Shown here: piece by piece, positions 1-64,000 of the stretch
Numbering within the stretch: the stretch's first letter is position 1
How the letters are laid out: the number at the start of each line of letters is the position of its first letter
Virus record (IMG/VR): IMGVR_UViG_2671180747_000017
Direction: 5' to 3' (one strand)
Source of the DNA: a virus
Lineage: Duplodnaviria > Heunggongvirae > Uroviricota > Caudoviricetes
Length of the DNA: 64,000 nucleotides
Notes under the pieces: generated by a model
What the model saw: the letters and a program-made list of their open reading frames with translations, nothing else
Told to the model about the DNA's origin: nothing
Databases searched by the model: none
Translations under genes and position numbers: made by a program

Positions 1-105
1 GGTATCCGTGAAGCCGAACAGGATCGCCAGATGAACATACTGACGGGGGCTTCTGCACCGGCAAGACAGAAACTGAGTGTTGGCGGACAACTGGTGGCAG
101 CGTAA
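1..105 (+). CDS. 3' end of a phage gene truncated by the window start
   Basis: Frame-1 open from position 1 to TAA at 103-105; next gene's GGAGG RBS follows immediately. Confidence 0.4.
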   Translation, partial: GIREAEQDRQMNILTGASAPARQKLSVGGQLVAA

Positions 106-114
106 GGAGGAAAT

Positions 115-366
115 ATGGGGTACGGCTTACTGGATATTGCGAATCAGTCACGGCGTGAGGCATTACAGGGAATAAGTGACGCAGACCGACGACGTGAAGA
201 AATTGAGGCTGCGAACAAACAGATGGCGGCGCAACAGAAAGCGCAGAACAAGCAGAATATCGGTACGGGCATTGGTACGGGGGCGGCTATTGGCGCATCC
301 GTTGGTGGTCCTGTTGGTGCTGTTGCTGGAGCAGTAATTGGCGGCATTGCTGGTTCTTTGTTTTAA
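115..366 (+). CDS. Small phage protein with Gly-zipper hydrophobic C-terminal tail (putative membrane/virion-associated)
   Basis: ORF track; GGAGG RBS 8 nt upstream of ATG; C-terminus GTGIGTGAAIGASVGGPVGAVAGAVIGGIAGSLF. Confidence 0.65.
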   Translation: MGYGLLDIANQSRREALQGISDADRRREEIEAANKQMAAQQKAQNKQNIGTGIGTGAAIGASVGGPVGAVAGAVIGGIAGSLF

Positions 367-376
367 GGAGTGGTGA

Positions 377-1642
377 ATGAGCGGATTTGCACAGGGGTTA
401 CTTGCCGGATTCAGCACGGTTGACCAGGCAATGACCCGTCGTAAGGAGCTTGGTCTGCGTGAAGCACAGCTTGCCCGGCAACAGAAAAATAACGAGCGCG
501 ATTTTGAGTTTGCGCAGTCTCAGTTTGAACATAATAAAAACGTTGATCAGCGGAACTTTGATTACAGAGCCAAAGTTGACGACCGTAATTATGCACTGAA
601 GGAAAGGGAGTTTAACGCTAACCAGAATTACCGGAATGCGTCGCTGGGTATGGAGCAGCAGCGACTCCGGATGCAGAAATACAACCAGCGACGGCTTGAG
701 TATAACGATATGCTGGCGCGCGATCAGCCTGTGATGGCGGCGCTTGGAAAGGCTGTGGATGCTGGCGATCGGGATGCAGCAATGCGTCTTTACGGCCAGT
801 TGTCAGAGGGTAATCCGCTGAGGCTGATGGCGAATGATGGCTATGTAGCGAAAGCGGGTCAGGCCGTGAACAACCTGCAAAAAATCTTTGATGACAAGCC
901 AGACAGGGCTATCGCTTCACTTAATACGCCGGAGAATCTTGATGTCCTTTCCGGGGTGTTTGGCCCGGAACTGCAACAGCGTATTGGCATGCCCGATTCA
1001 ACCGGGAAAAAGACGATAAAAGAGGCCAGGATTGGCAGTATAGTACCGGCACAGCAGGAAGGGTACATACTTATCGGCCTTGATCTCACATACAGTGATG
1101 GCTCTACAGCACATAAACCTGTAACAGAATACGGCAGTGCGCACCCTGATGATCAAACCGTGCTGGCGATACCCGTTGATAAGGCTATCGCTCAGGTCAG
1201 GGATCGCAGCAAATTTGCAGAGATATCGAAAAATTATGGTTATTTTATGCCGAAGCAGCAGGGACTTTCTCTGAAAGAGCTTCAGAAGGGGGCCAGCAAC
1301 GTCGCGGCGGACGCGATCAAGAATGGCGGTAATGCACAGGCTGCGGTGGATGAATATTATGCTGCGACTGGTTCACAACCGCATCAACAGAAAATTCAGC
1401 AACAAAAACTTCAGCAACAGGTTATCAACTGGGCGGGAGATGATCCTGATAAGCTGTCATTTGCCAGAAATGTAGCGGCCCGTCAGCCTGAAATGCTGGA
1501 GCCTCAGAATCAGAAATTGCTGGAGAACGGGTATGCGAATTTTCTCCGTATTCAAAAGGCCAGGGGGGAACAGGCCAGAGATGAAAGTGCTTCATCTGCA
1601 TCTCAGTTTATCCGTGGACTGAAACAGAATTACGCCCAGTAA
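377..1642 (+). CDS. Phage protein of unknown function, 421 aa, Gln/Asn/Arg-rich
   Basis: ORF track; AAGGAG RBS upstream; tightly packed after preceding gene; no domain I recognise. Confidence 0.7.
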   Translation: MSGFAQGLLAGFSTVDQAMTRRKELGLREAQLARQQKNNERDFEFAQSQFEHNKNVDQRNFDYRAKVDDRNYALKEREFNANQNYRNASLGMEQQRLRMQKYNQRRLEYNDMLARDQPVMAALGKAVDAGDRDAAMRLYGQLSEGNPLRLMANDGYVAKAGQAVNNLQKIFDDKPDRAIASLNTPENLDVLSGVFGPELQQRIGMPDSTGKKTIKEARIGSIVPAQQEGYILIGLDLTYSDGSTAHKPVTEYGSAHPDDQTVLAIPVDKAIAQVRDRSKFAEISKNYGYFMPKQQGLSLKELQKGASNVAADAIKNGGNAQAAVDEYYAATGSQPHQQKIQQQKLQQQVINWAGDDPDKLSFARNVAARQPEMLEPQNQKLLENGYANFLRIQKARGEQARDESASSASQFIRGLKQNYAQ

Positions 1643-1675
1643 TTCACGATATTCCATTAATACCATTTCCTGATG

Positions 1676-1700
1676 CCCGGCCATTGTGCCGGGTTTTTTT
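1676..1700 (+). terminator. Rho-independent terminator-like hairpin (CCCGGC-loop-GCCGGG then T7)
   Basis: Read directly: 6-bp GC stem, 6-nt loop, 7 consecutive T; lies between the 421-aa gene stop and the giant gene start. Confidence 0.6.
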
Positions 1701-1711
1701 ATGGAGTCTGT

Positions 1712-4700
1712 ATGGCCTATTCAGAGGAACAGCGTCCTGAGGCGCAACTCGGTAACCAGAATCGTAACAGCCTGAACATTCAGCAACCCGGCGAAACTGA
1801 CAGCTATGAAGCATTTTTCTCTGATCCGAATCGCTGGAAGGATAACAGTACGTCGTTCAGCCTGGGCGATGTATTGCCAACAATGGGTAAAGGTTTCGCC
1901 CAGTCCGTCCGGGGAACAGGGGAAATGGCCCGTGGACTCGGTGATGCGATGATTCAGAGCCCGGTAAAAACAGGGGCGCGTATTTTAAATGAGTTCAGCC
2001 GTATGGGGCTGCCGGGTGTCGCAACTGTGCAGGATATTTTTGCCGGTGGCAGCAGGGGGGCTGATGAGGTCATCGATACCCTGCCTGATGGCAAAAACGC
2101 GGTTACTGATACTGTCGGTAAAGGTCTGAAGGCAACCGGTAAGGCTGTCAGTGATGGTGCTGAAGCCACTGATGAATGGCTGACCGGTAAGATGTCGCCG
2201 GGTGCAGTTCGTGCGCTGAATACGCCGATGACCGAAGGCTATGATGATTCTGCGGTCTGGGTGGCGAAGGGTGTAAACCTGATTGGTGCGCTTGTACCTG
2301 ATATGGTTGCTGGCGGTGTGGCTAAAAAGGTGGGTGATGTCACACTGCGAAAAATGCTGACCGCCGGGCTGGAGAAAAAATACATCGCGGCAGGGATGCA
2401 GCCGGAAAGAGCCACGGCACTGGCAGCAGAAGCTGTCGATAAAAAAATGCCGGATTTATTCCAGGCGGGCCTGATCACCCATTCCACAGCCAGTGCACAG
2501 GGGCAGAGTGCAATGGCGGCAGCAGATGCTGTTCTTAATGCGGATTACTCTGAGCTGGCGCAGTCACCGAAATTTCAGCAGACGTTTTTGTCCATTGACG
2601 CCGACCCGCAGCACGCACAGCTTACTGATCGCCAGAAAATGGATCTGGCAAAAGAGCGTGTTGCCGATGAGGTGCGCGCGCAGCTGGCAACCGATCCTGA
2701 ATTGCTGGCTGTGAATGCCATGGCGGCAAAACTGGGTGACGCACAACTGTTTAATCTGGTGACACGAGGCACAGCGAAGACCGTTAAAAGCGGCATTGTC
2801 AGAAATGCCACGGAACAGGGGGCGATTAATGCGGCGCAGGGCGGCTATTCACGCTATCAGGAAAACACGGCATTGCGTGAGACCGCCGGAATGGATGTGT
2901 CACCGTGGGAGGGCGTGGCTGACGCAACGATCGAAGGTGCAGCCTTTGGTGCTGCGATGGGGGCTCCATCCGGTGCGGTTGCCGGATATCGTGGCAGACG
3001 TCAGGCCGCAGAAGAAGCAGCCATGCGTGATGCTGAAACCGTGCAGCAGGACGACGCAGCCCCGCAACCAGAATCTGTTGATCCGGTGGCGCAGCATCGT
3101 GAATCCATGCAGGGGATGAATCGCGAGCAGCTTCTGGAGCAGTATGCTGATGCGGATATGGCAACAGAGGGGGACGCATCCGCAGCTCATCGCCGGGAAG
3201 CTGCCAGCCAGTTGTTGAATGAACTGGACGAACAGGCGAAGCGACAGGCTGTGATGAATGAGCTGAAGGCGAAGCCGCGTTCTGAACTGCTTGAGGAATA
3301 CCGCAGACTCAGCCAGAAAGAGGAGCGCACCGAGACTGAAGAACAACAGTTTCAGGCAATACGAGAAGTCATTCGCCCACAACAGGAAGTGACGCCGGAA
3401 GCACAGTCACAGCCTGAAAATGCGGAGGATGGTAACGGGAGCATTTACCCGACGGTGCGGTTCCGGGACCCGAATGAAGTCCGCATTGAAATTAACGGGA
3501 ATGGTGCGTCCAGACCAGCGGAACGCATTGAAAAGGTGCGCCCGGACAACCGTTATTTCACGGATGAGAAAAGCGCCATGGGGAGTGATGTTTTCCGTAA
3601 TGCCGCCGCCACCGGCCTGAAACCGTCCGTAGTGAAGAAAGGCGAGACTCAATATGCTGTTGAAATGGATAATCCTGCGTTCTCTGAAGATGTGGCAACG
3701 GAAACCATTAACACCCTGGCTGACGGAGAGCGTATTGCTGATGCTGACCCGATGGAGCAGCCCGCGTTCATGCGTGACCCACGATTCCGTGGTTTCACGG
3801 GGGATGATACGGAGGTACAGGCCCGCCTTGCCCGTGGCAACGTGCCGACGGCAGAGGAGCTTGTACGTTCACAGATGGCTGAAGGTGATGCCGGTCCGAC
3901 AGCACAGGAGTTAACTGAGCGTCCACGCCTGCCCGCTCCCGGCGATATTCATCCCGGACAGGGATATCCGTTACCGGGAGAGGTGGCGCGTACGCCGGAT
4001 GAGAATCAGGCAGGACGTGGTGGTCGTTTTACCACAACCGGTGAGGTTAAGGGCCAGAGTTTCCAGAAAGGACAAGCTCTGGCACCGGAAAACGCCGCTG
4101 GTCGCCAGGGGGAAACACTCGAGGGTGAAATGGTTCGTCGTGGTCTGCCGTCACCGGATGCGCAGAACGCGACAGCACCGGTACGTGAAGGGCTACCGGC
4201 TCCGGACATTACACACAATGTCCGTATGCCTCAGCCTGATCAGCTTCCCCGAACTGTTCGTAACTCATTGCCTGAGCTCGCACAGCAGGCAGAAGTACGT
4301 CGACAGGCCGGAGGAAATCGTGACATCCCGCAGCCTGAGACAATCGCACCTGAATCTGAAACAACAGTCGCTACTGACAGGGAAGCTACCGTGCGCGGAG
4401 GTGAAGTCAGGGGCAAAAAAATTGAAGACTTTGGTGAAGAAATTAAGGGCGCGGCAAAACACCGTTATGCACAGCTTGCTGAAACACTGGGTAAAACGCT
4501 GGAAGACAGGGATTATGTCACGCAACCGCTGAGCAAACTGTTCCCGAAACCGGACTACGCAAAACTGGCGAGCGAAGGGGCTGATGCTGACACCCTGGCA
4601 ATGATAGCGCTGTATCGTAGCGATATTCCGGTGAAGACGAAACACAATACGGCAGGCTGGGGGGAGAGCGTAAAAAAAGTACGACACAGTGTATCGGAAA

Positions 4701-7700
4701 TGCTGAACGGAACGGTCAGCGCGAAACGCCTCGCAGAATGGATGGAAGGCAGAATGCCCTCCCGTTACGCGGACACCTGGCAACTGTTACGCACTCTGCC
4801 ACCCTCACAGATGGACAAGGCTTCTGCTTATCGGGTGGTATCGGGTGTGTATCAGGCGGCAGGAGGGAAGCGTTACGATCCGCCACAGAAACTTTATTCA
4901 CTGCGCAATAAGGACAATAAGGGGAGTAACCTCTTTTTCTCGGAAAGCAGGGATGAATTACTGGCAAAGGCGAAAGTCTGGTTTGCAGAGCAGGAGGAAA
5001 AATCACAGGCGAAAGGTGATGAAAAAACAGCACCGTCTCCGGATGACAAAATCCGCTTTGACGTTTACCGGAATACCCGCAGTGGCGATATTTTTATCGC
5101 TTACGGTAAAAACAAAATGCGGGTGAGAGGTGGCTTTAAGTCAGCCAGTGATGCGCGTAAGTACATTGATTTACATCGTGATGAGCTTGTTCGTCATGTG
5201 AAGGAGATGCGGGAGATTTCGCGTGAGGAGCAGCGCAACGCCACCAACCGCGACCGTACCGGACCAGAACGCCGCAAGGGGGATGTTTCACCGGAGCAGT
5301 TCAGTGATGCGTTTGGTTTTCGTGGTGTGCAGTTTGGTAATTATGTGGAAAGTCCGCGTCGTCAGGCTGATTTGAACCGGGCTTATGACTCGCTGCATGA
5401 CCTGGCTGACGTGCTGAATGTACCGACAAAAGCGCTTTCTCTGAACGGTCGTCTTGGGCTTGCTTTTGGTGCCCGTGGTAAGGGTAAGGCGGCGGCACAC
5501 TATGAGTCAGGTGAGGTGGCAATCAACCTGACAAAAGGTAACGGACCGGGTGCGCTGGCGCACGAATGGTTCCATTCTCTGGATAATTATTTTGGTCGTT
5601 ATGACGTTTCCAGTGACGGGAAAATTACGTCAGGTGGCGACTTTATGACGGAAGCACAGCGTGTCAGGCGCATATTTAAAGACGGCAGGTATGTTGATGC
5701 TGAATATCCGGTACGTCAGGAGGTTTACGACGCTTTTAAAGGTGTGATTCAGGCCATTAAAAACAGTGACATGCCGCGTCGTTCAGCGCTTCTTGATGAG
5801 GTGCGCTCAAAACCGTACTGGTCAACGGATGTTGAAATGGCGGCACGTGCCTTTGAGCGTTATGTTCAGGATAAGGCGCGTATGGCTGGCGTGGAGAATG
5901 ATTATCTGGTCAATATCCGTAAGGCACCTGAGCACAACACAGATAACACCTACGCTTATCCGACGAATGCGGAACTGGATGGCGGTATTCGTGAGGCATT
6001 CGATCACCTGTTCCGCACCCTGAAAACCCGTGAGACGGACAAGGGCGTTGCGTTTTATTCCCGTAAGGGCATGACCCGCACACCTGAAGGTAATCTCATT
6101 TCGGATGTTAACCGTAGTGCGGAAGCCAAAGGCAGCCCGGTCCCGCAGGTTGAAGCGGTTGCCCGTGGCGTGATGAGCGGCATTAAGGACAGTGACCTGA
6201 CGGTCCGTGTGGTGAAGTCACAGAAAGAGGCTGAAGCGCTGGCGGGTGAATCGTTCGACGGTTACGGCAGGGTGCACGCATTCTATCGTCCGGATAAACG
6301 AGAAATTGTCCTGGTGGCGGATAACATCCCTGACGGGCAGACCGTACGCGAGAAGTTGCGTCACGAGATTATCCACCATGCCATGGAGCATGTTGTCACG
6401 CCAGCGGAATATCAGACGATTATCAAAACCGTGCTGAAAACCCGCGACAGTGATAACGCCACCATCCGTGAAGCCTGGCGTAAGGTTGATGCGTCCTATG
6501 GTAAGGAATCACCGGAAGTACAGGCGGGTGAATTTCTGGCACATATGGCGGAGAAACAGCCGAATAAATTCGTGGCGGCATGGGAGCGTGTTGTTGCCCT
6601 GGTCAAAGGGGTACTGCGTCGTACGGGGTTACTGAAGCCGACGGAACTGAACGATATCAGACTTGTTCGCGAGACCATCCGTACGTTAGGCCAGCGTGTG
6701 CGGGAAGGTTACACGCCGCGTGAGGATGGCGTGGGCGCATCGTCTCAGTACTCCCGTAGTGGTAAGCCTGATCCGTTCAAAGTGCCGGAAGGTGAGGGTG
6801 AACGTTATCGCGATGACCTTGCCAGAATGATGAAATCTCTGCGTACCACAGATTTAACGGTAAACATCGGGCGTACGCCGCCGGTATTGCGTCACCTTGG
6901 TGCACCGGATTTGCCGCTGGTTATTTCCCGCGATACTGTGCGGAAGGCCACCAATGGTGTGAAACATGTGGTGCCGATGGATGTTATCGAGAGACTACCG
7001 GAACTGATGCACGATCCGGATGCAATTTACCGCTCAGCGACAGAAAGAAATGCGGTTGTGATGCTGCTTGATGCCGTGGATAAAAATGGTGATCCGGTAG
7101 TGTCTGCGGTGCATATGAAGGCAACCCAAAAACTTCTGGAAGTTAACCGTATTGCTTCTGTTTACGGAACGGAAAACGGGAAAAAACTGAAGAGTATGGA
7201 AACGGCTGGCTTAACATTATACAGGAGAGAAAAACTAAACCCTGATGGTTCTCTGTACAGAGGGCTCCAATTGCCCAAAGATGAGCACTCCCGTCAGGGT
7301 TCTGCGGATAAAATACTCTATCCTGAAGATATTCGCAAGGGGCCGTATTACTCCCGTACCAGCAGTCTGACACCGGAAGAGACAATTGCATCGCGTTTTG
7401 TGCGCCAGATGCAGGATAAATTCCAGGTGCTGAAAGCTGTTCAGGAGAATATCCGTAAAACTGGTGGAAAAATAGACGACAGTAACAACGCTTATATGGC
7501 GGAAGAACTCTTCCACGGGAAGGCGGAAAACGACCTGAACGTGATGAAGGAGCGCTACGTTCAGCCACTGGCTAAATTACTGGCGGACTACAAAATTGCG
7601 CAGGCCGATCTGGATGAGTACCTCTACGCCCGTCACGCGCCGGAACGTAACGCGCATATCGCGAAAATCAACCCGAAAATGCCGGACGGCGGTTCGGGGA

Positions 7701-10093
7701 TGACCAACGCGGAGGCGGCGGAAATCATGCAGCGTGTACGTAACAGCGGCAAACAGGCACAGTATGACCGTCTGGCAGGGATTGTTGACGATATGCTGGC
7801 CCGTCGCCGTGAGCTTATCCGTGAGGCAGGACTGGAAGAGAGCGGCGTGGTGGATGCCTGGCAGAAAGCCTACCGTTACTACGTTCCCCTGAAAGGGCAG
7901 GATGTTGACGGTGTGGTGTCACTGCCACGTACAGGCAAGGGATTCACCATCGGCGGGCGTGAAAGTAAGCAGGCCATGGGGCGCGCATCCCGCGCACAGT
8001 CTCCTTCCACTCAGGCGATACAGGATTTGAGCGAATCACTGATCCGCAATCGCAAAAATGAAGTGGGTAACGCCTTCCTGAAACTGGTACAGGATAATCC
8101 CGACAAGGATTACTGGCAGGTATTCACCGATGACAGACCGGATACCATGCGGACGATTGCAGAGCGCAAGGACAAGGAAACTGGTGAAACCATTCGCGAA
8201 GTTGTCGAACGCCCTGTACCGATGGCAATGATGGCAGACCGGTACTTCACCACCAAAAAGAACGGCAAAACGTACTACATCAAACTCCATGATCCGCGCC
8301 TGATGCGTGCGATGAAGAATATGGGACCGGAAACCAGTAACGCCGTAATCCGCACGCTGGGGAAAGTTAACCGCTTCCTGGCAACGGTGAACACGTCGTA
8401 TAACCCGGAATTCCTGGTCAGTAACTTCATCCGTGACGTACAGACGGCGGTGATGAACCTGAAGGCGGAGCAGGGAAGGAGCGACGGCAAACTGAAAGGG
8501 CTGGATAACTTATCCGCACTGGCTGTGGTGAAAGACAGTCGGTCTGCCATGTCTGCCGTATACGCCAGTCTGCGTGGTAAAACCCTCACGGGCAACGGTG
8601 CGCAGTGGCAGAAGGTGTGGAAAGAGTTTGTTGAGGACGGAGGTAAAACCGGCTGGTTTAACATGGGTGACCTTGAAGGCCAGCAGAAGGAAATGGATCG
8701 CCTTGTATCGCTGGCGAAGGGAGGATGGAAAGGCCAGAGTATCGGTGCATGGAATTCGTTCCTTAACCTTGTCGAGGATGCCAACGGGGCGGTTGAAAAC
8801 GCTCTGCGTCTTTCTGCCTATAAACACGCCCGTGATGCCGGTTTGTCACGCCAGCAGGCGGCGTCTCTTGCCAAAAACATGACGGTGAACTTTAACCGTC
8901 GTGGTGAGCAGGGGGCGCTGATGAACTCGCTGTACATGTTCGCCAACGCCAGTATTCAGGGAACGGCAAATCTGGTGAGAACGCTCGGACATCTTAATGG
9001 TGAGGGACCTTTACTGGAGCGCCTTCGCTGGAAGAATCTGAATGTTCCGCAGAAAATCGCGCTTGCCGCTGTGGGAGCGGGTTATCTGCTTGGCTCGCTT
9101 AACCGCAGCGTGGCGGGTGAGGATGATGACGGGGTTAACTGGTATGACAAAGTACCGTCTCATGTGAAAGAGCGTAACCTCGTCATTATGAAATCGGTGT
9201 TCGGGGGCAAGGCCGGAGAGTACTGGAGTATTCCTCTGCCTTACGGGTACAACGTTTTCTTCCTGCTTGGTCACACAGCCGAAGGGGTGGCAGCGGGCGA
9301 CCTGACCGCTTCACGTGCTGCCGGTAATGTTGTTGGTGGTGTGCTTGGGGCATTCAGTCCTGTGGGCAGTGAAACGTCGGAAACACTGTCCGGGGCATTG
9401 CTGAAAAATGCAGCGCCGACCATTCTGCGTCCGTTTGCGAACCTTGCCATGAATGAAAACTTCATGGGGGCGCAGATTTACCAGGAGAACATGCCGTTTG
9501 GTACACCAAAACCTGACAGCCAGCTGGGAAGACGTTCAACGCCAGAAGCGTACAAGGCGTTTGCATCCTGGCTGAATGCGTTCTCAGGTGGCAGCCAGTA
9601 CCGTCCCGGCGCGGTGGATATCACACCGGAATCGCTGAAATTCTGGATTGACTATATCTCCGGAGGGACAGGGCGCTTCATTTCCAAAACCACGGATGCG
9701 GCGGTGAAATCGCTGAATGGTATTGATATACCGGAACAGCAGGTGCCCTTCCTGGGGAAAATTTCGGGGGAGGTGATGCCGTATGCAGACCAGCAGAAGA
9801 TGTACGACCGGATGACAGAGATTGCGCAGTATCACGCAGAGCTGAAGAGTCTGACCGGTGCAGAAAGAACGGCGTTCATTGACGAGAACAACGGAAAATT
9901 GTCGATGAACGGGCTTATGCAGGATACCCGGAAGAGACTGAAGGATTTGCGTAAACAGCGTGATGCCATTTATGCCGACAGTTCTCTCAGTCTGGCGCAG
10001 CAGGCGGCGATAGTGAAATCGGTAGAGCGGGATATGAAGGTTGCCGTGGATCGCTTTAACCGCGAGTACAACAAAAAAGTGGGAGTGGATTAA
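1712..10093 (+). CDS. Giant phage protein (about 2793 aa) with HExxH zincin-like metallopeptidase motif; polyvalent/virion-associated type protein (function inferred)
   Basis: Single uninterrupted 8.4-kb ORF; ATG at 1712 chosen because the track start 1673 lies inside the upstream terminator hairpin; motif GALAHEWFHSLDNYFG; long Ala/Glu/Gln low-complexity stretches. Confidence 0.8.
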   Translation: MAYSEEQRPEAQLGNQNRNSLNIQQPGETDSYEAFFSDPNRWKDNSTSFSLGDVLPTMGKGFAQSVRGTGEMARGLGDAMIQSPVKTGARILNEFSRMGLPGVATVQDIFAGGSRGADEVIDTLPDGKNAVTDTVGKGLKATGKAVSDGAEATDEWLTGKMSPGAVRALNTPMTEGYDDSAVWVAKGVNLIGALVPDMVAGGVAKKVGDVTLRKMLTAGLEKKYIAAGMQPERATALAAEAVDKKMPDLFQAGLITHSTASAQGQSAMAAADAVLNADYSELAQSPKFQQTFLSIDADPQHAQLTDRQKMDLAKERVADEVRAQLATDPELLAVNAMAAKLGDAQLFNLVTRGTAKTVKSGIVRNATEQGAINAAQGGYSRYQENTALRETAGMDVSPWEGVADATIEGAAFGAAMGAPSGAVAGYRGRRQAAEEAAMRDAETVQQDDAAPQPESVDPVAQHRESMQGMNREQLLEQYADADMATEGDASAAHRREAASQLLNELDEQAKRQAVMNELKAKPRSELLEEYRRLSQKEERTETEEQQFQAIREVIRPQQEVTPEAQSQPENAEDGNGSIYPTVRFRDPNEVRIEINGNGASRPAERIEKVRPDNRYFTDEKSAMGSDVFRNAAATGLKPSVVKKGETQYAVEMDNPAFSEDVATETINTLADGERIADADPMEQPAFMRDPRFRGFTGDDTEVQARLARGNVPTAEELVRSQMAEGDAGPTAQELTERPRLPAPGDIHPGQGYPLPGEVARTPDENQAGRGGRFTTTGEVKGQSFQKGQALAPENAAGRQGETLEGEMVRRGLPSPDAQNATAPVREGLPAPDITHNVRMPQPDQLPRTVRNSLPELAQQAEVRRQAGGNRDIPQPETIAPESETTVATDREATVRGGEVRGKKIEDFGEEIKGAAKHRYAQLAETLGKTLEDRDYVTQPLSKLFPKPDYAKLASEGADADTLAMIALYRSDIPVKTKHNTAGWGESVKKVRHSVSEMLNGTVSAKRLAEWMEGRMPSRYADTWQLLRTLPPSQMDKASAYRVVSGVYQAAGGKRYDPPQKLYSLRNKDNKGSNLFFSESRDELLAKAKVWFAEQEEKSQAKGDEKTAPSPDDKIRFDVYRNTRSGDIFIAYGKNKMRVRGGFKSASDARKYIDLHRDELVRHVKEMREISREEQRNATNRDRTGPERRKGDVSPEQFSDAFGFRGVQFGNYVESPRRQADLNRAYDSLHDLADVLNVPTKALSLNGRLGLAFGARGKGKAAAHYESGEVAINLTKGNGPGALAHEWFHSLDNYFGRYDVSSDGKITSGGDFMTEAQRVRRIFKDGRYVDAEYPVRQEVYDAFKGVIQAIKNSDMPRRSALLDEVRSKPYWSTDVEMAARAFERYVQDKARMAGVENDYLVNIRKAPEHNTDNTYAYPTNAELDGGIREAFDHLFRTLKTRETDKGVAFYSRKGMTRTPEGNLISDVNRSAEAKGSPVPQVEAVARGVMSGIKDSDLTVRVVKSQKEAEALAGESFDGYGRVHAFYRPDKREIVLVADNIPDGQTVREKLRHEIIHHAMEHVVTPAEYQTIIKTVLKTRDSDNATIREAWRKVDASYGKESPEVQAGEFLAHMAEKQPNKFVAAWERVVALVKGVLRRTGLLKPTELNDIRLVRETIRTLGQRVREGYTPREDGVGASSQYSRSGKPDPFKVPEGEGERYRDDLARMMKSLRTTDLTVNIGRTPPVLRHLGAPDLPLVISRDTVRKATNGVKHVVPMDVIERLPELMHDPDAIYRSATERNAVVMLLDAVDKNGDPVVSAVHMKATQKLLEVNRIASVYGTENGKKLKSMETAGLTLYRREKLNPDGSLYRGLQLPKDEHSRQGSADKILYPEDIRKGPYYSRTSSLTPEETIASRFVRQMQDKFQVLKAVQENIRKTGGKIDDSNNAYMAEELFHGKAENDLNVMKERYVQPLAKLLADYKIAQADLDEYLYARHAPERNAHIAKINPKMPDGGSGMTNAEAAEIMQRVRNSGKQAQYDRLAGIVDDMLARRRELIREAGLEESGVVDAWQKAYRYYVPLKGQDVDGVVSLPRTGKGFTIGGRESKQAMGRASRAQSPSTQAIQDLSESLIRNRKNEVGNAFLKLVQDNPDKDYWQVFTDDRPDTMRTIAERKDKETGETIREVVERPVPMAMMADRYFTTKKNGKTYYIKLHDPRLMRAMKNMGPETSNAVIRTLGKVNRFLATVNTSYNPEFLVSNFIRDVQTAVMNLKAEQGRSDGKLKGLDNLSALAVVKDSRSAMSAVYASLRGKTLTGNGAQWQKVWKEFVEDGGKTGWFNMGDLEGQQKEMDRLVSLAKGGWKGQSIGAWNSFLNLVEDANGAVENALRLSAYKHARDAGLSRQQAASLAKNMTVNFNRRGEQGALMNSLYMFANASIQGTANLVRTLGHLNGEGPLLERLRWKNLNVPQKIALAAVGAGYLLGSLNRSVAGEDDDGVNWYDKVPSHVKERNLVIMKSVFGGKAGEYWSIPLPYGYNVFFLLGHTAEGVAAGDLTASRAAGNVVGGVLGAFSPVGSETSETLSGALLKNAAPTILRPFANLAMNENFMGAQIYQENMPFGTPKPDSQLGRRSTPEAYKAFASWLNAFSGGSQYRPGAVDITPESLKFWIDYISGGTGRFISKTTDAAVKSLNGIDIPEQQVPFLGKISGEVMPYADQQKMYDRMTEIAQYHAELKSLTGAERTAFIDENNGKLSMNGLMQDTRKRLKDLRKQRDAIYADSSLSLAQQAAIVKSVERDMKVAVDRFNREYNKKVGVD

Positions 10094-10101
10094 CAGAAAT
10101 G

Positions 10102-10123
10102 GCCCCGTACGGAAGTGCGGGGC
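10102..10123. terminator. Stable hairpin after giant gene at convergent gene junction, no U-tract
   Basis: GCCCCGTAC-GGAA-GTGCGGGGC 9-bp stem read directly, 9 nt after stop codon. Confidence 0.3.
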
Positions 10124-10216
10124 TGATTAAGGAATAAACACACATTAACCTGTAATAACCGGAGCTATTAACATATAGTCAGAAAGAGTATTTCATGTGA
10201 GACAGAGAGCCGATTT

Positions 10217-10408
10217 ATGTTTAATGAAGAAAAAGTTGCGCAAATGGCAGCGTATTTGCTGAAAAAGCATGGCGGATCTATGCGTTTCATTAAGCTGATG
10301 AAGCTGATGTATCTCTCTGACCGCAAAGCAATGGAGTCTTTAACCGGGAAGGGGAGAGGTTTGAATGCTCCCCCACAATTCCCCGGCATCAAATCTCCAT
10401 GCAGGTGA
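10217..10408 (+). pseudogene. Possible N-terminal remnant of a Panacea (DUF4065)-like gene
   Basis: 63-aa ORF with KLMKLMYLSDRKAMESLTGK pattern recalled from Panacea-domain N-termini; ends abruptly; sits alone between convergent operons. Confidence 0.25.
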
Positions 10409-10494
10409 ACTATTTTACCCCCAGCGGCAAATCGCAAAAACAATCAGTGCGATCGAAATGGCAGCCACTACAATTGCAAATGCTTCAGGCTAGG

Positions 10495-11421
10495 TCATTG
10501 GCTTACCTCCTTCGGCGGTTCTGGTAGCGGCATCCAGTGGGTTACTTCTTTGAGATGCAGGTCTTCGCCATCACCGTCATCCCAAGTGGGATTGCCATCA
10601 TTAAACCAGTCGCCATATACGCCGACCTGAGTGTTGGGGATGCTTGGTGGGTAGTTGTTTTTAAAGTCAGCTGCTAACACATAGTATTGTCGCTCTCCCA
10701 TTTCTGGCATTCGATCACTACAGCTTATCCAACCATCCGGAGTTACCGGAACTGGCGGAACGGCTGTTTGCTCTCGAACGTCATTAGTCGCTATCGGTTC
10801 TGCTGCCAACTGACTGGCATATTTGTTAATGGTAACGATAAGCTCTTGCTCAGCCTCATCCAGACAATCACCGATACCTCGCCTGTCACCGTCAAAATCA
10901 TCGAAATCGGCACGAATCTTGGCAACCTTCTGGATTGCGGACAACACCTCACTAGGAATTACCGGATAGTTGGTTGACGTTTCCGCGATTTCCCGAAAAT
11001 TATTGGTTGACGAATTCTTGTTTTCCCGAAAGTTTCCGGACTGAAGCATGGCGGCGCGGCAGGCATTCCAGCCTCTTACCTCTGCAATAGCGGCAACCGC
11101 ATCAACCGCGTACATGCTAAGAGGATTAGGCATTGGTTTTTCTTCCGGTACTACTGGTGCTGGAGGGGCGGCGTAAATGCCCTCTATCACTAAATGTTTG
11201 CGCTCAAAATCATCTGGCTCTCGATGATATACGTAACTCCAATCACCAAGGTTATCATTGCGCCTGCAACGGAAACCTATCGGCTCGGCTTCCAGCGCTG
11301 CCAGAGCAATTCGTGCCAGTTCTTCCGCTTCTTCTGCTGGCAGTACAACGTTGCTACCAGGTCCGTATGTTTCGCGCCACTGCTTGATTGTCAGTAGTCG
11401 CTCTTTGGTAATAGTGATCAT
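10495..11421 (-). CDS. DUF551-like prophage protein
   Basis: ORF track; C-terminal YYVLA...GVYGDWFNDG...THWMPLPEPP resembles the DUF551 module common in lambdoid early-left regions. Confidence 0.65.
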   Translation of the reverse strand: MITITKERLLTIKQWRETYGPGSNVVLPAEEAEELARIALAALEAEPIGFRCRRNDNLGDWSYVYHREPDDFERKHLVIEGIYAAPPAPVVPEEKPMPNPLSMYAVDAVAAIAEVRGWNACRAAMLQSGNFRENKNSSTNNFREIAETSTNYPVIPSEVLSAIQKVAKIRADFDDFDGDRRGIGDCLDEAEQELIVTINKYASQLAAEPIATNDVREQTAVPPVPVTPDGWISCSDRMPEMGERQYYVLAADFKNNYPPSIPNTQVGVYGDWFNDGNPTWDDGDGEDLHLKEVTHWMPLPEPPKEVSQ

Positions 11422-11933
11422 GCCGCGTTTCCTTCTTTCTTATTAACAATTACACCGTCATATATTTCATTAAGGTGCCCTCTCAACTCCATGCGCCTTA
11501 ATGCAGATAACATGTAATCGCATTCAACCTGCTTATTCCCAATAAAAGGTTTATCTTCAGGGTTACCCCAACAGCAATTCCCCTTGGGCCATCCATGTAC
11601 TTTCCGTACTCTTCCGTTAACAACGTGAAGTAATCCCCAGCCAGGTGGTAAATCCTCAATTGAAATAATTCCCGGCTCACTAATAAAGAATCGCCAGTCG
11701 CCCATTCCAAGAGACGGATTTTTACGAAAACGCTTTTTTCTATCTGCCAACAAGTCAGCACGAGAACATTTCGCCTCTATCAGGCATGATGCTGAATTTC
11801 TGAATCCCATAGCATCTGGCTGTTCTCCGGTACTGGTTACAGCTATAAAGCGGTCATGAAAACAAACCTTGAACCCGTTGCGCTTAAGGAACTTGTACGC
11901 AATCTGACAGAGTTCGCGGTGTGTTAACGCCAT
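11418..11933 (-). CDS. Hypothetical prophage protein, possible PD-(D/E)xK-like nuclease motif
   Basis: ATG at 11933 with AAGGAG RBS overlapping the upstream gene's stop; motif CLIEAKCSRADL. Confidence 0.55.
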   Translation of the reverse strand: MALTHRELCQIAYKFLKRNGFKVCFHDRFIAVTSTGEQPDAMGFRNSASCLIEAKCSRADLLADRKKRFRKNPSLGMGDWRFFISEPGIISIEDLPPGWGLLHVVNGRVRKVHGWPKGNCCWGNPEDKPFIGNKQVECDYMLSALRRMELRGHLNEIYDGVIVNKKEGNAA

Positions 11934-11934
11934 A

Positions 11935-12885
11935 TCACTCTCCTTTGATGCGAATGCCAGCAAGCCAGTTTCTTATGCCGATATATTCAGCGTTCCGGAA
12001 ACCGCTTTTTACATATATAAATGGCAAGCGAAGATTGTGACCATTGACTGCCAGGTAGTCTTTACAACCCTGTTCGGTGAAACAGCAGGTAACGAATTCA
12101 TCAATATCTTTCACAGCAACGCGCCGCCATTTTTCTGGTGGCTCTCGAAAGTTTTCATGAAGTAGCTCGAGACGACGACTATGGCGTTTATTGGCTTCAT
12201 TGCCATCTTCGTCAACCCAGACAATCCGGTCATGGTCATAATCAGCATCAACAACGATTTCGCGCTTTTGATACACACAAAACATGGGATCTGACGTTAT
12301 TCGATTGTCCTGTGTTCGAATATTTTCACCGATGATGCCAAACGAATCTGGTGCAGATTTTGTCTGCATCTCTTCGATACGTTCAGCCATCGCAGCACAC
12401 TCTTCAAAGTTGCTTAATGCTTTTCGCTCCCATTCGGCGCATTGTTTTTCCAGTTCTGCTATGCGCTTACTTCCATCCGCGATTACTCCCTCGTAATATT
12501 CACGCTGCTCGTTGAGTTTTGATTTTGCTGTTTCAAGCTCAACGCGCAGCTTCCCTACCGTAAGCGCAATATCCTCGTTCTCCTGGTCGCGGCGTTTGAT
12601 GTATTGCTGGTTTCTTTCCCGTTCATCCAGCAGTGCCAGCACGGTAGCCGGATTGGCTGCGGCGATGAATTCAGCATTGGCCTGCTGTTCCATTTGGAAA
12701 TCTTCATCGAAACCGCTTTCAGGATGTGCTCCTTCAATTCTGCAAATGGGAATATATCCAGCAGCCTCGCGATGAATTAGTGCATCATCACCATCAAATC
12801 GGTTCTCTCCATATTCGAGCGACCACTCACCACGCGTTGCTTTTTCTGCCTTTTCACGCAGTACCTGATAGTTAATCTCGCTCAT
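11935..12885 (-). CDS. Ead/Ea22-like prophage protein
   Basis: Contains ANAEFIAAANPATVLALLDE, which I recognise from Ea22-like proteins; central coiled-coil; start refined to ATG 12885. Confidence 0.7.
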   Translation of the reverse strand: MSEINYQVLREKAEKATRGEWSLEYGENRFDGDDALIHREAAGYIPICRIEGAHPESGFDEDFQMEQQANAEFIAAANPATVLALLDERERNQQYIKRRDQENEDIALTVGKLRVELETAKSKLNEQREYYEGVIADGSKRIAELEKQCAEWERKALSNFEECAAMAERIEEMQTKSAPDSFGIIGENIRTQDNRITSDPMFCVYQKREIVVDADYDHDRIVWVDEDGNEANKRHSRRLELLHENFREPPEKWRRVAVKDIDEFVTCCFTEQGCKDYLAVNGHNLRLPFIYVKSGFRNAEYIGIRNWLAGIRIKGE

Positions 12886-13156
12886 TTTTCTCTTCGCTCC
12901 GGTATACAAGAATTACAACGTCACCTCTGCTAATTACGCGAGCTGGATCTCCTGGCTCCATGCTGTCAATCCCGAAGGCTTCGGAAAACGCATTCATTGC
13001 CTTCTGGCGTTGATCCTGCTTACGGCATTTATTCCATTTTTTCAGTAACAACAGCGATAGCCACCGCCCGGCGCAGAACATAATGTAAAAATAACCAAGA
13101 AGCGCCAGACCTGTGTTGAGGGCCGTATCGATCGTTATAGTGGTGTCTATGCTCAC
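12872..13156 (-). CDS. Small hydrophobic (membrane) prophage protein
   Basis: ORF track; hydrophobic segment GLALLGYFYIMFCAGRWLSLLLL; translationally coupled to neighbours. Confidence 0.5.
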   Translation of the reverse strand: MSIDTTITIDTALNTGLALLGYFYIMFCAGRWLSLLLLKKWNKCRKQDQRQKAMNAFSEAFGIDSMEPGDPARVISRGDVVILVYRSEEKNERD

Positions 13157-13374
13157 TTCACACCTCTCTGTTTGTTGATAAGTTCAATATCCTGCTGGCA
13201 ACTGGCGCAAGTTCGGCATCCGCGAACAGCCTGGCGTCGCCGCTCATCTATCGGATCGCCACACTCGCAACAATGAGTAGCAGATGGGGCATTACTTTCG
13301 GATTTGTATTTTTGCAGGGAGAGATTGCGCTGCAATTCTTCGATTTCAGCGGCATTGTCGATGATATCTGCCAT
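13153..13374 (-). CDS. TraR/DksA-family C4 zinc-finger protein
   Basis: CCECGDPIDERRRQAVRGCRTCASCQ four-Cys motif; 73 aa, typical size and position for phage TraR-like proteins. Confidence 0.8.
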   Translation of the reverse strand: MADIIDNAAEIEELQRNLSLQKYKSESNAPSATHCCECGDPIDERRRQAVRGCRTCASCQQDIELINKQRGVK

Positions 13375-13421
13375 TTTCCTTTCCTTCAGGCATGAAAAAA
13401 GGAGCCGAAGCTCCTTTGGTA

Positions 13422-14045
13422 TCAGAATTCAAATTGTCTTGCTCTTAGTTGCGCTAGCATACTTCTGGCCCTATGCACCATATAGTTGGCGGGATCAAGT
13501 TTTGCTGCTTCGCGGAGCAATGTGTCGCGAGTCCGGTTGGTTATATGACGAGTCTCGTAGGCCAGATCAAACAGTTTCCCGTAGTAATCAGAATTCAGTT
13601 CTCTCATGACGGGGTATAGCTGCTTACTGAGTTGTTGTGCTTTTTCCATCCAGAGTTGAACGTAGCAGAGCAGGATGATGTCTTCTGCTGTGAATTGCTG
13701 CTCAGTTTGTACTGGCTGAATGTTGCGAAGTTTCTTTTCGCACTCGATGAAGTATCGGCGTATCTGGCGGCCTTTTTCGTTACGTTCAACCATCGCAAGC
13801 TCTTTGGCTGTGTCGAGGGTGAGGTGGTAATCCTTGCGGCGGCGGCCTGGAGTTTTCGCCAAATTTGGCGAAAATAGAATGTAGTCTAAATTTTCTACGA
13901 ATCCATACTCGTTTAGCTTGGCCCGTATCCAGTTAGAAAAATCTTTACCTACCTCTAAAAATCCATGCAAATCACGCGCGTTCACCAGAAGCGTAGGTTC
14001 ATTTGAGATTGTACCTTCAAACACAGGGATGAGTTGAGTGGTCAT
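13422..14045 (-). CDS. Phage antirepressor, AntA-type N-terminal domain
   Basis: Start refined to ATG 14045 (MTTQLIPVF...) with GGAGG RBS; N-terminal region matches AntA/AntB-type antirepressors. Confidence 0.75.
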   Translation of the reverse strand: MTTQLIPVFEGTISNEPTLLVNARDLHGFLEVGKDFSNWIRAKLNEYGFVENLDYILFSPNLAKTPGRRRKDYHLTLDTAKELAMVERNEKGRQIRRYFIECEKKLRNIQPVQTEQQFTAEDIILLCYVQLWMEKAQQLSKQLYPVMRELNSDYYGKLFDLAYETRHITNRTRDTLLREAAKLDPANYMVHRARSMLAQLRARQFEF

Positions 14046-14294
14046 GATGACCTCCTTTGGCTTTTTTCGAGAAATGCCACCACAAAATGTGGTGCCGGGA
14101 GGCTCGAAACGGCCCAAAAGATACCGCGGACTTATTCCCCTTGCGGGTGTTGTATTCGTCGCCCTCCCGACATTGATCGGGGATGTGACCGCACACTGTG
14201 CTATCACTGAATAACAGGCATAAAAAATCCAACACTGACGGGGTTGGTTTAATCCGCTTTTGGGAGGTTTTCGAGGCCTCGGCGCGGAGTATAG

Positions 14295-14582
14295 TCAGTA
14301 TTGGACGCAGTCGTCAACCATCGCCGTTTCTTTGGCTGTGTCGAGGGTGAGGTGGTAATCCTTGCGGTTGTGACCGCCTCTACCAGATGTTTGCTTTCCC
14401 AAATTGGAAAGCAAAATATAGTCTTGATTTTCAATGAATTCGTATTCTGAAATGCGATTTGTAATCCATGCCGCAAACACCTTTTTCACGCCTAAAAAAG
14501 CATGCAGATCGCGGGCATTGCAGAGTAGGGCTGTTTCGTTGTCGATAGTGCCGTTGAATACGGGGATGAGTTGATTAGCCAT
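14295..14582 (-). pseudogene. Truncated paralog of the antirepressor (N-terminal domain only)
   Basis: MANQLIPVFNGTIDNETALL... closely parallels the 13422-14045 protein then ends at ...MVDDCVQY; flanking DNA is a partial duplicate of 13790-14290. Confidence 0.5.
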
Positions 14583-14909
14583 AATTATGACTCCTGACGT
14601 TTTAGTATTGACTGCCACCTTAGTGGGGTGGCGGGCTTCAACTACCGCGTCAGACGGCGGAGCGTATTTCCCGAAAGGGTATTGTATTAGGCTCTCTCGA
14701 CCCGCCATTGATATGGCGATACCTGTAAACAGGCATAAAAAAGCCGCAAAGCTATCGGGTGCGGTTGACCGCTGACGTTGTAGTGCAGTCAGTATGCGAT
14801 AGCTCTGGCAGATTTGTCAAATCGTGCAGTAACATCCTTTTCTTCCTTGCCATTTCTCAATGATGACAAAGGGTGGATTCGGATTGGTATTGGGACAAAA
14901 GTGAGACAC

Positions 14910-14942
14910 ACAAAGCTTTGCATCGGCTTACAAAGCTTTGCA
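14910..14942. repeat. Two direct copies of ACAAAGCTTTGCAT, each containing the palindrome AAAGCTTT, 19 bp apart
   Basis: Read directly near the prophage A / ynfG junction; operator-like or att-proximal binding sites. Confidence 0.4.
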
Positions 14943-14987
14943 TGTTTTTCAATGTTGGGACGTGTGAGCGCAGAAATGACGGGCTAT

Positions 14988-15101
14988 CTAATTGATTTTA
15001 AACGATACGTAACCAACTTTAAAATCTTTGCACGCCAGTTCGCAGGTTTTACAGCCAGTACAGCGGCTGGAATCGATAAAAAATCCATATTGTGTGGTCA
15101 T
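14988..15101 (-). pseudogene. ynfG: ynfG 5' remnant: first 28 codons (MTTQYGFFIDSSRCTGCKTCELACKDFK) fused to 9 phage-derived codons
   Basis: N-terminus matches DmsB/YnfG Fe-S subunit start; sequence diverges after KDFK at about 15018; AAGGAG RBS before ATG 15101. Confidence 0.7.
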
Positions 15102-15111
15102 GGGCTACTCC

Positions 15112-17538
15112 TTAAACCTTTTCGATCTGGACAAGATTGCTGTGCGACGGGTTTCCCTTTGCCAGCGGTGAAGGGCGGTGAGAGGTCAGAATATTGATAC
15201 TGCCGCCGTGATCGACCCGGTCACCAAACATATCCGCTTTAAGCCACGCACCTTGCCCGATGGCGGTAACGCCAGGCAGAATACGCGGAGTCACTTTTGC
15301 GGCAATCAGCATTTCTCCATTATTGTTAAATACCCGCACGGTATCGCCATGACGGATACCGCGTGCCTGAGCATCAATGGGGTTGATCCACACCTCTTGT
15401 GGGCAGGCCTGCTGTAACACATCAATATTGCCGTAGCTGGAGTGGGTACGCGCTTTGTAGTGGAAGCCCGTTAACTGCAGTGGATAGGTTTTCCGCAGGG
15501 GATCGTCCCAGCCATCAAAACCTGGGGTATACGCAGGAAGGGGATGAATAATTTCATCTTTTTTCAATTCCCAGGTATCTGCAATCTTCGCCAGTCGTTC
15601 AGAATAAATTTCGATTTTCCCCGAAGGTGTTTTCAACGGGTTTGCCTGTGGATCTTCACGGAATGCGCGGAAAGCGACGTAGTGTTCTTCCGGGCATTTT
15701 TTCTTAAAGATCCCGGTCGTTTTCATCTCCTCGTAGTCGGGCATCTCAGGGTTACGTTCCTTCGTTTTCGCATGGAGATATTTGATCCATTCATGCTGAC
15801 TGCGACCTTCAGTAAAGGTTTGATAAACGTCTGGTCCTAAGCGTTTGGCGACTTCACTCAGCATCCAGTAGATGGGTTTGCGTTCAAATTTTGCTGAGGT
15901 TGCGGGTTGGGCGAGGATCACATAGCCCATATTCCCTGCAGATTCATGAGAGATAAGGTCTTCTTGCTCTGTTGGCATCAGGTCGGGCAACAGGATATCG
16001 CAATACTTAGCCGAGGCCGTCATGAAGAGGTCAATGCCAACAATCATCTCGCACTTGCTGTCATCCTGAAGCACCTCATGGGTGTGATTGATGTCGCCAT
16101 GTTGATTGATCAATGTGTTACTGGCGTAGCACCATAAAAACTTGATGGGGACATCCAGTTTTTCTTTTCCACGAACACCATCACGGGTCGCGGTCATTTC
16201 CGTACCATGGTCGATGGCATCTGTCCATGTAAAGACGGAAATCTGCGTTTTAACAGGATTCTCAAGCATCGGGAACCATTCTACCCCCAGATCCCAGCTA
16301 CCTTCGCGTACACCTGAGTTGCCGCCGTTTATGCCGACGTTACCGGTGAGAACGGAAAGCATGGCAATAGCGCGGGACGTTTGCTCGCCGTTGGAATGTC
16401 GTTGTGGCCCCCAACCCTGACAAATATAAGCAGGTTTTGCTGAACCGATCTCTCGTGCCAACTGGATAATTTTTTCTGCCGGGATGCTGGTGATTTTTGC
16501 TGCCCATTCCGGCGTTTTAGCTATGCCGTCAGGCCCTTCGCCCAGAATATAGGCTTTATAATGCGCGTTACGTGGTGCGTTGGCGGGCAGCGTTTTTTCA
16601 TCGTAACCAACACAATATTTGTCGAGAAATGGCTGATCGACCATGTTTTCAGTAATCAGTACCCAGGCAATCGCACAGGCCAGTGCGCCATCGGTGCCAG
16701 GGCGAATGGGCAGCCATTCATCTTCACGCCCGGCAGCAGTGTCGTTATAACGTGGATCGATGACGATCATGCGTGCGTTTGAACGTTCGCGGGCTTGCTC
16801 GACGTAGTAAGTGACACCACCGCCGCTCATCCGCGTTTCTGCCGGGTTATTTCCGAACATAACGACCAGTTTCGTATTGGCGATATCATCCGGGCTGTTG
16901 CCATCATTGGCACCGAACATATAACTCATTGCGGCACTGATCTGTGCGGTACTGTAGCTGCCATAGCGACTGAGAAAACCACCGCAAGAGTTCATCAGAC
17001 GGTACGGGACGTTTGAGTTGGTGATGTTTCCGCCATCTACGCCTGTTCCGTACAGGACATGTACAGCCTCATTGCCGTAATCTTTCAGGATCCGCCGAAG
17101 ATTATCACTGATGGTATCCAGGGCTTCGTCCCAACTTATCCGTTCAAATTTACCTTCACCGCGCTTGCCGACGCGCTTCATGGGATATTTCAACCTATCA
17201 GGATGATTCATCCGTCGGCGGATAGAGCGCCCGCGTAAACACGCTCGAACCTGATGGTTACCGTAGACGTCGTCACCTGTCGTATCAGACTCCACCCAGT
17301 ACACGGTGTCATCTTTCACATGCAAACGTAACAGACAGCGGCTCCCGCAGTTAACGGTGCAGGAACTCCAGACCGCTTTCTCTTCTACCGGAGCCTCTGC
17401 CGCCCGGACCATTTGGGAAAATGGCAGAGTGAAAGCACTGCTTGCCAGCGCAAGACTGCCAAGTGCGGAGGTTTTCATCAGACTTCTACGGCTGATTTCA
17501 GCCTTCATGAGCGCCTCTGTGGTATGGATTTTCATCAT
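15112..17538 (-). CDS. ynfF: DMSO-reductase-family molybdoenzyme catalytic subunit, intact (808 aa)
   Basis: ORF track; Tat signal SRRSLMKTSALG, CTVNCGSRC Fe-S motif; synteny ynfE-ynfF-ynfG. Confidence 0.9.
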   Translation of the reverse strand: MMKIHTTEALMKAEISRRSLMKTSALGSLALASSAFTLPFSQMVRAAEAPVEEKAVWSSCTVNCGSRCLLRLHVKDDTVYWVESDTTGDDVYGNHQVRACLRGRSIRRRMNHPDRLKYPMKRVGKRGEGKFERISWDEALDTISDNLRRILKDYGNEAVHVLYGTGVDGGNITNSNVPYRLMNSCGGFLSRYGSYSTAQISAAMSYMFGANDGNSPDDIANTKLVVMFGNNPAETRMSGGGVTYYVEQARERSNARMIVIDPRYNDTAAGREDEWLPIRPGTDGALACAIAWVLITENMVDQPFLDKYCVGYDEKTLPANAPRNAHYKAYILGEGPDGIAKTPEWAAKITSIPAEKIIQLAREIGSAKPAYICQGWGPQRHSNGEQTSRAIAMLSVLTGNVGINGGNSGVREGSWDLGVEWFPMLENPVKTQISVFTWTDAIDHGTEMTATRDGVRGKEKLDVPIKFLWCYASNTLINQHGDINHTHEVLQDDSKCEMIVGIDLFMTASAKYCDILLPDLMPTEQEDLISHESAGNMGYVILAQPATSAKFERKPIYWMLSEVAKRLGPDVYQTFTEGRSQHEWIKYLHAKTKERNPEMPDYEEMKTTGIFKKKCPEEHYVAFRAFREDPQANPLKTPSGKIEIYSERLAKIADTWELKKDEIIHPLPAYTPGFDGWDDPLRKTYPLQLTGFHYKARTHSSYGNIDVLQQACPQEVWINPIDAQARGIRHGDTVRVFNNNGEMLIAAKVTPRILPGVTAIGQGAWLKADMFGDRVDHGGSINILTSHRPSPLAKGNPSHSNLVQIEKV

Positions 17539-17595
17539 TACTCACTTATTGCTTTTCAAACAAAATGTCATGCCAGAATTTATGATTGTCGTGGG

Positions 17596-18622
17596 TTATA
17601 TTTTTTCGATCTCGACCAGATTAGTGTGCTGCGGGTTTCCCTTCGCCAGTGGTGAAGGGCGCAGAGTGGTTAGCGTATTCACACAGCCGCCATGGTCGAT
17701 TTTATCGCCAGACATATTGGCCTCGTGCCAGGCTCCCTGGCCCATAGCGCTAACTCCAGGGAGAATACGTGGTGTTACTTTGGCTGGTAGCCGAACTTCG
17801 CCACGATGGTTAAACACCCGCACCATATCGCCGTTGGCAATCCCACGTTTCTGCGCATCTATAGGGTTGATCCACACCTCCTGACGGCAGGCAGCCTTCA
17901 GGAGATCAATATTGCCGTAGGTCGAGTGAGTACGGGATTTGTAATGGAAACCAAACAGTTGCAGTGGGAAGGTTCTACGTTCAGGGGAGTCCCAGCCTTC
18001 AAAGGTAGAGGCATAAACTGGCAGTGGGCTTATCACTTCATCTTTTTCCAGTTCCCAGGTACGGGCAATTTCCGCCAGCTTGCTGGAATAAATTTCAATC
18101 TTACCGGAAGGTGTTTTAAGTGGATTTGCCTCGGGGTCGTCACGAAATGCTTTGTAGGCGACAAAATGACCATTGGGATCTTTACGCTTATAGATACCCA
18201 TTTTTTTCAGTTCGTCGTAAGACGGTAACGCCGGATCTTTGGCAAGCATTTTGGCGTACAGATGTTGTAACCATTGTTCCTGCGTGCGACCTTCAGTGAA
18301 CTTTTGATAGACGTCAGGTCCAAGACGTTTCGCGACTTCACTCAGGATCCAGTAAATCGGTTTGCGTTCGAATTTTTCGCTGGTGACAGGCTGGAGGAAA
18401 ATGAGATATCCCATGTTACCGGCGTAGTCGTTAGGAATAATATCTTCCTGCTCAACGGTCATCAGGTCTGGCAGCAGAATGTCGGCATATTTTGCCGATG
18501 AGGTCATAAAGTTTTCGATGACCACAATCATTTCGCATTTCGATTCGTCCTGCAGAATTTCATGCGTTTTGTTGATGTCAGAATGCTGATTAACGAGGGT
18601 ATTTCCCGCGTAGTTCCAGATG
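17596..18622 (-). pseudogene. ynfE: ynfE C-terminal fragment (distal part of the disrupted gene)
   Basis: Paralogous to ynfF C-terminal half; the ynfE-derived reading frame begins at the junction (...SIWNYAGNTL) and the track ORF N-terminus is island-derived. Confidence 0.85.
18612..18622. repeat. attL core direct repeat AGTTCCAGATG
   Basis: Identical 11-mer at both ynfE breakpoints. Confidence 0.8.
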
Positions 18623-18687
18623 GACTCCATTGTCAGACGGATGGATGGACTTGAAGTAGTTGACTCAATGCTACTTAAGGTCCTGAT

Positions 18688-20271
18688 ATGACTGACATTA
18701 ACCATGATAATACTGTATATCCATCCAGTTCTTTCTCTGGGTCTCCCTATCTGTATCAGCAAGTCTGCACCTCAAGTCCTGACACAAGGCTGACACAAAT
18801 CAATCTACTCAGCGTAGCTAAGCCTCAGTTAGTCCGTAGAGCCAATGGTCGATATACTATCCGCTTCAGACTCAAGGGACAGACCATCCCGTTTCTTTCA
18901 GTATCGACCCGAAGCACAGACAGGAGAGTAGCCACAATGCGTCAGAGAGAGCTTGCAGCCACAGCTAAGTCCTTCATGTTGGATAGGCCTGATGTCTCGC
19001 TACAGGAGCTTACGGACCACCTCCGGTCTATGGCTGAGCAGTTCCTGACAGACGCCAGTGATGACTACTGGAATGGACTTGAGGTCGCTACTCTGGTGGA
19101 CGAGAAGTCCAACCTGAAGGAGCTAGCCGCTACGCAAGCCTTGAGTCTGGACCAGCAGAAGGGCATAAGGTTAGCGCTTGAAGTCCTGACCGCAGCACAG
19201 CAGAGGGTAGACACTGGTGATGCCTCTGGTCTGATTAAGCTGATTGATGATAATAACCATACTGATTACTCAACTATAGGCGACTCTACGTCAATTCTGA
19301 AGAATGAGCAGGGGGATAGACCAGCAGTTTTCACACAGGAGCGTCAGCCATCTGTGGTTTTTTCAAGCCTAGTGTCCTCGCTGCTGGCTGAGAAGGTCCA
19401 GACCCTGAAGTCCTCCAGCTACAAGGACCTGTCGTCCTCACTGAATACCGTCTCTCGGTTCTTACCTGAAGACATGGACCTGATGTCCCGCTCTGAGTGG
19501 CTGGCTGTCAGGGACTCCATGCTGGCTGCTGAGGTGAGACCATCGACAATCAACAAGCTGCTGACTAAGGCGAAGATGTGTCTTGATTATGGCCTGATGA
19601 ATGGGCAACTTGAGGGCCGCAACCCTATTGAACGGATGAAGCTGACCAAGGATATCGACTCCAAGCGCAGAGCGTTCACAGACGAGGAGCTGGAGAGACT
19701 TCTGGTCCGTGTTGAGTCTGAGTATCAGTTCACACGACACACGGCTCACACGACCTCTGAGGCCCGTAGATGGGCGTCTCTGGTGTCTGTGGTCACTGGC
19801 GCGAGGTCTGCTGAAGTCTGCCACCTGACTAAACGTGACATTGTCACCTTAGACAACGGTTTAACCTGCATCGACATCAATGAAGATGGGGACGGTAAGT
19901 CTGTGAAGAACAAACATTCAGTCCGACTTGTACCGCTGACCGATGGGGCCTGTGGGTTCGACCTGAAGTCCTTCCTTGAATGGGTAGACACGCAGCCTGA
20001 CGACGGCGGTCCTCTCTTCGGGATGACTCCGAGCGCCTACTCTAGCTGGTTTAACTCTAGGGTCCTGACTGAGGCACTGGGAGACGCTGAGAACGTTTCT
20101 CTCCATAGTCTGAGGCATTGGCTGGCGACCCGAATGAAAGAGCGTGGAGTCAATCTGGTGGACGCTCAGGGCATCTTAGGCCATAGCAGTCAGTCAATTA
20201 CGTATGACCTGTACGGGAAAGGACACGCTGTTGGTAGGCTGGCTGAGGTGCTGAAGACAGCTTTACTTTAA
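18688..20271 (+). CDS. int: Tyrosine recombinase / integrase of the island
   Basis: C-terminal HSLRHWLATR and LGHSSQSITYDLYGKGH (H-x-x-R and catalytic Tyr); N-terminal GRYTIRFRLKG arm-binding-like segment; true start uncertain because arm-type repeats lie at 18780-18798. Confidence 0.85.
   Translation: MTDINHDNTVYPSSSFSGSPYLYQQVCTSSPDTRLTQINLLSVAKPQLVRRANGRYTIRFRLKGQTIPFLSVSTRSTDRRVATMRQRELAATAKSFMLDRPDVSLQELTDHLRSMAEQFLTDASDDYWNGLEVATLVDEKSNLKELAATQALSLDQQKGIRLALEVLTAAQQRVDTGDASGLIKLIDDNNHTDYSTIGDSTSILKNEQGDRPAVFTQERQPSVVFSSLVSSLLAEKVQTLKSSSYKDLSSSLNTVSRFLPEDMDLMSRSEWLAVRDSMLAAEVRPSTINKLLTKAKMCLDYGLMNGQLEGRNPIERMKLTKDIDSKRRAFTDEELERLLVRVESEYQFTRHTAHTTSEARRWASLVSVVTGARSAEVCHLTKRDIVTLDNGLTCIDINEDGDGKSVKNKHSVRLVPLTDGACGFDLKSFLEWVDTQPDDGGPLFGMTPSAYSSWFNSRVLTEALGDAENVSLHSLRHWLATRMKERGVNLVDAQGILGHSSQSITYDLYGKGHAVGRLAEVLKTALL
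18780..18798. repeat. Two direct TGACACAA arm-type repeats, 11-bp spacing, left end of island
   Basis: TGACACAAGGCTGACACAA read directly; same motif triplicated at the right end. Confidence 0.7.
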
Positions 20272-20348
20272 GTAGGAAGACCCAAGGTGGAGACCATATA
20301 CGGCTTGATGGTTGAGACCTTGGGTCACTGAAGTCTGACTGAAGTTAG

Positions 20349-20376
20349 GGAGGGTGATAATAATCATAATCCCTCC
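20349..20376 (+). terminator. Hairpin downstream of integrase (GGAGGG, 16-nt loop, CCCTCC), no clear U-tract
   Basis: Read directly about 80 bp after the int stop. Confidence 0.25.
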
Positions 20377-20483
20377 TGACTATAGGCCCACTGGTTCGCC
20401 TTCGGCTGTCAGACTCTAAGTCTGTATGTGGTCTTATTTAAACTGGTTCCCTAACTCCAGTACTCCAAATTCCTATGGTCTCC

Positions 20484-20690
20484 TCTTGACATTCCTGTTT
20501 AACTGTGAGTCGCCTCTGGTCTCTCTTTATATATACTTCCTTAATTCCTGAGGCGTCTTTAGTCCTTGACATCCAGTCCAGCCTGTGAGTCACATCCGGT
20601 CCTCCCTCTTTATATATACTTCCTTAATTCCTAGGGTCGCCTTAATCCTTGACATCCAGTCCAGCCTGTGAGTCACATCCTGTCGCGCTA
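20484..20690. repeat. Three tandem direct repeats, period about 80-83 bp, each with TTGACAT...CTGTGAGTC; the first two also carry CTCTTTATATATACTTCCTTAATTCCT
   Basis: TTGACA at 20486, 20566, 20649; CTGTGAGTC at 20503, 20583, 20666; 27-mer at 20523 and 20606. Confidence 0.75.
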
Positions 20691-20713
20691 CTGTATGCAT
20701 CACCAGTGATGGA

Positions 20714-20736
20714 CTTGATTATCACTATAGGGGAAC
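20714..20736 (+). promoter_or_regulatory. T7-group phage RNA polymerase promoter-like site, copy 1 (predicted +1 G at 20730)
   Basis: TCACTATAGGG matches T7 consensus positions -8 to +3 exactly; upstream specificity region (ATTA) differs from T7/T3/K11/SP6; 35 bp upstream of an ORF with AGGAG RBS. Confidence 0.6.
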
Positions 20737-20764
20737 CAACTAATTCAACTACAGGAGATACTCT

Positions 20765-21133
20765 ATGGCACGACCAATCGCAACTCACGACAACACGTTC
20801 ACCAAAGCCTACTTGCAGCAGCACTGCGGGGACCTGCTGTCATTCGATGGTCAGGGCGACCTGAGTGGTTGGCTGGATGATGTCCTTACTGGTGCTGGTC
20901 GCCTGAACGAATCAATGGCAAGCAATACCAAGCCTGTCAGCCCATACTTGATTCTGACCCAACTACTAACGCACGACACATTAACTGTAAGCGCTGTACA
21001 GGAGTCCCTGAGCCGTAAGCGTGTTGCCTTGGGTGAACCTATGGTTTCAACTCGCTACGCTCGCTACGTCTATGCTACCGTCGTCAGCGCCAGTAAATCC
21101 GTCCAGTACCACGCCAGTAAAGCTGGTTCATGA
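20765..21133 (+). CDS. 122-aa protein, first gene downstream of phage-type promoter 1, unknown function
   Basis: ORF track; ACAGGAGATACTCT-ATG gives an AGGAG RBS at good spacing. Confidence 0.65.
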   Translation: MARPIATHDNTFTKAYLQQHCGDLLSFDGQGDLSGWLDDVLTGAGRLNESMASNTKPVSPYLILTQLLTHDTLTVSAVQESLSRKRVALGEPMVSTRYARYVYATVVSASKSVQYHASKAGS

Positions 21134-21142
21134 TTACGGACC

Positions 21143-21165
21143 CTAAACTATCACTATAGGGAGAC
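21143..21165 (+). promoter_or_regulatory. T7-group phage RNA polymerase promoter-like site, copy 2 (predicted +1 G at 21159)
   Basis: TCACTATAGGGAGA matches T7 consensus positions -8 to +6 (14/14); shares TATCACTATAGGG with copy 1; same strand. Confidence 0.65.
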
Positions 21166-21422
21166 CAGCCTCCGCCTCTGAGTCTGATGCGTCAGAACAT
21201 GCGAGCATCTGGTCAACCGACATTAAGTATCTCTCCTAAGTAATCAAGGCATGTGACCGCCTCTGTCAGACCTCGTGTATCGACCTCCAGCTCGTTAGCG
21301 TTCTCGTGTCTTCATTATGATTTGGGTCTATCACCGCTCACCATCTGGAAGTCCTTACAGCTCGTCCTGACATGCGGTCTCACCTTTATATGGCTGGAAG
21401 AGACCTCCTCTGTCAGACGCTA

Positions 21423-21470
21423 TCTAACCAACCCAGAAAACGGGTTTGTTAAAAAGATTAACATGGGTCT
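21423..21470. repeat. Direct repeat copy 1, about 47 bp (TCTAACCAACCCAGAAAACGGGTTTGTTAAAAAGATTAACATGGGTCT)
   Basis: Near-identical second copy at 21619-21665; contains short hairpin AACCC-AGAAAAC-GGGTT. Confidence 0.7.
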
Positions 21471-21490
21471 CCACCTTCATGAGGACCGCT

Positions 21491-21504
21491 CCGGAAATTT
21501 CCGG
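21491..21504. repeat. 14-bp perfect palindrome CCGGAAATTTCCGG between the two 47-bp repeats
   Basis: Read directly. Confidence 0.7.
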
Positions 21505-21618
21505 ACCGTGAACGGGTGGCTCTATCACAGGTCGCGAAAATGGAAACCTGCTTAACGTCCCCAAAACTGAGCAGTCACCATTCTTAACGGGTCCAAATTT
21601 GGGCGCGTTGGCGAGAAG

Positions 21619-21665
21619 TCTAACCAACCCAGAAAACGGGTTTGTTAAAAAAGTTAACATGGTCT
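21619..21665. repeat. Direct repeat copy 2, about 47 bp
   Basis: About 45 of 48 positions identical to copy 1; 196 bp spacing. Confidence 0.7.
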
Positions 21666-21793
21666 TCACACGACCTCATTACCTCAAGTCTTTCTGTATG
21701 TCTCCTGTTGCCTGTGAGTCTCCCTATCGTTGGGGGCTTGAGTAGGCTTTCAGGGTGTGACTTCAGGAGGCATAACAAAAGGAGTACAACGAT

Positions 21794-22552
21794 ATGTCAA
21801 CTCAACCCTTAATGAAGCATGAAGTAGTTCTTCCTGTCATCGTTGACGGCTATCACTGGGCCTGTAATCAGGACCGTATGTGGAACCTGAACGAGCTACA
21901 TAAAGAGCTTGAGCTTCCATCTGCTAAGGAGCCGGGTCAGTGGCGTTCTAGCGTCAGGACGCTTCTTGACCAAGATGCAAATCTGCATGTTGCTCATGGT
22001 GGTTCGACTCCGGGGACATGGGCTACTGAAGAGGCGGCTATTGCCTATGCGATGTGGGTCTCACCTGATTTCTACCTTAAGGTCATCCGTGCTTTCATCG
22101 CTTTACGTAACGACAAAGTGTCGGAAGCTAAGGCGCTGGCGCAGGACTCCAAGGAACTTAAGGGTCTCAAGCCTATAGCCCGTAACTGGCTGGAAAAGCT
22201 GGATAACCCGAAGCAGGGCCACACCCTGACAGAGTGTCTTAAGAATCTCGACTTCAGGTTAGGTACAAAGCTGGTATCAGCCAAGGCTCTTAATGCCGTA
22301 TTGAAGTCAGGGCGTATAGCTAATCCCTTCTATAGTCGCAAGCTGGACGGTCGAGGACAGCCTGTATTTGACATCTCGTCAGGTGGCTGGATGACCAGCT
22401 TCAATCCTAAGGGTCTGGAGAACGGCTATTACCGTCTTCAGGATAACCACTATAACGGTCAGGAGGGGCTTAAGGTCCTCACCAAGGGTTACGAGTGGCT
22501 TAAGTCCAACAAGGTCGAGCTGGTTCGTCTGTGCGCTAAGGGAGGACTCTAA
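21794..22552 (+). CDS. KilA-N domain protein (DNA-binding), 252 aa
   Basis: AAGGAG RBS; N-terminal ...LHVAHGGSTPGTWATEEAAIAYAMWVSPDFYLKV resembles KilA-N/APSES-type domain. Confidence 0.7.
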   Translation: MSTQPLMKHEVVLPVIVDGYHWACNQDRMWNLNELHKELELPSAKEPGQWRSSVRTLLDQDANLHVAHGGSTPGTWATEEAAIAYAMWVSPDFYLKVIRAFIALRNDKVSEAKALAQDSKELKGLKPIARNWLEKLDNPKQGHTLTECLKNLDFRLGTKLVSAKALNAVLKSGRIANPFYSRKLDGRGQPVFDISSGGWMTSFNPKGLENGYYRLQDNHYNGQEGLKVLTKGYEWLKSNKVELVRLCAKGGL

Positions 22553-22553
22553 G

Positions 22554-22721
22554 ATGATTGACCCGCGCACACCTGAGGGCCGCATGACTCTCCGTTACCG
22601 TGGCTACCGGACTGAAGTCCTCCTCAGAGAGCTTGGTCTAGACCCGGAAGATGAGACCCGCCAGCACCAATCCCGAGACGAGCTGATAGCGCAACTGGTC
22701 GCTATGAAACTGTCTGCCTAA
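22554..22721 (+). CDS. Small 55-aa protein, not in ORF track
   Basis: ATG immediately after the upstream stop (TAAGATG coupling); MIDPRTPEGRMTLRYRGYRTEVLLRELGLDPEDE...; read by eye. Confidence 0.4.
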   Translation: MIDPRTPEGRMTLRYRGYRTEVLLRELGLDPEDETRQHQSRDELIAQLVAMKLSA

Positions 22722-22817
22722 TTTTAAAACCTTTTGAGATGACCGATGCGGGGAGACCCGTAGGCGCTACTGCGTCTGCGATACCGATAGTCTCAACTCT
22801 CAAGAGGAGAATTACCT

Positions 22818-23309
22818 ATGATGTTCAACAACAACAACTGGAAGCTGTCAGTCACCGACATCAACCTTTATGAAAACACTGTGAGTCTGGACGGTCAGTC
22901 CTATCCGTTGTCGCTCGCTATCAAGACCCTGATTCCGGGCTACCTGTCAGGACTGCCGTCTACCAGCCGTGAGTCTATGGAGTTACTGGAAGCTCTGGCT
23001 GAAGCTGGTGTAGCTATTGGCAACTTCTTCAGTAATGACCTGATGACCGCCTATGGTCGCCGCCAGCAGAACAAGCGAGCTGAGGCTGAGCGTATCGCTA
23101 AAGAGCAGCGCATTCAGGCCGAGCGCATGCGTGAAGAGAACATGACTGATGCAGAGTGGCAGAAAGAGCTACAGCGCCGCGAACAGGTCAAAGCTGAACG
23201 CCGGACCTATGGTGAGAACCTCCGCAGTGCTACCCATTCCGCTGGTCGCTCCCGTGCCGCTATTGTCGCTGACCTTGAGTCAGGCGGTAACTGGCTGGAC
23301 AGCTTATAA
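22818..23309 (+). CDS. 163-aa protein with basic coiled-coil C-terminal half, unknown function
   Basis: ORF track; GAGGAG RBS; Arg/Glu/Gln-rich heptad-like segment AEAERIAKEQRIQAERMREE. Confidence 0.6.
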   Translation: MMFNNNNWKLSVTDINLYENTVSLDGQSYPLSLAIKTLIPGYLSGLPSTSRESMELLEALAEAGVAIGNFFSNDLMTAYGRRQQNKRAEAERIAKEQRIQAERMREENMTDAEWQKELQRREQVKAERRTYGENLRSATHSAGRSRAAIVADLESGGNWLDSL

Positions 23310-23393
23310 GACACACAGTCCCTGACCCGATGTTAGGGACTCCTCAGTTTTGAGGACTCACAGTATTTAAACTAATTTAGGAGATTGATTATT

Positions 23394-24380
23394 ATGACGA
23401 TTAAAGACGCTTTCCAGTTTGGCATTGAGCCAGTACGCATCACCGATACCGACAACATTCAGGTCAATGAAGGTCTGCCGACTAACGCTGACCCGCAGGT
23501 CTACGCCCTCCAGTTAGCTAAGACGGTTAAGGCTATGCTGAACGGTGTACTTAAGGACGCTCAAGAGAACATCCCGTTCCCTGTAGAAGTCCTGCCGACC
23601 CGTAACAGCTTACCGACCCCAATCATTGCCCACACTCTGACTGACCGCTCTGTGGTCGTTCCTGTCCGTGGTGGCAAGCGACCTGAAGTCGTGACCGTTC
23701 CGTCTGGACAAGAAATCGTGGTCGAACCAATCGAGCAGGCTATTCTCATCTCTGAGCAGACCAAGCTCTGGGACGCCAAGTCATCCACCGGATTCACTCA
23801 GGGCACACTTCAGCAGGACGCTATGAACATCTGTGAGAATGTGGTCCGTACCATCAACGCTCGCATGGTCGACGTTCTGGAATCCTCTAAGCTGCTGAAG
23901 ACCGTAGAGCTTCCTGTCCTGACTGGTAGCCTGACCGCTAAGGCAGACGCTATCATGGACGCTCTGTATGAGAACACAGAGTCTTCTTTCGGTTCTGAGG
24001 TGTCTGACTACGGTATTATCGCTCATGAGAGCCAACTGAAAGCACTGTCCCGTCTGGCTGCTAAGCAAGGCTTCTCCGGTGAAGACGCTATCGTCGATAT
24101 GCTGGGAACAGACATCGCCTACTACAACGGTGAAGACAAGGGTGTATTCATGCTGGCTAAACGCTTCACGGCTCTGAGCTTCGGTTGCTTCCGTCACGAT
24201 GGCGAGAATATTACGGTCGTCCTTTCACGTGATGGCGACTCTCAGTCCCACGACTTGGAAATCCTCGGTAAAGTGTTCGTTGTCGCTGAAGCTGCTACGA
24301 CCATCAAGATGGGCACTGGCTCAGCTACTGCCGTCCTGCCTGTAGTCAAACGCCTGAAGTTCACCAAGACCGAAGCGTAA
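23394..24380 (+). CDS. 328-aa protein, unknown function (largest island cargo gene)
   Basis: ATG 23394 with TAGGAG RBS (track start 23385 is TTG); no motif I can assign. Confidence 0.65.
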   Translation: MTIKDAFQFGIEPVRITDTDNIQVNEGLPTNADPQVYALQLAKTVKAMLNGVLKDAQENIPFPVEVLPTRNSLPTPIIAHTLTDRSVVVPVRGGKRPEVVTVPSGQEIVVEPIEQAILISEQTKLWDAKSSTGFTQGTLQQDAMNICENVVRTINARMVDVLESSKLLKTVELPVLTGSLTAKADAIMDALYENTESSFGSEVSDYGIIAHESQLKALSRLAAKQGFSGEDAIVDMLGTDIAYYNGEDKGVFMLAKRFTALSFGCFRHDGENITVVLSRDGDSQSHDLEILGKVFVVAEAATTIKMGTGSATAVLPVVKRLKFTKTEA

Positions 24381-24385
24381 GACCA

Positions 24386-24625
24386 ATGGGTAAGAGCATT
24401 AGTAAAGGCTTCAGGTCCATCGCCAAGGGCCTGACAGGTGGTGGTGGGACTCAAGGTGGGGCTTCGGTCCCGCCTCCTGTAGCTCCTCCTGTAGCTCCTC
24501 CAGATGACGCTCAGCAAGCTGTAGTCGATACCCAAGGTCAGGAGACCGAGGGAGGTAAGACCATGAGCAGAGGTAAGTCTGGACTGAATATCAGCAGGAC
24601 TTCAGGTGGTGGCCTGTCACTGTGA
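24386..24625 (+). CDS. 79-aa Gly/Pro-rich basic protein
   Basis: ORF track; GGGGTQGGASVPPPVAPPVAPP low-complexity; follows 328-aa gene by 5 nt. Confidence 0.45.
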   Translation: MGKSISKGFRSIAKGLTGGGGTQGGASVPPPVAPPVAPPDDAQQAVVDTQGQETEGGKTMSRGKSGLNISRTSGGGLSL

Positions 24626-24863
24626 TTAAGACATCTATACAGCCTGTGGAGGGTGGACGATATCAAGCAACAATCTGGATGACACGCAGAGTCTATAAGC
24701 GGCTATGCTGGTCACTGGCTGAAGCTGAACAGTGGGTGAGACGTAAAGTGCCTACCGTTCAATCGTTCCAATCATCATGATAACTATGGTCTGGACCAAT
24801 GGTCTGGACCTTTGTTTTGTACTAGTTATCTAGTGCAGTAGTACAATAGACGAAGGAGGCTTT

Positions 24864-25019
24864 ATGTCTATGACTTCCGCAGACCTAAGGTCCCTCCTGA
24901 CTCTGGTCTATAAACTCGTGTTCCTCTCTGTGGGTCTCTATATGGTCCTCTCCGGTCGACTCGGTGTGAATGTATTCGACACTCTGTCTAAGGCTGTGGG
25001 TGGGCTTCTGGGGGCTTAG
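24864..25019 (+). CDS. 51-aa hydrophobic membrane peptide
   Basis: Strongest RBS in the island (GAAGGAGG, 6 nt before ATG); one predicted TM helix LLTLVYKLVFLSVGLYMVLSG; read by eye, not in ORF track. Confidence 0.5.
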   Translation: MSMTSADLRSLLTLVYKLVFLSVGLYMVLSGRLGVNVFDTLSKAVGGLLGA

Positions 25020-25169
25020 GTTTGGACTCACAGTGGGACCGATGGTTTCTGACAGAAAAATGTGAATGACCATCTAATACATTAAGCCAGCAGACTTCCC
25101 CCATAGCCCGCCTCAAGTCCAGACCGAGGCCACCGGGGGGCTGACCAGCCGTCTAGACATCCCGTCTAA

Positions 25170-25200
25170 TGACACAAGGCTGACACAAAGCCTGACACAA
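25170..25200. repeat. Three direct TGACACAA arm-type repeats (11-12 bp spacing), right end of island
   Basis: TGACACAAGGCTGACACAAAGCCTGACACAA read directly. Confidence 0.7.
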
Positions 25201-25257
25201 AGTCCTTGACTCAATGCAGGACCTCAGGCCTACTAAGGGTCCGCTTCAAGTCCTTGA

Positions 25258-25268
25258 AGTTCCAGATG
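25258..25268. repeat. attR core direct repeat AGTTCCAGATG
   Basis: Identical to 18612-18622. Confidence 0.8.
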
Positions 25269-26668
25269 AACTTAATGGGCACATCCAGTTTATCTTTGCC
25301 GCGGACGCCGTCGCGGATTGCCGTCATTTGCGGACCATGATCGATAGCATCTGTCCAGCTGAAGCAGGAGATTGACATTTTGACCGGATTATCCAGCACC
25401 GGCAGGCGTTCTATGGTAATGGTATAGGTCGATTCACGCGCGCCACTATTTCCGCCGCTGATGCCGACATTGCCCGTCAAAATAGGTAACATAGCAATAG
25501 CGCGTGCAGTCAGTTCGCCGTTTGCCTGGCGTTGCGGCCCCCAGCCCTGGCAGATATAAGCGGGTTTTGCTGTGCCAATTTCACGCGCCAGTTTGATGAT
25601 ACGGTCTACCGGGATACCGGTAATTTGCGAAGCCCACTGCGGCGTTTTCGCTGTGTTATCATCACCTTCACCAAGAATATAGGCTTTATAGTGACTATTT
25701 TTGGGTGCATCTGCGGGTAAGGTTTTTTCGTCATAGCCGACGCAGTATTTATCGAGAAAAGGTTGATCAACGAGATTTTCGTTAATCAATACCCAGGCAA
25801 TACCCGCAACCAGCGCGGCATCGGTGCCCGGGCGAATAGGGAGCCATTCATCTTCACGACCAGCAGCCGTATCGGTATATCGCGGATCGATAGCAATCAT
25901 TTTGGCGTTCGATTTCTCGCGCGCTTTTTCAAGAAGATAAGTGATGCCACCGCCGCTCATGCGGGTTTCTGCCGGGTTGTTACCAAACATCACGACCAGC
26001 TTGCTGTTTTCAATATCCGTGGTGCTGTTGCCATCATTACTGCCGTAGGTGTAGGGCATGGCACAGGAAATTTGCGCGGTGCTGTAGGAGCCATACTGAT
26101 TGAGTGAACCGCCGTAGCAGTTCATCAGGCGTTTGACCGCCGAGGCTGATGGCGAAGAGCGGGTCATATTGCCGCCAACGATCCCCGAAGAGTACTGAAT
26201 ATATACAGCCTCATTGCCATATTGTTCGACGGTTTTCTTCAGGCTACTGGCGATAGTATCCAGGGCTTCATCCCAGCTAATCCGTTCGAATTTGCCTTCG
26301 CCGCGTTTGCCCACGCGTTTCATTGGGTAATTCAAGCGATCGGGATGATTAATACGCCGACGGATGGATCGACCACGCAAACAGGCGCGTACTTGATGAT
26401 TGCCATACTCGTCGCTGCCGGTGTTGTCAGTTTCCACCCAGGTGACTTCATTATCTTTAACATGTAGACGAAGTGCACAGCGGCTACCACAGTTGACGGA
26501 ACAGGCACCCCAGATCACTTTTTCGCTGGCCTGTTGTACCGCTGCCGCTGCACTGCGCAGGGTGAACGGTAAAGAAAAACCGCCTGCAGCCAGCGCCAGA
26601 GAACCTATCGCGGTTGATTTAACGAGTGTTCTGCGGCTGATGCCCACCATTCGGTCATTTTTGGACAT
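25258..26668 (-). pseudogene. ynfE: ynfE N-terminal fragment (promoter-proximal part of the disrupted gene)
   Basis: Tat signal GISRRTLVKSTAIG, CSVNCGSRC motif; colinear with ynfF to ...DVPIKFIWN, then island-derived residues and stop. Confidence 0.85.
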
Positions 26669-26866
26669 AACTCACTCCCTGTTCTTTATCGTTATATAAA
26701 TGTTTATATATTGAATATTTAGCGCGCTAACAATAGAGGGAGTCTACCCATTTTGGGTTAAGAATTATTAATCCATATCAATAGAAGGGTATGAGTAATA
26801 AGGTGGGATTATGTTGTATGTTCAAATCGCCGGATGTGTCGTATCCGGCGTTCAGTCGATAATGTA

Positions 26867-27172
26867 TTACTGCGGTTCGGCAGGCGCGCCATCCTGGGTA
26901 GACTGCGCGGGAGCAGAGACGTTACCGCTGGTGGTGCGGGTATAGAGAATTTTATGCGTATCATTAGCGCAATGGCCGACGACCTGGGAATCAGGCTGAT
27001 CAACCTGGTCATTGGGTACAATACTTAACGTGAAGCTGCTTTCGGGTACGCCATTATTGATAATGCGCTGTGATATATCGCTCTGTATGCGCTCACAGGA
27101 TCCCGGCGCGGCGAGTACCGCGGGTGAGGCGAGGGCGAGCAGAAGCGCGGCACAGCAGGTTGAGAGTTTCAT
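26867..27172 (-). CDS. ynfD: DUF1161-family secreted protein YnfD
   Basis: Start refined to MKLSTCCAALLLALASPAVLA (signal peptide) with GGAG RBS; synteny. Confidence 0.8.
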   Translation of the reverse strand: MKLSTCCAALLLALASPAVLAAPGSCERIQSDISQRIINNGVPESSFTLSIVPNDQVDQPDSQVVGHCANDTHKILYTRTTSGNVSAPAQSTQDGAPAEPQ

Positions 27173-27279
27173 CATAAGCTCCTTACGCGAAGATAACTTC
27201 TTTAAGCATAGCATTTAACGTGTAAAGTACTGTATTTGCTACTATGATTGAGAATCATCTCTACTCTCTGGTGACTGTT

Positions 27280-27990
27280 GTGAAATACAAATTACTACCA
27301 TGCTTACTCGCGATATTCCTCACAGGATGTGACCGCACAGAGGTAACACTTTCATTTACCCCTGAGATGGCCAGTTTCTCTAATGAATTCGATTTTGATC
27401 CGCTGCGTGGTCCGGTAAAAGATTTCACTCAGACATTAATGGATGAGCAAGGTGAAGTGACGAAACGTGTTTCTGGGACTTTGTCGGAAGAAGGCTGTTT
27501 TGATTCACTCGAATTACTGGATCTGGAAAATAATACCGTGGTCGCTCTGGTACTGGACGCCAATTATTACCGTGATGCCGAGACGCTGGAGAAGAGAGTA
27601 CGTTTACAGGGAAAATGCCAGCTAGCAGAATTACCTTCTGCCGGGGTGAGTTGGGAAACCGATGATAATGGCTTCGTGATTAAAGCCAGCAGCAAACAAA
27701 TGCAGATGGAATATCGCTATGATGATCAGGGTTATCCACTGGGTAAAACCACGAAAAGTAACGACAAAACATTATCTGTCAGCGCCACGCCATCAACGGA
27801 CCCGATCAAAAAATTAGATTACACAGCGGTTACTTTACTGAATAATCAACGAGTTGGTAATGTAAAACAGAGCTGTGAATATGACAGTCACGCCAATCCG
27901 GTGGACTGTCAGCTGATCATTGTTGATGAAGGAGTAAAACCCGCCGTCGAAAGGGTTTACACCATCAAAAATACGATCGATTATTATTAA
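27280..27990 (+). CDS. ynfC: Lipoprotein YnfC (UPF0257)
   Basis: GTG start giving (M)KYKLLPCLLAIFLTGC lipobox; synteny between ynfD and speG. Confidence 0.75.
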   Translation: MKYKLLPCLLAIFLTGCDRTEVTLSFTPEMASFSNEFDFDPLRGPVKDFTQTLMDEQGEVTKRVSGTLSEEGCFDSLELLDLENNTVVALVLDANYYRDAETLEKRVRLQGKCQLAELPSAGVSWETDDNGFVIKASSKQMQMEYRYDDQGYPLGKTTKSNDKTLSVSATPSTDPIKKLDYTAVTLLNNQRVGNVKQSCEYDSHANPVDCQLIIVDEGVKPAVERVYTIKNTIDYY

Positions 27991-27992
27991 TG

Positions 27993-28553
27993 CTATTGTG
28001 CGGTCGGCTTCAGGAGAGTCTGACCCGGTGTTTTGTGCTCTGCCAGATACTGATGCTGGAATATACACATGCGAATGGCATTACGATATTGACCATTAAT
28101 AAAGAACTCGTGCATCAATTCACCTTCAACCGTAAAGCCAAGCTTGCGGTAAATGTGAATCGCTTTTTCATTCTCTTTATCGACGATCAGATACAGCTTA
28201 TAGAGATTGAGAACGGTGAAGCCATAGTCCATTGCTAATTTGGCGGCACGGGTTGCCAGACCTTTCCCCTGATACTCCGGGGAGATAATTATCTGAAATT
28301 CTGCCCGGCGATGTACATGGTTAATTTCCACCAGCTCCACCAGACCGGCTTTTTCGCCGTCACATTCCACCACAAAGCGTCGTTCGCTCTGATCGTGAAT
28401 ATGCTTATCATACAGATCAGAGAGTTCAACAAAGGCTTCGTAGGGTTCCTCAAACCAGTAACGCATCACACTGGCGTTATTGTCGAGTTGATGTACATAG
28501 CGTAAATCTTCACGCTCCAGCGGGCGTAGCTTAACACTGTGGGCGCTTGGCAT
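27993..28553 (-). CDS. speG: Spermidine N1-acetyltransferase (GNAT)
   Basis: 186 aa; recognised SpeG sequence from its N-terminus and GNAT core motif [18 protein letters not shown]. Confidence 0.95.
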
Positions 28554-28587
28554 AACGTGTCCTTACATTCCTTAAATCAATAACAGG

Positions 28588-28929
28588 TTAGGGGGTAATA
28601 ACGCGGCCAGTTCGACGGTCCAGGCAGCGCAAAGTATTTGGCTCCCAGTAGGCATTGATGTTGGCGCTTTGCTCACATTTATCGCGGTTATCAAAAGCGG
28701 CGTCGGCTTTATCCCACTCTTTTTCAGTGCGTTTATTCACTTTCTGACGCAGATTGCGCGTGTCATTCCATTGCTCTTTTTCCATAGCGGCGTGCTGGCG
28801 GCTTTGTGCACTGTCGCCAGACTCAATCACCAGTTTGTTAGTTTCGGCATGAACAGTTGTGCTCAGTGCCAGTGCGCAAGGCAGCAGAAAAGCGAGCAGG
28901 CCGATTCGTTTGCTGAGAGTGATTTTCAT
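28588..28929 (-). CDS. ynfB: UPF0482 secreted protein YnfB
   Basis: 113 aa with signal peptide; synteny speG-ynfB-ynfA. Confidence 0.8.
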
Positions 28930-29063
28930 AATTCATTCCCTGTATGAATGATTAAAGGAGATTCTACACCATCCACTGCGAACGCAAAACGTACCAGGAG
29001 GGTGTTTATATTGATGATATTATGTCGCCCTATAACTATACATGATGTCAATAAGTGACAAAG

Positions 29064-29390
29064 ATGATTAAAGCAACGTTACTATTTTTTGCTACTGCGC
29101 TGTGTGAAATTATTGGATGCTTTCTGCCCTGGTTGTGGTTAAAACGAAACGCCAGTATCTGGCTGTTGCTTCCGGCGGGGATTTCACTGGCGCTGTTTGT
29201 CTGGTTGTTAACGTTGCATCCAGCGGCGAGTGGGCGTGTTTACGCGGCTTATGGTGGCGTTTATGTCTGCACGGCGTTGATGTGGCTGCGCGTTGTGGAT
29301 GGCGTGAAACTGACTCTTTATGACTGGACGGGTGCGTTGATTGCGCTTTGCGGCATGTTGATCATTGTTGCGGGCTGGGGGCGCACGTAG
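29064..29390 (+). CDS. ynfA: UPF0060 inner-membrane protein YnfA
   Basis: Start refined to ATG 29064 (MIKATLLFF...); 108 aa, multi-TM. Confidence 0.85.
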
Positions 29391-29427
29391 GAACATAAAT
29401 CCATTTTATCAATAAGATAAGAGGAAG

Positions 29428-29439
29428 TGTCAGCTGACA
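29428..29439. promoter_or_regulatory. 12-bp perfect palindrome TGTCAGCTGACA upstream of rspA, candidate regulator binding site
   Basis: Read directly, about 160 bp upstream of the rspA start. Confidence 0.3.
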
Positions 29440-29595
29440 AAAGGTATTCTATTTCATCTTTTGTCAACCATTCACAGCGCTAATATACGCCTTTTTTTGT
29501 GATCACTCCGGCTTTTTTCGATCTTTATACTTGTATGGTAGTAGCTCAGTTGCGTAGATTTCATGCATCACGACAAGCGATGCAAGGAATCGAAC

Positions 29596-30810
29596 ATGAA
29601 GATCGTAAAGGCTGAAGTTTTTGTTACCTGTCCGGGGCGTAATTTCGTCACATTAAAAATCACCACTGAGGACGGTATTACGGGCCTTGGGGATGCCACC
29701 CTCAATGGACGTGAGCTTTCCGTGGCCTCTTATTTGCAGGATCACCTTTGTCCGCAGCTTATTGGTCGCGATGCGCACCGTATCGAAGATATCTGGCAGT
29801 TTTTCTATAAAGGTGCTTACTGGCGTCGCGGTCCGGTTACGATGTCGGCCATTTCAGCGGTTGATATGGCGCTGTGGGATATTAAAGCCAAAGCTGCCAA
29901 CATGCCGCTTTACCAGTTACTCGGCGGCGCGTCTCGTGAAGGGGTGATGGTTTATTGCCATACCACCGGTCACAGTATTGATGAAGCTCTGGATGATTAT
30001 GCCCGTCATCAGGAGCTGGGATTCAAAGCCATCCGCGTGCAGTGCGGAATCCCTGGTATGAAAACCACCTACGGCATGTCGAAAGGTAAAGGTCTGGCTT
30101 ATGAACCCGCAACCAAAGGACAGTGGCCGGAAGAGCAGTTGTGGTCGACGGAGAAATACCTCGATTTCATGCCGAAATTGTTTGACGCGGTACGTAACAA
30201 GTTTGGTTTTAATGAACATTTGCTGCATGACATGCACCATCGCTTAACGCCTATTGAAGCGGCGCGCTTTGGTAAAAGCATTGAAGATTATCGCATGTTC
30301 TGGATGGAAGACCCGACGCTTGCAGAAAACCAGGAATGCTTCCGTCTCATTCGCCAACATACCGTCACACCCATCGCAGTGGGTGAAGTCTTCAACAGCA
30401 TCTGGGACTGCAAACAACTGATTGAAGAGCAACTCATCGATTATATCCGCACCACGCTGACCCATGCAGGCGGAATTACCGGTATGCGCCGGATTGCCGA
30501 TTTTGCTTCGCTGTATCAGGTACGTACTGGCTCACACGGTCCTTCCGATTTGTCACCAGTCTGCATGGCTGCAGCGCTGCACTTTGATCTGTGGGTCCCC
30601 AATTTCGGTGTCCAGGAATACATGGGTTATTCCGAACAAATGCTCGAAGTCTTCCCGCACAACTGGACTTTCGATAACGGCTATATGCATCCGGGAGACA
30701 AACCGGGTCTTGGCATCGAATTCGATGAAAAGCTGGCGGCGAAATATCCCTATGAACCTGCTTATCTACCAGTCGCACGTCTGGAAGATGGCACGCTGTG
30801 GAACTGGTAA
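29596..30810 (+). CDS. rspA: Starvation-sensing protein RspA (mannonate-dehydratase-like, enolase superfamily)
   Basis: Start refined to [10 protein letters not shown] with AAGGAA RBS; 404 aa. Confidence 0.9.
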
Positions 30811-30821
30811 GGAGTAAGATA

Positions 30822-31841
30822 ATGAAAAGCATATTAATTGAAAAACCGAATCAACTGGCGATTGTCGAACGTGAAATACCCACCCCGTCAGCGGGTGAAG
30901 TACGAGTAAAAGTGAAACTTGCCGGAATTTGTGGTTCAGATAGCCATATTTATCGTGGGCATAATCCTTTTGCGAAATATCCGCGCGTCATTGGACATGA
31001 ATTCTTTGGCGTCATTGATGCGGTGGGTGACGGCGTGGAAAGCGCCAGAGTCGGTGAACGTGTTGCTGTCGATCCGGTGGTCAGCTGTGGGCATTGCTAT
31101 CCGTGCTCTATAGGTAAACCGAACGTTTGTACGACACTTGCTGTATTAGGTGTGCACGCTGACGGTGGTTTCAGTGAATATGCCGTGGTTCCGGCAAAAA
31201 ATGCGTGGAAAATTCCTGAAGCAGTGGCCGATCAATATGCGGTGATGATCGAACCTTTTACCATTGCGGCTAACGTAACCGGACATGGTCAACCGACTGA
31301 AAATGATACCGTTCTGGTTTATGGTGCCGGTCCAATCGGCCTGACGATCGTTCAGGTATTAAAAGGCGTCTATAACGTTAAAAATGTGATTGTTGCCGAT
31401 CGCATTGATGAACGACTGGAAAAAGCGAAAGAGAGCGGGGCAGACAGGGCGATTAATAACAGCCAGACACCGCTTGGCGAGATTTTCGCTGAAAAAGGCA
31501 TCAAGCCGACATTAATTATCGATGCGGCTTGTCATCCTTCTATCCTGAAAGAGGCCGTTACGCTGGCTTCTCCAGCGGCACGTATTGTATTGATGGGCTT
31601 CTCCAGTGAACCGTCTGAAGTGATTCAGCAAGGAATTACCGGAAAAGAACTCTCTATTTTCTCTTCACGCTTAAATGCAAATAAATTTCCGGTTGTTATC
31701 GACTGGTTAAGTAAAGGGTTAATTAAACCAGAAAAATTAATTACCCATACGTTTGATTTCCAGCATGTTGCTGATGCCATTAGTTTATTTGAACAGGATC
31801 AAAAACATTGCTGCAAAGTCTTACTCACTTTTTCTGAATAA
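30822..31841 (+). CDS. rspB: Zn-dependent alcohol-dehydrogenase-family protein RspB
   Basis: Start MKSILIEK with TAAGGAG RBS; GHEFFG and GAGPIGL motifs; 339 aa. Confidence 0.9.
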   Translation: MKSILIEKPNQLAIVEREIPTPSAGEVRVKVKLAGICGSDSHIYRGHNPFAKYPRVIGHEFFGVIDAVGDGVESARVGERVAVDPVVSCGHCYPCSIGKPNVCTTLAVLGVHADGGFSEYAVVPAKNAWKIPEAVADQYAVMIEPFTIAANVTGHGQPTENDTVLVYGAGPIGLTIVQVLKGVYNVKNVIVADRIDERLEKAKESGADRAINNSQTPLGEIFAEKGIKPTLIIDAACHPSILKEAVTLASPAARIVLMGFSSEPSEVIQQGITGKELSIFSSRLNANKFPVVIDWLSKGLIKPEKLITHTFDFQHVADAISLFEQDQKHCCKVLLTFSE

Positions 31842-31898
31842 TACCAATAACGGCGAGTAAGTAGTACGCATCTTACCTCTTTTTTAGAGATAACCATT

Positions 31899-32009
31899 AT
31901 GACAATAGAAAAACATGAAAGAAGCACTAAGGATTTGGTGAAAGCAGCAGTATCGGGATGGCTGGGCACTGCGCTTGAATTTATGGATTTCAAGAGTCAT
32001 GCGTGTTAA
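31899..32009 (+). pseudogene. Short 36-codon ORF, likely 5' remnant of a host gene disrupted by prophage B (ydfJ-like position)
   Basis: MTIEKHERSTKDLVKAAVSGWLGTALEFMDF then unrelated residues and stop; lies between rspB and the prophage integrase; assignment inferred from K-12 synteny memory. Confidence 0.35.
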
Positions 32010-32028
32010 CTATTTGATAAATATTAAA

Positions 32029-33309
32029 TTAATTTTTCATTGATTCGTTATGGGGCATGGTTGGGGCAAACTCGCTTAACTGTGTATTTAACAAAGCTAC
32101 CTGTGCATTATTGTTTTCAGACATCCATTTTCCGTATACCTGAAATACCATTTGCGCATCTGCATGGCCCATCTGGTTTGCTATAAATGCCGGGTTAGCA
32201 CCAGCTGTCAGCGACCAGCAGGCATAAGTATGTCTCGACTGATATGATTTTCGATGGCGGAGTCCGGCACGTTTTATCGCTGCGTCCCACATCTGCCTTA
32301 TTGAGTCAACGGTAAAATGGTCACCATAATTTTTTACTCTCGCTGACACTTCAGGTTGAAAAACAAAGGTGCATTTTTGTTTTTCTGTTCTGCCATACTC
32401 TCTGAGGTGAACATCAATGATATGCTCTTTGCTCAGTCTCGTTAATGTCATCTGACTCCGGAGAGCGTCGATTGCTGGCTTAATAAGATGAATGGCCCGA
32501 TTGGTTCCCGCCTGTGTTTTTGGTACCGTGAAACGGTCTTTTGCTAAATTTCTCCTGATCATCATTGTTCCATTTTTCAGATCTATGTCCTCCCATCCAA
32601 GTGCACACAGCTCACCAGGGCGAACGCCAGTATAAACAGAAACACACCATAAATTTTTTGCTTGCTGATTTCTGCACGCATCGATAAGACGGATAAATTC
32701 CTCCCGCGAAAGAGGATCCGGAATGGTTCTTGATTCCTTTAATGGCGAGATCCCCTTAAACGGATTATCTGCCAGGTAACCGTTATCAACACCAAACTGG
32801 AACACGGCGTTAAGATTTGTCATGTAATTATTTACAGTTACAGCCGATCTCCCTGGTTGTGTAACAATATAGTTACTTTTGGGGATCTGGTATCCAGTCA
32901 GTAGCTCTTTACGAACCTCCAGTAATTTTTCTTTATTAATCGATGAGGCAAGATTTTTTTCACCGATTATGCTCAGGATATTTTTGATGACGGCACGGTA
33001 TGTGTTGAGTGATGTTTTGGCGACTTCAGTTTCTTTCAGTGCCAGAAATTTTTCAGCCAGTTCTTTTATGGTTAAATCTTGTCGGGCCTCACCAAATTTT
33101 TCCAGATTGCGTGAGGAGGGAAACTGTTTTGCATAGTCGAAAACACCAGTTTTTATTGCGTAACAAACAGAGGAGCGTAGTTCACCTGCAACGCGCCTGT
33201 TTTTTGCTGTGTCAGGAACCCCCAGATTTTCCCTGACTCTTACGCCTTTATAAACAAACCAGATACGTAATTTCCCTCCATGGTTTTCCACGCCTGTCGG
33301 ATATTTCAT
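32029..33309 (-). CDS. int: Prophage integrase (lambda Int family tyrosine recombinase)
   Basis: N-terminal arm-binding-like MKYPTGVENHGGKLRIWFVYKG; C-terminal SRHTYACW and VYGKW catalytic motifs. Confidence 0.9.
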   Translation of the reverse strand: MKYPTGVENHGGKLRIWFVYKGVRVRENLGVPDTAKNRRVAGELRSSVCYAIKTGVFDYAKQFPSSRNLEKFGEARQDLTIKELAEKFLALKETEVAKTSLNTYRAVIKNILSIIGEKNLASSINKEKLLEVRKELLTGYQIPKSNYIVTQPGRSAVTVNNYMTNLNAVFQFGVDNGYLADNPFKGISPLKESRTIPDPLSREEFIRLIDACRNQQAKNLWCVSVYTGVRPGELCALGWEDIDLKNGTMMIRRNLAKDRFTVPKTQAGTNRAIHLIKPAIDALRSQMTLTRLSKEHIIDVHLREYGRTEKQKCTFVFQPEVSARVKNYGDHFTVDSIRQMWDAAIKRAGLRHRKSYQSRHTYACWSLTAGANPAFIANQMGHADAQMVFQVYGKWMSENNNAQVALLNTQLSEFAPTMPHNESMKN

Positions 33310-33343
33310 TTCAACTTCTCTCATTAGTTAGTGTGGCTTTTAG

Positions 33344-33595
33344 TCAAGTAAGATGACATCTTGGTCTCGCTGATGCTTGGCGCTCAATCCAGCGATCAAT
33401 TTCTTCCAGGTTGTAAAAGCATGGACTGTTATCCCATGGCATACCGTCATGAGCGACATGCTTATATTCCCTTCCTTCCATAAACGATTTTTCCCGAGCC
33501 TTTTTTAACGTACCTTTTTTTATTCCTTTCAGCGCAATTAACTGCTCTTCGGATACCCATTTGCCGGGAGAGACAATCATGATTACTTCGCTCAT
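33344..33595 (-). CDS. xis: Excisionase-like protein
   Basis: 83-aa ORF directly upstream of int in the canonical xis position. Confidence 0.65.
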   Translation of the reverse strand: MSEVIMIVSPGKWVSEEQLIALKGIKKGTLKKAREKSFMEGREYKHVAHDGMPWDNSPCFYNLEEIDRWIERQASARPRCHLT

Positions 33596-33667
33596 CGATT
33601 TCTTTATCTCTTACATCAGACGAGCGCCGGTTGCAGAATACCAGTCACAACCGGCGACAGTTGAACA

Positions 33668-36139
33668 TTAAGAATCAGCCTGACTCGGGATCAGTTTTTG
33701 CCAGATAACTGAAACGTATTTTGCCTGGTAACGGGCGTCATCAAGTGCATTATGGCGCTCACCTTCGAATGGAATAGCCGTTCTGGCATCGAAGTCTATG
33801 GCTTTCCCCAGCTCAACGATTGTGCGTACATCGCGATCGTTGTAGTAACGCCACGGGCAGGGGATCCCCTGCCGTTCATATGAACGGCGCAAAATCGTGT
33901 TGTCGAAGTTGGCTCCATTTCCCCAAACCTGAACAAAAAATTCACCGGAGTTTTCGTCGATAAATTCCCGCAATTGTAACAGTGCATCATCTAACGGGAT
34001 TTCATCGGTCATAATGGCAGATTGCGCTTCGCGTGATTGCTTAAGCCACCATTTAATGGTGTCCCGATCAATGACTCCGCCAGCAGTTTCCAGATCGATA
34101 GTCTTACTAAATTCCGGTCCCATATCTCCGGTTTGCGGATCGAAAAATATTGCACCTATTGAGATGATCGGGGCATCAGGATTTTTTCCCATGGTTTCAA
34201 GGTCGATCATTAGATGGTCACACGTCCTGCTGGTGGATGTGATTTCGTGATGACCGTTCACCTTAATTGGGTGATCTGCCGTCTCGCCAGTTTCATTATC
34301 GCTATTGTGATGCTGATTGCCGCCAGTGTTCTCCTTGTGTGGATGTTCAGCGCCTTCCATTTCCTCCGGATCATCTTCCTGAACTTCAACCTGATACTCT
34401 TCATCGAATGTTTCTTGGTATGTTGCGTCGCCCATCACCGCGCCACAATCAGGGCAGTTGCCGCCGCCGGTCTGACCGCAGGCGGTGCAGACCTTTTCCA
34501 CTTCCTGTTGCGCCACTGGTTCAGGCTGTTTCGTTTCTGGCTCGTTTTGTAACGCATTTGGACTGTTTTGTTCCGCTTTTTGGTAGTTCCGTTCCGATTC
34601 ATGCTGGTTCTGGTTCACAGAATCGCGGGTCTGGATCCCCTTAACCCATTTCGGATCATTCGGGTCACTAATCCCTTCAACAAATTCACCACGTGATGCA
34701 GCAAGCAACTTATCGGCGTCAGGCTGGCTGATATTGGCTGCCTGCATAATTTTGTTTACTTCGTCAGCGGTAACTTTTATCGGCTCTGGTTGTTCTGAAT
34801 CTTCAGCGGTATCTACATTTTGCGGTAAGCCCGTGTATGTGCCATTTTTTCGGGCAAAATATTCTTCTTTTGTGATTTCAGTGGCGCCAGCAGCCAGTGC
34901 CTTATCCAGACCAGAAAGTTTGTTTGCGCGACCGTATTTTTCTCCGTCCTTATCTGCGAAGAGGAAATAGAACGGCCCCTCACGCTCTACAGATGGTTCA
35001 GCTTCCGGCGCGGTTTCATTTTTTGGGATATCAGATACCTCAGTTTCCACTGCATCAGTTTGTGTTTCTGATGACTGGAGAACATCAACAGTGCCCAGGT
35101 CTGTTTCTTCATTCTCAAACACGCCCTTTGTCGTCAGGTATTCGCAGATATATTTGTTCAGTGCTACGGGATCTTTGTGAATGTCGATCGGACGCTCACG
35201 GACAAGGCCAAAAATAGTTTGGCGGTCGTAGCGAAGGGCATCAGGCTGTTTGCGCATTGATGCCGAGATACGCTTCCAGTCTTCGCGGTCGTTGTCGATA
35301 ACTTCTTTTTTTGCCCAGCGATGGATGCTGCCGTCAATGTTTCCGGCATCCACATCACCAGGCCAGAGAGCGTAGGCCAGTTCGTCATCCAGTGTTTTCC
35401 ATGTCTGCTTGTATTCGCGATGAATGGCAGCAATGACCGGGCTGATTTTTCCTGTTGAATTTTCAGTGTACTGTTGATTGGCTCTGGCGCGGGCGAGATC
35501 AACAACAGACGTGTATTTTCCGGTTTCCTTGCGTTCACCTTCGCGACGTTTTTTCCAGATGCGCATCTCTGCCTGAATTTCGGGCCATTTAGCACCAGGA
35601 ATACATTTATGCTTAACCCACCCAATGGCGTGCAACTTAAGCTCCGGATACATGGCGTTAACTTCTGGCATTTTCATCAACGCTTCAACGATATGTCCGT
35701 CGAATGTTGCCATGTCTTCCTGCAACAATTCCTGTGCGCTAATAACCATATCAACGGTGATGTTTTCACATGTGTCGAACTTAACCATGACAGCGTTCTG
35801 TACTTCAGGGGCCAGCTTGTCAAAAGTGACGTTCATCGGATCGGATTCAGTCTCAACCGGGACAAAAGAAGCAGACTCCTCATCCCAGCGGTTTTCCTGC
35901 ATATATTCAGCATCCCATGAATCGAGGGCAGGGCGGGGTATGCCAGGTTTATCCTCGCAGACAATAAATTTATAAGCGCAGTCCTGAGCAGCCGGATAAT
36001 GTTCCAGGAATTGCCAGTGAAATTTTGCTCGAGCACGGCGTTCGTCGCCAGCTTCAATGGCTGTGGCTACAGCCACAGCGCCTTCTTCCCTTGTTGCCAG
36101 TTCGTCAGGAATAGCGGCGCAAATAAAGACTTTACTCAT
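33668..36139 (-). CDS. Prophage exonuclease with C-terminal DEDDh (DnaQ-like) 3'-5' exonuclease domain and internal Cys4 zinc ribbon
   Basis: C-terminus DLETMGKNPDAPIISIGAI...NGANFDNTIL...HNALDDARYQ; CTACGQTGGGNCPDCG; occupies the exo/recE position. Confidence 0.75.
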   Translation of the reverse strand: MSKVFICAAIPDELATREEGAVAVATAIEAGDERRARAKFHWQFLEHYPAAQDCAYKFIVCEDKPGIPRPALDSWDAEYMQENRWDEESASFVPVETESDPMNVTFDKLAPEVQNAVMVKFDTCENITVDMVISAQELLQEDMATFDGHIVEALMKMPEVNAMYPELKLHAIGWVKHKCIPGAKWPEIQAEMRIWKKRREGERKETGKYTSVVDLARARANQQYTENSTGKISPVIAAIHREYKQTWKTLDDELAYALWPGDVDAGNIDGSIHRWAKKEVIDNDREDWKRISASMRKQPDALRYDRQTIFGLVRERPIDIHKDPVALNKYICEYLTTKGVFENEETDLGTVDVLQSSETQTDAVETEVSDIPKNETAPEAEPSVEREGPFYFLFADKDGEKYGRANKLSGLDKALAAGATEITKEEYFARKNGTYTGLPQNVDTAEDSEQPEPIKVTADEVNKIMQAANISQPDADKLLAASRGEFVEGISDPNDPKWVKGIQTRDSVNQNQHESERNYQKAEQNSPNALQNEPETKQPEPVAQQEVEKVCTACGQTGGGNCPDCGAVMGDATYQETFDEEYQVEVQEDDPEEMEGAEHPHKENTGGNQHHNSDNETGETADHPIKVNGHHEITSTSRTCDHLMIDLETMGKNPDAPIISIGAIFFDPQTGDMGPEFSKTIDLETAGGVIDRDTIKWWLKQSREAQSAIMTDEIPLDDALLQLREFIDENSGEFFVQVWGNGANFDNTILRRSYERQGIPCPWRYYNDRDVRTIVELGKAIDFDARTAIPFEGERHNALDDARYQAKYVSVIWQKLIPSQADS

Positions 36140-36232
36140 TTTGTTTTAACCTCATGACAGATTTAAGGATGAACAAATCCCTGCCATTGCTGGCATATAA
36201 GAATGAAACCGGATATTTATTACGGAACTGTT

Positions 36233-36424
36233 TTAAAGACCTGCCGGGATTTCGATATTATCCTGGTGAATAACTTTATCGACCGGGTAACAGTTACCGG
36301 GAATTTTCTGTTCGGTTGCTGCAGTCATACACTCCTGCATTGTCCTGTGAACACTGACTGCAATATCAACTGGCACTCCGGAAACAAGAAAAACTGTCAG
36401 AACAAGCGCAAATGCTGAATTCAT
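36233..36424 (-). CDS. Small secreted/membrane protein (63 aa)
   Basis: Internal start MNSAFALVLTVFLVSGVPVDIA signal-like segment; weak support. Confidence 0.35.
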   Translation of the reverse strand: MNSAFALVLTVFLVSGVPVDIAVSVHRTMQECMTAATEQKIPGNCYPVDKVIHQDNIEIPAGL

Positions 36425-36609
36425 TGTGCACATCCTTTTGGCATCAGACGTAAACGAGCCAGCATTGAAACAATGCATATTTTATTTAATAGCTCCCGTT
36501 CTTGTTTTCTCTTGTTAATGGCATCTTCAGTAAATACAGGGTTACTGATAGTGACACCAATTTCAAAACAACCTTCAGACGTATTAACGTTTGGTAATAA
36601 CGTTTTCAT
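36421..36609 (-). CDS. Small protein (62 aa) in the kil-like position
   Basis: Start refined to MKTLLPNV with GAGGA RBS. Confidence 0.4.
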   Translation of the reverse strand: MKTLLPNVNTSEGCFEIGVTISNPVFTEDAINKRKQERELLNKICIVSMLARLRLMPKGCAQ

Positions 36610-37113
36610 TATCGCGTCCTCAACAATGAATTTTGTGATGCAGTGCCTGGTGCCTCCAGGTGACGTTAACCAGTTAACAATTAACGTCGGATACAGAGAA
36701 TCCACCCATAACACTGTTTTTGGTTTTAACTGTTCCGCGTGCGCTTAGCCGCATTCACCGCATCACAAAATTCACTTTAAAAACGGCGGCAGAGCAGTCA
36801 CGGAGTAAAACTGATACCGCCAAACGTCACCAGAAAATTGATAACAGAGGGCGTTGCAGCGGGGTTGTCACTTAAGCGTATGGTCAACCTGACAACTCGG
36901 TGTCCTCAACGGGGAAGGAATAACCCCGCCATACTTACCGCCGCGCCATTTTGCGGGTTGCCACAACCGGAAGCGCACGGTCGAATTAAATTTAACGACA
37001 CCGTACAGCGAGACGAACTTCGCCGTGCGCTTTCGTGTTGTGTGCCTGCTTTTAACCACGTCAGGCGAGGTGGTATCCTTAAAATCACCACAGTTTTAAG
37101 GATTCATTAAGCA

Positions 37114-37434
37114 ATGTCGCAACCACCAATAAATCCGCTTAAGAACATGAAAATTGATTACTGGTATAAAGCGCTTACAGTTGTTGGCGCTGCGTTGTTT
37201 GTCTTTAATGGAACGTCTTTTTTTGACAGATATCCCGTTGTTCCATTGGGTTTTTTGTCCTCCGGCATCTTTTTTATTGGTTTGGGGGAGTGGATTAATC
37301 ACCCTCTCAAAGTGAGATTTATTGGTCCTGGAGTTTGGACTCGTGGATATAATAGTTCTTCGTGCGCACTCGGTATCATCTTCGACATACTTGGTTGTTT
37401 CCTGATTGTTACAGGAGTCGTCAAGTTCTTCTGA
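37114..37434 (+). CDS. Membrane protein (106 aa, 3 predicted TM segments)
   Basis: ORF track; hydrophobic segments; location comparable to sieB-type genes (inference only). Confidence 0.5.
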   Translation: MSQPPINPLKNMKIDYWYKALTVVGAALFVFNGTSFFDRYPVVPLGFLSSGIFFIGLGEWINHPLKVRFIGPGVWTRGYNSSSCALGIIFDILGCFLIVTGVVKFF

Positions 37435-37482
37435 TGTAAAACCGCAAATGGGGCACGTAACGGGAATTTTGAAAAGCGTTTC

Positions 37483-37671
37483 TCAGGGTTCCAGAACAAA
37501 ATTTTCTGCGGTCTGATTTTGCTTCTCATATTTGTGCTCCGCGTCATTGTGAGAGCACATTCTTATTCTGAGTGCCTGTTTAAACTCACTGAAGCTGAGA
37601 GCTTCTTCGCCTTCGGCAAGGCCTTCGAAGTATTCTTCGTAAGCCTTTTCCATGATTGTGTCGAAATCCAT
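37483..37671 (-). CDS. Small acidic protein (about 62 aa)
   Basis: Start refined to MDFDTIMEKAYEEYFEG overlapping the upstream stop. Confidence 0.4.
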   Translation of the reverse strand: MDFDTIMEKAYEEYFEGLAEGEEALSFSEFKQALRIRMCSHNDAEHKYEKQNQTAENFVLEP

Positions 37672-37672
37672 A

Positions 37673-37828
37673 TCACTCACCTGAGTTTCTTTCCAGCCAG
37701 CGACGGGCACCATTTTCGGTTTTAAACGTTTTGCTTTTGGTATACGTCATCGCGGTGAACGTACCGTCCTGGTTGGGGAATACGCCACATACCAGAGATT
37801 CGTTGTTGCCAAGATCGATAGTATCCAT
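37673..37828 (-). CDS. DUF1391-like small prophage protein (51 aa)
   Basis: Start refined to MDTIDLGNNESLV... with GAGG RBS; resembles Qin YdfA-type small proteins from memory. Confidence 0.55.
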   Translation of the reverse strand: MDTIDLGNNESLVCGVFPNQDGTFTAMTYTKSKTFKTENGARRWLERNSGE

Positions 37829-37943
37829 GCTGACCTCATTTCCCCTTAACGCCGGGGTAGCGGAACTGTTTGCTGAGAACACCGTGCGGTGTCTTGATGG
37901 AGGTAATTTAGTTTTCTCATTGTTTTTCGTCAAGGTTTTTTGA

Positions 37944-37955
37944 TGAGAAAACTCA
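37944..37955. promoter_or_regulatory. Operator-like interrupted palindrome TGAGAAAACTCA, copy 1
   Basis: Same 12-mer plus flanking (A/G)TATTGG recurs at 38480. Confidence 0.4.
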
Positions 37956-38020
37956 AGTATTGGCGCAAGATAAAGCCAATACATTGAAATGTAAGGCTTT
38001 AAAATTTTGTGAAGGGATGA

Positions 38021-38428
38021 TTATTGATGCTTGTTGCGTTTGCGAGCCTCTAATAGCTCGGTGAACAGGCGATTAAAATTCTCAACGCGGGCGCGGAGTT
38101 CGCTGAGTTGTGCTTGTTGCTCTGATTTAGGAAGTGCGCGATACAAACGCAGCATCTCTAACTCATCTTCCGATAAGTCTAAGGCACTATCGAGTGAAAC
38201 AGGGGGAGCTGGTGTTTTGTCCTCGTCGCCAAACAGTATCCAGGTTGGTGAACATTGCAATACCTCGGCGAGGCGATGCAAATTTTGCCCGCGCGGGGCT
38301 GTATGGTCACTTTCCCATAATGAAATTGATGAGCCAGATACGCCAGCAGCTTTGCTTAAACCGTTTTGACTTAAGCCTACCTGCTTACGTCTTTCTCTAA
38401 TGCGTTGACCTAAAGTTTTCTCGTTCAT
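38021..38428 (-). CDS. DicA/RacR-like HTH (XRE-family) prophage repressor
   Basis: N-terminal HTH and C-terminal ...LQCSPTWILFGDEDK... pattern as in DicA; divergent from a Cro-like gene. Confidence 0.8.
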   Translation of the reverse strand: MNEKTLGQRIRERRKQVGLSQNGLSKAAGVSGSSISLWESDHTAPRGQNLHRLAEVLQCSPTWILFGDEDKTPAPPVSLDSALDLSEDELEMLRLYRALPKSEQQAQLSELRARVENFNRLFTELLEARKRNKHQ

Positions 38429-38449
38429 ATTTAGATATCTTAATAACCC

Positions 38450-38479
38450 TTGACTTGAGATTCCTTGAGTGATTAGTAT
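38450..38479 (+). promoter_or_regulatory. Sigma70-like promoter for the Cro/YdaS-like gene (-35 TTGACT, 18-bp spacer, -10 TAGTAT)
   Basis: Read directly in the divergent intergenic region. Confidence 0.4.
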
Positions 38480-38491
38480 TGAGAAAACTCA
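38480..38491. promoter_or_regulatory. Operator-like interrupted palindrome TGAGAAAACTCA, copy 2
   Basis: Immediately downstream of the putative -10. Confidence 0.4.
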
Positions 38492-38505
38492 ATATTGGAG
38501 GTGCG

Positions 38506-38733
38506 ATGTTTAAATCAGACGTAATTAATTTTTACGGTACGAAAGCCAAAGTAGCGAAAGCTGCTGGCGTTGACCCATCTGCTGTTTCTCAATGGCAAGA
38601 GCTGGTTCCTGAAGGTCGCGCGATGCGTCTACAGGAGGCATCTGGCGGCGAGCTTCAGTATGATCCCAAGGTTTATGACGAATATCGTAAGACGAAGCGG
38701 GCGGGGCGGTTGAACAATGAAAATCACTCCTGA
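38506..38733 (+). CDS. Cro/YdaS-like small HTH protein
   Basis: ATG 38506 with GGAGG RBS; contains VAKAAGVDPSAVSQWQ HTH-like segment. Confidence 0.7.
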   Translation: MFKSDVINFYGTKAKVAKAAGVDPSAVSQWQELVPEGRAMRLQEASGGELQYDPKVYDEYRKTKRAGRLNNENHS

Positions 38734-39238
38734 ACAGGCTCGTGAGGCTCTGGATGCCTGGATATGTCGACCAGGAATGACACAGGAGCAGGCGACGATA
38801 TTAATCACTGAAGCATTCTGGGCTTTGAAAGAGCGCCCGAACATCGATGTTCAGCGTGTCACAGATGAAGGTGGCGCGGTTGATCAGCGAGCGCTTGGCG
38901 TTAATCGAGTGAAGATATTCGAACGCTGGAAGGCTATCGACACCAGGGATAAGCGTGAAAAGTTCACGGCGCTAGTGCCTGCAATTATGGAGGCTATCCG
39001 GATTAATGATTTCAGGTTGTATCGTGAAATTAGTGACGGAAAAAGCATCACGTACATGATCGCCGGGTTAAACAAAGAATATGGCGATGTGGTGGAGTCC
39101 GGACTGCTTTTTGCTGATCCTGCCGTAGTGGATCGTGAAACTGACGAACTTATAGAAAAAGCAATTGCTTTCAAACTTGCGTATCGACAGCAATACCAAC
39201 AAAAAGCTGGATGGAATTATGAGCCTTCTTTTTGCTGA
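38717..39238 (+). CDS. YdaT-like prophage protein
   Basis: ORF track; position after the Cro-like gene as in Rac (racR-ydaS-ydaT). Confidence 0.6.
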   Translation: MKITPEQAREALDAWICRPGMTQEQATILITEAFWALKERPNIDVQRVTDEGGAVDQRALGVNRVKIFERWKAIDTRDKREKFTALVPAIMEAIRINDFRLYREISDGKSITYMIAGLNKEYGDVVESGLLFADPAVVDRETDELIEKAIAFKLAYRQQYQQKAGWNYEPSFC

Positions 39239-40184
39239 ACGCCCACTGGTTATAAACACACAGCTTGCGATGAAGATTGGCTTAAATGAAGCCATTGTGT
39301 TGCAGCAGTTGCATTACTGGTTGAGAGATACCAATTCCGGTATGGAATGTGATGGTGTTCGCTGGATTTACAACACAACGGAACAATGGCTGGAACAGTT
39401 CCCATTCTGGTCAGAGTCAACGTTAAAGCGCGCGTTTGCAAGTCTGAAAACGCTGGGGCTTTTGCGTTGTGAAAAGCTCAATAAATCAAAGCGCGATATG
39501 ACCAATTTCTACACGATCAACTACGGGAGCGAGCTTTTAGATGATGGCAAATTGAGCGAATCCATCGGTTCAAAATGCGCCGCTCCATCAGGTCAAAATG
39601 ACACGATGGAAGAGGTCAAAATGAAACGCTCCATTGGTTCAAAACGATCCAATGTCATCGGGTCAAAATGGCCTGATGATCTTACAGAGAATACAACAGA
39701 GATTACTACAGAGAATAAAAACACTTTTCGTCCGGAAGCTTCGCAACCGGACCCGCAGACGACTGAACAGGATTTTTTAACCCGGAACTCCGACGCGGTT
39801 GTGTTTAGTGCGAAAAAACGCCAGTGGGGTAGCAGGGAGGATTTGGCGTGTGCGCAGTGGATCTGGGGGCGGATCGTGGGCCTCTACGAACAGGCAGCCA
39901 GTGATGATGGCGAGATCATGAGACCAAAAGAGCCTAACTGGACTGTCTGGGCCAATGACGTGCGCACAATGCGGATGCTGGATGGCAGAAGCCACAGACA
40001 AATTTGCGAAATGTTTGGTCGGGTTCAGCGAGATCCATTCTGGGTAAAAAACATCATGAGCCCGTCAAAGCTCCGCGAAAAATGGGACGAACTGGTCATC
40101 CGCCTGGGACGTTCACCTGTACAGCGTTGTGTTAATCATATTTCTGAACCGGATACAGAAATTCCGCCTGGTTTCAGAGGATAA
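39219..40184 (+). CDS. Putative replication initiation protein (YdaU/O-like)
   Basis: Position after immunity genes; N-terminal HTH-like LAMKIGLNEAIVLQQLHYWL; start 39219 vs 39270 uncertain. Confidence 0.55.
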   Translation: MSLLFAERPLVINTQLAMKIGLNEAIVLQQLHYWLRDTNSGMECDGVRWIYNTTEQWLEQFPFWSESTLKRAFASLKTLGLLRCEKLNKSKRDMTNFYTINYGSELLDDGKLSESIGSKCAAPSGQNDTMEEVKMKRSIGSKRSNVIGSKWPDDLTENTTEITTENKNTFRPEASQPDPQTTEQDFLTRNSDAVVFSAKKRQWGSREDLACAQWIWGRIVGLYEQAASDDGEIMRPKEPNWTVWANDVRTMRMLDGRSHRQICEMFGRVQRDPFWVKNIMSPSKLREKWDELVIRLGRSPVQRCVNHISEPDTEIPPGFRG

Positions 40185-40224
40185 GTGTTGATTTCAGGTC
40201 ATGAGGTAATTTTAAGGGGGACTT

Positions 40225-40647
40225 GTGGCAAAAGTTTTTACACAAGAAGAGCGGGAAAAAATTAAAGGGCAGGTGGTGGAACTCGTGCGCCAGAGCGGTC
40301 GTGAGACGTTACGGCAACTGGAAGCTAAAACAGGTGCGACTAGATATCTGATGAGCGTTCTTGCCAGAGAGCAGGTAGCCAGTGGCGATGTATACAACTC
40401 CGGCTACGGGTTATTCCCGTCTGAACAGGCGCGTAAGGACTGGCAAAACGCCCGCAAAAAACTCTCGAGGGCAAAGGTGAAGAAACCTGCTGTGGTTGAT
40501 CCGGACCTTATCTGGTCATTACCTGACGGAGAAATACGCCGCTACGACAGTCGTCTAAACATAATCTGTCGCGAGTGCCGGAAGAGCGAAGTTATGCAGC
40601 GTGTTCTGACGTTTTATCAGGGGAATTATCGGGAGGTGATGCTGTGA
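40225..40647 (+). CDS. Hypothetical prophage protein (140 aa)
   Basis: GTG start with AAGGGGG RBS; basic protein. Confidence 0.5.
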   Translation: MAKVFTQEEREKIKGQVVELVRQSGRETLRQLEAKTGATRYLMSVLAREQVASGDVYNSGYGLFPSEQARKDWQNARKKLSRAKVKKPAVVDPDLIWSLPDGEIRRYDSRLNIICRECRKSEVMQRVLTFYQGNYREVML

Positions 40648-40877
40648 GTACATCGGCTACCATTCTCGACATGTGCTGTGGCAGTCGCATGCTCTGGTTC
40701 GATAAGAATGACGAATGGTCGATATTTAGCGATATCAGGAAAGAGGAACATTCGCTATGTGATGGACGTCACCCGATTATTAATCCCGACATTATCGCTG
40801 ATTTTCGTGCGCTGCCGTGGTTGTCTGCTTTGCATCAAAAGCAGACATTACCAGATTTAGACATCTGTTTCCGATAG
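40644..40877 (+). CDS. Small hypothetical protein (77 aa), GTG start overlapping the upstream stop
   Basis: GTGA start/stop overlap; [19 protein letters not shown]; identity unknown. Confidence 0.35.
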
Positions 40878-40909
40878 CCCGTTCTGATGCTACACTTTTT
40901 GCTATTTTC

Positions 40910-41596
40910 ATGAACCTCATAAACACATTTATGACTGTTGCTGATTTCAAACGCCCCAAATTGGAGCTCCCAAACGGGGCAAAAAAACTATTACTGCACT
41001 CTTGCTGTGCTCCATGTTCCGGTGAAGTGATGGAGGCGCTTCAGGCCTCGGGAATCGACTACACCATCTTTTTCTACAACCCGAACATTCATCCTCAGAA
41101 AGAGTATTTAATTCGTAAGGATGAGAATATTCGCTTTGCTAAACAACACGGCGTGCCATTTATTGATGCTGATTACGACACAGACAACTGGTTTGAGCGA
41201 GCCAAAGGAATGGAATGGGAGCCTGAACGAGGGATCCGTTGTACCATGTGTTTTGACATGCGTTTTGAGCGGACTGCACTGTATGCCGCTGAAAATGGTT
41301 TCAGTGTGATCAGTAGCTCACTGGGCATTTCACGCTGGAAAAATATGCAGCAGGTTAACGACTGTGGACGGCGAGCCGTCGCGCATTATCCGGGCATGGT
41401 GTACTGGGATTATAACTGGCGAAAACAGGGCGGCTCTTCCCGCATGATTGAAATCAGCAAGCGCGAACAATTCTATCAGCAGGAATATTGTGGCTGCGTG
41501 TATTCACTGCGCGATACCAATCTACACCGCAAATCTCAGGGACGCCCTCTAATCAAAATTGGTCAACTGCACTACGGTAAGGAAGGACAGGAATGA
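40910..41596 (+). CDS. QueH-like (DUF208, epoxyqueuosine-reductase family) protein
   Basis: Hallmark [14 protein letters not shown]...FFYNPNIHP motif; start ATG 40910 or 40931. Confidence 0.7.
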
Positions 41597-41675
41597 TTTT
41601 ATATTATGCCAACGGAGCGTAGCAGTGTTTCTATATATAGTACGCCTACCTTAATTTTCAAATAATCATGATTAA

Positions 41676-41710
41676 TGAGCAGGTCATCAGTGCAAGCAAT
41701 GACCTGCTCA
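41676..41710 (+). terminator. 12-bp perfect inverted repeat hairpin (TGAGCAGGTCAT ... ATGACCTGCTCA)
   Basis: Read directly about 80 bp after the QueH-like stop; weak U-tract. Confidence 0.45.
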
Positions 41711-42208
41711 TCTTGTTGAAATTAGAGGAAATCTTGCAGCCATGATATGGCTTAAAATAACGTTTGATTATTTTACCTGCTGTTTGTCCCTGGTTTAAAG
41801 TCGGTTGTCTGATTTGATTACGCGCAACTGACGCTTACGTATTGAAGTAACGAGCACGAAGACACATATTTATCAGTGCCTGTATACGTCAAGAGCAGGA
41901 GATTTATGTGCTGGTTCTCAAATGCACGCTGGCTATTGTGGCTGTAATGGCAATTTATTGTCTTGTTATTGTTCTTATGGATCACCTTTCTGATTGATTT
42001 CATATTGGCGAGGTAACGGTAGTTAAGTAGAATGGCTGCGGGTGCTTGAGGCTATCTGCCTCGGGCATGAACACCAACGGCAGATAGAGAAAAGCCCCAG
42101 TTAACATTACGCGTCCTGCAAGACGCTTAACATTAATCTGAGGCCAATTTCATGCTAGACACATGTAGGTTAGCCTCTTACGTGCCGAAAGGCAAGGAGA
42201 AGCAGGCT

Positions 42209-42364
42209 ATGAAGCAGCAAAAGGCGATGTTAATCGCCCTGATCGTCATCTGTTTAACCGTCATAGTGACGGCACTGGTAACGAGGAAAGACCTCTGCGA
42301 GGTACGAATCCGAACCGGCCAGACGGAGGTCGCTGTCTTCACAGCTTACGAACCTGAGGAGTAA
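42209..42364 (+). CDS. hokD: Hok/Gef-family membrane toxin
   Basis: MKQQKAMLIALIVICLTVIVTALVTRKDLCEVRIRTGQTEVAVFTAYEPEE recognised as a Hok-family toxin; internal start of the track ORF. Confidence 0.9.
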   Translation: MKQQKAMLIALIVICLTVIVTALVTRKDLCEVRIRTGQTEVAVFTAYEPEE

Positions 42365-42434
42365 GAGACCCGGCGAGGGAGAAATCCCTCGCCACCTCTG
42401 ATGTGGCAGGCATCCTCAACGCACCCGCACTTAA

Positions 42435-42459
42435 CCCGCTTCGGCGGGTTTTTGTTTTT
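42435..42459 (+). terminator. Rho-independent terminator after hok (CCCGC-TTCG-GCGGG plus T-run)
   Basis: Read directly. Confidence 0.75.
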
Positions 42460-42580
42460 ATTTTCAACGCGTTTGAAGTTCTGGACGGTGCCGGAATAGA
42501 ATCAAAAATACTTAAGTAGCGCGCAGGGATAAGAGGGATGGTCCCTTAAAGGGGAGAGCTAATTATCCGGAAGGATTCTG

Positions 42581-42832
42581 ATGATGAACATCGAAGAACT
42601 GCGTAAAATTTTTTGTGAAGATGGCCTCTATGCTGTGTGCGTTGAAAATGGAAACATTGTTAGTCATTACCGCATTCTGTGTTTGCGAAAGAATGGGGCT
42701 GCGTTAATTAATTTTGTGGATGCTCGGGTCACGGACGGATTTATCTTGCGCGAAGGTGAGTTTGTCACTTCATTACAGGCACTGAAAGAGATCGGAATAA
42801 AAGCAGGCTTTTCAGCTTTTGCAGAAGAATAA
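42581..42832 (+). CDS. rem: Rem-like small prophage protein
   Basis: 83-aa MMNIEELRKIFCEDGLYAVCVENG... recalled as Qin Rem; synteny hok-rem-ydfU-Q. Confidence 0.65.
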   Translation: MMNIEELRKIFCEDGLYAVCVENGNIVSHYRILCLRKNGAALINFVDARVTDGFILREGEFVTSLQALKEIGIKAGFSAFAEE

Positions 42833-42898
42833 ACTCATCTACAATCTTGCGCGGGGCTGAACTCCCGCTGAGTAACACCGTGCCACCGGAGAAAACCG

Positions 42899-43177
42899 AT
42901 GGCACGCAACGTAAAATATTACAATTCTGATAATTCGCCCGTTCTTGTCTGCACGCACGAGCGGTATTCTCACGCATTCAAGTCTGAATGGTTCCAACAC
43001 CCTCCATGCACTGAAGAGCAGGCTGAATGGATAATTCAGTGTTACCGCAGGCGCGGATACGAGGTTAAGAAAGCCCTTAGCCTCGACTACCGTCACTGGA
43101 TAATCTCAGTCAGATTGCCTTACTCCGAACGCCCACCACGTGCGTCCCGCACTTTCCAGCAACGGATCTGGAGGTAA
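42899..43177 (+). CDS. Hypothetical prophage protein (92 aa)
   Basis: ORF track; immediately upstream of the DUF968 gene. Confidence 0.45.
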   Translation: MARNVKYYNSDNSPVLVCTHERYSHAFKSEWFQHPPCTEEQAEWIIQCYRRRGYEVKKALSLDYRHWIISVRLPYSERPPRASRTFQQRIWR

Positions 43178-43178
43178 C

Positions 43179-44228
43179 GTGCGGGTATTACTTAGACCTG
43201 TTCTGGTGCCTGAGCTTGGGCTGGTGGTCCTTAAGCCGGGCCGTGAATCCATACAGATATTTCATAATCCTCGAGTGCTGGTGGAACCGGAACCAAAAAG
43301 CATGCGTAATCTGCCATCCGGAGTCGTTCCTGCCGTTCGCCAGCCGCTGGCGGAAGACAAAACATTGCTGCCGTTTTTTAGTAACGAACGGGTGATTCGT
43401 GCTGCTGGCGGCGTTGGCGCATTGTCTGACTGGCTATTACGTCATGTTACATCCTGCCAGTGGCCTAATGGCGATTACCATCACTCTGAAACAGTCATTC
43501 ACCGTTATGGTACCGGCGCAATGGTGTTGTGTTGGCACTGCGACAACCAACTGCGTGACCAGACATCGGAATCACTGGATCTGCTTGCTCAACAAAATCT
43601 GACAGCATGGGTGATTGACGTCATCCGTCACGCAATAAGCGGTACGCAGGAACGTGAATTATCTCTGGCTGAATTATCCTGGTGGGCGGTCCGCAATCAG
43701 GTGGCGGACGCGCTACCGGAAGCGGTATTACGTCGTTCGCTGGGATTACCAGCGGAAAAAATCTGCTCGGTGTACCGCGAGAGCGACATCGTACCGGGAG
43801 AGCAGACCGCCACCAGCATATTGAAACAACGCACAAAAAATCTTGCACCGTTGCCTTACGCCCACCAGCAACAAAAACTACCACAGGAAAAGACGGTGGT
43901 AAGCATCACCGTTGATCCAGAGTCTCCGGAATCTTTCATGAAGCTGCCTAAACGTCGCCGCTGGGTTAAGGAGAAATACACACGTTGGGTTAAGACACAG
44001 CCGTGTGCTTGCTGCGGTATGCCAGCCGACGATCCGCATCATCTGATTGGTCACGGGCAGGGCGGAATGGGAACAAAAGCACATGATCTCTTTGTGTTGC
44101 CTTTGTGCAGAAAGCATCACAACGAGCTGCATAGGGATACAGTGGCATTTGAAGAGAAGTATGGCTCCCAACTGGAGCTGATATTTCGTTTTATCGATCG
44201 CGCGCTGGCAATTGGCGTACTGGCGTAA
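43179..44228 (+). CDS. ydfU: DUF968-family prophage protein (YdfU-like), C-terminal HNH/zinc-finger-like motif
   Basis: GTG start with GGAGG RBS; CACCGMPADDPHHLIGHGQGGMGTKAHDLFVLPLCRKHHNELH. Confidence 0.7.
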   Translation: MRVLLRPVLVPELGLVVLKPGRESIQIFHNPRVLVEPEPKSMRNLPSGVVPAVRQPLAEDKTLLPFFSNERVIRAAGGVGALSDWLLRHVTSCQWPNGDYHHSETVIHRYGTGAMVLCWHCDNQLRDQTSESLDLLAQQNLTAWVIDVIRHAISGTQERELSLAELSWWAVRNQVADALPEAVLRRSLGLPAEKICSVYRESDIVPGEQTATSILKQRTKNLAPLPYAHQQQKLPQEKTVVSITVDPESPESFMKLPKRRRWVKEKYTRWVKTQPCACCGMPADDPHHLIGHGQGGMGTKAHDLFVLPLCRKHHNELHRDTVAFEEKYGSQLELIFRFIDRALAIGVLA

Positions 44229-44241
44229 GTGGAGAACGAGC

Positions 44242-44994
44242 ATGAACCTTGAAGCCTTACCAAAATATTACTCCCCAAAATCTCCAAAATTGAGCGATGA
44301 CTCTCCAGCGACAGGCACCGGTTGTTTAACAATTACGGATGTAATGGCAGCGCAGGGGATGGTGCAGTCGAAAGCACCACTTGGGTTGGCCTTATTTCTG
44401 GCAAAAGTTGGTGTTCAGGACCCTCAGTTTGCGATTGAAGGCCTGCTAAATTACGCGATGGCACTGGATAACCCGACATTGAACAAATTGAGTGAAGAAA
44501 TCCGGTTACAGATTATTCCTTACCTCGTGAGTTTTGCCTTTGCTGATTACTCCAGGTCTGCGGCAAGTAAGGCTCGCTGTGAGCATTGTTCAGGTACGGG
44601 ATTTTATAATGTATTGCGCGAAGTGGTGAAACACTACAGACGCGGGGAATCTGTAATCAAGGAAGAATGGGTGAAGGAACTATGTCAGCATTGCCATGGT
44701 AAGGGCGAAGTCAGCACAGCGTGCAGAGGGTGTAAGGGTAAAGGGATTGTTCTGGATGAAAAAAGAACCCGGTTTCATGGCGTACCGGTATATAAGATTT
44801 GTGGGCGTTGTAATGGAAACCGGTTTAGTCGTTTACCGACCACGCTGGCACGACGTCATGTCCAGAAGCTGGTACCAGACCTGACCGATTATCAGTGGTA
44901 TAAGGGGTATGCGGACGTCATTGATAAACTGGTAACAAAGTGCTGGCAGGAAGAAGCATACGCGGAAGCGCAATTGAGGAAGGTGACGAGATAA
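44242..44994 (+). CDS. Late-gene antiterminator Q
   Basis: Zn-binding CEHCSGTG...CQHCHGKG...CRGCKGKG; upstream of the lysis cassette. Confidence 0.85.
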
Positions 44995-45103
44995 ATGATT
45001 TTTGCTGAAGATGGCGACATGATGTTTGCATTTTTCAAAAAACATGGATAAGATTTTCTCAACGATGGGCTTTGTGTATCCGACGTTTAGAAAAAAGTAG
45101 AAA

Positions 45104-45125
45104 ACCCGCTGATAAGCGGGTTTTT
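45104..45125 (+). terminator. tR'-like rho-independent terminator downstream of Q
   Basis: ACCCGCT-GATA-AGCGGGT stem then TTTTT, about 110 bp after the Q stop. Confidence 0.7.
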
Positions 45126-45669
45126 GTGCTTTAAATGGGGCAATAGAGATATTGAATCTCATCCCGGGATAAACATTGGGAGTTGAAGGTCCACGCGAAC
45201 CATTTATCCGGCAAAATTCCACGCGTAATCCTGTGGTAATTTCTTCTGCATCTCGAAGATTGAGAGCTGAAACGTGAAGCTGGGCATCGATACGCCATCG
45301 GATGGGAATATAAGACCTTTGCTGCTTTTGTAGTCAAAGTTTTTGACAATTCCTGTCATTTTAGGGGACAGAAAAACTCCTTAATACTGATAACCTGGTG
45401 CACCATACACACGTTCCTGGAGAAAACTACTTTGTTGATAGGGTTGAAGGTGTCTGGATGTCTAAAATAAACATTGCTTCATATGTTCAACTATGAGTTA
45501 ATGACTGCGTCGGTTTGAAGAACAGACGATATACGAAGTAGTTTACTAAAGCAGTTCTCATTTCAGGTGTTATTCACTTATTCCTTCTTTGAGTCTCTCC
45601 AATTAAGTACGAAGTCGTTTCTGTTATGCAAACCATTTATGCCGAAAGGCTCAAGTTAAGGAATGTAGA

Positions 45670-45885
45670 ATGTCAAATAAAATGACTGGTTTAGTAAAAT
45701 GGTTTAACGCTGATAAAGGTTTCGGCTTTATTTCTCCTGTTGATGGTAGTAAAGATGTGTTTGTGCATTTTTCTGCGATTCAGAATGATAATTATCGAAC
45801 CTTATTTGAAGGTCAAAAGGTTACCTTCTCTATAGAGAGTGGTGCTAAAGGTCCTGCAGCAGTAAATGTCATCATTACTGATTAA
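45670..45885 (+). CDS. cspB: Cold-shock protein (CspA family)
   Basis: [23 protein letters not shown]...VFVHFSAI canonical CSD; Qin-like position after Q. Confidence 0.8.
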
Positions 45886-46166
45886 AATTCATCGCTCGTC
45901 TGTATACGATAACGAAGAAGGCTGATGCCTGAGTAGAGATACGGACAGAGTAGTGAATATTGGATTTCTTTAATAAAAATTAAGGAGGTCCAATACATGA
46001 AACAATGGCCAGCATATTTGGCAAAATCTTAATCAGGAAAAGTATGCTAACCATTGTGGTGAAGTGCAGGTTTGCTGCATGAATAGTTTTACAGCAGAAG
46101 CTAACTGCTGGCATGGCAAAACAAAGTGCGTAAGTGGATGACTCCCACAAAAAGCACCACAATCTC

Positions 46167-46190
46167 AAACCCGCTCAGGCGGGTTTTTTA
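46167..46190 (+). terminator. Rho-independent terminator (CCCGC-TCAG-GCGGG plus T-run)
   Basis: Read directly; near-identical architecture to the hok and tR'-like terminators. Confidence 0.6.
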
Positions 46191-46247
46191 TTATCTGCTT
46201 TAAATATATTATTAAAATATAAAAATACTTGTTACTAATAAAATCAA

Positions 46248-46418
46248 TCAGGCTACAGCTTTAAGATTTGTCTGGAATACTTTGTTGCAATGAGGGCAGA
46301 TCAAAAGGGCACCTTTTTGTACTCTTGAAAAACTGTGTTCTGACTCTTGGGTGCAGTTTGGGCAGGAACATTTAACGAGATAATTACGGCGTGATTTTGA
46401 GTCTTTACGTTCTGACAT
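46248..46418 (-). CDS. Small zinc-ribbon protein (56 aa)
   Basis: Start refined to MSERKDSKSRR; CSCPNC...CPHCNK four-Cys motif. Confidence 0.5.
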   Translation of the reverse strand: MSERKDSKSRRNYLVKCSCPNCTQESEHSFSRVQKGALLICPHCNKVFQTNLKAVA

Positions 46419-46637
46419 AGGCTTTTCCTGTATAAATGGCCGTATACAGTACACTAAATATGAAAACATTTCTCGTATTATTATTTTATATATGACTTTC
46501 TTTCAAAATAATTACTCACATTTTTAATGTGTATGTTTCTTTAGCGCCGTTGAGAACAACGTGTGCTGTCAAAACTACCCCGTAGACTCCGATCTTTTCA
46601 AACATATTGCACCATCCGTGTACATCGGGGTGAGGAT

Positions 46638-46853
46638 ATGAAATCAATGGATAAGTTAACAACAGGTGTTGCCTATGGCACATCGGCGGGTAATGCTGGT
46701 TTCTGGGCATTGCAGTTACTCGATAAAGTAACTCCGTCACAGTGGGCTGCAATCGGTGTGCTGGGTAGCCTGGTTTTTGGCCTGCTGACGTATCTGACAA
46801 ATCTTTATTTCAAGATTAAAGAAGACAGGCGTAAGGCTGCGAGAGGAGAGTAA
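46638..46853 (+). CDS. Class II holin (phage 21 S-type pinholin-like), dual-start motif MKSM
   Basis: [28 protein letters not shown]...[35 protein letters not shown] resembles S21; two in-frame Met separated by Lys-Ser. Confidence 0.85.
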
Positions 46854-46857
46854 TCCA

Positions 46858-47165
46858 ATGACTCAAGACTATGAACTGGTTGTGAAAGGAGTCCGTAATT
46901 TTGAGAATAAAGTTACGGTAACTGTAGCCTTACAGGACAAAGAACGCTTTGACGGTGAAATTTTTGGCCTGGATGTCGCCATGGACCGTGTTGAAGGAGC
47001 TGCGCTGGAGTTTTATGAGGCAGCAGCCAGAAGGAGCGTCCGGCAAGTCTTCCTGGAAGTAGCAGAAAAATTGTCAGAAAAAGTTGAGTCTTATCTGCAG
47101 CATCAGTACTCCTTTAAGATTGAAAATCCTGCCAATAAGCACGAGCGTCCTCATCATAAATATAT

Positions 47166-47169
<4 letters not shown>
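46858..47169 (+). CDS. YdfR-like (DUF1327) protein
   Basis: ORF track; position between holin and endolysin. Confidence 0.55.
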
Positions 47170-48193
<1,024 letters not shown>

Positions 48194-48554
48194 GGTAATA
48201 TTAAATCGGAACATTTACATCGCGGAATGTAAAATTTAAATAAAAAGGACTCTTCCATGAGCCAAAATTCCTGAAATCTTAAGGGTAAGATAAAAGGTCT
48301 TAATCAGAATGACACGTTTTATTAATAAATAAAGCTATTCTTTCATTGCTGTGTTTTTCTTTACAAAAGTAATCCTTGCTATGGGTGGTTAATCATGCGT
48401 TAATGGTGTTCTGGTTTGTTACAAATTTATCTGAAGCAGTCATTGTTATAATTTTATTATTTGTACCTCTTGAGATTTCCTTGTTGGTTTTTCTCTCTGA
48501 TATTTTTTTCGGACCATTCTGCCCAAGGGCTAATTTCTTCAAAAGGTAATAATT

Positions 48555-48767
48555 ATGTCTAACAAAATGACTGGTTTAGTGAAATGGTTTAACCCTGAAA
48601 AAGGTTTTGGTTTCATCACGCCGAAAGATGGCAGCAAAGATGTGTTTGTCCATTTCTCAGCAATTCAGAGCAACGATTTCAAAACATTAACTGAGAATCA
48701 GGAAGTTGAATTTGGTATTGAGAACGGACCTAAAGGTCCTGCCGCTGTTCATGTAGTGGCGCTTTGA
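48555..48767 (+). CDS. cspI: Cold-shock protein (CspA family)
   Basis: [37 protein letters not shown]...; Qin-like position after the lysis genes. Confidence 0.8.
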
Positions 48768-48973
48768 GGTAGACAATATTACAAACCATATTCACTTTAG
48801 ATGCCCGTGTTGTCATGGTTCCCAGTATAGAACATCATCTTTTGATGTTTCTGACATGAATCCTTTCGGGGCAAAATGTATCTTTTGTAAATCAATGATG
48901 ATTACATTTGATAATATTTCACAATACTTAAATGCCAGCCGTCTGTCGTTGGATTTAAAAAAGTGAAAATGAA

Positions 48974-48995
48974 GGCTCCTTCGGGAGCTTTTTTG
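48974..48995 (+). terminator. Rho-independent terminator (GGCTCC-TTCG-GGAGC plus T-run)
   Basis: Read directly downstream of cspI. Confidence 0.6.
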
Positions 48996-49038
48996 CTTGG
49001 TGTCTATTCGATGGATACTCACATACTACGGTAACATC

Positions 49039-49269
49039 ATGAAAAAAATCATAGTTTTTTTTAACTCTGAACCAGCAGTGGTAGTGCCAGCGATGACTGG
49101 AGTTAACACCATCATGCGTGAATATCCAAATGGCGAAAAAACACACCTTACTGTAATGGCCGCAGGGTTTCCATCTCTGACCGGAGATCATAAAGTCATT
49201 TATGTAGCCGCGGATCGACATGTCACTTCAGAAGAAATTCTGGAAGCAGCAATAAGGCTCTTGAGTTGA
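49039..49269 (+). CDS. Hypothetical small protein (76 aa)
   Basis: Internal start MKKIIVFFNSEPAVV of the track ORF. Confidence 0.45.
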   Translation: MKKIIVFFNSEPAVVVPAMTGVNTIMREYPNGEKTHLTVMAAGFPSLTGDHKVIYVAADRHVTSEEILEAAIRLLS

Positions 49270-49437
49270 TTTGATGCTATTGCATTGATAATTCAGGAAA
49301 ATTCTCTTTGTCTGTTTGTGTAAAATTTAGACTATCGTATGTTGATTATTGCGATGTTTCATCTTATCTTTTACACGTTTGCACCATATAATCGACTTAC
49401 TGTGTAACTGGAAAGTCATAACAGACTAAAAGAGGAA

Positions 49438-49614
49438 ATGATGAATATTGAAGACTTAAAAACAAAAGCAGAAGCAGATATTTCTGAATATATAACAAAA
49501 AAAATTATTGAACTTAAGAAAAAGACCGGGAAAGAAGTTACCAGTATTCAGTTTACCGCACGGGAAAAAATGACGGGTCTTGAAAGCTATGATGTCAAGA
49601 TTAATTTAATCTGA
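49438..49614 (+). CDS. gnsB: GnsB-like small protein (about 58 aa), not in ORF track
   Basis: AGAGGA RBS; MMNIEDLKTKAEADISEYITKKIIELKKKTGKEVTSIQFTAREKMTGLESYDVKINLI read by eye; resembles GnsA/GnsB. Confidence 0.55.
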   Translation: MMNIEDLKTKAEADISEYITKKIIELKKKTGKEVTSIQFTAREKMTGLESYDVKINLI

Positions 49615-49765
49615 TGTATTCAATAATAAAATTTATCCATAAACCTCGTTTTTACGGGGTTTTGTTATATTTGAATGGTTCCGAATATCTAAATCACAAT
49701 TGTTGATGGTTTTTATTAAACCAATGCAGTCCGGCTCAGGAGTGAGAGAAGCCGGACGTTATGGT

Positions 49766-50191
49766 TTAGCGTGGTAAGATCTGTGTAGTTTTCTGGATGC
49801 TTTCAGTAAATAGTAATGAGTTATCAAAGGCATAGTAATATCTTTGGTGTTCCTGGATATTTGTAACCCATCGGAAAACTCCTGCTTTAGCAAGATTTTC
49901 CCTGTATTGTTGAAATGTGATTTCTTTTGATTTCAACTTATTATAGGAGGTCTCTATAAGATGTTTGTTTCTGGAGAATTTAACATTTACAACCTTTTTG
50001 AGTCCTTTTACTAACACTATGTTGTCGTTTTCTAACACAATGTGAATATTATCTGTGGCTAAATAGTAAATATAAAGTGAGACATTGTGACGTTTTAGCT
50101 CAGAATAAAATAATTCACAGTTTAAATCTTTACGCACTTGATCGAATATTTCTTTAAAAATGGCAGCCTGAGCCATTGGTAAACCTTCCAT
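49766..50191 (-). CDS. YdfO-like (DUF1398) protein
   Basis: ORF track; Qin-like position. Confidence 0.55.
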
Positions 50192-50476
50192 GTGATACGA
50201 TAGCGCGTAGTTTGCATTATCGTGTTTATTGTTTCAATCTGGTCTGACCTCTTTGTGTTTTGTTGATGATTTATGTCAAATATTAAGCCTGTTTTTAATG
50301 AATAGTGTTGATTGCGTAACAAAGTTGAGCCTTGCTGGCATCCAGGAGGGATATGCAACCGACAGATGTATGTAAGGTCGATGTACTCAAACTTTCATAC
50401 TTTTCCTCTTTTATGCAGAAAGATTTGAAGTAATATTTTAACCGCTAGATGACGAGCAAACGCATGGAGCGACAAA

Positions 50477-50683
50477 ATGAATAAAGAACAATCTGCTGAT
50501 GAACTCTCGTTGGATCTGATTCGTGTAAAAAATATGCTTAATAGCACCATTTCTATGAGTTACCCGGATGTTGTAATTGCATGTATAGAACATCAGGTGT
50601 CTCTGGAAGCATTCAGGGCAATTGAGGCAGCGTTGGTGAAGCACGATAAGAATTCGAAGGATTATTCCCTGGTGGTTGACTGA
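50477..50683 (+). CDS. Small hypothetical protein (YnfO-like position)
   Basis: ORF track. Confidence 0.45.
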
Positions 50684-51039
50684 GCACCATAACTGCTAAT
50701 CATTCAAACTATTTCACCTGTGACAGAGTCAATGTCGCATTCTGTCACTGTCATGCTAATACAGAGCTGCAATTCAACTACTGCAATGTCCTCGTAATTA
50801 GGTGAATTTACAATATCGTCCTGTTCGGATGCCGGCTGCATTGCTGAAGATGAGGCATTTATGGTTCGCATATTTTCCCCTCATGCTCGTCAGTCCTGTG
50901 CGTAGGAAGAAACAGGACACTCACACTAATTTGTGTGGGCATGCTGTGATGTCCTTCTGAATTATTCCTATGCCATTATGTAAAGCGCTGTATCAGATGC
51001 TCGTCACGGCTGTCAGGCTGTCGGGTCCTCCCGGTGGGG

Positions 51040-51110
51040 CCCCTGCCACGGGGCGGGAGCGTCGCGGAAAAAGGCTAGTTTTTGAAATTTTATTCGTCAT
51101 CACCACTACT
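51040..51110. other. Putative cos site (cosN-like GGGCGGGAGCGTCGCGG followed by cosB-like region)
   Basis: Resembles lambda left end GGGCGGCGACCTCGCGG...TTCGTCAT in sequence and in position about 150 bp upstream of the small terminase gene. Confidence 0.45.
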
Positions 51111-51236
51111 GTAATTGATTGATATTACAGTTGTTTTATTTTTATGGTGTCGATTCTGATTGTTTTTTGTTCATCACTAACACCGTTTGCCTAAAGTTGT
51201 TCGCAAGATGCATGTTTAAAACATTCTGGAGCGGGT

Positions 51237-51731
51237 ATGGATCGAGAGTTAAAAAATCTGACGCTGAATATCAGTCAACTGGCGGCATTGTCAGGTGTAC
51301 ATCGCCAGACTGCTGCGGCAAGGCTGCAAAATCTACCCGTTGCAGGGGGGCATGAAAGCAACCTCAAGCTTTATCGGGTGGTTGATATTGTGTCGGCATT
51401 TCTGGCATTACCACCGCCGGTTGCAGAAGGCGAAATGGACGCGCATGAGCGCAAAGCCTGGTATCAGTCTGAACGTGAGCGTCTTAAGTTCGAACAGGAA
51501 ACGGCACAACTCATTCCGGCCAGTGATGTCAGACGGGAGTTTGCCATCTGGGCAAAAGCGGTCGTGCAGGTGCTGGAGACATTACCGGATATTCTTGAAC
51601 GTGACTGCGGTCTGCAGCCTGCCGCTGTGAGCCGTGTTCAGTCCATTATTGATGATCTGCGCGATCAGATAGCCCTGCGGGTGACTGAAGCAGGTGCGGA
51701 TGATGAGGAGGAATTACAGCAGGAGGAGTAA
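51237..51731 (+). CDS. Terminase small subunit (Nu1/NohA-like)
   Basis: N-terminal wHTH-like LNISQLAALSGVHRQTAAARL; immediately upstream of the large terminase. Confidence 0.8.
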   Translation: MDRELKNLTLNISQLAALSGVHRQTAAARLQNLPVAGGHESNLKLYRVVDIVSAFLALPPPVAEGEMDAHERKAWYQSERERLKFEQETAQLIPASDVRREFAIWAKAVVQVLETLPDILERDCGLQPAAVSRVQSIIDDLRDQIALRVTEAGADDEEELQQEE

Positions 51732-53833
51732 TGCTGAATCAGGAAACCGCAAAGGCAGCACGAACCGATTCAGGTTATATCCTTCGCGCACCGAGACGAA
51801 TGCGGGTTGCTGATGCCGTTGCTCAGTATATGCGGGTGCCCATGGGGGCAGGGAACTCAGTCCCGTGGGATCCGCTGGTGGCACCGTATGTTATTGAGCC
51901 TATGAACTGCCTGGCCTCGCGTGAATACGACGCAGTGATATTTGTTGGCCCGGCACGAACCGGCAAGACTATCGGCCTGATTGACGGCTGGGTGATTTAC
52001 AACGTGATTTGCGATCCTGCTGATATGCTGATCATTCAGATGACGGAGGAAAAAGCCCGCGAACACTCCAAAAAACGACTCGCCAGAACGTTTCGCGTCA
52101 GCCCGGAAGTGGTCAGTCGCCTGAGTCCGAACAAAAATGACAACAACGTTTATGACAGAACATTCCTTGCTGGCAACTACCTGAAAATCGGCTGGCCGTC
52201 AGTCAATATCATGTCTTCATCAGATTATAAATGCGTGGCGCTGACGGATTATGACCGTTTTCCGGAAGATATTGATGGTGAGGGGGATGCCTTCTCTCTT
52301 GCCTCAAAACGTACCACCACATTTATGTCCAGTGGTATGACGCTGGTGGAGAGTTCCCCCGGCAGGGATGTGAAGGATGTGAAATGGCGACGGACTTCAC
52401 CGCATGAGGCTCCACCAACCACGGGGATCCTGTCGCTCTATAACCGTGGCGATCGCCGTCGCTGGTACTGGCCCTGTCCACACTGTGGTGAGTATTTTCA
52501 GCCCTGCGGCGATGTGGTTGCTGGTTTCCGTGATATTGCCGATCCTGTGCTGGCAAGTGAGGCGGCTTATATTCAGTGTCCTTCCTGTTCAGGACGGATT
52601 TTGCCTGAACAAAAACGCGAGCTGAACGGACGTGGGGTCTGGTTACGGGATGGTGAATCCATCAATGCAGATGGCAGTCGTTATGGTGATCCCCGGCGTT
52701 CACGTATTGCGTCATTCTGGATGGAGGGGCCGGCAGCTGCTTATCAGACACTCTCGCAACTCGTTTACAAACTGCTTACTGCAGAACAGGAATACGAGAC
52801 AACCGGAAGTGAAGAGACACTCAAGACGGTTATCAATACCGACTGGGGATTACCTTATCTTCCCCGCGCCAGCATGGAGCAACGAAAAAGTGAATTGCTT
52901 GAGCAGCGGGCAGAGCCAGTTCCTTCCCGCAGTGTGCCGGATGGCGTTAATTTCCTTGTGGCGACAGTGGATGTGCAGGCGGGACGTCATCGCCGTTTTG
53001 TGGTTCAGGTAACGGGCTATGGCAGCCGTGGCGAACGCTGGATTATTGATCGTTACAACATCACGCAGTCATTGCGCGGTGACAGCGACGGGGAGAGCCA
53101 GCGAATTGATCCGGCCAGCTATCCGGAAGACTGGGATGTCCTGCTGACGGATGTTTTTCATAAAAGCTGGCCGCTGGCCTCCGATCCTTCTCAACAAATG
53201 CGACTGATGGCAATGGCGGTGGACTCCGGCGGTGAAGACGGGGTCACTGATAATGCCTATAAATTCTGGCGTCGTTGCCGTCGTGATGGCCTTGGTAAAC
53301 GTATTTACCTGTTTAAGGGCGACAGCATCCGGCGCGCAAAACTGATCACCCGTACATTCCCTGATAACACCGGACGAACGGGCCGACGGGCGCAGGCCGC
53401 AGGTGATGTACCGCTCTGGCTTCTTCAGACGGATGCCCTGAAAGACCGGGTGAATAACGCGTTATGGCGTGACTCGCCAGGTCCCGGCTATGTGCATTTC
53501 CCTGACTGGCTGGGGAGCTGGTTTTACGACGAACTGACGTATGAAGAGCGGAGCAGTGACGGGAAATGGAGTAAGCCGGGTCGCGGTGCCAACGAAGCTT
53601 TTGACCTGATGGTGTATGCCGAGGCTCTGGTCATTCTGCATGGATACGAAAAGATCCGCTGGCCGGATGCACCGGAGTGGGCGAGCCGGGAAACCTGGCT
53701 GGAGTGTGTCCCGGACAGTACCGAACCGTCACCCACACCGGAACCGGTATCCACGCCTGTTAAAAAACAAAAACGGAAGAAAACAGTAACTGACGATGTT
53801 AACCCCTGGCTGACTTCCGGAGGATGGTTATGA
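51731..53833 (+). CDS. Terminase large subunit (lambda gpA-like)
   Basis: Walker A VGPARTGKT; 700 aa; ATGA overlap with the small subunit. Confidence 0.9.
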   Translation: MLNQETAKAARTDSGYILRAPRRMRVADAVAQYMRVPMGAGNSVPWDPLVAPYVIEPMNCLASREYDAVIFVGPARTGKTIGLIDGWVIYNVICDPADMLIIQMTEEKAREHSKKRLARTFRVSPEVVSRLSPNKNDNNVYDRTFLAGNYLKIGWPSVNIMSSSDYKCVALTDYDRFPEDIDGEGDAFSLASKRTTTFMSSGMTLVESSPGRDVKDVKWRRTSPHEAPPTTGILSLYNRGDRRRWYWPCPHCGEYFQPCGDVVAGFRDIADPVLASEAAYIQCPSCSGRILPEQKRELNGRGVWLRDGESINADGSRYGDPRRSRIASFWMEGPAAAYQTLSQLVYKLLTAEQEYETTGSEETLKTVINTDWGLPYLPRASMEQRKSELLEQRAEPVPSRSVPDGVNFLVATVDVQAGRHRRFVVQVTGYGSRGERWIIDRYNITQSLRGDSDGESQRIDPASYPEDWDVLLTDVFHKSWPLASDPSQQMRLMAMAVDSGGEDGVTDNAYKFWRRCRRDGLGKRIYLFKGDSIRRAKLITRTFPDNTGRTGRRAQAAGDVPLWLLQTDALKDRVNNALWRDSPGPGYVHFPDWLGSWFYDELTYEERSSDGKWSKPGRGANEAFDLMVYAEALVILHGYEKIRWPDAPEWASRETWLECVPDSTEPSPTPEPVSTPVKKQKRKKTVTDDVNPWLTSGGWL

Positions 53834-54042
53834 ATCAGAATGATATTGAAGCCATGATTCAGCGTTATACGGAAGCTGAAATGGCAGTGCTGGACGGAAA
53901 ATCCGTCACTTTTAATGGTCAGCAGATGACCATGGAAAACTTATCTGAGATCCGGCAGGGGCGGCAGGAGTGGGAGCGCCGCCTTGCGGCTCTGATTACA
54001 CGACGACGGGGGCATCCCGGGTACCGGCTGGCGAGGTTCTGA
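53830..54042 (+). CDS. Head-tail joining protein (gpW-like)
   Basis: About 70 aa between terminase and portal; start 53830 preferred for RBS spacing. Confidence 0.65.
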   Translation: MNQNDIEAMIQRYTEAEMAVLDGKSVTFNGQQMTMENLSEIRQGRQEWERRLAALITRRRGHPGYRLARF

Positions 54043-55550
54043 TGGCAATTCTTGATGATGTGATTGGCGTTTTTTCACCAGGATGGAAAGCGGCAAGGCT
54101 GCGTTCCCGAGCGGTGATCCAAGCTTATGAGGCCGTAAAAACGACGCGGACACACAAAGCCCGACGGGAGAACCGAACTGCCGACCAGTTAAGCCAGTAC
54201 GGGGCCGTGTCGTTACGTGAGCAGGCCCGTTACCTTGATAACAACCACGATCTGGTCATTGGTGTATTTGACAAGCTGGAAGAACGGGTGGTGGGGAAAA
54301 ACGGGATTATTGTCGAGCCACATCCGGTATTACGCAATGGTGCCATTGCCCGTGACCTGGCAGCGGAGATACGTACCCGATGGAGTGAATGGTCTGTCAG
54401 TCCGGAAGTCACCGGGCAGTTTACCCGTCCGATGCTGGAACGTCTGATGCTGCGTACCTGGCTGCGCGATGGTGAGGTGTTTGCCCAGATGGTTTCCGGG
54501 CGCATAAACAGCCTGACGCCTTCTGCCGGTGTTCATTTCTGGCTGGAGGCGCTCGAGCCGGACTTTATTCCCATGACCAGTGATGAGAGCAACAGGCTGA
54601 ATCAGGGCGTGTTTGTTGATGACTGGGGGCGTCCCGAAAAATATCTGGTGTATAAAAGTCGTCCTGTATCCGGACGGCAGATGGAAACCAAAGAAGTGGA
54701 TGCAGAGCGAATGCTGCATCTTAAATTTGTTCGCCGTCTGCACCAGATGCGCGGGACGTCTTTATTGTCCGGTGTGCTGATCCGCCTCAGCGCCCTGAAA
54801 GAGTATGAAGATTCTGAGCTGACTGCAGCAAGGATCGCCGCTGCTCTGGGGATGTACATCCGGAAAGGCGACGGACAGAGCTATGAAACGGATGGTAATG
54901 ACAGCAAGGAGAATGAACGCGAGCTTACCATTCAGCCAGGCATTATTTACGACGATCTGAAACCCGGCGAAGAAATCGGAATGGTGAAGTCGGATCGTCC
55001 CAATCCTAACCTTGAAACTTTTCGTAATGGTCAGTTGCGTGCCGTGGCGGCGGGCAGTCGTCTGAGTTTTTCCAGTACGGCACGCAACTATAACGGCACT
55101 TACAGCGCCCAGCGTCAGGAACTGGTTGAGTCTACTGATGGCTACCTGATCCTGCAGGACTGGTTTATTGGTGCCGTCACCCGCCCGATGTATCGTGCCT
55201 GGCTGAAACAGGCTGTGGCATCCGGTGTTATCAGGCTACCCCGCGATCTTGACCGTTCTTCACTGTATACCGCGGTGTATTCCGGACCAGTGATGCCGTG
55301 GATTGACCCTGTTAAGGAGGCTGAGGCCTGGAAAATCCAGATTCGTGGTGGAGCGGCGACAGAATCAGACTGGGTACGTGCTGGTGGTCGTAATCCGGAT
55401 GATGTCAAACGTCGGCGCAAGGCCGAAATTGATGAAAACCGCAAGCTGGATCTGGTATTTGATACCGATCCGGCCAGTGATAAAGGAGGCAGCAGTGCCG
55501 CAACGAAACGACAGGAGCCGCAGCACACCGACGACCAGTCCGAAGAATAA
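54042..55550 (+). CDS. Portal protein (lambda gpB family)
   Basis: Start MAILDDVIGVF overlapping the W stop (TGATG); 502 aa; synteny. Confidence 0.9.
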   Translation: MAILDDVIGVFSPGWKAARLRSRAVIQAYEAVKTTRTHKARRENRTADQLSQYGAVSLREQARYLDNNHDLVIGVFDKLEERVVGKNGIIVEPHPVLRNGAIARDLAAEIRTRWSEWSVSPEVTGQFTRPMLERLMLRTWLRDGEVFAQMVSGRINSLTPSAGVHFWLEALEPDFIPMTSDESNRLNQGVFVDDWGRPEKYLVYKSRPVSGRQMETKEVDAERMLHLKFVRRLHQMRGTSLLSGVLIRLSALKEYEDSELTAARIAAALGMYIRKGDGQSYETDGNDSKENERELTIQPGIIYDDLKPGEEIGMVKSDRPNPNLETFRNGQLRAVAAGSRLSFSSTARNYNGTYSAQRQELVESTDGYLILQDWFIGAVTRPMYRAWLKQAVASGVIRLPRDLDRSSLYTAVYSGPVMPWIDPVKEAEAWKIQIRGGAATESDWVRAGGRNPDDVKRRRKAEIDENRKLDLVFDTDPASDKGGSSAATKRQEPQHTDDQSEE

Positions 55551-55563
55551 TTCCTGGTTCAGG

Positions 55564-57522
55564 ATGCAGGCTGGTCACCAGAGTGACGCGGATATTTATA
55601 TTTATGACGAGATTGGTTTCTGGGGTGTTACAGCGAAGCAGTTTATCAGTGATCTGAATGCACTGGGCGATATCACCCACATTAATCTCCATATTAATTC
55701 ACCGGGTGGCGATGTCTTTGAAGGCATCGCCATTTTTAATGCGCTGAAAACACATGGTGCGTCCATTACCGTTTATGTCGACGGTGTGGCGGCGTCAATG
55801 GCGTCGGTCATTGCGATGGTGGGAAACCCGGTCATTATGCCGGAAAACACTTTCATGATGATTCATAAACCATTTGGCTTTACGGGCGGTGATGCGGAGG
55901 ACATGCGCACCTATGCCGACCTGCTCGATAAAGTTGAGGCGGTTCTGTTACCCGCTTATGCACAGAAAACCGGGAAAACCACCGATGAAATTGCTGCCAT
56001 GCTGGCGGATGAGACCTGGATGTCCGGTGCCGAATGTCTGGCACATGGATTTGCTGATCAGGTAACGCCAGCCGTTAAGGCAATGGCATGTATTCAGTCA
56101 AAACGTACAGAGGAATTTAAAAAGATGCCGGAATCCATTCGAAACATGATTACTCCGCCACGCAACAGTGCTCCACGCGTACAGGATGATGAACCTGCAG
56201 CCTCCCGGACGCCAGTGCAGGCAGCAGCACCCGTGGTGGATGAAAACAGTATCCGTGCGCAGGTACTGGCAGAGCAAAAAGCGCGTGTAAACGGTATTAA
56301 TGATCTGTTTGCCATGTTTGGCGGGCGTTATCAGACTCTGCAGGCTCAGTGTCTTGCCGATCCTGAATGTTCGCTGGAGCAGGCCCGCGAAAAGCTGTTG
56401 AACGAGATGGGGCGCGAGTCCACGCCATCCAATAAAAATACCCCGGCTCATATTTATGCCGGTAACGGTAATTTTGTGGGGGACGGGATCCGCCAGGCGC
56501 TGATGGCGCGTGCCGGATTTGAAAAAACCGAACGTGATAATGTCTACAACGGGATGACCCTGCGTGAATATGCCCGTATGTCACTGACTGAACGGGGTAT
56601 TGGGGTTTCCAGTTATAACCCGATGCAGATGGTCGGTGCGGCGTTCACACACAGTACGTCTGACTTCGGTAATATTCTGCTGGATGTTGCGAACAAAGCC
56701 ATTCTGCAGGGCTGGGAAGATGCTCCTGAAACCTATGAACAGTGGACGCGGAAAGGTCAGTTGTCTGATTTTAAAATTGCCCATCGTGTGGGTATGGGGG
56801 GCTTCAGTGCTCTGCGTCAGGTGCGTGAAGGGGCGGAATATAAATACGTCACCACCGGAGATAAACAGGCCACTATTGCACTGGCGACCTATGGCGAGCT
56901 GTTCAGTATCACCCGTCAGGCCATTATCAATGATGATCTGAATATGCTGACCGATGTCCCGATGAAGCTGGGCCGTGCGGCGAAATCCACCATTGCCGAT
57001 CTGGTTTATGCCATTCTGACGTCTAACCCGAAAATCTCCACAGATAATGTAAGTCTGTTCGATAAAGCGAAACATGCAAACGTACTGGAGAGCGCTGCAA
57101 TGGACGTGGCATCGCTGGATAAAGCCCGCCAGTTGATGCGCGTTCAGAAAGAGGGGGAGCGTCATCTGAATATTCGTCCTGCGTTCGTACTGGTACCGAC
57201 GGCGATGGAGTCTGTTGCTAACCAGGTCATTCGCTCCTCAAGTGTCAAGGGGGCTGACATTAACGCAGGTATTATTAACCCGGTGAAAGATTTTGCGACC
57301 GTTATTGCAGAGCCTCGTCTTGATGATAACAGCCAGACCACCTTCTACCTGGCTGCGTCCAAAGGCTCCGATACGATTGAAGTGGCTTATCTCAACGGTG
57401 TGGATACGCCATATATTGATCAGATGGAGGGCTTCAGTGTGGATGGCGTGACAACGAAAGTGCGTATTGACGCCGGTGTCGCGCCAGTTGATCACCGCGG
57501 TCTGGTGAAATGTACGGCGTAA
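55564..57522 (+). CDS. Prohead protease (ClpP/S49-like) fused to major capsid protein, 652 aa
   Basis: N-terminal INLHINSPGGDVFEGIAIFNALK...SMASVIAMVG protease motifs; no separate capsid gene before the tail genes. Confidence 0.75.
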   Translation: MQAGHQSDADIYIYDEIGFWGVTAKQFISDLNALGDITHINLHINSPGGDVFEGIAIFNALKTHGASITVYVDGVAASMASVIAMVGNPVIMPENTFMMIHKPFGFTGGDAEDMRTYADLLDKVEAVLLPAYAQKTGKTTDEIAAMLADETWMSGAECLAHGFADQVTPAVKAMACIQSKRTEEFKKMPESIRNMITPPRNSAPRVQDDEPAASRTPVQAAAPVVDENSIRAQVLAEQKARVNGINDLFAMFGGRYQTLQAQCLADPECSLEQAREKLLNEMGRESTPSNKNTPAHIYAGNGNFVGDGIRQALMARAGFEKTERDNVYNGMTLREYARMSLTERGIGVSSYNPMQMVGAAFTHSTSDFGNILLDVANKAILQGWEDAPETYEQWTRKGQLSDFKIAHRVGMGGFSALRQVREGAEYKYVTTGDKQATIALATYGELFSITRQAIINDDLNMLTDVPMKLGRAAKSTIADLVYAILTSNPKISTDNVSLFDKAKHANVLESAAMDVASLDKARQLMRVQKEGERHLNIRPAFVLVPTAMESVANQVIRSSSVKGADINAGIINPVKDFATVIAEPRLDDNSQTTFYLAASKGSDTIEVAYLNGVDTPYIDQMEGFSVDGVTTKVRIDAGVAPVDHRGLVKCTA

Positions 57523-57608
57523 ACGTCGCAGACAACAACTCTGATGGCCCGTAAGGGCTTTTTTTGTACCTGAAATCAGCCTCTGAACGGGGCTGTACGG
57601 AGACAGTT

Positions 57609-57932
57609 ATGGCAAAGAATTTTGTAGAAGAAGGAAAAACGGTGGCGATTGTTGCCAGTGCAGCCATCAGCAGCGGAGATCTGGTGCAGGTGGGTGATGT
57701 TTTTGCGGTGGCGCTGACCGATATTCCACAGGGTGAAACAGGCGACGGCATGACCGAAGGTGTGTTTATCCTGCCTAAACTGAAAACGGATGACATGAAA
57801 ACGGGTAAGAAGGTTTATCTGAAGTCCGGAAAAGTTCAGCTGACTAACAGCGGCTCTGATCCGCTGGTCGGGGTTGTCTGGGCAGATGCCGGAACCAGTG
57901 CAGAAGAAGTGCCGGTAAAACTCAATGTCTGA
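57609..57932 (+). CDS. Small head-associated protein (DUF2190-like)
   Basis: Internal start MAKNFVEEGK; position after capsid. Confidence 0.5.
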   Translation: MAKNFVEEGKTVAIVASAAISSGDLVQVGDVFAVALTDIPQGETGDGMTEGVFILPKLKTDDMKTGKKVYLKSGKVQLTNSGSDPLVGVVWADAGTSAEEVPVKLNV

Positions 57933-58200
57933 TCCCTTTTCCCGGCTGGCAGCGCGTATGGATGCGATCACGGTCAGAAAGATGGGAAAGACAGCCTCGA
58001 TTAATGATGTCGATATGGCTGTGATCCCGGGCGAAACACTGGCAGAGCTGAATGCTCTGTCCGGACCTGCGGTCTCTCTGGTGGTGTTTTCTTCGGGATA
58101 CCGCCCACGGCGCGGGGATCGCGTTGTTTATGACGGACAACAATGGACGGTCACACGGCATGAACGTTTTAACGGTAAGCCAATGATCTTTATTGAGTAA
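57925..58200 (+). CDS. Head-tail connector/adaptor-like protein
   Basis: ORF track; position between head and tail-completion genes. Confidence 0.5.
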   Translation: MSDPFSRLAARMDAITVRKMGKTASINDVDMAVIPGETLAELNALSGPAVSLVVFSSGYRPRRGDRVVYDGQQWTVTRHERFNGKPMIFIE

Positions 58201-58211
58201 AGAGGTGTGGG

Positions 58212-58790
58212 ATGAAGGGGCTTGAGAATGCCATCCGCAATCTGAACAGCCTTGATACCCGTATGGTGCCACAGGCCAGCGCATGGGCGATAAACCGTGT
58301 GGCACAGAAAGCGGTCTCGGTTGCCACCCGGCAGGTTGCCGGGAATACCGTTGCGGGAGATAACCAGGTGAAAGGGATCCCCCTGAAACTGGTACGTCAG
58401 CGTGTCCGGGTGTTTAAAGCCAGTCCGTCAGGAAAAATGACGGCCAGGATCCGCGTTAACCGGGGCAATCTGCCCGCCATTAAGCTGGGGACAGCCCGGG
58501 TCAGACTGGCCCGGCGTGGTGGAAAACTGCAGTACCGTGGCAGTGTGCTGAAGGTGGGTAAATATCTTTTCCGGGATGCGTTTATTCAGCAACTGGCGAA
58601 TGGTCGCTGGCATGTGATGCGGCGTATTGATGGCAAAAATCGTTACCCCATTGATGTGGTGAAAATCCCGCTGTCCGGACCGCTGACACAGGCATTTGAA
58701 GATGCCCGCGACCACATCATTGCTGCGGAAATGCCGAAACAGCTGGGGTATGCACTGAAACAACAACTGAGGTTATGGCTGACCCGATGA
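58212..58790 (+). CDS. Minor tail protein Z-like
   Basis: 192 aa, same size and position as lambda gpZ. Confidence 0.65.
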   Translation: MKGLENAIRNLNSLDTRMVPQASAWAINRVAQKAVSVATRQVAGNTVAGDNQVKGIPLKLVRQRVRVFKASPSGKMTARIRVNRGNLPAIKLGTARVRLARRGGKLQYRGSVLKVGKYLFRDAFIQQLANGRWHVMRRIDGKNRYPIDVVKIPLSGPLTQAFEDARDHIIAAEMPKQLGYALKQQLRLWLTR

Positions 58791-59188
58791 ACCGGCATAC
58801 ACAAATCCGCCAGGCCGTACTGGCACGCCTTCGGGAACAGTGTGGAGACAGCGCCACGTTTTTTGACGGGCTTCCGGCATTTATTGATGCGCAGGAACTG
58901 CCTGCCGTGGCGGTGTGGCTGAGTGATGCTCAGTACACCGGAAAAATGACGGATGAAGATGACTGGCAGGCTGTTCTGCATATTGCCGTCTTCATCCGGG
59001 CACAGGCACCGGATTCAGAGCTGGATATGTGGATGGAGAGCACCATTTTCCCTGCCCTGAATGATATACCGGCACTTTCCGGACTCATCGACACCCTGAT
59101 CCCACTCGGTTTTAACTATCAACGTGATAATGAGATGGCCACCTGGGCGATGGCGGAAATCACGTACCAGATCACGTACACGAATTAA
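58787..59188 (+). CDS. Tail terminator protein U-like
   Basis: Start MNRHTQIRQAVLARL aligns with lambda U N-terminus from memory; ...ATFFDG...PAVAV...TG...SELD.WMES...ITY. Confidence 0.75.
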   Translation: MNRHTQIRQAVLARLREQCGDSATFFDGLPAFIDAQELPAVAVWLSDAQYTGKMTDEDDWQAVLHIAVFIRAQAPDSELDMWMESTIFPALNDIPALSGLIDTLIPLGFNYQRDNEMATWAMAEITYQITYTN

Positions 59189-59198
59189 GGAGGTGGTA

Positions 59199-59942
59199 AT
59201 GACCACACCAAATCCACTGGCAAAGACGAAAGGTGCGGGGACGACGTTCTGGATGTATACCGGCAACGGCGATGCGTTTGCGAACCCTTTGTCGGACACT
59301 GACTGGCTGCGTCTTGCGATGGTGAAGGATCTGCAACCTGGCGAAATGACCGCTGATGCAGAAGATGACACTTATCTCGATGATGAAGATGCAGACTGGA
59401 AAACGACAACCCAGGGGCAGAAATCCGTTGGTGATACTTCGGCGACGCTGGCCTGGCGTCCGGGTGACAGCGGGCAGAAAAAACTGGTTCAGTTGTTCGA
59501 CTCCGGTGAAGTCTGCGCGTTTCGTATCAAATATCCCAACGGCACTGTTGATGTTTTCCGTGGCTGGCTGAGCTCACTGGGTAAAACCATTGCCTCAAAA
59601 GACGTGATGACCCGCACTGTGAAAATCAGCGGTGTGGGGCGTCCGTATCTGGCAGAGGAAGGCACTGAAACCGTGAGCGTTACCGGGCTGACAGTATCAC
59701 CGGCGTCTGCCAGTGTAAAAGTGGGAGCAACCACCACGCTGACCTTTACAGTAAAACCTGACGGAGCCAGTGACAAAGCGATCAGTGTGCATTCGTCAGA
59801 TCCACAGACTGCCACGGTTACCCTGAACGGACTTGTGGCCACGGTAAAAGGCGTGAAGCAGGGCAGTGTCAGCATTGTGGGCATGACCGCTGACGGGAAT
59901 TTTGTGGCTGTGACTGCGGTGACTGTCAGCGCAGCAGGTTAA
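59199..59942 (+). CDS. Major tail protein V-like with C-terminal Ig-like domain
   Basis: AAGGAGG RBS; 247 aa; C-terminal TVSVTGLTVSPASASVKVGATTTLTFTVKPDGASDKAISV. Confidence 0.85.
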   Translation: MTTPNPLAKTKGAGTTFWMYTGNGDAFANPLSDTDWLRLAMVKDLQPGEMTADAEDDTYLDDEDADWKTTTQGQKSVGDTSATLAWRPGDSGQKKLVQLFDSGEVCAFRIKYPNGTVDVFRGWLSSLGKTIASKDVMTRTVKISGVGRPYLAEEGTETVSVTGLTVSPASASVKVGATTTLTFTVKPDGASDKAISVHSSDPQTATVTLNGLVATVKGVKQGSVSIVGMTADGNFVAVTAVTVSAAG

Positions 59943-59999
59943 CAGGACGATACTCATCATTTGCCCCGGTTATGCGGGGCTTTTTTGCAGGTGGAGAAC

Positions 60000-60389
60000 A
60001 TGATGTTTCTGAAACAGGACACGTTTAATTATGAAAAACAGTCCGTGGTGCTCAGTGAGCTGTCCGGGCTGCAGAGAATTGAATATCTGACGTTTGTTCA
60101 GCAGCGAACGGCAAAGTTTGATGCCGGGGAGGGAGAACTGCCGGAGGCTGAACGACAGATTGCTTTTCTGCGGATGGGGATGGATATCAATGCCTGGCTG
60201 GTTTCCCGCTCACTGTGGAATGCGGATCAGTCTAAGGATGTAGAGACGCTTTGCGCATCCGTTATTACAACATGGTCGTATGATGCCCTGGGTGCGGGGG
60301 CGGAGATGGTTCTGTCGCTGAGCGGTATGGGGGCCATTGATAATGCCGTGGATGATGAGCATGAGGCGCTGACGCCGGAAAAGTCCTGA
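60000..60389 (+). CDS. Tail assembly chaperone G-like
   Basis: MMFLKQDTFNYEKQSVVLSELSGLQRIEYL parallels lambda gpG N-terminus from memory. Confidence 0.75.
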   Translation: MMFLKQDTFNYEKQSVVLSELSGLQRIEYLTFVQQRTAKFDAGEGELPEAERQIAFLRMGMDINAWLVSRSLWNADQSKDVETLCASVITTWSYDALGAGAEMVLSLSGMGAIDNAVDDEHEALTPEKS

Positions 60390-60727
60390 CGCGGGAAATG
60401 CAGTTTGTCATGCGGCTTGCCCGGGAGTTCCGGCGGGCAGACTGGCGGCGGATGCTGTCGGAAATGTCGGCCACTGAGCTTGGTGAGTGGGGCGATTATT
60501 TCCGGATGCAGAGCTTCAGTGATGTGTGGATGGATGCGCAGTTTGCCTCGCTGAAGGCATTGATCGTGAGAATGGTGTCCGGCAGCAGTGATGCTGCGGT
60601 GGCTGATTTCAGCCTTTTACCGGAAGAGAACGGGATACCGGAGCGAACGGACGAAGAACTGATGCATCTTGGGGAAGGTATTTCCGGAGGTGTGCGTTAT
60701 GGACCAGATAGCCAACCTGGTCATTGA
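60365..60727 (+). CDS. T segment of tail assembly chaperone GT, -1 frame relative to G (programmed frameshift product)
   Basis: The -1 frame is open from 60365, overlapping the last 8 codons of G; candidate slip site GGAAAAG at 60377-60383. Confidence 0.5.
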   Translation, partial: GADAGKVLTREMQFVMRLAREFRRADWRRMLSEMSATELGEWGDYFRMQSFSDVWMDAQFASLKALIVRMVSGSSDAAVADFSLLPEENGIPERTDEELMHLGEGISGGVRYGPDSQPGH

Positions 60728-63700
60728 TTTGGGGATTGATGCGGCAGAGTTTAAAAATGAAATTCCCCGTATCAAAAACCTTCTGAATGGTGCAGCCAGC
60801 GATGCAGAACGGTCTTCTGCCCGTATGCAGCGTTTTATGGAGCGTCAGACTCAGGCCGCCCGGCAGACAACGCAGGCAGCTTCTTCGGCTGCAACAGCCG
60901 CATCCGTCCATGCGCAGACGGTGGAGAAGAACGCACAGGCTCATGAACGCATGGCCCGCGAGGTGGAGAAAACCCGCCAGCGCATGGAGGCACTGAGCCA
61001 GAAAATGCGCGAGGAACAGGCGCAGGCCATGGCTCTGGCGGAGGTTCAGGATAAAGCGGCTGCTGCGTTTTATCGTCAGATTGACAGTGTGAAACAGGCC
61101 AGTGCGGGGCTGCAGGAATTACAGCGTATTCAGCAGCAGATCCGACAGGCCAGAAACAGTGGCGGGATTGGTCAGCAGGATTATCTGGCGCTGATTTCTG
61201 AGGTTACTGCGAAAACCCGTGTTCTTACACAGGCTGAGGAAGAGGCTACCCGACAGAAAGTGGCGTTTATCCGTCAGCTTAAAGAGCAGGCAACCCGCCT
61301 GAATCTTTCATCTTCTGAGTTGCTTCGTGCTAAGGCAGCCCAGCTGGGGGTAAGCAGTGCTGCAGAAGTGTATATCCGCAAAATGGAGCAGGCAGGAAAA
61401 GCCACGCATTCGCTGGGTCTGAAAAGTGCATCAGCCCGCCAGGAGATAGGCGTTCTGATAGGTGAACTGGCCCGCGGCAATTTAGGGGCGCTGAGGGGAT
61501 CCGGGATAACGCTGGCTAACCGTGCCGGATGGATAGACACACTGATGTCACCGAAAGGCATGATGCTTGGCGGGGTTATTGGCGGTATTGCCGCGGCCGT
61601 CTATGGTCTGGGTAAAGCCTGGTATGACGGTCAGAAGGAGGGGGAAGAATTTAACCGCCAGTTGTCGCTGACGGGGCATTATGCCGGAGTCACTGCCGGG
61701 CAGCTGTGGACGCTCAGTCGTGCTATTTCCGGGAATGGTATCACGCAACATGCTGCAGCCGGTGCGCTGGCTCAGGTGGTGGGGAGTGGTGCATTTCGTG
61801 GAAACGATATCGGTATGGTGGCGAGAGCTGCCGCACAGATGGAGCGATCGGTTGGCCAGTCGGTCAGCGATACCATAAATCAGTTTAAGCGGCTGAAGGA
61901 TGATCCTGTAAATGCCGCGAAGGCTCTGGACAATGAGCTGCATTTTCTTACTGCCACTCAGCTTGAGCAGATACGCGTCCTTGGGGAGCAGGGGCGGTCC
62001 AGTGATGCTGCACGGATAGCCATGTCTGCACTGGCAGAGGAAACCGGTCGGCGTACTGCGGATATTGATAATAACCTCAATGCGCTTGGCAGTACGCTGA
62101 AGTATCTGTCTGATTTGTGGAGTCGTTTCTGGGATGCGGCCATGAATATTGGTCGTGAAGACTCGCTGGATGAACAGATTGCCGCTTTACAGGAGAAAGT
62201 GTCGCGGGCGAAAAGACTCCCCTGGACGGCATCATCTTCTCAGGTTGAATACGATCAGCAGCGTCTTAACGATCTTCAGGAGAAAAAACGCCAGAAGGAT
62301 TTGCAGGATGCAAAAGAGCAGGCAGAGCGGAATTATCAGGAGCAACAGAAACGCCGTAATGCTGAAAATGCTGCACTGAACCGGATGAATGAAACGGAAG
62401 CAGCACGACATCAGCGTGAAATTGCGCGTATTAATGCCATGCAGTACGCCGATCAGGCTGTCAGGGATGCGGCGATACAACGTGAAAATGAACGTTACGA
62501 GAAAGCCCTGGCATCCGGTAAGAAAAAAACACGCGAAACCCGTAATGATGAGGCCACCCGGTTATTGCTGCAGTACAGTCAGCAACAGGCACAGGTGGAA
62601 GGACAGATTGCTGCTGCCAGACAGTCAGCAGGCATTGCCACGGAAAGGATGACAGAAGCGCATAAACAGCTTCTGGCTCTGCAGCAGCGCATCAGCGACC
62701 TGGACGGGAAAAAACTTACGGCAGATGAAAAGAGTGTGCTGGCCCGTAAAGATGAACTGATTCAGGCACTGACGCTGCTGGATGTAAAACAGCAGGAGCT
62801 TCAGAAACAGACGGCACTCAACGAGCTGAAGAAAAAAACAATTCAGCTGACCAGTCAACTGGCTGAAGAAGAGCGCGCTCAGCGTCAGCAACATGACCTG
62901 GATATCGCCACGGTGGGTATGGGTGATCAGCAGCGACAGCGATATCAGGTACAACTGAGTCTTCGCCAGAAATACCAGCAACAGCTGGAGCAGTTGAGGC
63001 GGGATAGTGAGCAGAAAGGGACATATAACACGGATGACTACAGAAAGGCCGAGCAGGCGCTGACGGAGAGCCTGAACCGACAACTGAATGAGAATCGCCG
63101 TTACTGGCAACAGCTTGAAGTTGTGCAGGGTAACTGGAAAAACGGAGTCCTGCGTGCATTTCAGGATTTTACCGTGGATGCAGATAATACGGCAGAAACA
63201 GCAGAACAGGTGTTCTCGTCAGCCTTCAGCAACATGGGAAATGGCCTGGCAACTTTTGTCACTACCGGCAAACTCAATTTCAAATCCTTCACCTCTTCTG
63301 TGCTGTCAGATATGGCGAAAATCCTGGCGCAGGCAACCATGATGAAATCGATAAAAGGGATTGGCAGTGTACTGGGATTTGATCTCAGCAGCCTTTCCCT
63401 GAATGCCAATGGGGGGATTTATCAGTCTGCTGATTTGAGTCGTTACAGTGGCACGGTGGTTAACCGTCCGACGTTTTTTGCTTTTGCAAAAGGCGCGGGT
63501 GTGATGGGGGAAGCGGGACCTGAAGCCATTCTGCCATTGCGTCGTGGTGCTGACGGTAAGCTGGGGGTTGTGGCGGATATTGGGGGTTCAGGTATGGCGA
63601 TGTTTTCCCCGCAGTACAACATCGAGATCAATAACGATGGCACGAACGGGCAGATAGGTCCGGCTGCCCTGAAGGCGGTTTATGACCTCGGGAAAAAAGC

Positions 63701-63764
63701 GGCAGCGGACTTTATGCAACAGCAGGCCCGTGATGGTGGTCGGTTAAGTGGAGCATATCGGTAA
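60699..63764 (+). CDS. Tail tape measure protein (gpH-like), about 1021 aa
   Basis: GGAGG RBS; long coiled-coil Ala/Gln/Glu-rich protein downstream of G/T. Confidence 0.9.
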   Translation: MDQIANLVIDLGIDAAEFKNEIPRIKNLLNGAASDAERSSARMQRFMERQTQAARQTTQAASSAATAASVHAQTVEKNAQAHERMAREVEKTRQRMEALSQKMREEQAQAMALAEVQDKAAAAFYRQIDSVKQASAGLQELQRIQQQIRQARNSGGIGQQDYLALISEVTAKTRVLTQAEEEATRQKVAFIRQLKEQATRLNLSSSELLRAKAAQLGVSSAAEVYIRKMEQAGKATHSLGLKSASARQEIGVLIGELARGNLGALRGSGITLANRAGWIDTLMSPKGMMLGGVIGGIAAAVYGLGKAWYDGQKEGEEFNRQLSLTGHYAGVTAGQLWTLSRAISGNGITQHAAAGALAQVVGSGAFRGNDIGMVARAAAQMERSVGQSVSDTINQFKRLKDDPVNAAKALDNELHFLTATQLEQIRVLGEQGRSSDAARIAMSALAEETGRRTADIDNNLNALGSTLKYLSDLWSRFWDAAMNIGREDSLDEQIAALQEKVSRAKRLPWTASSSQVEYDQQRLNDLQEKKRQKDLQDAKEQAERNYQEQQKRRNAENAALNRMNETEAARHQREIARINAMQYADQAVRDAAIQRENERYEKALASGKKKTRETRNDEATRLLLQYSQQQAQVEGQIAAARQSAGIATERMTEAHKQLLALQQRISDLDGKKLTADEKSVLARKDELIQALTLLDVKQQELQKQTALNELKKKTIQLTSQLAEEERAQRQQHDLDIATVGMGDQQRQRYQVQLSLRQKYQQQLEQLRRDSEQKGTYNTDDYRKAEQALTESLNRQLNENRRYWQQLEVVQGNWKNGVLRAFQDFTVDADNTAETAEQVFSSAFSNMGNGLATFVTTGKLNFKSFTSSVLSDMAKILAQATMMKSIKGIGSVLGFDLSSLSLNANGGIYQSADLSRYSGTVVNRPTFFAFAKGAGVMGEAGPEAILPLRRGADGKLGVVADIGGSGMAMFSPQYNIEINNDGTNGQIGPAALKAVYDLGKKAAADFMQQQARDGGRLSGAYR

Positions 63765-64000
63765 TGGAGACGTTTCACTGGAAAGTGCGCCCGGATATGA
63801 ATGTGGTATCAGAGCCGAAAGTGGTGACAGTGAAGCTGGGCGATGGTTATGAACAGCGTCGTGCGGCGGGACTGAATAACCAGTTGTCGACTTACAGCGT
63901 GACGATACGTGTTCGTAAATGTGAACACCCATCTTTAAAAGCCTTTCTGGAACGGCACGGTGGCGTCCGTGCATTTCAGTGGACTGTAGTGGTCAAGTAA
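63764..64000 (+). CDS. Minor tail protein M-like
   Basis: METFHWKVRPDMNVVSEPKVV...GDGYEQRRAAGLNNQLSTYSVT parallels lambda gpM; ATGG overlap with H stop. Confidence 0.7.
   Translation: METFHWKVRPDMNVVSEPKVVTVKLGDGYEQRRAAGLNNQLSTYSVTIRVRKCEHPSLKAFLERHGGVRAFQWTVVVK

Follow-up and report, generated by a model that had tools for sequence, protein, structure and literature searches.

A capsid-encoding chromosomal island of Escherichia coli with Kayfunavirus-type promoters, a probable satellite of virulent T7-like phages

Why would a stretch of bacterial chromosome carry exact promoter sequences of a T7-like phage, side by side and with no RNA polymerase gene next to them? This question is raised by the 64,000-nucleotide stretch of DNA analysed here (the window), in which the 11-mer TCACTATAGGG occurs exactly at 20722-20732 and at 21151-21161. 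Both copies are intergenic, lie on the + strand and have TA directly at their 5' side, and the match of copy 2 extends to TCACTATAGGGAGA (21151-21164). The two same-strand T7-group promoter cores proposed in the initial annotation were thus recovered, close together as described there, except that their spacing is 429 bp and not about 440 bp. No further exact TCACTATAGGG is present in the window. With two mismatches allowed, the 11-mer is not enriched (13 matches in the window versus 10 expected), so that only the two exact copies count.

Both copies show the 23-bp architecture, from -17 to +6, of a T7-group promoter. Copy 1 (ACTTGATTATCACTATAGGGGAA, 20713-20735, + strand) is of the type found near the right genome end of related phages, with G at -13 and T at -11. 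Its predicted +1 is the G at 20730, 35 nt 5' of an ATG at 20765 with an AGGAG-type ribosome-binding site, in agreement with the earlier placement of this copy 35 bp before a gene with a good ribosome-binding site. Copy 2 (CCTAAACTATCACTATAGGGAGA, 21142-21164, + strand) is of the consensus strong-promoter type, and its predicted +1 is the G at 21159, 9 nt past the stop codon of a 122-aa gene. Downstream of it, no convincing ORF occurs over 630 bp, after which comes a KilA-N gene (21794-22552); the initial annotation, too, had placed this copy before a repeat-rich segment and the KilA-N gene. A weight matrix was built from 22 distinct Kayfunavirus-type promoter 23-mers of phages and used to score both strands of the window. 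Copy 2 reached 34.2 bits, against a phage median of 34.25 bits, and agrees with the Kayfunavirus-type consensus at 23 of 23 positions. Copy 1 reached 23.4 bits, and the next best site on either strand only 9.9 bits.

The polymerase that recognizes these sites had been expected to come from a T7-like phage other than T7, T3, K11 or SP6, and the matching group can now be named. When positions 19500-23500 were compared with 50,697 phage genomes by megablast and blastn, the sole match was a 36-bp segment of Escherichia phage phiYIO1-1; with nothing beyond it, the possibility that the region is known phage DNA was rejected. phiYIO1-1, a T7-like phage of 40.5 kb, has an endosialidase tailspike and is therefore K1F-like; its genome contains nine promoters of the form cTAAACTATCACTATAGG. 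In IMG/VR, the same 17-mer is found four to six times per genome in many viral contigs of about 39-40 kb. Positions 21143-21167 of the window are identical (25/25) to the promoter located between the scaffold and capsid genes of about 18 phage contigs. Short-query BLAST matched copy 1 at 20 of 22 positions to a promoter near the right genome end of EcoDS1, CR44b, ST31, Vec13, LM33_P1 and many others, which carries the annotation "promoter" in two phage records. EcoDS1 belongs to the genus Kayfunavirus. The promoters of these phages (K1F/EcoDS1-like, T7-group, Studiervirinae) share with the window the 23-bp layout from -17 to +6 and the core TCACTATAGGGAGA, whereas the sites described here sit in a bacterial chromosome, within an element that has no polymerase gene.

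In the specificity region, from -12 to -9, copy 2 reads ACTA, the sequence found in every sampled phage promoter that agrees with the family consensus; of the two copies, it alone has specificity bases equal to those of the cognate phage. Copy 1 reads ATTA, and a T at -11 is absent from the phage promoter set. Since -13 and -11, the two positions at which copy 1 departs (G and T, respectively), do not vary in that set, its strength or specificity is uncertain; it may be a weak promoter or the target of another polymerase. A scan of IMG/VR for TGATTATCACTATAGG returned only one promoter of this kind, which follows the polymerase gene in Pectobacterium phage PPWS4. A phage group bearing TGATTATCACTATAGG as the cognate of copy 1 was rejected, no phage with multiple copies having been found. 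As judged from sequence, both sites are very probably real targets of a Kayfunavirus-type polymerase.

The two promoters belong to an island of about 6.65 kb (18612-25272) that splits the E. coli ynfE gene. Its left end is marked by the attL core AGTTCCAGATGGACT (18612-18626), inside ynfE, and its right end by the attR core AGTTCCAGATGAACT (25258-25272), with ynfE fragments on both sides. The core, AGTTCCAGATG(R)ACT, is 15 nt long, and its copies at 18612 and 25258 delimit 6646 bp. It flanks the island in ten other loci, including Leclercia. An integrative element interrupting ynfE is listed, uncharacterised, in the TIGER survey (PMC7192596). Of 5426 complete E. coli genomes, 309 (about 6%) contain related DNA, in every case on the chromosome. 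The island contains nine ORFs, and all its genes, which lie around the two promoters or downstream of them, are encoded on the + strand. Neither an RNA polymerase gene nor DNA polymerase, portal, tail or terminase genes were found within 18612-25272 by inspection of the ORFs or by Pfam and PHROG searches, and no excisionase gene was recognised in the island. With an integrase and att sites, and without most virion, replication and lysis genes, the island has the composition of a satellite.

The first gene (18688-20271) encodes a tyrosine integrase (Pfam Phage_integrase, 1.8e-13; phrog_1, 3.3e-42). The start codon of this gene is uncertain, the equivalent of the RefSeq start of a homologue being at about 18647. 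The gene is located upstream of both promoters, which do not explain its expression in the integrated state. Directly 3' of copy 1 is a 122-aa accessory gene (20765-21133; phrog_23123, 1.1e-08), which has weak phage homologues only and is found in some islands only. Downstream of copy 2, an untranslated leader of 630 nt (21165-21793, + strand) includes two 44-nt repeats (21423-21466 and 21619-21662; family D5, 95% identical). The leader has no Rfam match, and its 100-aa ORF has no family match in Pfam or PHROG. The KilA-N domain protein that follows (Pfam KilA-N, 1.3e-09; phrog_129; PADLOC candidate PDC-S22, 5.9e-07) occupies a variable accessory slot, and its gene is swapped for other genes in related islands. 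Next comes a 55-aa protein (22554-22721) without a family match in Pfam or PHROG, which belongs to the conserved family core and was detected by tblastn in 23 of 24 related loci.

The two following genes are conserved together across the family. The first (22818-23309), immediately 5' of the capsid gene, encodes a 163-aa core protein. Its AlphaFold model (pLDDT 69, a moderate value) has a small N-terminal domain, two long helices (residues 73-107 and 111-141) and a disordered C-terminus, and the protein may be described as scaffold-like on the basis of this model. The second (23385-24380) encodes a 331-aa protein predicted by AlphaFold and Foldseek to be an HK97-fold major capsid protein specific to the island family. 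It has no sequence match in Pfam, PHROG, PADLOC or PDB, no BLASTP similarity to the capsid protein of the phage and no tblastn match in the 50,697 phage genomes, so that its identity was resolved by structure prediction only. The model (pLDDT 83, pTM 0.78) was built with distant relatives, which were found by a profile-free search of 1.8 billion representatives. Foldseek comparison of the model with the PDB returned phage capsid proteins and encapsulins at probability 1.0, with E-values down to 1.5e-09. The last gene (24386-24625) encodes a 79-aa homologue (phrog_1320, 1.8e-11; 40% identity to phiYIO1-1 gp33, E 6e-15) of the virion assembly/adsorption protein gp7.3 of the T7 group.

Several non-coding features accompany these genes. 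A hairpin at 20349-20376 (GGAGGGTGATAATAATCATAATCCCTCC, + strand; folding energy -16.2 kcal/mol) is common to the right-end region of Kayfunavirus genomes; phage contigs L066 and L107 have the same 28 nt without a mismatch, just upstream of the last small gene. Between it and copy 1, Tandem Repeats Finder detected two tandem 83-bp repeats (20523-20684; period 83, 2.0 copies, 91% matches), each with a TTGACA. A sigma-70 promoter in these repeats was considered and rejected, as TTGACA has no usable -10 element there, and sigma-70 sites and terminators are no commoner in the island than in shuffled sequences. At 24788-24820 (+ strand), a 10-bp stem followed by TTTGTTTTGT forms a hairpin with a T-run (-16.6 kcal/mol, z-score -3.6), a candidate terminator that closes the operon.

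Eight further genera, namely Leclercia, Citrobacter, Enterobacter, Buttiauxella, Kluyvera, Shimwellia, Proteus and Rouxiella, were found to have relatives of the capsid gene. In annotated relatives, one or two variable genes come after the integrase gene, followed by a conserved pair annotated as "hypothetical", with products of about 163 and 330 aa. The family core consists of the capsid gene and the genes of the 55-aa and 163-aa proteins; the 122-aa gene, KilA-N and the gp7.3 homologue vary among islands. The slots between integrase and core hold KilA-N, an HNH endonuclease, DUF4145 or other genes. Islands free of insertion sequences measure 6496-6764 bp (n=9). So narrow a range of lengths, despite a mosaic gene content, suggests that packaging constrains the size.

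Wherever the upstream region of an island is available, two to five ACTATAGG motifs are present on the strand of the capsid gene, at the boundaries of the variable slots. Over 78 kb of island DNA, 36 motifs lie on the + strand and 3 on the - strand, with 2.4 expected per strand. The initial annotation had stated that membership of a conserved coding sequence in homologues would speak against promoters; in every related island the motifs are intergenic. Among islands, the core of the motif is constant, the -17 to -9 region changes and the flanks of the promoters diverge. Copy 1 is identical in the related islands L001, L003, L004 and L011. The breakpoints of BLAST similarity between island modules coincide with promoters. 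Often, two motifs of differing specificity stand in tandem with a spacing of 27-29 bp, as in tataccctcACTATAGGga followed by ctaaactatcACTATAGGgg. A second promoter type, AAATCTTATACCCTCACTATAGG / tataccctcACTATAGGga, matches at 23 of 23 positions sites present four to five times per genome in Shigella phages SFP20/21B, Enterobacter phages, Cronobacter phage GW1 and Escherichia phage Ro103C3lw. GW1 is likewise classified in Kayfunavirus. Promoter variants resembling those of T3, K11 or SP6 occur in islands of Proteus, Kluyvera and others.

The island also resembles these phages at its right end. A profile of 11 phage concatemer junctions, run with nhmmer on 14 islands, matched a block at 25020-25168 (+ strand) of the window, just inside attR. 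The homology is modest here, with about 60% identity and an E-value of 1.7e-05. The profile matched 12 of the 14 islands at the same place inside attR and always on the promoter strand, with E-values from 5e-16 (L006) to 0.014. The block aligns to the last 65 nt or so of unique right-end sequence and the first 100 nt or so of the phage terminal repeat, the island having CATCTAATACATTAAG...CCCCCATAGCCC where the phage end has CATC followed by TCACAGTTCAAG...CCCCATAGGCCC. The phage end sequence TCTCACAG is not kept exactly, its counterpart in the island being TCTAATAC.

A second element shared with the phage ends is located just inside attL. The 16-mer GTCTCCCTATCTGTAT (18741-18756, + strand), a candidate RNA polymerase pause or junction signal, has a counterpart where the phage terminal repeat ends on its right; its decamer CTATCTGTAT is found there in phages L002 (203), L066 and L108. 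The 16-mer is present on the + strand of every island. Islands with the other integrase type (e.g. L007, by tRNA-Gly) have it at a position that is not homologous and in a different reading frame, and its retention in different frames of unrelated integrases points to selection on DNA and not on protein. In islands of the tRNA-Gly type, CTATCTGTAT lies about 1 kb from the junction block; given this spacing, the idea of a split terminal repeat may not be general. Repeats of TGACACAAAGCC (25170-25202, tandem, and 18780-18799; family D8), which align with repeats in the phage terminal repeat, are likely integrase arm sites. Through the homology of the junction block and the shared CTATCTGTAT, the island has a candidate packaging signal that matches that of the presumed helper.

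At the corresponding place, the T7 concatemer junction has a class II pause/termination signal (bioRxiv 10.64898/2026.02.12.705533, citing Lyakhov et al. 1997). The likeness is that a short, sequence-specific signal closes the terminal repeat; the sequence that the island and Kayfunavirus share at this place is CTATCTGTAT. The T7 pause heptamer is ATCTGTT, whereas the island and Kayfunavirus read ATCTGTA, and CTATCTGTAT is regarded here as a candidate pause site only.

Taken together, these features suggest that the island is probably an integrative satellite of virulent T7-like phages, which the polymerase of the helper would switch on at promoter mimics. The promoter identity, the junction homology, the capsid fold, the conservation and the strand bias are observations. 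From them we infer transcription, excision, replication, packaging and interference with the phage. A virulent Kayfunavirus infecting the cell would make its RNA polymerase early. The phage polymerase would then start at G20730 and G21159 and transcribe the whole co-oriented operon, comprising the 122-aa gene, KilA-N, the 55-aa gene and the genes of the scaffold-like protein, the capsid protein and the gp7.3 homologue, and read on to the right end, into the junction-like block. Excision of the element would be the work of the integrase. Joining of attR to attL would place the junction block (25020-25168) about 310 nt 5' of the CTATCTGTAT motif (18741-18756), the two flanking attP, and the rejoined ends would copy a phage concatemer junction at which the terminase of the helper could act.

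Packaging could then take one of two forms. One unit could enter a small capsid made of the satellite's own capsid protein and completed with the portal and tail of the helper, or multimers of about six units (about 40 kb) could fill heads of helper size. If a 40-kb T=7 head is scaled down roughly by volume, a T=3 capsid would hold some 6-10 kb, and the narrow size range of the islands fits both options. Replication of the island is left unexplained by the satellite model: Pfam and PHROG revealed no replication gene downstream of the promoters, and a T7-type origin downstream of copy 2 was looked for and rejected, as no AT-rich tract is present there. On balance, it is somewhat more likely than not that the islands are an undescribed and widespread family of Enterobacterales satellites of virulent T7-like phages, 6.5-6.8 kb in size and encoding a capsid protein, which sense infection directly through promoters of the helper polymerase, often in arrays for several specificities, and have a junction mimic that spans attP and becomes contiguous only after excision. 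The literature searched, with most subscription journals outside its scope, yielded PICMIs, cf-PICIs, PLEs and other systems but no satellite of a T7-like phage and no induction through promoters of a helper polymerase, and a prior description is possible.

Could the same features serve defence instead of transfer? In a defence island triggered by phages, the promoters would be an infection sensor for toxic or interfering genes (KilA-N, the capsid-like protein and the gp7.3 mimic), the junction mimic would be a decoy for the terminase, and the island would spread by ordinary integrase-mediated or other horizontal transfer. The variable slots, with their KilA-N, HNH endonuclease and DUF4145 genes, do resemble defence hotspots, and KilA-N matches a PADLOC candidate family. 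Such an island would also agree with the lack of an excised form in JGI metagenomes and IMG/VR. The attP junction was searched for there with two patterns in the metagenomes, in public assemblies only, and its absence is hence uninformative; a 6661-bp Logan contig (L116) that holds the island alone was considered as an excised circle and rejected, as its ends bear flanking host sequence and do not overlap. However, a defence island does not account for a complete HK97-fold capsid protein conserved with a scaffold-like partner as the family core, or for a tightly constrained length. The capsid core, the length constraint and the junction homologue, which is co-oriented and adjoins att, make packaging the simpler explanation, and a purely defensive role is considered unlikely. 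The defence and satellite readings are not exclusive, as known satellites interfere with their helpers.

Alternatively, a temperate T7-like phage could have integrated and decayed, leaving its promoters and junction sequences behind without a function; this would agree with the occurrence, in one element, of an integrase, T7-group promoters, a gp7.3 homologue and DNA resembling a terminal repeat. This origin is very improbable. A prophage of this kind would be recognised by its polymerase, portal, tail and terminase genes, and the island has no remnant of an RNA polymerase, a DNA polymerase, a portal, a tail or a terminase. Decay is also at odds with an architecture and size that stay constant over hundreds of genomes, nine genera and two integrase types, and with promoters that remain perfect amid diverging flanks and vary in step with phage types. 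In addition, the capsid protein is unmatched in the 50,697 phage genomes. Chance or coding-driven matches without promoter function, for which only the lack of enrichment of the 11-mer at two mismatches could be cited, are effectively refuted by the comparative data, given two exact 11-mers and a 25-mer identical to phage promoters, all intergenic and on the same strand, and motifs conserved in divergent islands with a strand bias of 36 to 3.

T7-like phages are textbook examples of strictly virulent coliphages and common candidates for phage therapy, those of the K1F type being directed against E. coli K1. If the satellite model holds, promoter mimicry would be a simple means by which a mobile element detects a phage. 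It would also be hard to evade, because a change of polymerase specificity requires a change of all phage promoters. The tandem promoters of differing specificity would then seem to record an arms race over which promoters a polymerase recognizes. Carriage of related islands by about 6% of complete E. coli genomes could affect phage host range and the outcome of therapy, and islands of this family could move DNA between enterobacteria during lytic infections. At 6.6 kb, the element would rank with the smallest that encode a capsid protein and are tied to tailed phages.

Three known systems are close enough to be compared with the island. The cf-PICIs are integrative satellites that encode their own HK97-fold capsid protein (bioRxiv 10.1101/2022.09.08.507074). 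The island resembles them in that it too brings its own HK97-fold capsid protein rather than remodelling the capsids of its helper. The cf-PICIs are roughly twice the size of the island and have a full head module (portal, protease, connectors and small terminase) and temperate helpers. In contrast, the island has only the capsid gene, the scaffold-like gene and the gp7.3 homologue, with no match to any other head-gene family, and its presumed helper is virulent and T7-like. It is therefore not a cf-PICI, for which a complete head module is the criterion.

The PICMIs are minimalist satellites of virulent Vibrio phages, of about 6 kb, whose DNA is packaged as a concatemer; they carry alpA and prim but no capsid genes, and are found in Vibrionaceae next to fis (PMC10803314). 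They share with the island the very small size, the integrase and a virulent helper, presumed in the case of the island, for which concatemer packaging is one of the two options. The island has no AlpA or primase match, does have a capsid gene, and lies neither in Vibrionaceae nor beside fis, which sets it apart from the PICMIs.

The third system is artificial. In work by Chung and Hinkle (J Mol Biol 1990), plasmids with a T7 promoter-dependent origin and a concatemer junction were reportedly amplified and packaged by T7 as concatemers of about 40 kb. The same two cis elements are found in the island, and six units of about 6.6 kb would likewise amount to about 40 kb. In contrast to these plasmids, the island is natural and integrative, and it has a capsid gene of its own.

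Among the island variants, BLAST homology begins or ends exactly at promoter copy 2 (21142-21164, plus strand), with breakpoints at about 21139-21151 and 21255 of the window. Because the breakpoints coincide with this copy, the promoters seem, as judged from these alignments, to be recombination joints between exchangeable gene modules.

Both promoter copies have repeats nearby. Directly 5' of copy 1 (20713-20735, plus strand), the segment 20523-20684 contains two 83-bp repeats in tandem, each including a TTGACA; the related island L116 carries one copy of the unit. These repeats could serve as iterons, as regulator sites or as weak host promoters. The 630-nt leader located 3' of copy 2 contains two 44-nt repeats (21423-21466 and 21619-21662) that are 95% identical and have no match in Rfam. 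By eye, two small neighbouring hairpins are possible in each unit, AACCC/GGGTT and TGTTAA/TTAACA. When one unit was folded computationally, the former hairpin was predicted and the latter was not, and the fold energy of -10.3 kcal/mol was not significant (z -1.46).

Further promoter-like motifs were found in the island. Immediately 3' of the phage-derived hairpin (20349-20376, plus strand) lies a degenerate one, TGACTATAGGC (20377-20387, plus strand). In the K1F-like Escherichia phage phiYIO1-1, this segment runs counter to the direction of transcription (TGACTATATGGAGA). The hairpin of the Kayfunavirus-type contigs L066 and L107 has the reverse orientation to that in phiYIO1-1, so that, from the sequence comparison, the hairpin segment appears to be inverted between related phages. 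Another motif, ttactcaACTATAGGcgactctac, occurs at 19273 (plus strand) within the integrase gene, an ACTATAGG on the promoter strand. It is also present in the integrase genes of the distant islands L117 (position 1162) and L129 (position 1420), and its conservation is probably due to coding constraint.

Other promoter types were present in related sequences. cacccctCACTATAGGGACAGTTTAGAGG occurs three times in the 6760-bp viral contig L033 (IMGVR_UViG_3300006565_000265), apparently a piece of a T7-like phage whose promoter type resembles the second tandem promoter of the related islands L009 and L010. L119, a distant island with another integration site and a capsid protein showing 35% identity, bears two copies of taaaccccgACTATAGAgag (5760 and 9472), one 5' and one 3' of the capsid module, and no phage was matched to this promoter type in this analysis.

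IS3, IS4 or IS21 elements have inserted into several related islands, including L004, L006 and L009, in some cases breaking the capsid gene (L004). In L001 (NZ_CP184839, strain 47-1826), a Mu-like prophage (1-18500) directly adjoins the island inside the ynfE remnant.

Outside the island, a single ORF of 2806 aa with high GC and AT skew occupies 1673-10093 (plus strand); its sole NCBIfam match is a CLCA_X-family segment at residues 1195-1450. Between this ORF and ynfF, in a region of lower G+C content (0.47), lie several minus-strand ORFs (10495-14708), among which the three tested, of 308, 324 and 261 aa, had no NCBIfam match at 1e-05. Past rspB, a second tyrosine recombinase gene (32029-33324, minus strand) and an exodeoxyribonuclease VIII (RecE-like) gene (33668-36139, minus strand) suggest a Rac-like prophage. 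The G+C content falls to 0.36 at 48-50 kb (48001-50000).

Follow-up and report, generated by a model that had tools for sequence, protein, structure and literature searches.

The segment 21170-21793 of the 64,000-nt window (the whole stretch of DNA analysed here) is predicted to be an untranslated leader of about 635 nt that precedes the gene 3 operon of a small E. coli island. With some reserve, we favour the reading that this leader is a patchwork of promoter modules, debris of alternative gene alleles and a structured RNA, Block C, placed on a phage-polymerase operon of an island inserted in ynfE. The operon would run from gene 3 (KilA-N) through ORF55 and ORF163 to an HK97-fold capsid gene. 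The direct repeats and the palindrome of the leader, regarded in a first-pass annotation as possible parts of an origin or a non-coding RNA, are remnants of KilA-N genes, judging by their identity to intact genes in other islands of the family. Most likely they serve no purpose themselves. Covariation supports structures away from the repeats, at 21255-21379 (hairpin A2) and 21656-21790 (Block C), and only a few bases of the second repeat copy overlap helix H0 of Block C.

Three types of content would make up the leader. The first is a series of stacked "promoter plus 5' hairpin" modules: promoter P2 with a small hairpin, then a decayed promoter with A2, then a third, degenerate module. The second is a scar at 21423-21665, which is not conserved and would be assembled from short remains of alternative gene-3 alleles (KilA-N alleles of two types and a Rha-type allele) left by repeated cassette replacement or unequal recombination. 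The third is Block C, a conserved multi-helix RNA that would end at the gene 3 ribosome-binding site. The mosaic make-up of the leader is seen in comparison with related islands. Throughout the family the last phage promoter is far removed from gene 3, with about 100 to roughly 1000 nt separating promoter and Block C. As a whole, the leader is more stably folded than its shuffles (z = -3.9).

The host element is an integrative island of about 6.6 kb. It encodes an integrase (PF00589), and att-like repeats are located at 18612-18635 and 25258-25281. The HK97-fold capsid gene is its only virion gene; the AlphaFold model of the capsid protein has a pLDDT of 83 with a deeper alignment vs 42 with a shallow one. 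A terminase, a portal, a primase or replicase, and an AlpA-type regulator were not recognised in the island by Pfam or PHROGs. The island carries mimics of the phage concatemer junction, which imitate both boundaries of the helper terminal repeat. A nucleotide match to this concatemer-junction (CJ)-like site is present in ynfE-type islands only; an invariant "YLY" in the integrases does not bear on the CJ-like site, as it is a motif that this integrase family has at the protein level. Because an HK97-fold capsid protein occurs together with concatemer-junction mimics, the island is probably a satellite of T7-like phages, and an undescribed one: our literature search found no description of this island family. 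Related islands are present in E. coli, Shigella, Citrobacter, Klebsiella, Leclercia, Kluyvera, Proteus, Pectobacterium, Buttiauxella and others. Some contigs of about 6.4-7.8 kb with the capsid gene were considered as excised circles, and the two that were fetched (L026 and L027) are ordinary chromosomal fragments. Four metagenome contigs (L051, L056, L070 and L073) span exactly the island; they have no terminal overlap and thus are not evidence of excision.

The operon is placed behind promoters of the T7 group. P2 (21147-21164, + strand; ACTATCACTATAGGGAGA) matches the pattern of the Kayfunavirus (K1F-like) type exactly, and P1 (20718-20735, + strand) matches it with three mismatches. These are the only two pattern matches in the window, vs 0.02 expected. 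The 25-nt core of P2 recurs with 100% identity in Kayfunavirus (K1F-like) and related phages, at 6-8 sites per genome. The segment had been described earlier as non-coding and following a phage promoter, and this description is accurate: P2 is a genuine promoter of the T7-group type, and the segment (51% AT over the leader) contains no conserved ORF. The P2 transcript is predicted to start near 21159, at the first G of GGGAGA. Since the operon sits behind Kayfunavirus-type promoters, synthesis of the leader RNA should depend on the RNA polymerase of a matching T7-like phage. Across the island family the promoters are of the single-subunit RNA polymerase type of T7-like phages, differ in specificity and are often arranged in tandem.

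Beyond the promoter, the searches revealed nothing phage-like in the leader. The promoter was the sole meaningful match in a BLASTN comparison of the island, Block A and Block C with 50,697 phage records, and a sensitive local BLAST of the leader against the genome of Kayfunavirus Bas105 found promoters only. A resemblance of the leader to the phage concatemer junction, noticed by eye (GCCTCTGAGTC..), was dropped, as its score of 16 is not above that of shuffled sequences (13.9 ± 2.3).

Downstream of P2 the modular organisation can be followed by comparison with relatives. Near the start of the P2 transcript, RNAalifold on 18 leaders predicts a module-1 5' hairpin (21173-21203, + strand; CGC..UCUGA-UGCG-UCAGA..GCG). 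Two compensated pairs (UA/CG and CG/UA) separate window-type from L023-type sequences in this hairpin; taken by itself, the fragment from the window has no folding advantage over shuffles (z = 0.0). A decayed promoter-like module at 21235-21256 (+ strand; CCTAAGTAATCAAGGCATGTGA) aligns by MAFFT to an intact-looking variant promoter, CTTAACTATCACTGGTAGGAAGA, which in L055 and L067 is located directly 5' of the same downstream sequence as in the window. A putative third, degenerate promoter-leader module (..GGCTGGAAGAGACCTCCTCTGTCAGAC..) may occupy 21380-21422 (+ strand). The repeat GACCGCCTCTGTCAGAC / GACCTCCTCTGTCAGAC occurs at 21255 and 21402, and we infer that the third module resembles the L055/L067 promoter followed by the CCGCCTCTGTCAGACC start.

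Hairpin A2 (21255-21379, + strand) is a conserved long hairpin of about 120 nt with 39 predicted pairs. Its minimum free energy is -44.5 kcal/mol (z = -5.1), and none of 200 shuffles folds as well. Among 20 distinct sequences, 96.5% of the alignment cells are paired vs 28-35% with slid partners. The covariation score is 0.112, vs at most 0.045 for slid partners and 0.058 ± 0.006 for shuffled sequences, and six pairs are changed on both sides, this covariation coming from four or five sequence types, i.e., few independent lineages. In six sequences 13 nt are deleted from both arms together.

Block C is a structured 5'-UTR element of about 135 nt (21656-21790, within the interval 21656-21793, + strand) that abuts the gene-3 ribosome-binding site. 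Its predicted helices, all on the + strand, are H0 (21661-21664/21672-21675), H1 (21695-21707/21764-21777) extended (21689-21693/21779-21783) into the Shine-Dalgarno sequence, H3 (21711-21721/21744-21754) and an inner stem (21722-21726/21731-21735). The helix CTCAAG/CTTGAG, a candidate for the main stem, was replaced by the nested H1 and H3; it is kept as a possible pseudoknot (21683-21688/21737-21742), to which only one clearly covarying pair and the L034 variant, aligned by eye, point. The Shine-Dalgarno GGAG of gene 3 is read at 21781-21784 and its ATG at 21794 (+ strand); the gene itself (21794-22552) encodes a KilA-N protein (Pfam PF04383, E = 1.3e-9).

The alignment of Block C comprises 29 distinct sequences from islands of many genera, and the element is conserved across at least eight enterobacterial genera. 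The share of paired cells is 92% vs 40-57% for slid partners, and the covariation score is 0.167 vs at most 0.054. Ten pairs are changed on both sides, a number reached by none of 500 shuffles and vs at most six for slid partners; about six sequence types, i.e., few independent lineages, contribute this covariation. A covariance model, R1, finds one copy of Block C per island, including L044, which was not in the training set (65 bits), and no match in a Kayfunavirus genome. No Rfam match was found in 20200-21900 at E ≤ 1, and none at the gathering score in the leader region. Block C alone is not thermodynamically exceptional (z = -1.6). Its + strand folds with -43.4 kcal/mol vs -34.2 kcal/mol for the - strand, and many G-U pairs fall at covarying positions; both features fit an RNA transcribed in promoter direction. 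The distance from the end of Block C to the Shine-Dalgarno sequence is 10-15 nt regardless of whether gene 3 is a KilA-N, a Rha-type or an unrelated cassette. Sequestration of the Shine-Dalgarno sequence by the outer stem was considered, and the corresponding column pair 46/144 is unpaired in 18 of the 29 sequences. Since this pairing is not conserved, a simple masking model is weak.

The repeats and the palindrome fall in the one non-conserved part of the leader. The direct repeats occupy 21423-21466 and 21619-21662, i.e., 44 nt with 95% ungapped identity and a start-to-start distance of 196 nt. They reach about 47 nt once one 1-nt indel is allowed (ATGGGTC vs ATGGTC), in agreement with the first-pass annotation, which had listed two 47-bp repeats, about 95% identical and 196 bp apart. 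It had also correctly placed a perfect 14-bp palindrome between them. This palindrome, CCGGAAATTTCCGG (21491-21504), is the sole match in the window even with one mismatch allowed, and 0.02 matches are expected by chance.

All of these sequences are fragments of genes. Repeat copy 1 (21423-21469, + strand) is a piece of a KilA-N-like gene that encodes LTNPENGFVKKINMG. It is 100% identical over 47-48 nt to L022 5110-5157 and L030 12725-12771, and this match falls within an intact KilA-N-like CDS of 166 aa. In 20 E. coli genomes the repeat unit, with 100% identity, is part of an annotated CDS, and each of the 38 complete E. coli genomes with the unit has it in a single place. A second piece of the L022-type gene, CTTCATGAGGACC (21475-21487, + strand; codons RFMRT), corresponds to L022 5083-5095 and is both out of order and out of frame relative to that gene. 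The palindrome belongs to a fragment of another KilA-N allele (21484-21515, + strand; encoding DRSGNFRTVNG). This fragment is identical at 31 of 32 positions to L034 (Pectobacterium) 5292-5323, within an intact KilA-N gene at 5142-5858, and is 96.9% identical to sequences within annotated KilA-N CDSs of 45 E. coli genomes (e.g., L078 2339-3079). The interval 21583-21622 (+ strand) resembles the interior of Rha-type gene-3 alleles: it is 95% identical to L021 4867-4907, which lies in an annotated Rha-family CDS (4681-5439), and has weaker matches inside gene 3 of L035 and L043. Repeat copy 2 (21619-21665, + strand) differs from copy 1 by two mismatches, and its 3' end overlaps helix H0 of Block C.

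The pieces of debris sit in different frames and out of order. Both repeat copies together with the intact palindrome occur, among the fetched loci, only in the window and in L008, an identical IMG/VR copy. Other relatives carry one repeat copy or none; L001-type islands have copy 2 and lack copy 1, and in L021-type leaders the palindrome is degraded. The sharp edges of the debris and its identity of 97-100% to intact genes fit recent recombination, and some role at the nucleotide level is still conceivable.

A structured RNA had been proposed earlier as an alternative to an origin, and this proposal holds in part. Structured RNA elements are indeed predicted: the comparison of homologous islands that had been suggested as a check revealed pair changes on both sides in A2 and in Block C, as given above. 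Apart from the few bases of copy 2 in H0, the repeats and the palindrome are outside both structures. We infer that A2 and Block C are elements of RNA processing, stability or translation control. Their long irregular helices are of the kind that host RNase III cuts in T7 transcripts. RNase III sites need about 20 bp or more of stacked irregular double-stranded RNA, and both A2, with its 39 predicted pairs, and Block C, with about 29 pairs in H1, H3 and the inner stem, would qualify; that the enzyme would cut them is suggested solely by comparison with T7. They could also serve as 5' or 3' stabilisers, and Block C would, in addition, modulate how translation starts on the gene-3 cassette behind it, whatever its type. 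A bolder version, which we put forward tentatively and consider rather doubtful, is that A2 and Block C form a new family of cis-regulatory RNAs that work only on phage-polymerase transcripts, in an undescribed class of capsid-encoding satellites of about 6.6 kb that exploit virulent T7-like phages across Enterobacterales, and that the promoter-proximal leader is possibly an origin. In this case a switch based on kinetic folding or processing might distinguish the transcripts of a fast T7-type RNA polymerase from host read-through and license translation of the satellite gene-3/capsid operon.

The primary origin of T7 consists of promoters phi1.1A and phi1.1B followed by an AT-rich region with a primase site. 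Its unwinding region of about 60 bp, well above 70% AT, is immediately downstream of the promoter. An origin of this type in the window would use RNA from P1 or P2 to prime the phage DNA polymerase, the leader or its promoter-proximal part being the origin; the displaced + strand would be primed by the phage primase, and the excised island would be amplified during infection. Both promoters indeed read into the segment on the + strand, and an island that looks like a satellite, with its capsid gene and concatemer-junction mimics, must replicate. There are six T7-type primase sites ((G/T)GGTC, GTGTC) on the + strand of the 624-nt leader and none on its - strand; however, this asymmetry concerns six sites only and was spotted post hoc, and the island has about 6.6 such sites per kb on both strands. 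The AT maximum, 65% in 60 nt, is 474 nt downstream of P2, in repeat copy 2, i.e., inside a non-conserved gene fragment. Leaders differ widely in length and content (L034 is almost without a leader), and apart from the promoter the leader resembles no part of a Kayfunavirus genome. The transcription-activated origin suggested in the first-pass annotation thus lacks an AT-rich block, and its proposed motifs are coding fragments rather than conserved cis-elements. We consider such an origin unlikely. Packaging by T7 is reported for plasmids that combine a T7 origin with the concatemer junction (Chung & Hinkle 1990, J Mol Biol 216:911; cited in PMC13172314), which would suit an origin in the island.

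The leader or its processed pieces might instead act in trans, as a decoy, sponge or antisense RNA directed at helper or host functions. The predicted RNA is long and untranslated, and it includes two covariation-supported structures of no Rfam family. But Block C is always adjacent to the ribosome-binding site of gene 3, irrespective of the cassette behind it, which is typical of a cis-acting element, and neither strand has complementarity to a Kayfunavirus genome. We regard a trans-acting RNA as quite improbable and favour a cis-acting role of A2 and Block C.

It is very unlikely that the repeats and the palindrome are binding sites, iterons or operators, for the downstream KilA-N protein or a protein of the helper phage. 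KilA-N is a DNA-binding domain (Pfam PF04383), each repeat unit holds small inverted repeats (AACCC..GGGTT, GTTAA..TTAAC), and a perfect palindrome is hardly expected by chance. However, the architecture is not conserved among relatives, and intact genes of 20 genomes (repeat unit) and 45 genomes (palindrome piece) contain these sequences as in-frame coding parts. Features of an iteron-type origin are likewise lacking: there are only two copies, 196 bp apart, without an AT-rich block, and Pfam and PHROGs revealed no Rep-like gene in the island.

We give hardly any credence to the idea that the fragments are silent donor cassettes for gene conversion that diversifies gene 3, in the style of pilin-type antigenic variation. 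Gene 3 is highly variable among islands, and copy 1 and DRSGNFRTVNG represent the same variable KilA-N segment, just before the G..GTW motif. Yet the fragments are only 32-47 nt long, have non-homologous flanks and do not match the resident KilA-N allele; the arrangement is confined to this island variant among the fetched loci, no recombination machinery or signal was identified, and simple cassette-exchange scars explain the same data.

Hidden small genes are just as implausible: the window does contain ORFs (21253-21555, of 100 aa with a GTG start, ORFs of 31 and 28 aa with ATGG starts at the repeat ends, and a 15-codon uORF in Block C, where a short frame KSFC(M/L)xPVAC.SP(Y/F).WGL is readable in several types), but no frame or start codon is kept across homologues, the longest ORF is disrupted in all homologous leaders, the leaders differ by indels of 1, 1, 4, 13 and 25-27 nt that are not multiples of three, no start is preceded by a Shine-Dalgarno sequence, Pfam and PHROGs give no matches, and differences between Block C types match base-pair covariation instead of third codon positions. 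The conserved ATGGTC is the 5' arm of helix H0.

Thus the repeats and the palindrome, regarded earlier as an origin or ncRNA motif, have an ordinary explanation as cassette-exchange scars, and the island leaders carry two covariation-supported RNA structures without an Rfam counterpart. If experiments confirm the satellite reading, the T7 group, whose members are the classic strictly virulent model phages, would have its first satellite system. Such a system would offer a clean setting for studying how a parasite senses its helper via the helper's polymerase, and how expression is controlled through a satellite 5' leader.

Among known systems, gene-remnant scars at cassette-exchange sites of mosaic elements are made up, like the scar described here, of small pieces with sharp edges that match intact alleles elsewhere at 97-100% identity, are disordered and off-frame, and are located in a non-conserved interval. 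We see no notable difference, and such a scar is the ordinary explanation of the repeats and the palindrome. The T7 primary origin shares with the leader phage-polymerase promoters that read into a non-coding stretch and primase-type sites on the would-be displaced strand; unlike that origin, the leader has neither an AT-rich block nor conserved motifs of the proposed kind, and its similarity to Kayfunavirus is limited to the promoter. The RNase III hairpins and 5' stem-loops of the T7 group are likewise long irregular helices in untranslated regions of phage-polymerase transcripts. The placement is also similar, A2 and the module-1 hairpin following promoters directly and Block C directly preceding a ribosome-binding site, and the stacked helices total 25-30 bp. 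In contrast to the T7-group hairpins, those of the leader have no sequence or covariance-model match in a Kayfunavirus genome. Block C may also include a pseudoknot; to our knowledge, classical T7 RNase III sites have none.

The satellite classes surveyed in the literature include P4-like satellites, PICIs, capsid-forming PICIs (cf-PICIs), PLEs and PICMIs (bioRxiv 10.1101/2022.09.14.508007; PMC10803314). The island resembles phage satellites in being a small integrative element with an integrase, expression apparently wired to the helper and helper-like packaging signals. It is similar to cf-PICIs in having its own HK97-fold capsid gene, and to PICMIs in its very small size and apparent dependence on a virulent helper. 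Unlike those satellites, the island is only about 6.6 kb long with putative helpers among T7-like Autographiviridae, and its induction is apparently direct, via helper-specific promoters of single-subunit RNA polymerases, often two tandem specificities.

The segment at 21170-21793 belongs to a ~6.6-kb island of the E. coli chromosome that is inserted in ynfE, the halves of which (17596-18762 and 25211-26668) flank it. The + strand carries all island genes: the integrase (18688-20271), a cargo ORF of 122 aa (20765-21133), the KilA-N gene (21794-22552), which the segment precedes, ORF55, ORF163 (22818-23309), and ORF331 (23385-24380). In 64 kb, the phage promoter pattern is matched at just two sites, P1 (20718-20735), which is weaker, and P2 (ACTATCACTATAGGGAGA, 21147-21164); 0.02 are expected. 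Kayfunavirus (K1F-like) and related phages have, per genome, 6-8 promoters with 100% identity to the 25-nt core of P2. Judging from this identity, the island is coupled to a T7-like phage through the RNA polymerase of the latter.

An 83-bp tandem duplication (20520-20684, copies 89% identical) is located between the integrase gene and P1. Both copies hold a TTGACA box and CTGTGAGTC motifs, and no sigma-70 consensus promoter was called in this region. The island is flanked by att-like direct repeats (18612-18635/25258-25281, 18654-18671/25200-25217, and 18780-18799/25170-25189); one of them, TGACACAAGGCTGACACAAA, is repeated exactly over 20 nt near both island ends and may provide arm-type sites for the integrase. 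Elsewhere in the window, a very large ORF (2806 aa, 1673-10093, +) lies upstream of the ynf region. Rfam matches to sRNA-Xcc1 (two, 14086-14171 and 14622-14706, both on the - strand), DicF, sok antitoxin RNA, and two cspA thermoregulators (36784-36835, 42040-42214, 45509-45932, and 48410-48794) suggest other mobile or prophage-derived DNA nearby.

The first-pass annotation regarded the segment as non-coding, and this holds. The longest ORF (100 aa, GTG start) has no family match and is split into 38-47-aa pieces in every homologous leader. No ribosome-binding site precedes the candidate ORF starts in the segment, and indels of 1, 1, 4, 13, and 25-27 nt separate the homologous leaders from one another.

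The direct repeats and the palindrome between them are present as described initially. The repeats (21423-21466 and 21619-21662) are 44 nt long and 95% identical with a spacing of 196, and they reach about 47 nt if one 1-nt indel is permitted. The palindrome CCGGAAATTTCCGG (21491-21504) occurs once in the window, with 0.02 matches expected even if one mismatch is permitted. Both are fragments of genes. The leader is a mosaic: its promoter-proximal part (Block A, up to about 21400) and its final ~140 nt (Block C) recur in many islands, and the middle is variable. The 47-nt unit is 100% identical to 5110-5157 of L022 and 12725-12771 of L030, two other islands of the family, where it is an in-frame part, coding for ..RNLTNPENGFVKKINMGHLGTSW.., of an intact KilA-N-like gene of 166 aa. 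It was found in 38 of 5,426 complete E. coli genomes, never twice per genome, and in 20 of these 38 it is inside an annotated CDS at 100% identity. The palindrome is within a 32-nt piece (21484-21515) that is identical at 31 of 32 positions to the intact KilA-N gene of a Pectobacterium island. It has counterparts within annotated KilA-N genes of 45 E. coli genomes, coding there for DRSGNFRTVNG. A further piece (21583-21622) corresponds to an internal stretch of Rha-type alleles of gene 3, the variable cassette after Block C. The L022-type gene is also the source of 13 nt (21475-21487), which stand neither in their original order nor in frame.

Islands of the L001 type have repeat copy 2 only, those of the L021 type have repeat copy 1 only and a degraded palindrome, and the full arrangement is confined to the window and its identical IMG/VR copy (L008). 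Most simply, 21423-21665 can be read as a scar left when the highly variable gene-3 cassette was exchanged repeatedly or recombined unequally, and not as a conserved cis-element. On this reading the palindrome and its flanking repeats are ordinary debris of recombination.

The suggestion of a structured RNA is partly supported, for parts of the leader other than those first pointed to: covariation across homologous islands supports two structures, hairpin A2 and Block C, neither of them located at the repeats or the palindrome. Hairpin A2 (21255-21379) folds at -44.5 kcal/mol (z = -5.1). On 20 sequences, 96.5% of its cells are paired versus 28-35% in slid controls, six pairs change on both sides, and 13 nt are lost from both arms together in six sequences. 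In the homologous loci L055 and L067, an intact-looking variant promoter stands directly before A2, at the place of a decayed look-alike in the window (21235-21256). A smaller hairpin, two of whose pairs are compensated, likewise comes after P2. Since promoters precede hairpins in both cases, the leader appears to consist of stacked "promoter plus 5' hairpin" modules, with relics among them.

Block C (21656-21793) lies directly upstream of the gene-3 ribosome-binding site, whichever gene 3 follows. It was studied in a sequence-based alignment of 29 distinct sequences, metagenome loci included. Both single-sequence folds and RNAalifold give a long-range helix, H1, with H3 and a small inner stem enclosed in it; there is also an upstream mini-hairpin H0 and a possible pseudoknot of CUCAAG (21683-21688) with CUUGAG (21737-21742). 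With the partners slid, the share of paired cells drops from 92% to 40-57%, the number of pairs changed on both sides from ten (reached in 0 of 500 shuffles) to at most six, and the covariation score from 0.167 to at most 0.054. Searches with a covariance model gave a single copy in each island, also in the divergent locus L044, which was outside the training set (65 bits), and no match in a Kayfunavirus genome; Rfam gave no match for Block C at E <= 1. The + strand folds at -43.4 versus -34.2 kcal/mol for the - strand, and G-U pairs are frequent at the covarying positions, both of which agree with an RNA transcribed in the promoter direction.

The interest of the segment rests on these two conserved structures and on the island family carrying them. 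An integrase-based scan, limited to one genome per species, yielded 19 related loci, in Citrobacter, Kluyvera, Shigella, Leclercia, Proteus, Klebsiella, Pectobacterium, Shimwellia, Rouxiella, Buttiauxella, Enterobacter, and Serratia; the family, sampled from genome contigs (L028-L046) and metagenomes (L047-L077), extends over many Enterobacterales. Most related loci have T7-group promoters. Their specificities differ, and two kinds often stand in tandem, frequently 27 bp apart (e.g., at 10790 and 10817 in L038); the exact T7 consensus TAATACGACTCACTATAGGGAGA is present in the island of Klebsiella pneumoniae ATCC 13883 (L033). In L029, L032, L039, and L041 there is Block C and no promoter of the pattern searched. 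Four metagenome contigs (L051, L056, L070, and L073) of 6.6-6.75 kb end at the island boundaries (~18.55 to 25.3 kb in window coordinates) and have no terminal overlap. They probably reflect assembly breaks at a polymorphic insertion and are no proof of an excised form.

ORF331 is annotated as hypothetical everywhere. Its AlphaFold model, built with a 33-sequence alignment, has pLDDT 82.9 and gave 207 PDB matches in Foldseek at E <= 1e-3; among the matches listed, the top ones are all HK97-fold phage capsids or encapsulins. By its predicted structure ORF331 is an HK97-fold major capsid protein, which means that the island encodes its own capsid protein. No portal or terminase was recognised in the island. 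Reading the raw sequence after this gene by eye (24387-25000, +) revealed small ORFs: a Gly/Pro-rich one of about 80 aa (MGKSISKGFRS...), an AP2-like one (..GGRYQATIWMTRRVYKRL..), and a holin-like membrane protein (MSMTSADLRSLLTLVYKLVFLSVGLYMVLSG...).

At its right end (25024-25182), the island aligns with the right-end/terminal-repeat boundary of a helper-type phage (score 33 versus 11.9 +/- 1.9 for shuffles). At its left end (18743-18759), 16 nt exactly match the other repeat boundary plus pause site, CCCT|ATCTGTATCAG. This motif (repeat end plus pause site, TCCCTATCTGTATCAG) is within the annotated 5' end of the integrase ORF and occurs once in the window and once in the phage genome. At the sequence level the island ends mimic both boundaries of a Kayfunavirus terminal repeat, and the two mimics would be ~330 bp apart only after excision (across attP) or in concatemers. 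An imperfect 28-nt hairpin GGAGGGTGATAATAATCATAATCCCTCC (20349-20376) is identical at 27 of 28 positions to 3593-3620 of the Kayfunavirus Bas105 (PQ850601.1), near the phage right end, in the interval from the last phage promoter to the gene that precedes the genome end; a different palindrome, GGATTGTGTTATCACAATTCC, is at the analogous place in L023 and L024. The capsid gene, the terminal-repeat mimics, and the phage-like hairpin suggest that the island is a capsid-encoding mini-satellite of T7-like phages. A literature search of partial coverage found no published description of such elements.

The first-pass annotation also proposed a transcription-activated origin in the segment. An AT-rich block after the promoter is the one defining feature of a T7 origin that can be judged from sequence, and the segment differs in having none: the maximum after P2, 65% AT in a 60-nt stretch, is reached 474 nt downstream, within a gene fragment. 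The proposal is not supported. Beyond the promoter, the leader resembles no part of a Kayfunavirus genome, and its similarity to the concatemer-junction region of that phage is at the shuffle level. Primase-type sites number six on the + strand and zero on the - strand, an asymmetry of few sites that was noticed post hoc. Nevertheless, priming of replication is conceivable from any T7-type promoter. T7 also packages plasmids with a T7 origin plus a concatemer junction (Chung & Hinkle 1990, cited in PMC13172314). Therefore we retain an origin as a minor rival, in the promoter-proximal part of the leader and not in the repeats.

We favor a role for the two structures in leader RNA. On infection, the helper RNA polymerase would start at P1 and P2, read across the leader and continue into the operon that begins with gene 3 and includes the capsid gene as its last member, and A2 and Block C would act on this RNA. 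Being fixed beside the SD sequence, Block C could set translation of whichever cassette follows; simple SD masking is unsupported because the outer stem of Block C is not conserved. By analogy, both structures might be RNase III-type processing helices or, otherwise, end-protecting hairpins. Long irregular helices in T7 transcripts are substrates for RNase III processing, and A2 and Block C resemble them in being long and irregular.

Follow-up and report, generated by a model that had tools for sequence, protein, structure and literature searches.

The genes studied here lie in an island of 6,646 bp (18623-25268 of the window, i.e. the whole 64,000-nucleotide stretch of DNA that was analyzed), which is an exact insertion in ynfE, as seen when it is compared, base by base, with NZ_AP045176.1, where the isogenic site is empty. 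In this comparator, E. coli JNEC-KY179, the flanks are identical to those of the window and ynfE is intact. The island is bounded by an 11-bp direct repeat, AGTTCCAGATG, which is the att core; its attL copy (18612-18622; direct repeat D16) was placed by the empty-site comparison, and the attR core (25258-25268) forms the right island end. The word island in the original prediction is therefore borne out. A tyrosine integrase of 527 residues is encoded at 18688-20271 on the + strand (Pfam Phage_integrase, E = 1.8e-13; phrog_1, E = 3e-42), and the first ~20 codons of its gene overlap a box resembling a concatemer junction (see below). In addition to the integrase, the gene set comprises a KilA-N protein, a small helical protein, a capsid protein with a predicted HK97 fold and a probable gp7.3 homologue. 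RNA polymerase, replication protein, primase, portal, terminase and tail genes were not found among the nine island ORFs in Pfam and PHROG scans, and no island protein gave a significant tblastn match to the genome of the T7-like phage Pisces. The element is integrative, has its own integrase and att sites and does not carry complete virion or replication gene sets, as is general for satellites.

The four ORFs predicted in the central block are all present on the + strand. They encode the KilA-N domain protein of 252 residues (21794-22552), a 163-residue protein (22818-23309), a 328-residue protein and a 79-residue protein (24386-24625). The 328-residue ORF was listed from a TTG at 23385, and its homologues begin at the ATG at 23394 (23394-24380). 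Good Shine-Dalgarno sequences, as had been claimed for the whole block, precede the first three ORFs (AAAAGGAG, AGAGGAGAA and TTTAGGAGA, respectively), but that of the 79-residue ORF, which starts 5 nt past the stop codon of the capsid gene, is weak. The labels given to the proteins hold as well: the Pfam KilA-N model matches with E = 1.3e-9, residues 81-135 of the 163-residue protein, described as a coiled coil, are 71% E/K/R/Q/A, and the 79-residue protein, described as Gly/Pro-rich, is 30% Gly+Pro. The block also holds two ORFs missing from the first list, namely: a 55-residue ORF (22554-22721, +), which lies beside the 163-residue gene in all relatives and has a dN/dS of 0.07, and a 52-residue ORF (24622-24780, +), which overlaps the stop of the gp7.3-like gene by 4 nt and occurs in close relatives only. 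From the KilA-N gene through the 52-residue ORF, the intergenic gaps are 1, 96, 84, 5 and -4 nt. A stable hairpin (23317-23341, +; -21.4 kcal/mol, z = -3.5) occupies the gap between the 163-residue gene and the capsid gene, and a terminator-like hairpin followed by a U-rich run (24788-24820, +; -16.6 kcal/mol, z = -3.6) ends the late gene block. Beyond it, a hydrophobic ORF of 51 residues with a strong ribosome-binding site, GAAGGAGG, is found at 24864-25019 (+); in position it corresponds to the final small gene in T7-type genomes, to which it has no detectable similarity.

Full-length homologues of the block ORFs are present in E. coli, Shigella, Citrobacter, Enterobacter, Leclercia and Buttiauxella, as well as in Salmonella, Yersinia, Photorhabdus, Kluyvera and Rouxiella. 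Pairwise dN/dS is 0.31 for the KilA-N protein, 0.17 for the 163-residue protein, 0.12 for the 328-residue protein and 0.41 for the 79-residue protein. Because of these homologues across genera and these ratios, the ORFs are genes rather than chance ORFs: all four are real and conserved, and are under purifying selection (dN/dS 0.1-0.4).

The KilA-N protein combines an N-terminal DNA-binding domain with a conserved C-terminal domain. Its residues 26-104 match KilA-N (PF04383) at 38.3 bits, above the Pfam gathering score of 23.8; the protein also matches phrog_129, and its N-terminus is 35% identical to P1 KilA. Full-length homologues are found in the distant islands L043 (32%) and L051 (29%). 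This protein would likely serve to recognize DNA, be it for regulation, excision, replication or packaging.

The 163-residue and 328-residue proteins gave no Pfam, PHROG or PDB sequence match, so that the description of both as unassignable stands for sequence-only methods; it does not stand after deep alignment and fold search. By this approach the 328-residue protein has a confident HK97 fold, with an N-arm, an E-loop hairpin, a P-domain made of a long spine helix and β-sheet, and an A-domain, and on the strength of this model it is an HK97-fold major capsid protein. The capsid models of Pfam and PHROG gave no match to any of the 41 family members, and there is no detectable sequence relation to T7-type gp10 (hhalign probability 0.1%). 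A homologue of the 163-residue gene accompanies the capsid gene in every case and invariably lies immediately 5′ of it; the two are the most conserved genes across the family and are under strong purifying selection. The 163-residue protein has a central charged helical region and 122 homologue clusters, and its homologues fill the same slot in islands L043, L044, L048 and L050, the L050 counterpart giving a weak match to PF22318/DUF6971. It shows no similarity to T7-type gp9 and has no homologue among 50,697 phage records. Its position, composition and co-inheritance indicate that it is probably a scaffolding or assembly protein.

The 79-residue protein matches phrog_1320 over its full length (E = 1.8e-11) and the PDB entry 9jyz, ‘Protein 7.3’ (E = 0.0037). 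Its match to Pfam PF11653 (VirionAssem_T7; E = 0.006, 17.6 bits) falls under the curated cut-off of 25 bits, and tblastn with the low-complexity filter on found no match in the phage collection. T7 gp7.3 is a tail-channel protein located at the junction of adaptor and nozzle. Its C-terminal loop anchors to the nozzle protein gp12, and its basic residues contact the DNA end (PMC11784390). The C-terminus of the island protein, GKSGLNISRTSGGGLSL, aligns with residues 83-99 of T7 gp7.3, GKKSLSVARSSGGGINI, such that the loop is present and one of the two lysines is kept. Judged from these alignments, the 79-residue protein is probably a homologue of T7 gp7.3 that has kept the nozzle-anchoring loop.

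Two promoters of the phage single-subunit RNA polymerase type are found on the + strand of the island. The first, phi-1 (ACTTGATTATCACTATAGGGGAA, 20713-20735; repeat family D19), has a predicted +1 at 20730, 35 nt 5′ of an ORF of 122 residues (20765-21133, +; phrog_23123), which is the first gene 3′ of it. The second, phi-2 (CCTAAACTATCACTATAGGGAGA, 21142-21164), has a predicted +1 at 21159 and matches, at all of 25 nt, the promoter that lies 5′ of the Pisces capsid gene (island, GGACCCTAAACTATCACTATAGGGAGACCAG; Pisces, CTGGACTAAACTATCACTATAGGGAGACCAA); its 18-mer occurs in 22 IMG/VR contigs, 20 of which are 39-41 kb in length, and outside the island is almost confined to such contigs, identified as Kayfunavirus. 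Only two CACTATAGG sites exist in the 64-kb window; they are 430 bp apart, on the + strand and intergenic, each 5′ of genes, and we calculate a chance expectation of ~0.002 for the exact 14-mer matches. In the relatives, promoters are found at the same place, often as tandem pairs, with the specificity boxes swapped (ACCCT, ACTAT, GCACT, CCACA, CCTAC and CCCCG). A further phage-like feature is an imperfect hairpin element starting with GGAGGGTGATAATAATCATAATCCCTCC (20349-20384, +), which matches a right-end noncoding element of Kayfunavirus. The identity spans 28-32 nt (28 of 28 nt with Pisces 39030-39057), in Kayfunavirus-type phages the counterpart is ~450 nt away from the right end of the genome, and the element is found in 144 phage records of ~39-40.7 kb at 95-100% identity. 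Between the integrase gene and phi-1, three tandem ~82-bp repeats (20503-20689, +; families D1 and D5), each with an AT-rich box, TTTATATATAC, and TTGACA, are present in close relatives only; they have no sigma-70 promoter score and are possibly an origin, iterons or regulator sites.

The two ends of the island together mimic a T7-type region of direct terminal repeat (DTR) and concatemer junction (CJ). The left half (18623-18755, +) is equivalent to the right boundary of the T7 terminal repeat plus a class II RNA-polymerase pause box, ending in CTGGGTCTCCCT followed by ATCTGTA (18737-18755). It aligns with Pisces 172-223, across the annotated DTR end, and with T7 146-166; it is kept in all relatives, and its database matches are exclusively T7-like phages of ~37-42 kb. 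ATCTGT(T/A) at the T7 concatemer junction is a class II polymerase pause and termination signal according to the cited study. The box of the island, ATCTGTA (18749-18755), differs from the strictly conserved T7 ATCTGTT, which is a point against the mimicry, but it is the Kayfunavirus form. The right half (25056-25268, +) runs to the attR core and is likewise kept in relatives; it aligns with the concatemer junctions of T7, Pisces and P1723, and its database matches are genome ends of ~40-kb T7-like phages. Within it, AAAAATGTGAATGACCA followed by TCTAATACA (25056-25081) corresponds to the surroundings of the left-end cut in T7, and the mature left end is therefore predicted at ~25073; a CCCCCATAGCCC box follows at 25099-25110. 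Since attP splits the mimic in two, it is complete only after excision. Both the Pisces terminal repeat and the junctions of T7 and P1723 are colinear with the circularized junction, which holds both cut-site contexts as well as the pause box. Furthermore, TGACACAAGGCTGACACAAA (18780-18799, +) has an exact second copy at 25170-25189 (repeat family D7); in the circle, attP has one copy on either side. Similar GACACAAGG/GACACAAAG arrays exist in islands L007 and L043. The TGACACAAGGCTGACACAAA copies are candidates for integrase arm sites or for analogues of the repeat arrays beside T7-type terminal repeats.

Taken together, the data point to the island as a 6,646-bp integrative satellite of T7-like virulent phages that has its own capsid gene, with the four ORFs as its conserved core, and we consider this explanation likely. 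Going by promoter sequence, the best match for the helper of this copy is Kayfunavirus (K1F-like). The original prediction had viewed the block as cargo, which does not fit, as the element family has the KilA-N, 163-residue and capsid genes as its conserved core. It had also given equal weight to a capsid-remodelling or packaging-redirection module and to a defence operon. The former guess was essentially right, being backed by the HK97-fold protein, the gp7.3 homologue, the T7-type promoters and the concatemer-junction mimic.

A phage-triggered defence element, acting by abortive infection or interference through toxic or decoy proteins and with no particle transfer, would also have its expression driven by the polymerase of the invader, and satellites commonly interfere with their helpers. 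PADLOC models of known defence proteins match nothing in the island, the one hit being a weak match to the candidate family PDC-S22 (E = 6e-7) that is confined to the KilA-N domain. Pure defence needs neither cut-site contexts, a pause box and a right-end element nor a gp7.3 homologue with a nozzle-anchoring loop. Defence as the function of the island is thus improbable; interference with the helper is possible as a by-product.

If the island is a satellite as proposed, its late genes would be silent without phage because they are placed behind phage-polymerase promoters. Upon infection by a matching T7-like phage, the phage RNA polymerase would fire phi-1 and phi-2, and the 122-residue ORF, the KilA-N gene, the 55-residue ORF, and the 163-residue, capsid and gp7.3-like genes would be transcribed. 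The integrase would excise the island, and the ~320-bp terminal-repeat mimic would be made whole from its two halves by circularization. T7-type origins require no more than AT-rich DNA and a phage promoter, and the circle could be copied into concatemers by the helper replisome. Phage polymerase crossing the junction would pause at ATCTGTA, and the helper terminase would cut at the mimicked sites. The satellite capsid protein and the 163-residue scaffold may then assemble on the helper's portal and core into a small shell sized for one ~7-kb unit, to which the helper's adaptor, nozzle and fibres would be added, with the satellite's own gp7.3 in the channel. It should be noted that the integrase gene lies 5′ of both phage promoters, a point against the satellite model given T7-type host shut-off. 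Contigs of island size ending at att are present in isolate and metagenome assemblies; none of the island-sized contigs is a circular form, the predicted attP junction was not found in JGI metagenomes or IMG/VR, the capsid gene is found in IMG/VR in larger contigs only, and encapsidated island DNA was not found.

In a less favoured variant of the capsid step, six units (39.9 kb) would be packaged in helper-sized heads. This leads to a rival explanation, in which head-full concatemers fill unmodified helper capsids, as has been reported for PICMIs and marine VEIMEs, and the capsid-like protein serves another purpose, for example poisoning or capping helper procapsid assembly. Six units amount to 39,876 bp (40.2 kb with an extra repeat), the candidate helper genomes are 38-41 kb, small marine satellites are documented to package as concatemers, and the cis-elements are common to both explanations. 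Moreover, plasmids with a T7 origin and a concatemer junction were reportedly packaged as ~40-kb concatemers by Chung and Hinkle in 1990. However, conservation of the capsid gene together with its partner is expected of a structural shell and less of an interference factor, and the narrow island size of ~6.2-6.8 kb also suits a fixed small capsid; we regard packaging in unmodified helper capsids as unlikely. Since no sequence relation of the capsid protein to gp10 is detectable and its family has no tblastn match among the 50,697 phage records, an autonomous shell of the satellite seems likelier than co-assembly with the helper's capsid protein. To our knowledge, there is no characterized precedent for a capsid protein with no detectable sequence relation to the helper's gp10 assembling on a foreign portal, and the need for it to do so counts against the satellite model. 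If the model is true, this capsid family would add a new lineage of small shells to the HK97 fold, which would be of interest for work on capsid-size control and for the engineering of nanocontainers.

The satellite explanation gains from the island family. The same design is found in islands whose capsid proteins are just 25-41% identical, and distant relatives in several enterobacterial genera have it with other promoter specificities. Some copies carry IS insertions or frameshifts, as might be expected if the island were a decayed remnant of a temperate T7-like prophage, and T7-like phages with integrases do exist according to the LUZ100 paper. Such a remnant, or alternatively an encapsulin-type nanocompartment operon, would have no current phage-dependent cycle. 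Against both, the intact compact gene set is kept across genera at 25-41% protein identity with dN/dS far under 1, the capsid protein is not of the T7 type, there is no cargo enzyme or encapsulin-type operon, and the genes are surrounded by an integrase, att sites, phage promoters and a junction mimic; we consider either origin highly improbable. Returning to the satellite, there is a little under an even chance, in our estimate, that the island represents an unrecognized and widespread family of ~6-7-kb satellites that bring together helper-polymerase promoters, a junction mimic and a private set of HK97 capsid protein, scaffold and gp7.3. Its members would use a stolen portal, core and tail for a small head of their own, and their private gp7.3 would sit in the nozzle. 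Where tandem promoters differ in specificity, as in some members, the helper range would be wider; in this clade, with attP lying inside the mimic, excision would assemble it.

T7 and its relatives are textbook virulent phages with wide use in therapy cocktails and biotechnology, and we know of no satellite of T7-like phages. A full-text literature search found no published description of this island type or of any satellite of such phages. If the proposed explanation is true, a phage that shuts off its host and degrades it in minutes is still open to exploitation by satellites, through use of its signals for transcription, replication and packaging. The minimal kit for capsid-forming parasitism would then consist of an integrase, a single DNA-binding protein, a scaffold and a capsid protein. 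The family would also show, in nature, how promoter specificities are swapped during an arms race with the RNA polymerases of phages. T7-like phages used in therapy may meet interference from enterobacterial strains with such islands, or may mobilize the islands.

Among known satellites, PICIs are marked by AlpA, a primase/replicase and packaging-redirection genes, P4-like elements by the alpha primase, Sid, Psu, Delta and cos, and PLEs by the PLE gene set with a serine recombinase; all three classes were rejected, as no hallmark genes were found when all island ORFs were scanned against Pfam and PHROG. The Ccm protein of SaPIbov5 is kin to the capsid protein of its helper, with which it co-assembles to redirect capsid size, and P4 Sid and PLE TcaP are external scaffolds. 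Unlike Ccm, the island capsid protein has no detectable sequence relation to gp10. The head and packaging set of cf-PICIs includes a portal, a protease, head-tail connectors and terminase subunits; this class was also rejected, since the capsid protein is the only member of such a set found among the nine ORFs. According to the published account, cf-PICIs such as EcCI2 of E. coli have a full protein set for building and filling their small capsids, the helper supplying tails only. In contrast, the island measures 6.6 kb, and of such proteins it encodes just the capsid protein, the putative scaffold and the gp7.3-like protein; helper-polymerase promoters precede its genes, and virulent T7-like phages are the candidate helpers. 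The island resembles the PICMIs of Vibrionaceae and the marine VEIMEs in being a very small (~5-7 kb) integrative satellite of virulent phages with minimal genes, and concatemer packaging is a possible mode common to all three. PICMIs are reported to have no capsid-remodelling genes, to integrate beside fis and to use three core proteins for excision and replication, and VEIMEs have no major capsid gene according to the cited paper. The island differs from both in having a capsid gene, no replication gene and a location in ynfE, and in mimicking helper promoters and the concatemer junction; with ynfE integration, a capsid gene and no primase or AlpA found, its assignment as a PICMI was rejected.

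The island resembles Kayfunavirus (Studiervirinae; Pisces and the K1F group) in its promoters, right-end element, terminal-repeat boundaries and class II pause box, and gp7.3 is the one protein family that it appears to have in common with T7-like phages. It differs from them in its size (6.6 kb vs. ~40 kb), its integrase and att sites, a capsid protein unrelated in sequence, and the lack of RNA polymerase, replisome, portal, core, tail and terminase genes. With no single-subunit RNA polymerase and no T7-type structural and replication set, it was rejected as an Autographiviridae phage or prophage. An encapsulin nanocompartment, in which a shell gene and a cargo enzyme with a targeting peptide share a cellular operon, matches in fold but was rejected for want of a cargo enzyme and in view of the integrase, att sites, phage promoters and junction mimic around the genes. 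Finally, a phage promoter/origin and a concatemer junction are said, after Chung and Hinkle in 1990, to be the minimal cis-requirement for T7 replication and packaging. The island carries natural equivalents of both and in this respect resembles the artificial T7 transducing plasmids, from which it differs by its natural occurrence in a chromosome, its integrase, the splitting of its junction by attP and its own structural genes.

The four ORFs originally predicted as a module in the island lie where they had been placed, all on the + strand of the window: the genes for the KilA-N protein (21794-22552), the 163-aa protein (22818-23309), the 328-aa protein (23394-24380), whose ATG start is backed by homologue N-termini, and the 79-aa Gly/Pro-rich protein (24386-24625). 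Full-length homologues of all four are found in many Enterobacterales, and pairwise dN/dS values of 0.12-0.41 indicate that they are genes under selection. The tight packing with good RBSs that had been described holds for the spacing and for the RBSs of the first three genes, but the RBS of the 79-aa ORF is weak. A 55-aa ORF (22554-22721) and a 52-aa ORF (24622-24780) belong to the same gene block; a tyrosine integrase gene (18688-20271) and three small ORFs are also present on the island. The ORFs outside the block include ones of 122 and 51 aa; the 51-aa ORF was considered as a homologue of T7 gp19.5 or of the last gene of the Kayfunavirus (K1F-like) phage Pisces, and was rejected as no alignment was obtained. 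Pfam and PHROG scans of the island detected no polymerase, replication, portal, terminase or tail genes.

Neither the 328-aa nor the 163-aa protein has a sequence match in Pfam, PHROG or PDB, apart from a weak Pfam T7_gp14 score for the latter (E 0.013), which was dropped after direct comparison did not confirm it, and tblastn of both against a phage collection of 50,697 records was empty. The close family of the 328-aa protein is small (32 clusters); 66 relatives, with identities as low as ~20%, were recovered by an exhaustive profile search. A confident AlphaFold2 model required the remote homologues from this search: 11 close homologues gave a pLDDT of 39.7, while a 41-sequence alignment gave a pLDDT of 85.8 and a pTM of 0.81. 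Foldseek comparison of this model to BFVD returned phage capsid proteins throughout. Based on the modelled fold and these matches, the 328-aa protein is identified as a major capsid protein, of a lineage without a representative in those 50,697 records. A relationship of this capsid family to T7 gp10 was rejected, since the hhalign probability is 0.1% (no sequence relation).

The 163-aa protein has a conserved N-terminal domain and C-terminus and a variable, charged, helical middle, and its gene lies directly upstream of the capsid gene. This position makes it a probable scaffold protein; homology to the Kayfunavirus gp9 scaffold was rejected (probability 0.3%). The 79-aa protein matches the ‘host range and adsorption’ family of T7 gp7.3, phrog_1320, with E 1.8e-11, as well as the T7 gp7.3 chain of PDB 9jyz (E 0.0037), with its C-terminus GKSGLNISRTSGGGLSL aligned to GKKSLSVARSSGGGINI of T7 gp7.3. 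In a cryo-EM study, six copies of the gp7.3 C-terminal loop anchor to the nozzle protein gp12, and the loop is located at the adaptor-nozzle junction, where it touches the DNA end (PMC11784390). The KilA-N domain is confirmed by Pfam (E 1.3e-9). The original prediction had labelled this protein as cargo; its full-length homologues in distant islands argue instead that it is a core gene.

The window represents the ynfCDEF region of E. coli. Comparison with the empty-site reference E. coli JNEC-KY179, in which the flanks are identical and ynfE is intact, gives the exact limits of the island: a 6,646-bp insertion (18623-25268) flanked by the 11-bp repeat AGTTCCAGATG. The whole window contains no tRNA gene, and thus the island is not tRNA-targeted; an Rfam search of the island gave no match. 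To the left of ynfF, prophage-like DNA (1-15101) truncates ynfG, of which a 4Fe-4S protein pseudogene remains at 15018-15101. As annotated from the identical stretch of NZ_AP045176.1, this DNA carries an 8.4-kb gene (1712-10093) whose product has an LPD5 domain, an Ant-type antirepressor gene at 13422-14045 with a second, fragmentary one at 14313-14582, and genes of the ead/Ea22-like and TraR/DksA kinds. The region 45001-51000 has a low GC content (0.35-0.40 vs. ~0.49 for the whole window) and may be another horizontally acquired segment.

Islands of this family cluster at 6.2-6.8 kb in size, and assemblies of isolates and metagenomes contain many contigs of exactly this length, ending at att with short host flanks. 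None of them is circular; they stop at the att cores, and we read them as the product of branches in the assembly graph where a sample has the site in both occupied and empty form, not as evidence of free circles. For example, a 6,661-bp Logan contig (L007, SRR29836470) extends one island by exactly 30 nt per end, namely 14 nt of host flank and the 16-nt att core TAGTTCAGATTGAACT, which differs from the att site of the window island. As 30 nt equals k-1 for a 31-mer graph, the site is probably occupied in part of this sample and empty in the rest. Searches of JGI metagenomes and IMG/VR for the 24-mer of the attP junction gave no match, and no excised or encapsidated form of the island was found in the collections searched.

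Two promoters of the phage RNA polymerase type, phi-1 (TCACTATAGGGGAA, 20722) and phi-2 (TCACTATAGGGAGA, 21151), lie on the + strand in intergenic positions upstream of genes; the 64-kb window has no further site of this kind. phi-2 matches a Pisces promoter over 25 nt with 100% identity. All eight Pisces promoters read CT(A/T)AACTATCACTA(T/A)AGG, and promoters of the form CT(A/T)AACTATCACTATAGG are those of Kayfunavirus phages such as Pisces, vB_EcoP_F and IMM-002. Of the 22 IMG/VR contigs that contain the 18-mer ACTATCACTATAGGGAGA, 20 are Kayfunavirus contigs of 39-41 kb. A scan of the island for sigma-70 promoters and terminators gave no enrichment over shuffles.

Between the integrase gene and phi-1 lie three tandem ~82-bp repeats (20503-20689), each with an AT-rich box TTTATATATAC and TTGACA. 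These are found in close relatives only, have no match in Pisces and did not score in the sigma-70 promoter scan; an origin, iterons or binding sites of a regulator are possible functions. The 635-nt untranslated leader from phi-2 to the KilA-N gene contains a 44-nt unit twice (21423-21466 and 21619-21662; 95% identity between the copies), with the small hairpin AACCC-N7-GGGTT, the fold energies of which are unexceptional (z -0.8 and -1.4). A similar hairpin, AACCCGAAAACGGGTT, precedes the KilA-N-type gene of a distant island (L043).

The ends of the island, when joined as after excision, are colinear with the concatemer junction (CJ) of T7-like phages. At the left-end cut, island AAAAATGTGAATGACCA|TCTAATACA aligns to T7 AAAAATCTGAGTGACTA|TCTCACAGT, and a CCCCCATAGCCC box comes next; island CTGGGTCTCCCT|ATCTGTATCAG aligns to T7 CTGTGTCCCT|ATCTGTTACAG and to the annotated terminal-repeat end of Pisces. 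At the T7 junction, ATCTGTT serves T7 RNA polymerase as its natural class II signal for pausing/termination; the island box reads ATCTGTA, as in Kayfunavirus. When either end of the island was searched against whole databases, all matches fell at the genome ends of T7-like phages of ~37-42 kb. In addition, a 28-32-nt hairpin at 20349-20384, the right-end element, is identical to a noncoding element in 144 Kayfunavirus-type genomes, where it lies ~450 nt from the right genome end.

The terminal-repeat equivalent spans ~320 nt (25073-25268 plus 18623-18748) with the att core inside it, so that the packaging signal is complete only in the excised form. The predicted linear unit would start near TCTAATACATT (25073) and end near ...GGGTCTCCCT (18748); a start at CTCACAGTG (25027) was rejected because alignment with the junctions of T7 and P1723 gives ~25073. 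An exact 20-nt repeat, TGACACAAGGCTGACACAAA, is present at 18780-18799 and 25170-25189, with extra GACACAAAG copies at the right end. Its copies flank attP in the circular form; they may be arm sites for the integrase, or may correspond to the arrays of short repeats beside T7-type terminal repeats.

The integrase gene is not downstream of any phage promoter. Its ORF starts inside the terminal-repeat mimic (18688-18755), so that the first ~20 codons overlap the CJ/pause box, and the same overlap is present in two relatives (L001 and L007). According to a 2026 preprint, the T7 CJ is able to act as a sigma-70 promoter.

Close relatives of the island occur in Shigella, Citrobacter, Enterobacter, Leclercia and Buttiauxella, and have retained the capsid gene and the genes for the 55-aa and 163-aa proteins, with promoters and junction boxes in the same positions. 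Their promoters are often arranged in tandem pairs that differ in the specificity box (ACCCT, ACTAT and GCACT, the last in UMNK88). E. coli UMNK88 (NC_017641) is an island carrier whose late proteins are 100% identical. In four islands (L015, L016, L019 and L048), the tandem promoters are ~27-33 nt apart with different boxes, e.g. ACCCTCACTATAGGG then ACTATCACTATAGGG. This suggests that RNA polymerases from several phage groups could activate one and the same island. Distant islands, with capsid proteins 25-41% identical, share the layout of the window island (integrase, KilA-N-type or Bro-N protein, 163-aa homologue, then capsid gene) but differ from it in promoter class, e.g. TAAACCCCGACTATAGAGAG and TTAATTCCTACCACTATAGGGAGA, and in the junction boxes, each of which is their own. 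In two distant lineages the junction mimic is contiguous, not att-split.

A larger relative on a 12-kb Logan contig (L050, ERR5982074_4538) encodes a 527-aa capsid protein, longer than in the rest of the family, and has four identical-class promoters, a contiguous junction mimic and extra genes matching Pfam Phage_T7_GP04, ParE-like and HNH_3. Shigella flexneri SFBU1023 carries two different islands (L012 and L014), each with a different integrase and at its own chromosomal site. In other genomes, several copies are interrupted by IS66 or IS3, or have a frameshifted integrase.

Sequence comparison and structure prediction establish what the island encodes, the folds and families of its proteins, its exact insertion, and the helper-type cis-elements with their conservation across the family; the element is predicted to work like a phage satellite. 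In the proposed cycle, the RNA polymerase of a helper T7-like phage would turn the island on, and the integrase would excise it, completing the junction. The helper replisome would then produce concatemers for the helper terminase to cut at the mimicked sites. The capsid protein of the satellite would build the head on a scaffold of the 163-aa protein, the portal, core and tail coming from the helper and gp7.3 from the satellite itself.

Any heads made of the satellite capsid protein are predicted to be small (T=3 or T=4). Scaling from T7 (T=7, 40 kb) gives a T=3 isometric shell a capacity of ~11 kb, reduced to ~7 kb if it also has to house an internal core of the T7 type; one island unit plus repeat is 6,971 bp, near the latter estimate. 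Six units amount to 39.9 kb, which makes head-full concatemers of the island in helper capsids possible and keeps such packaging a live alternative to a head of satellite capsid protein. We know of no characterised precedent for a foreign capsid protein assembling on a T7-type portal.

Among known elements, the island lacks the defining gene set of each of the P4-like satellites, PICIs, cf-PICIs, PLEs and PICMIs, and a T7-like prophage, an encapsulin operon and a known defence system were each rejected. A literature search, incomplete in its coverage such that a prior description is possible, found none of a T7-type satellite, this capsid family or DUF6971; given that coverage, we rate the group as a new family within the known class of phage satellites, not as categorically new. 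To our knowledge, T7-like phages have no known satellite, and this, together with a combined promoter and packaging-signal mimicry that can be tested directly, makes the island of high interest. Its nearest analogues are cf-PICIs in the satellite-encoded capsid protein, PICMIs and VEIMEs in minimal size and virulent helpers, and artificial T7 transducing plasmids in cis-requirements.
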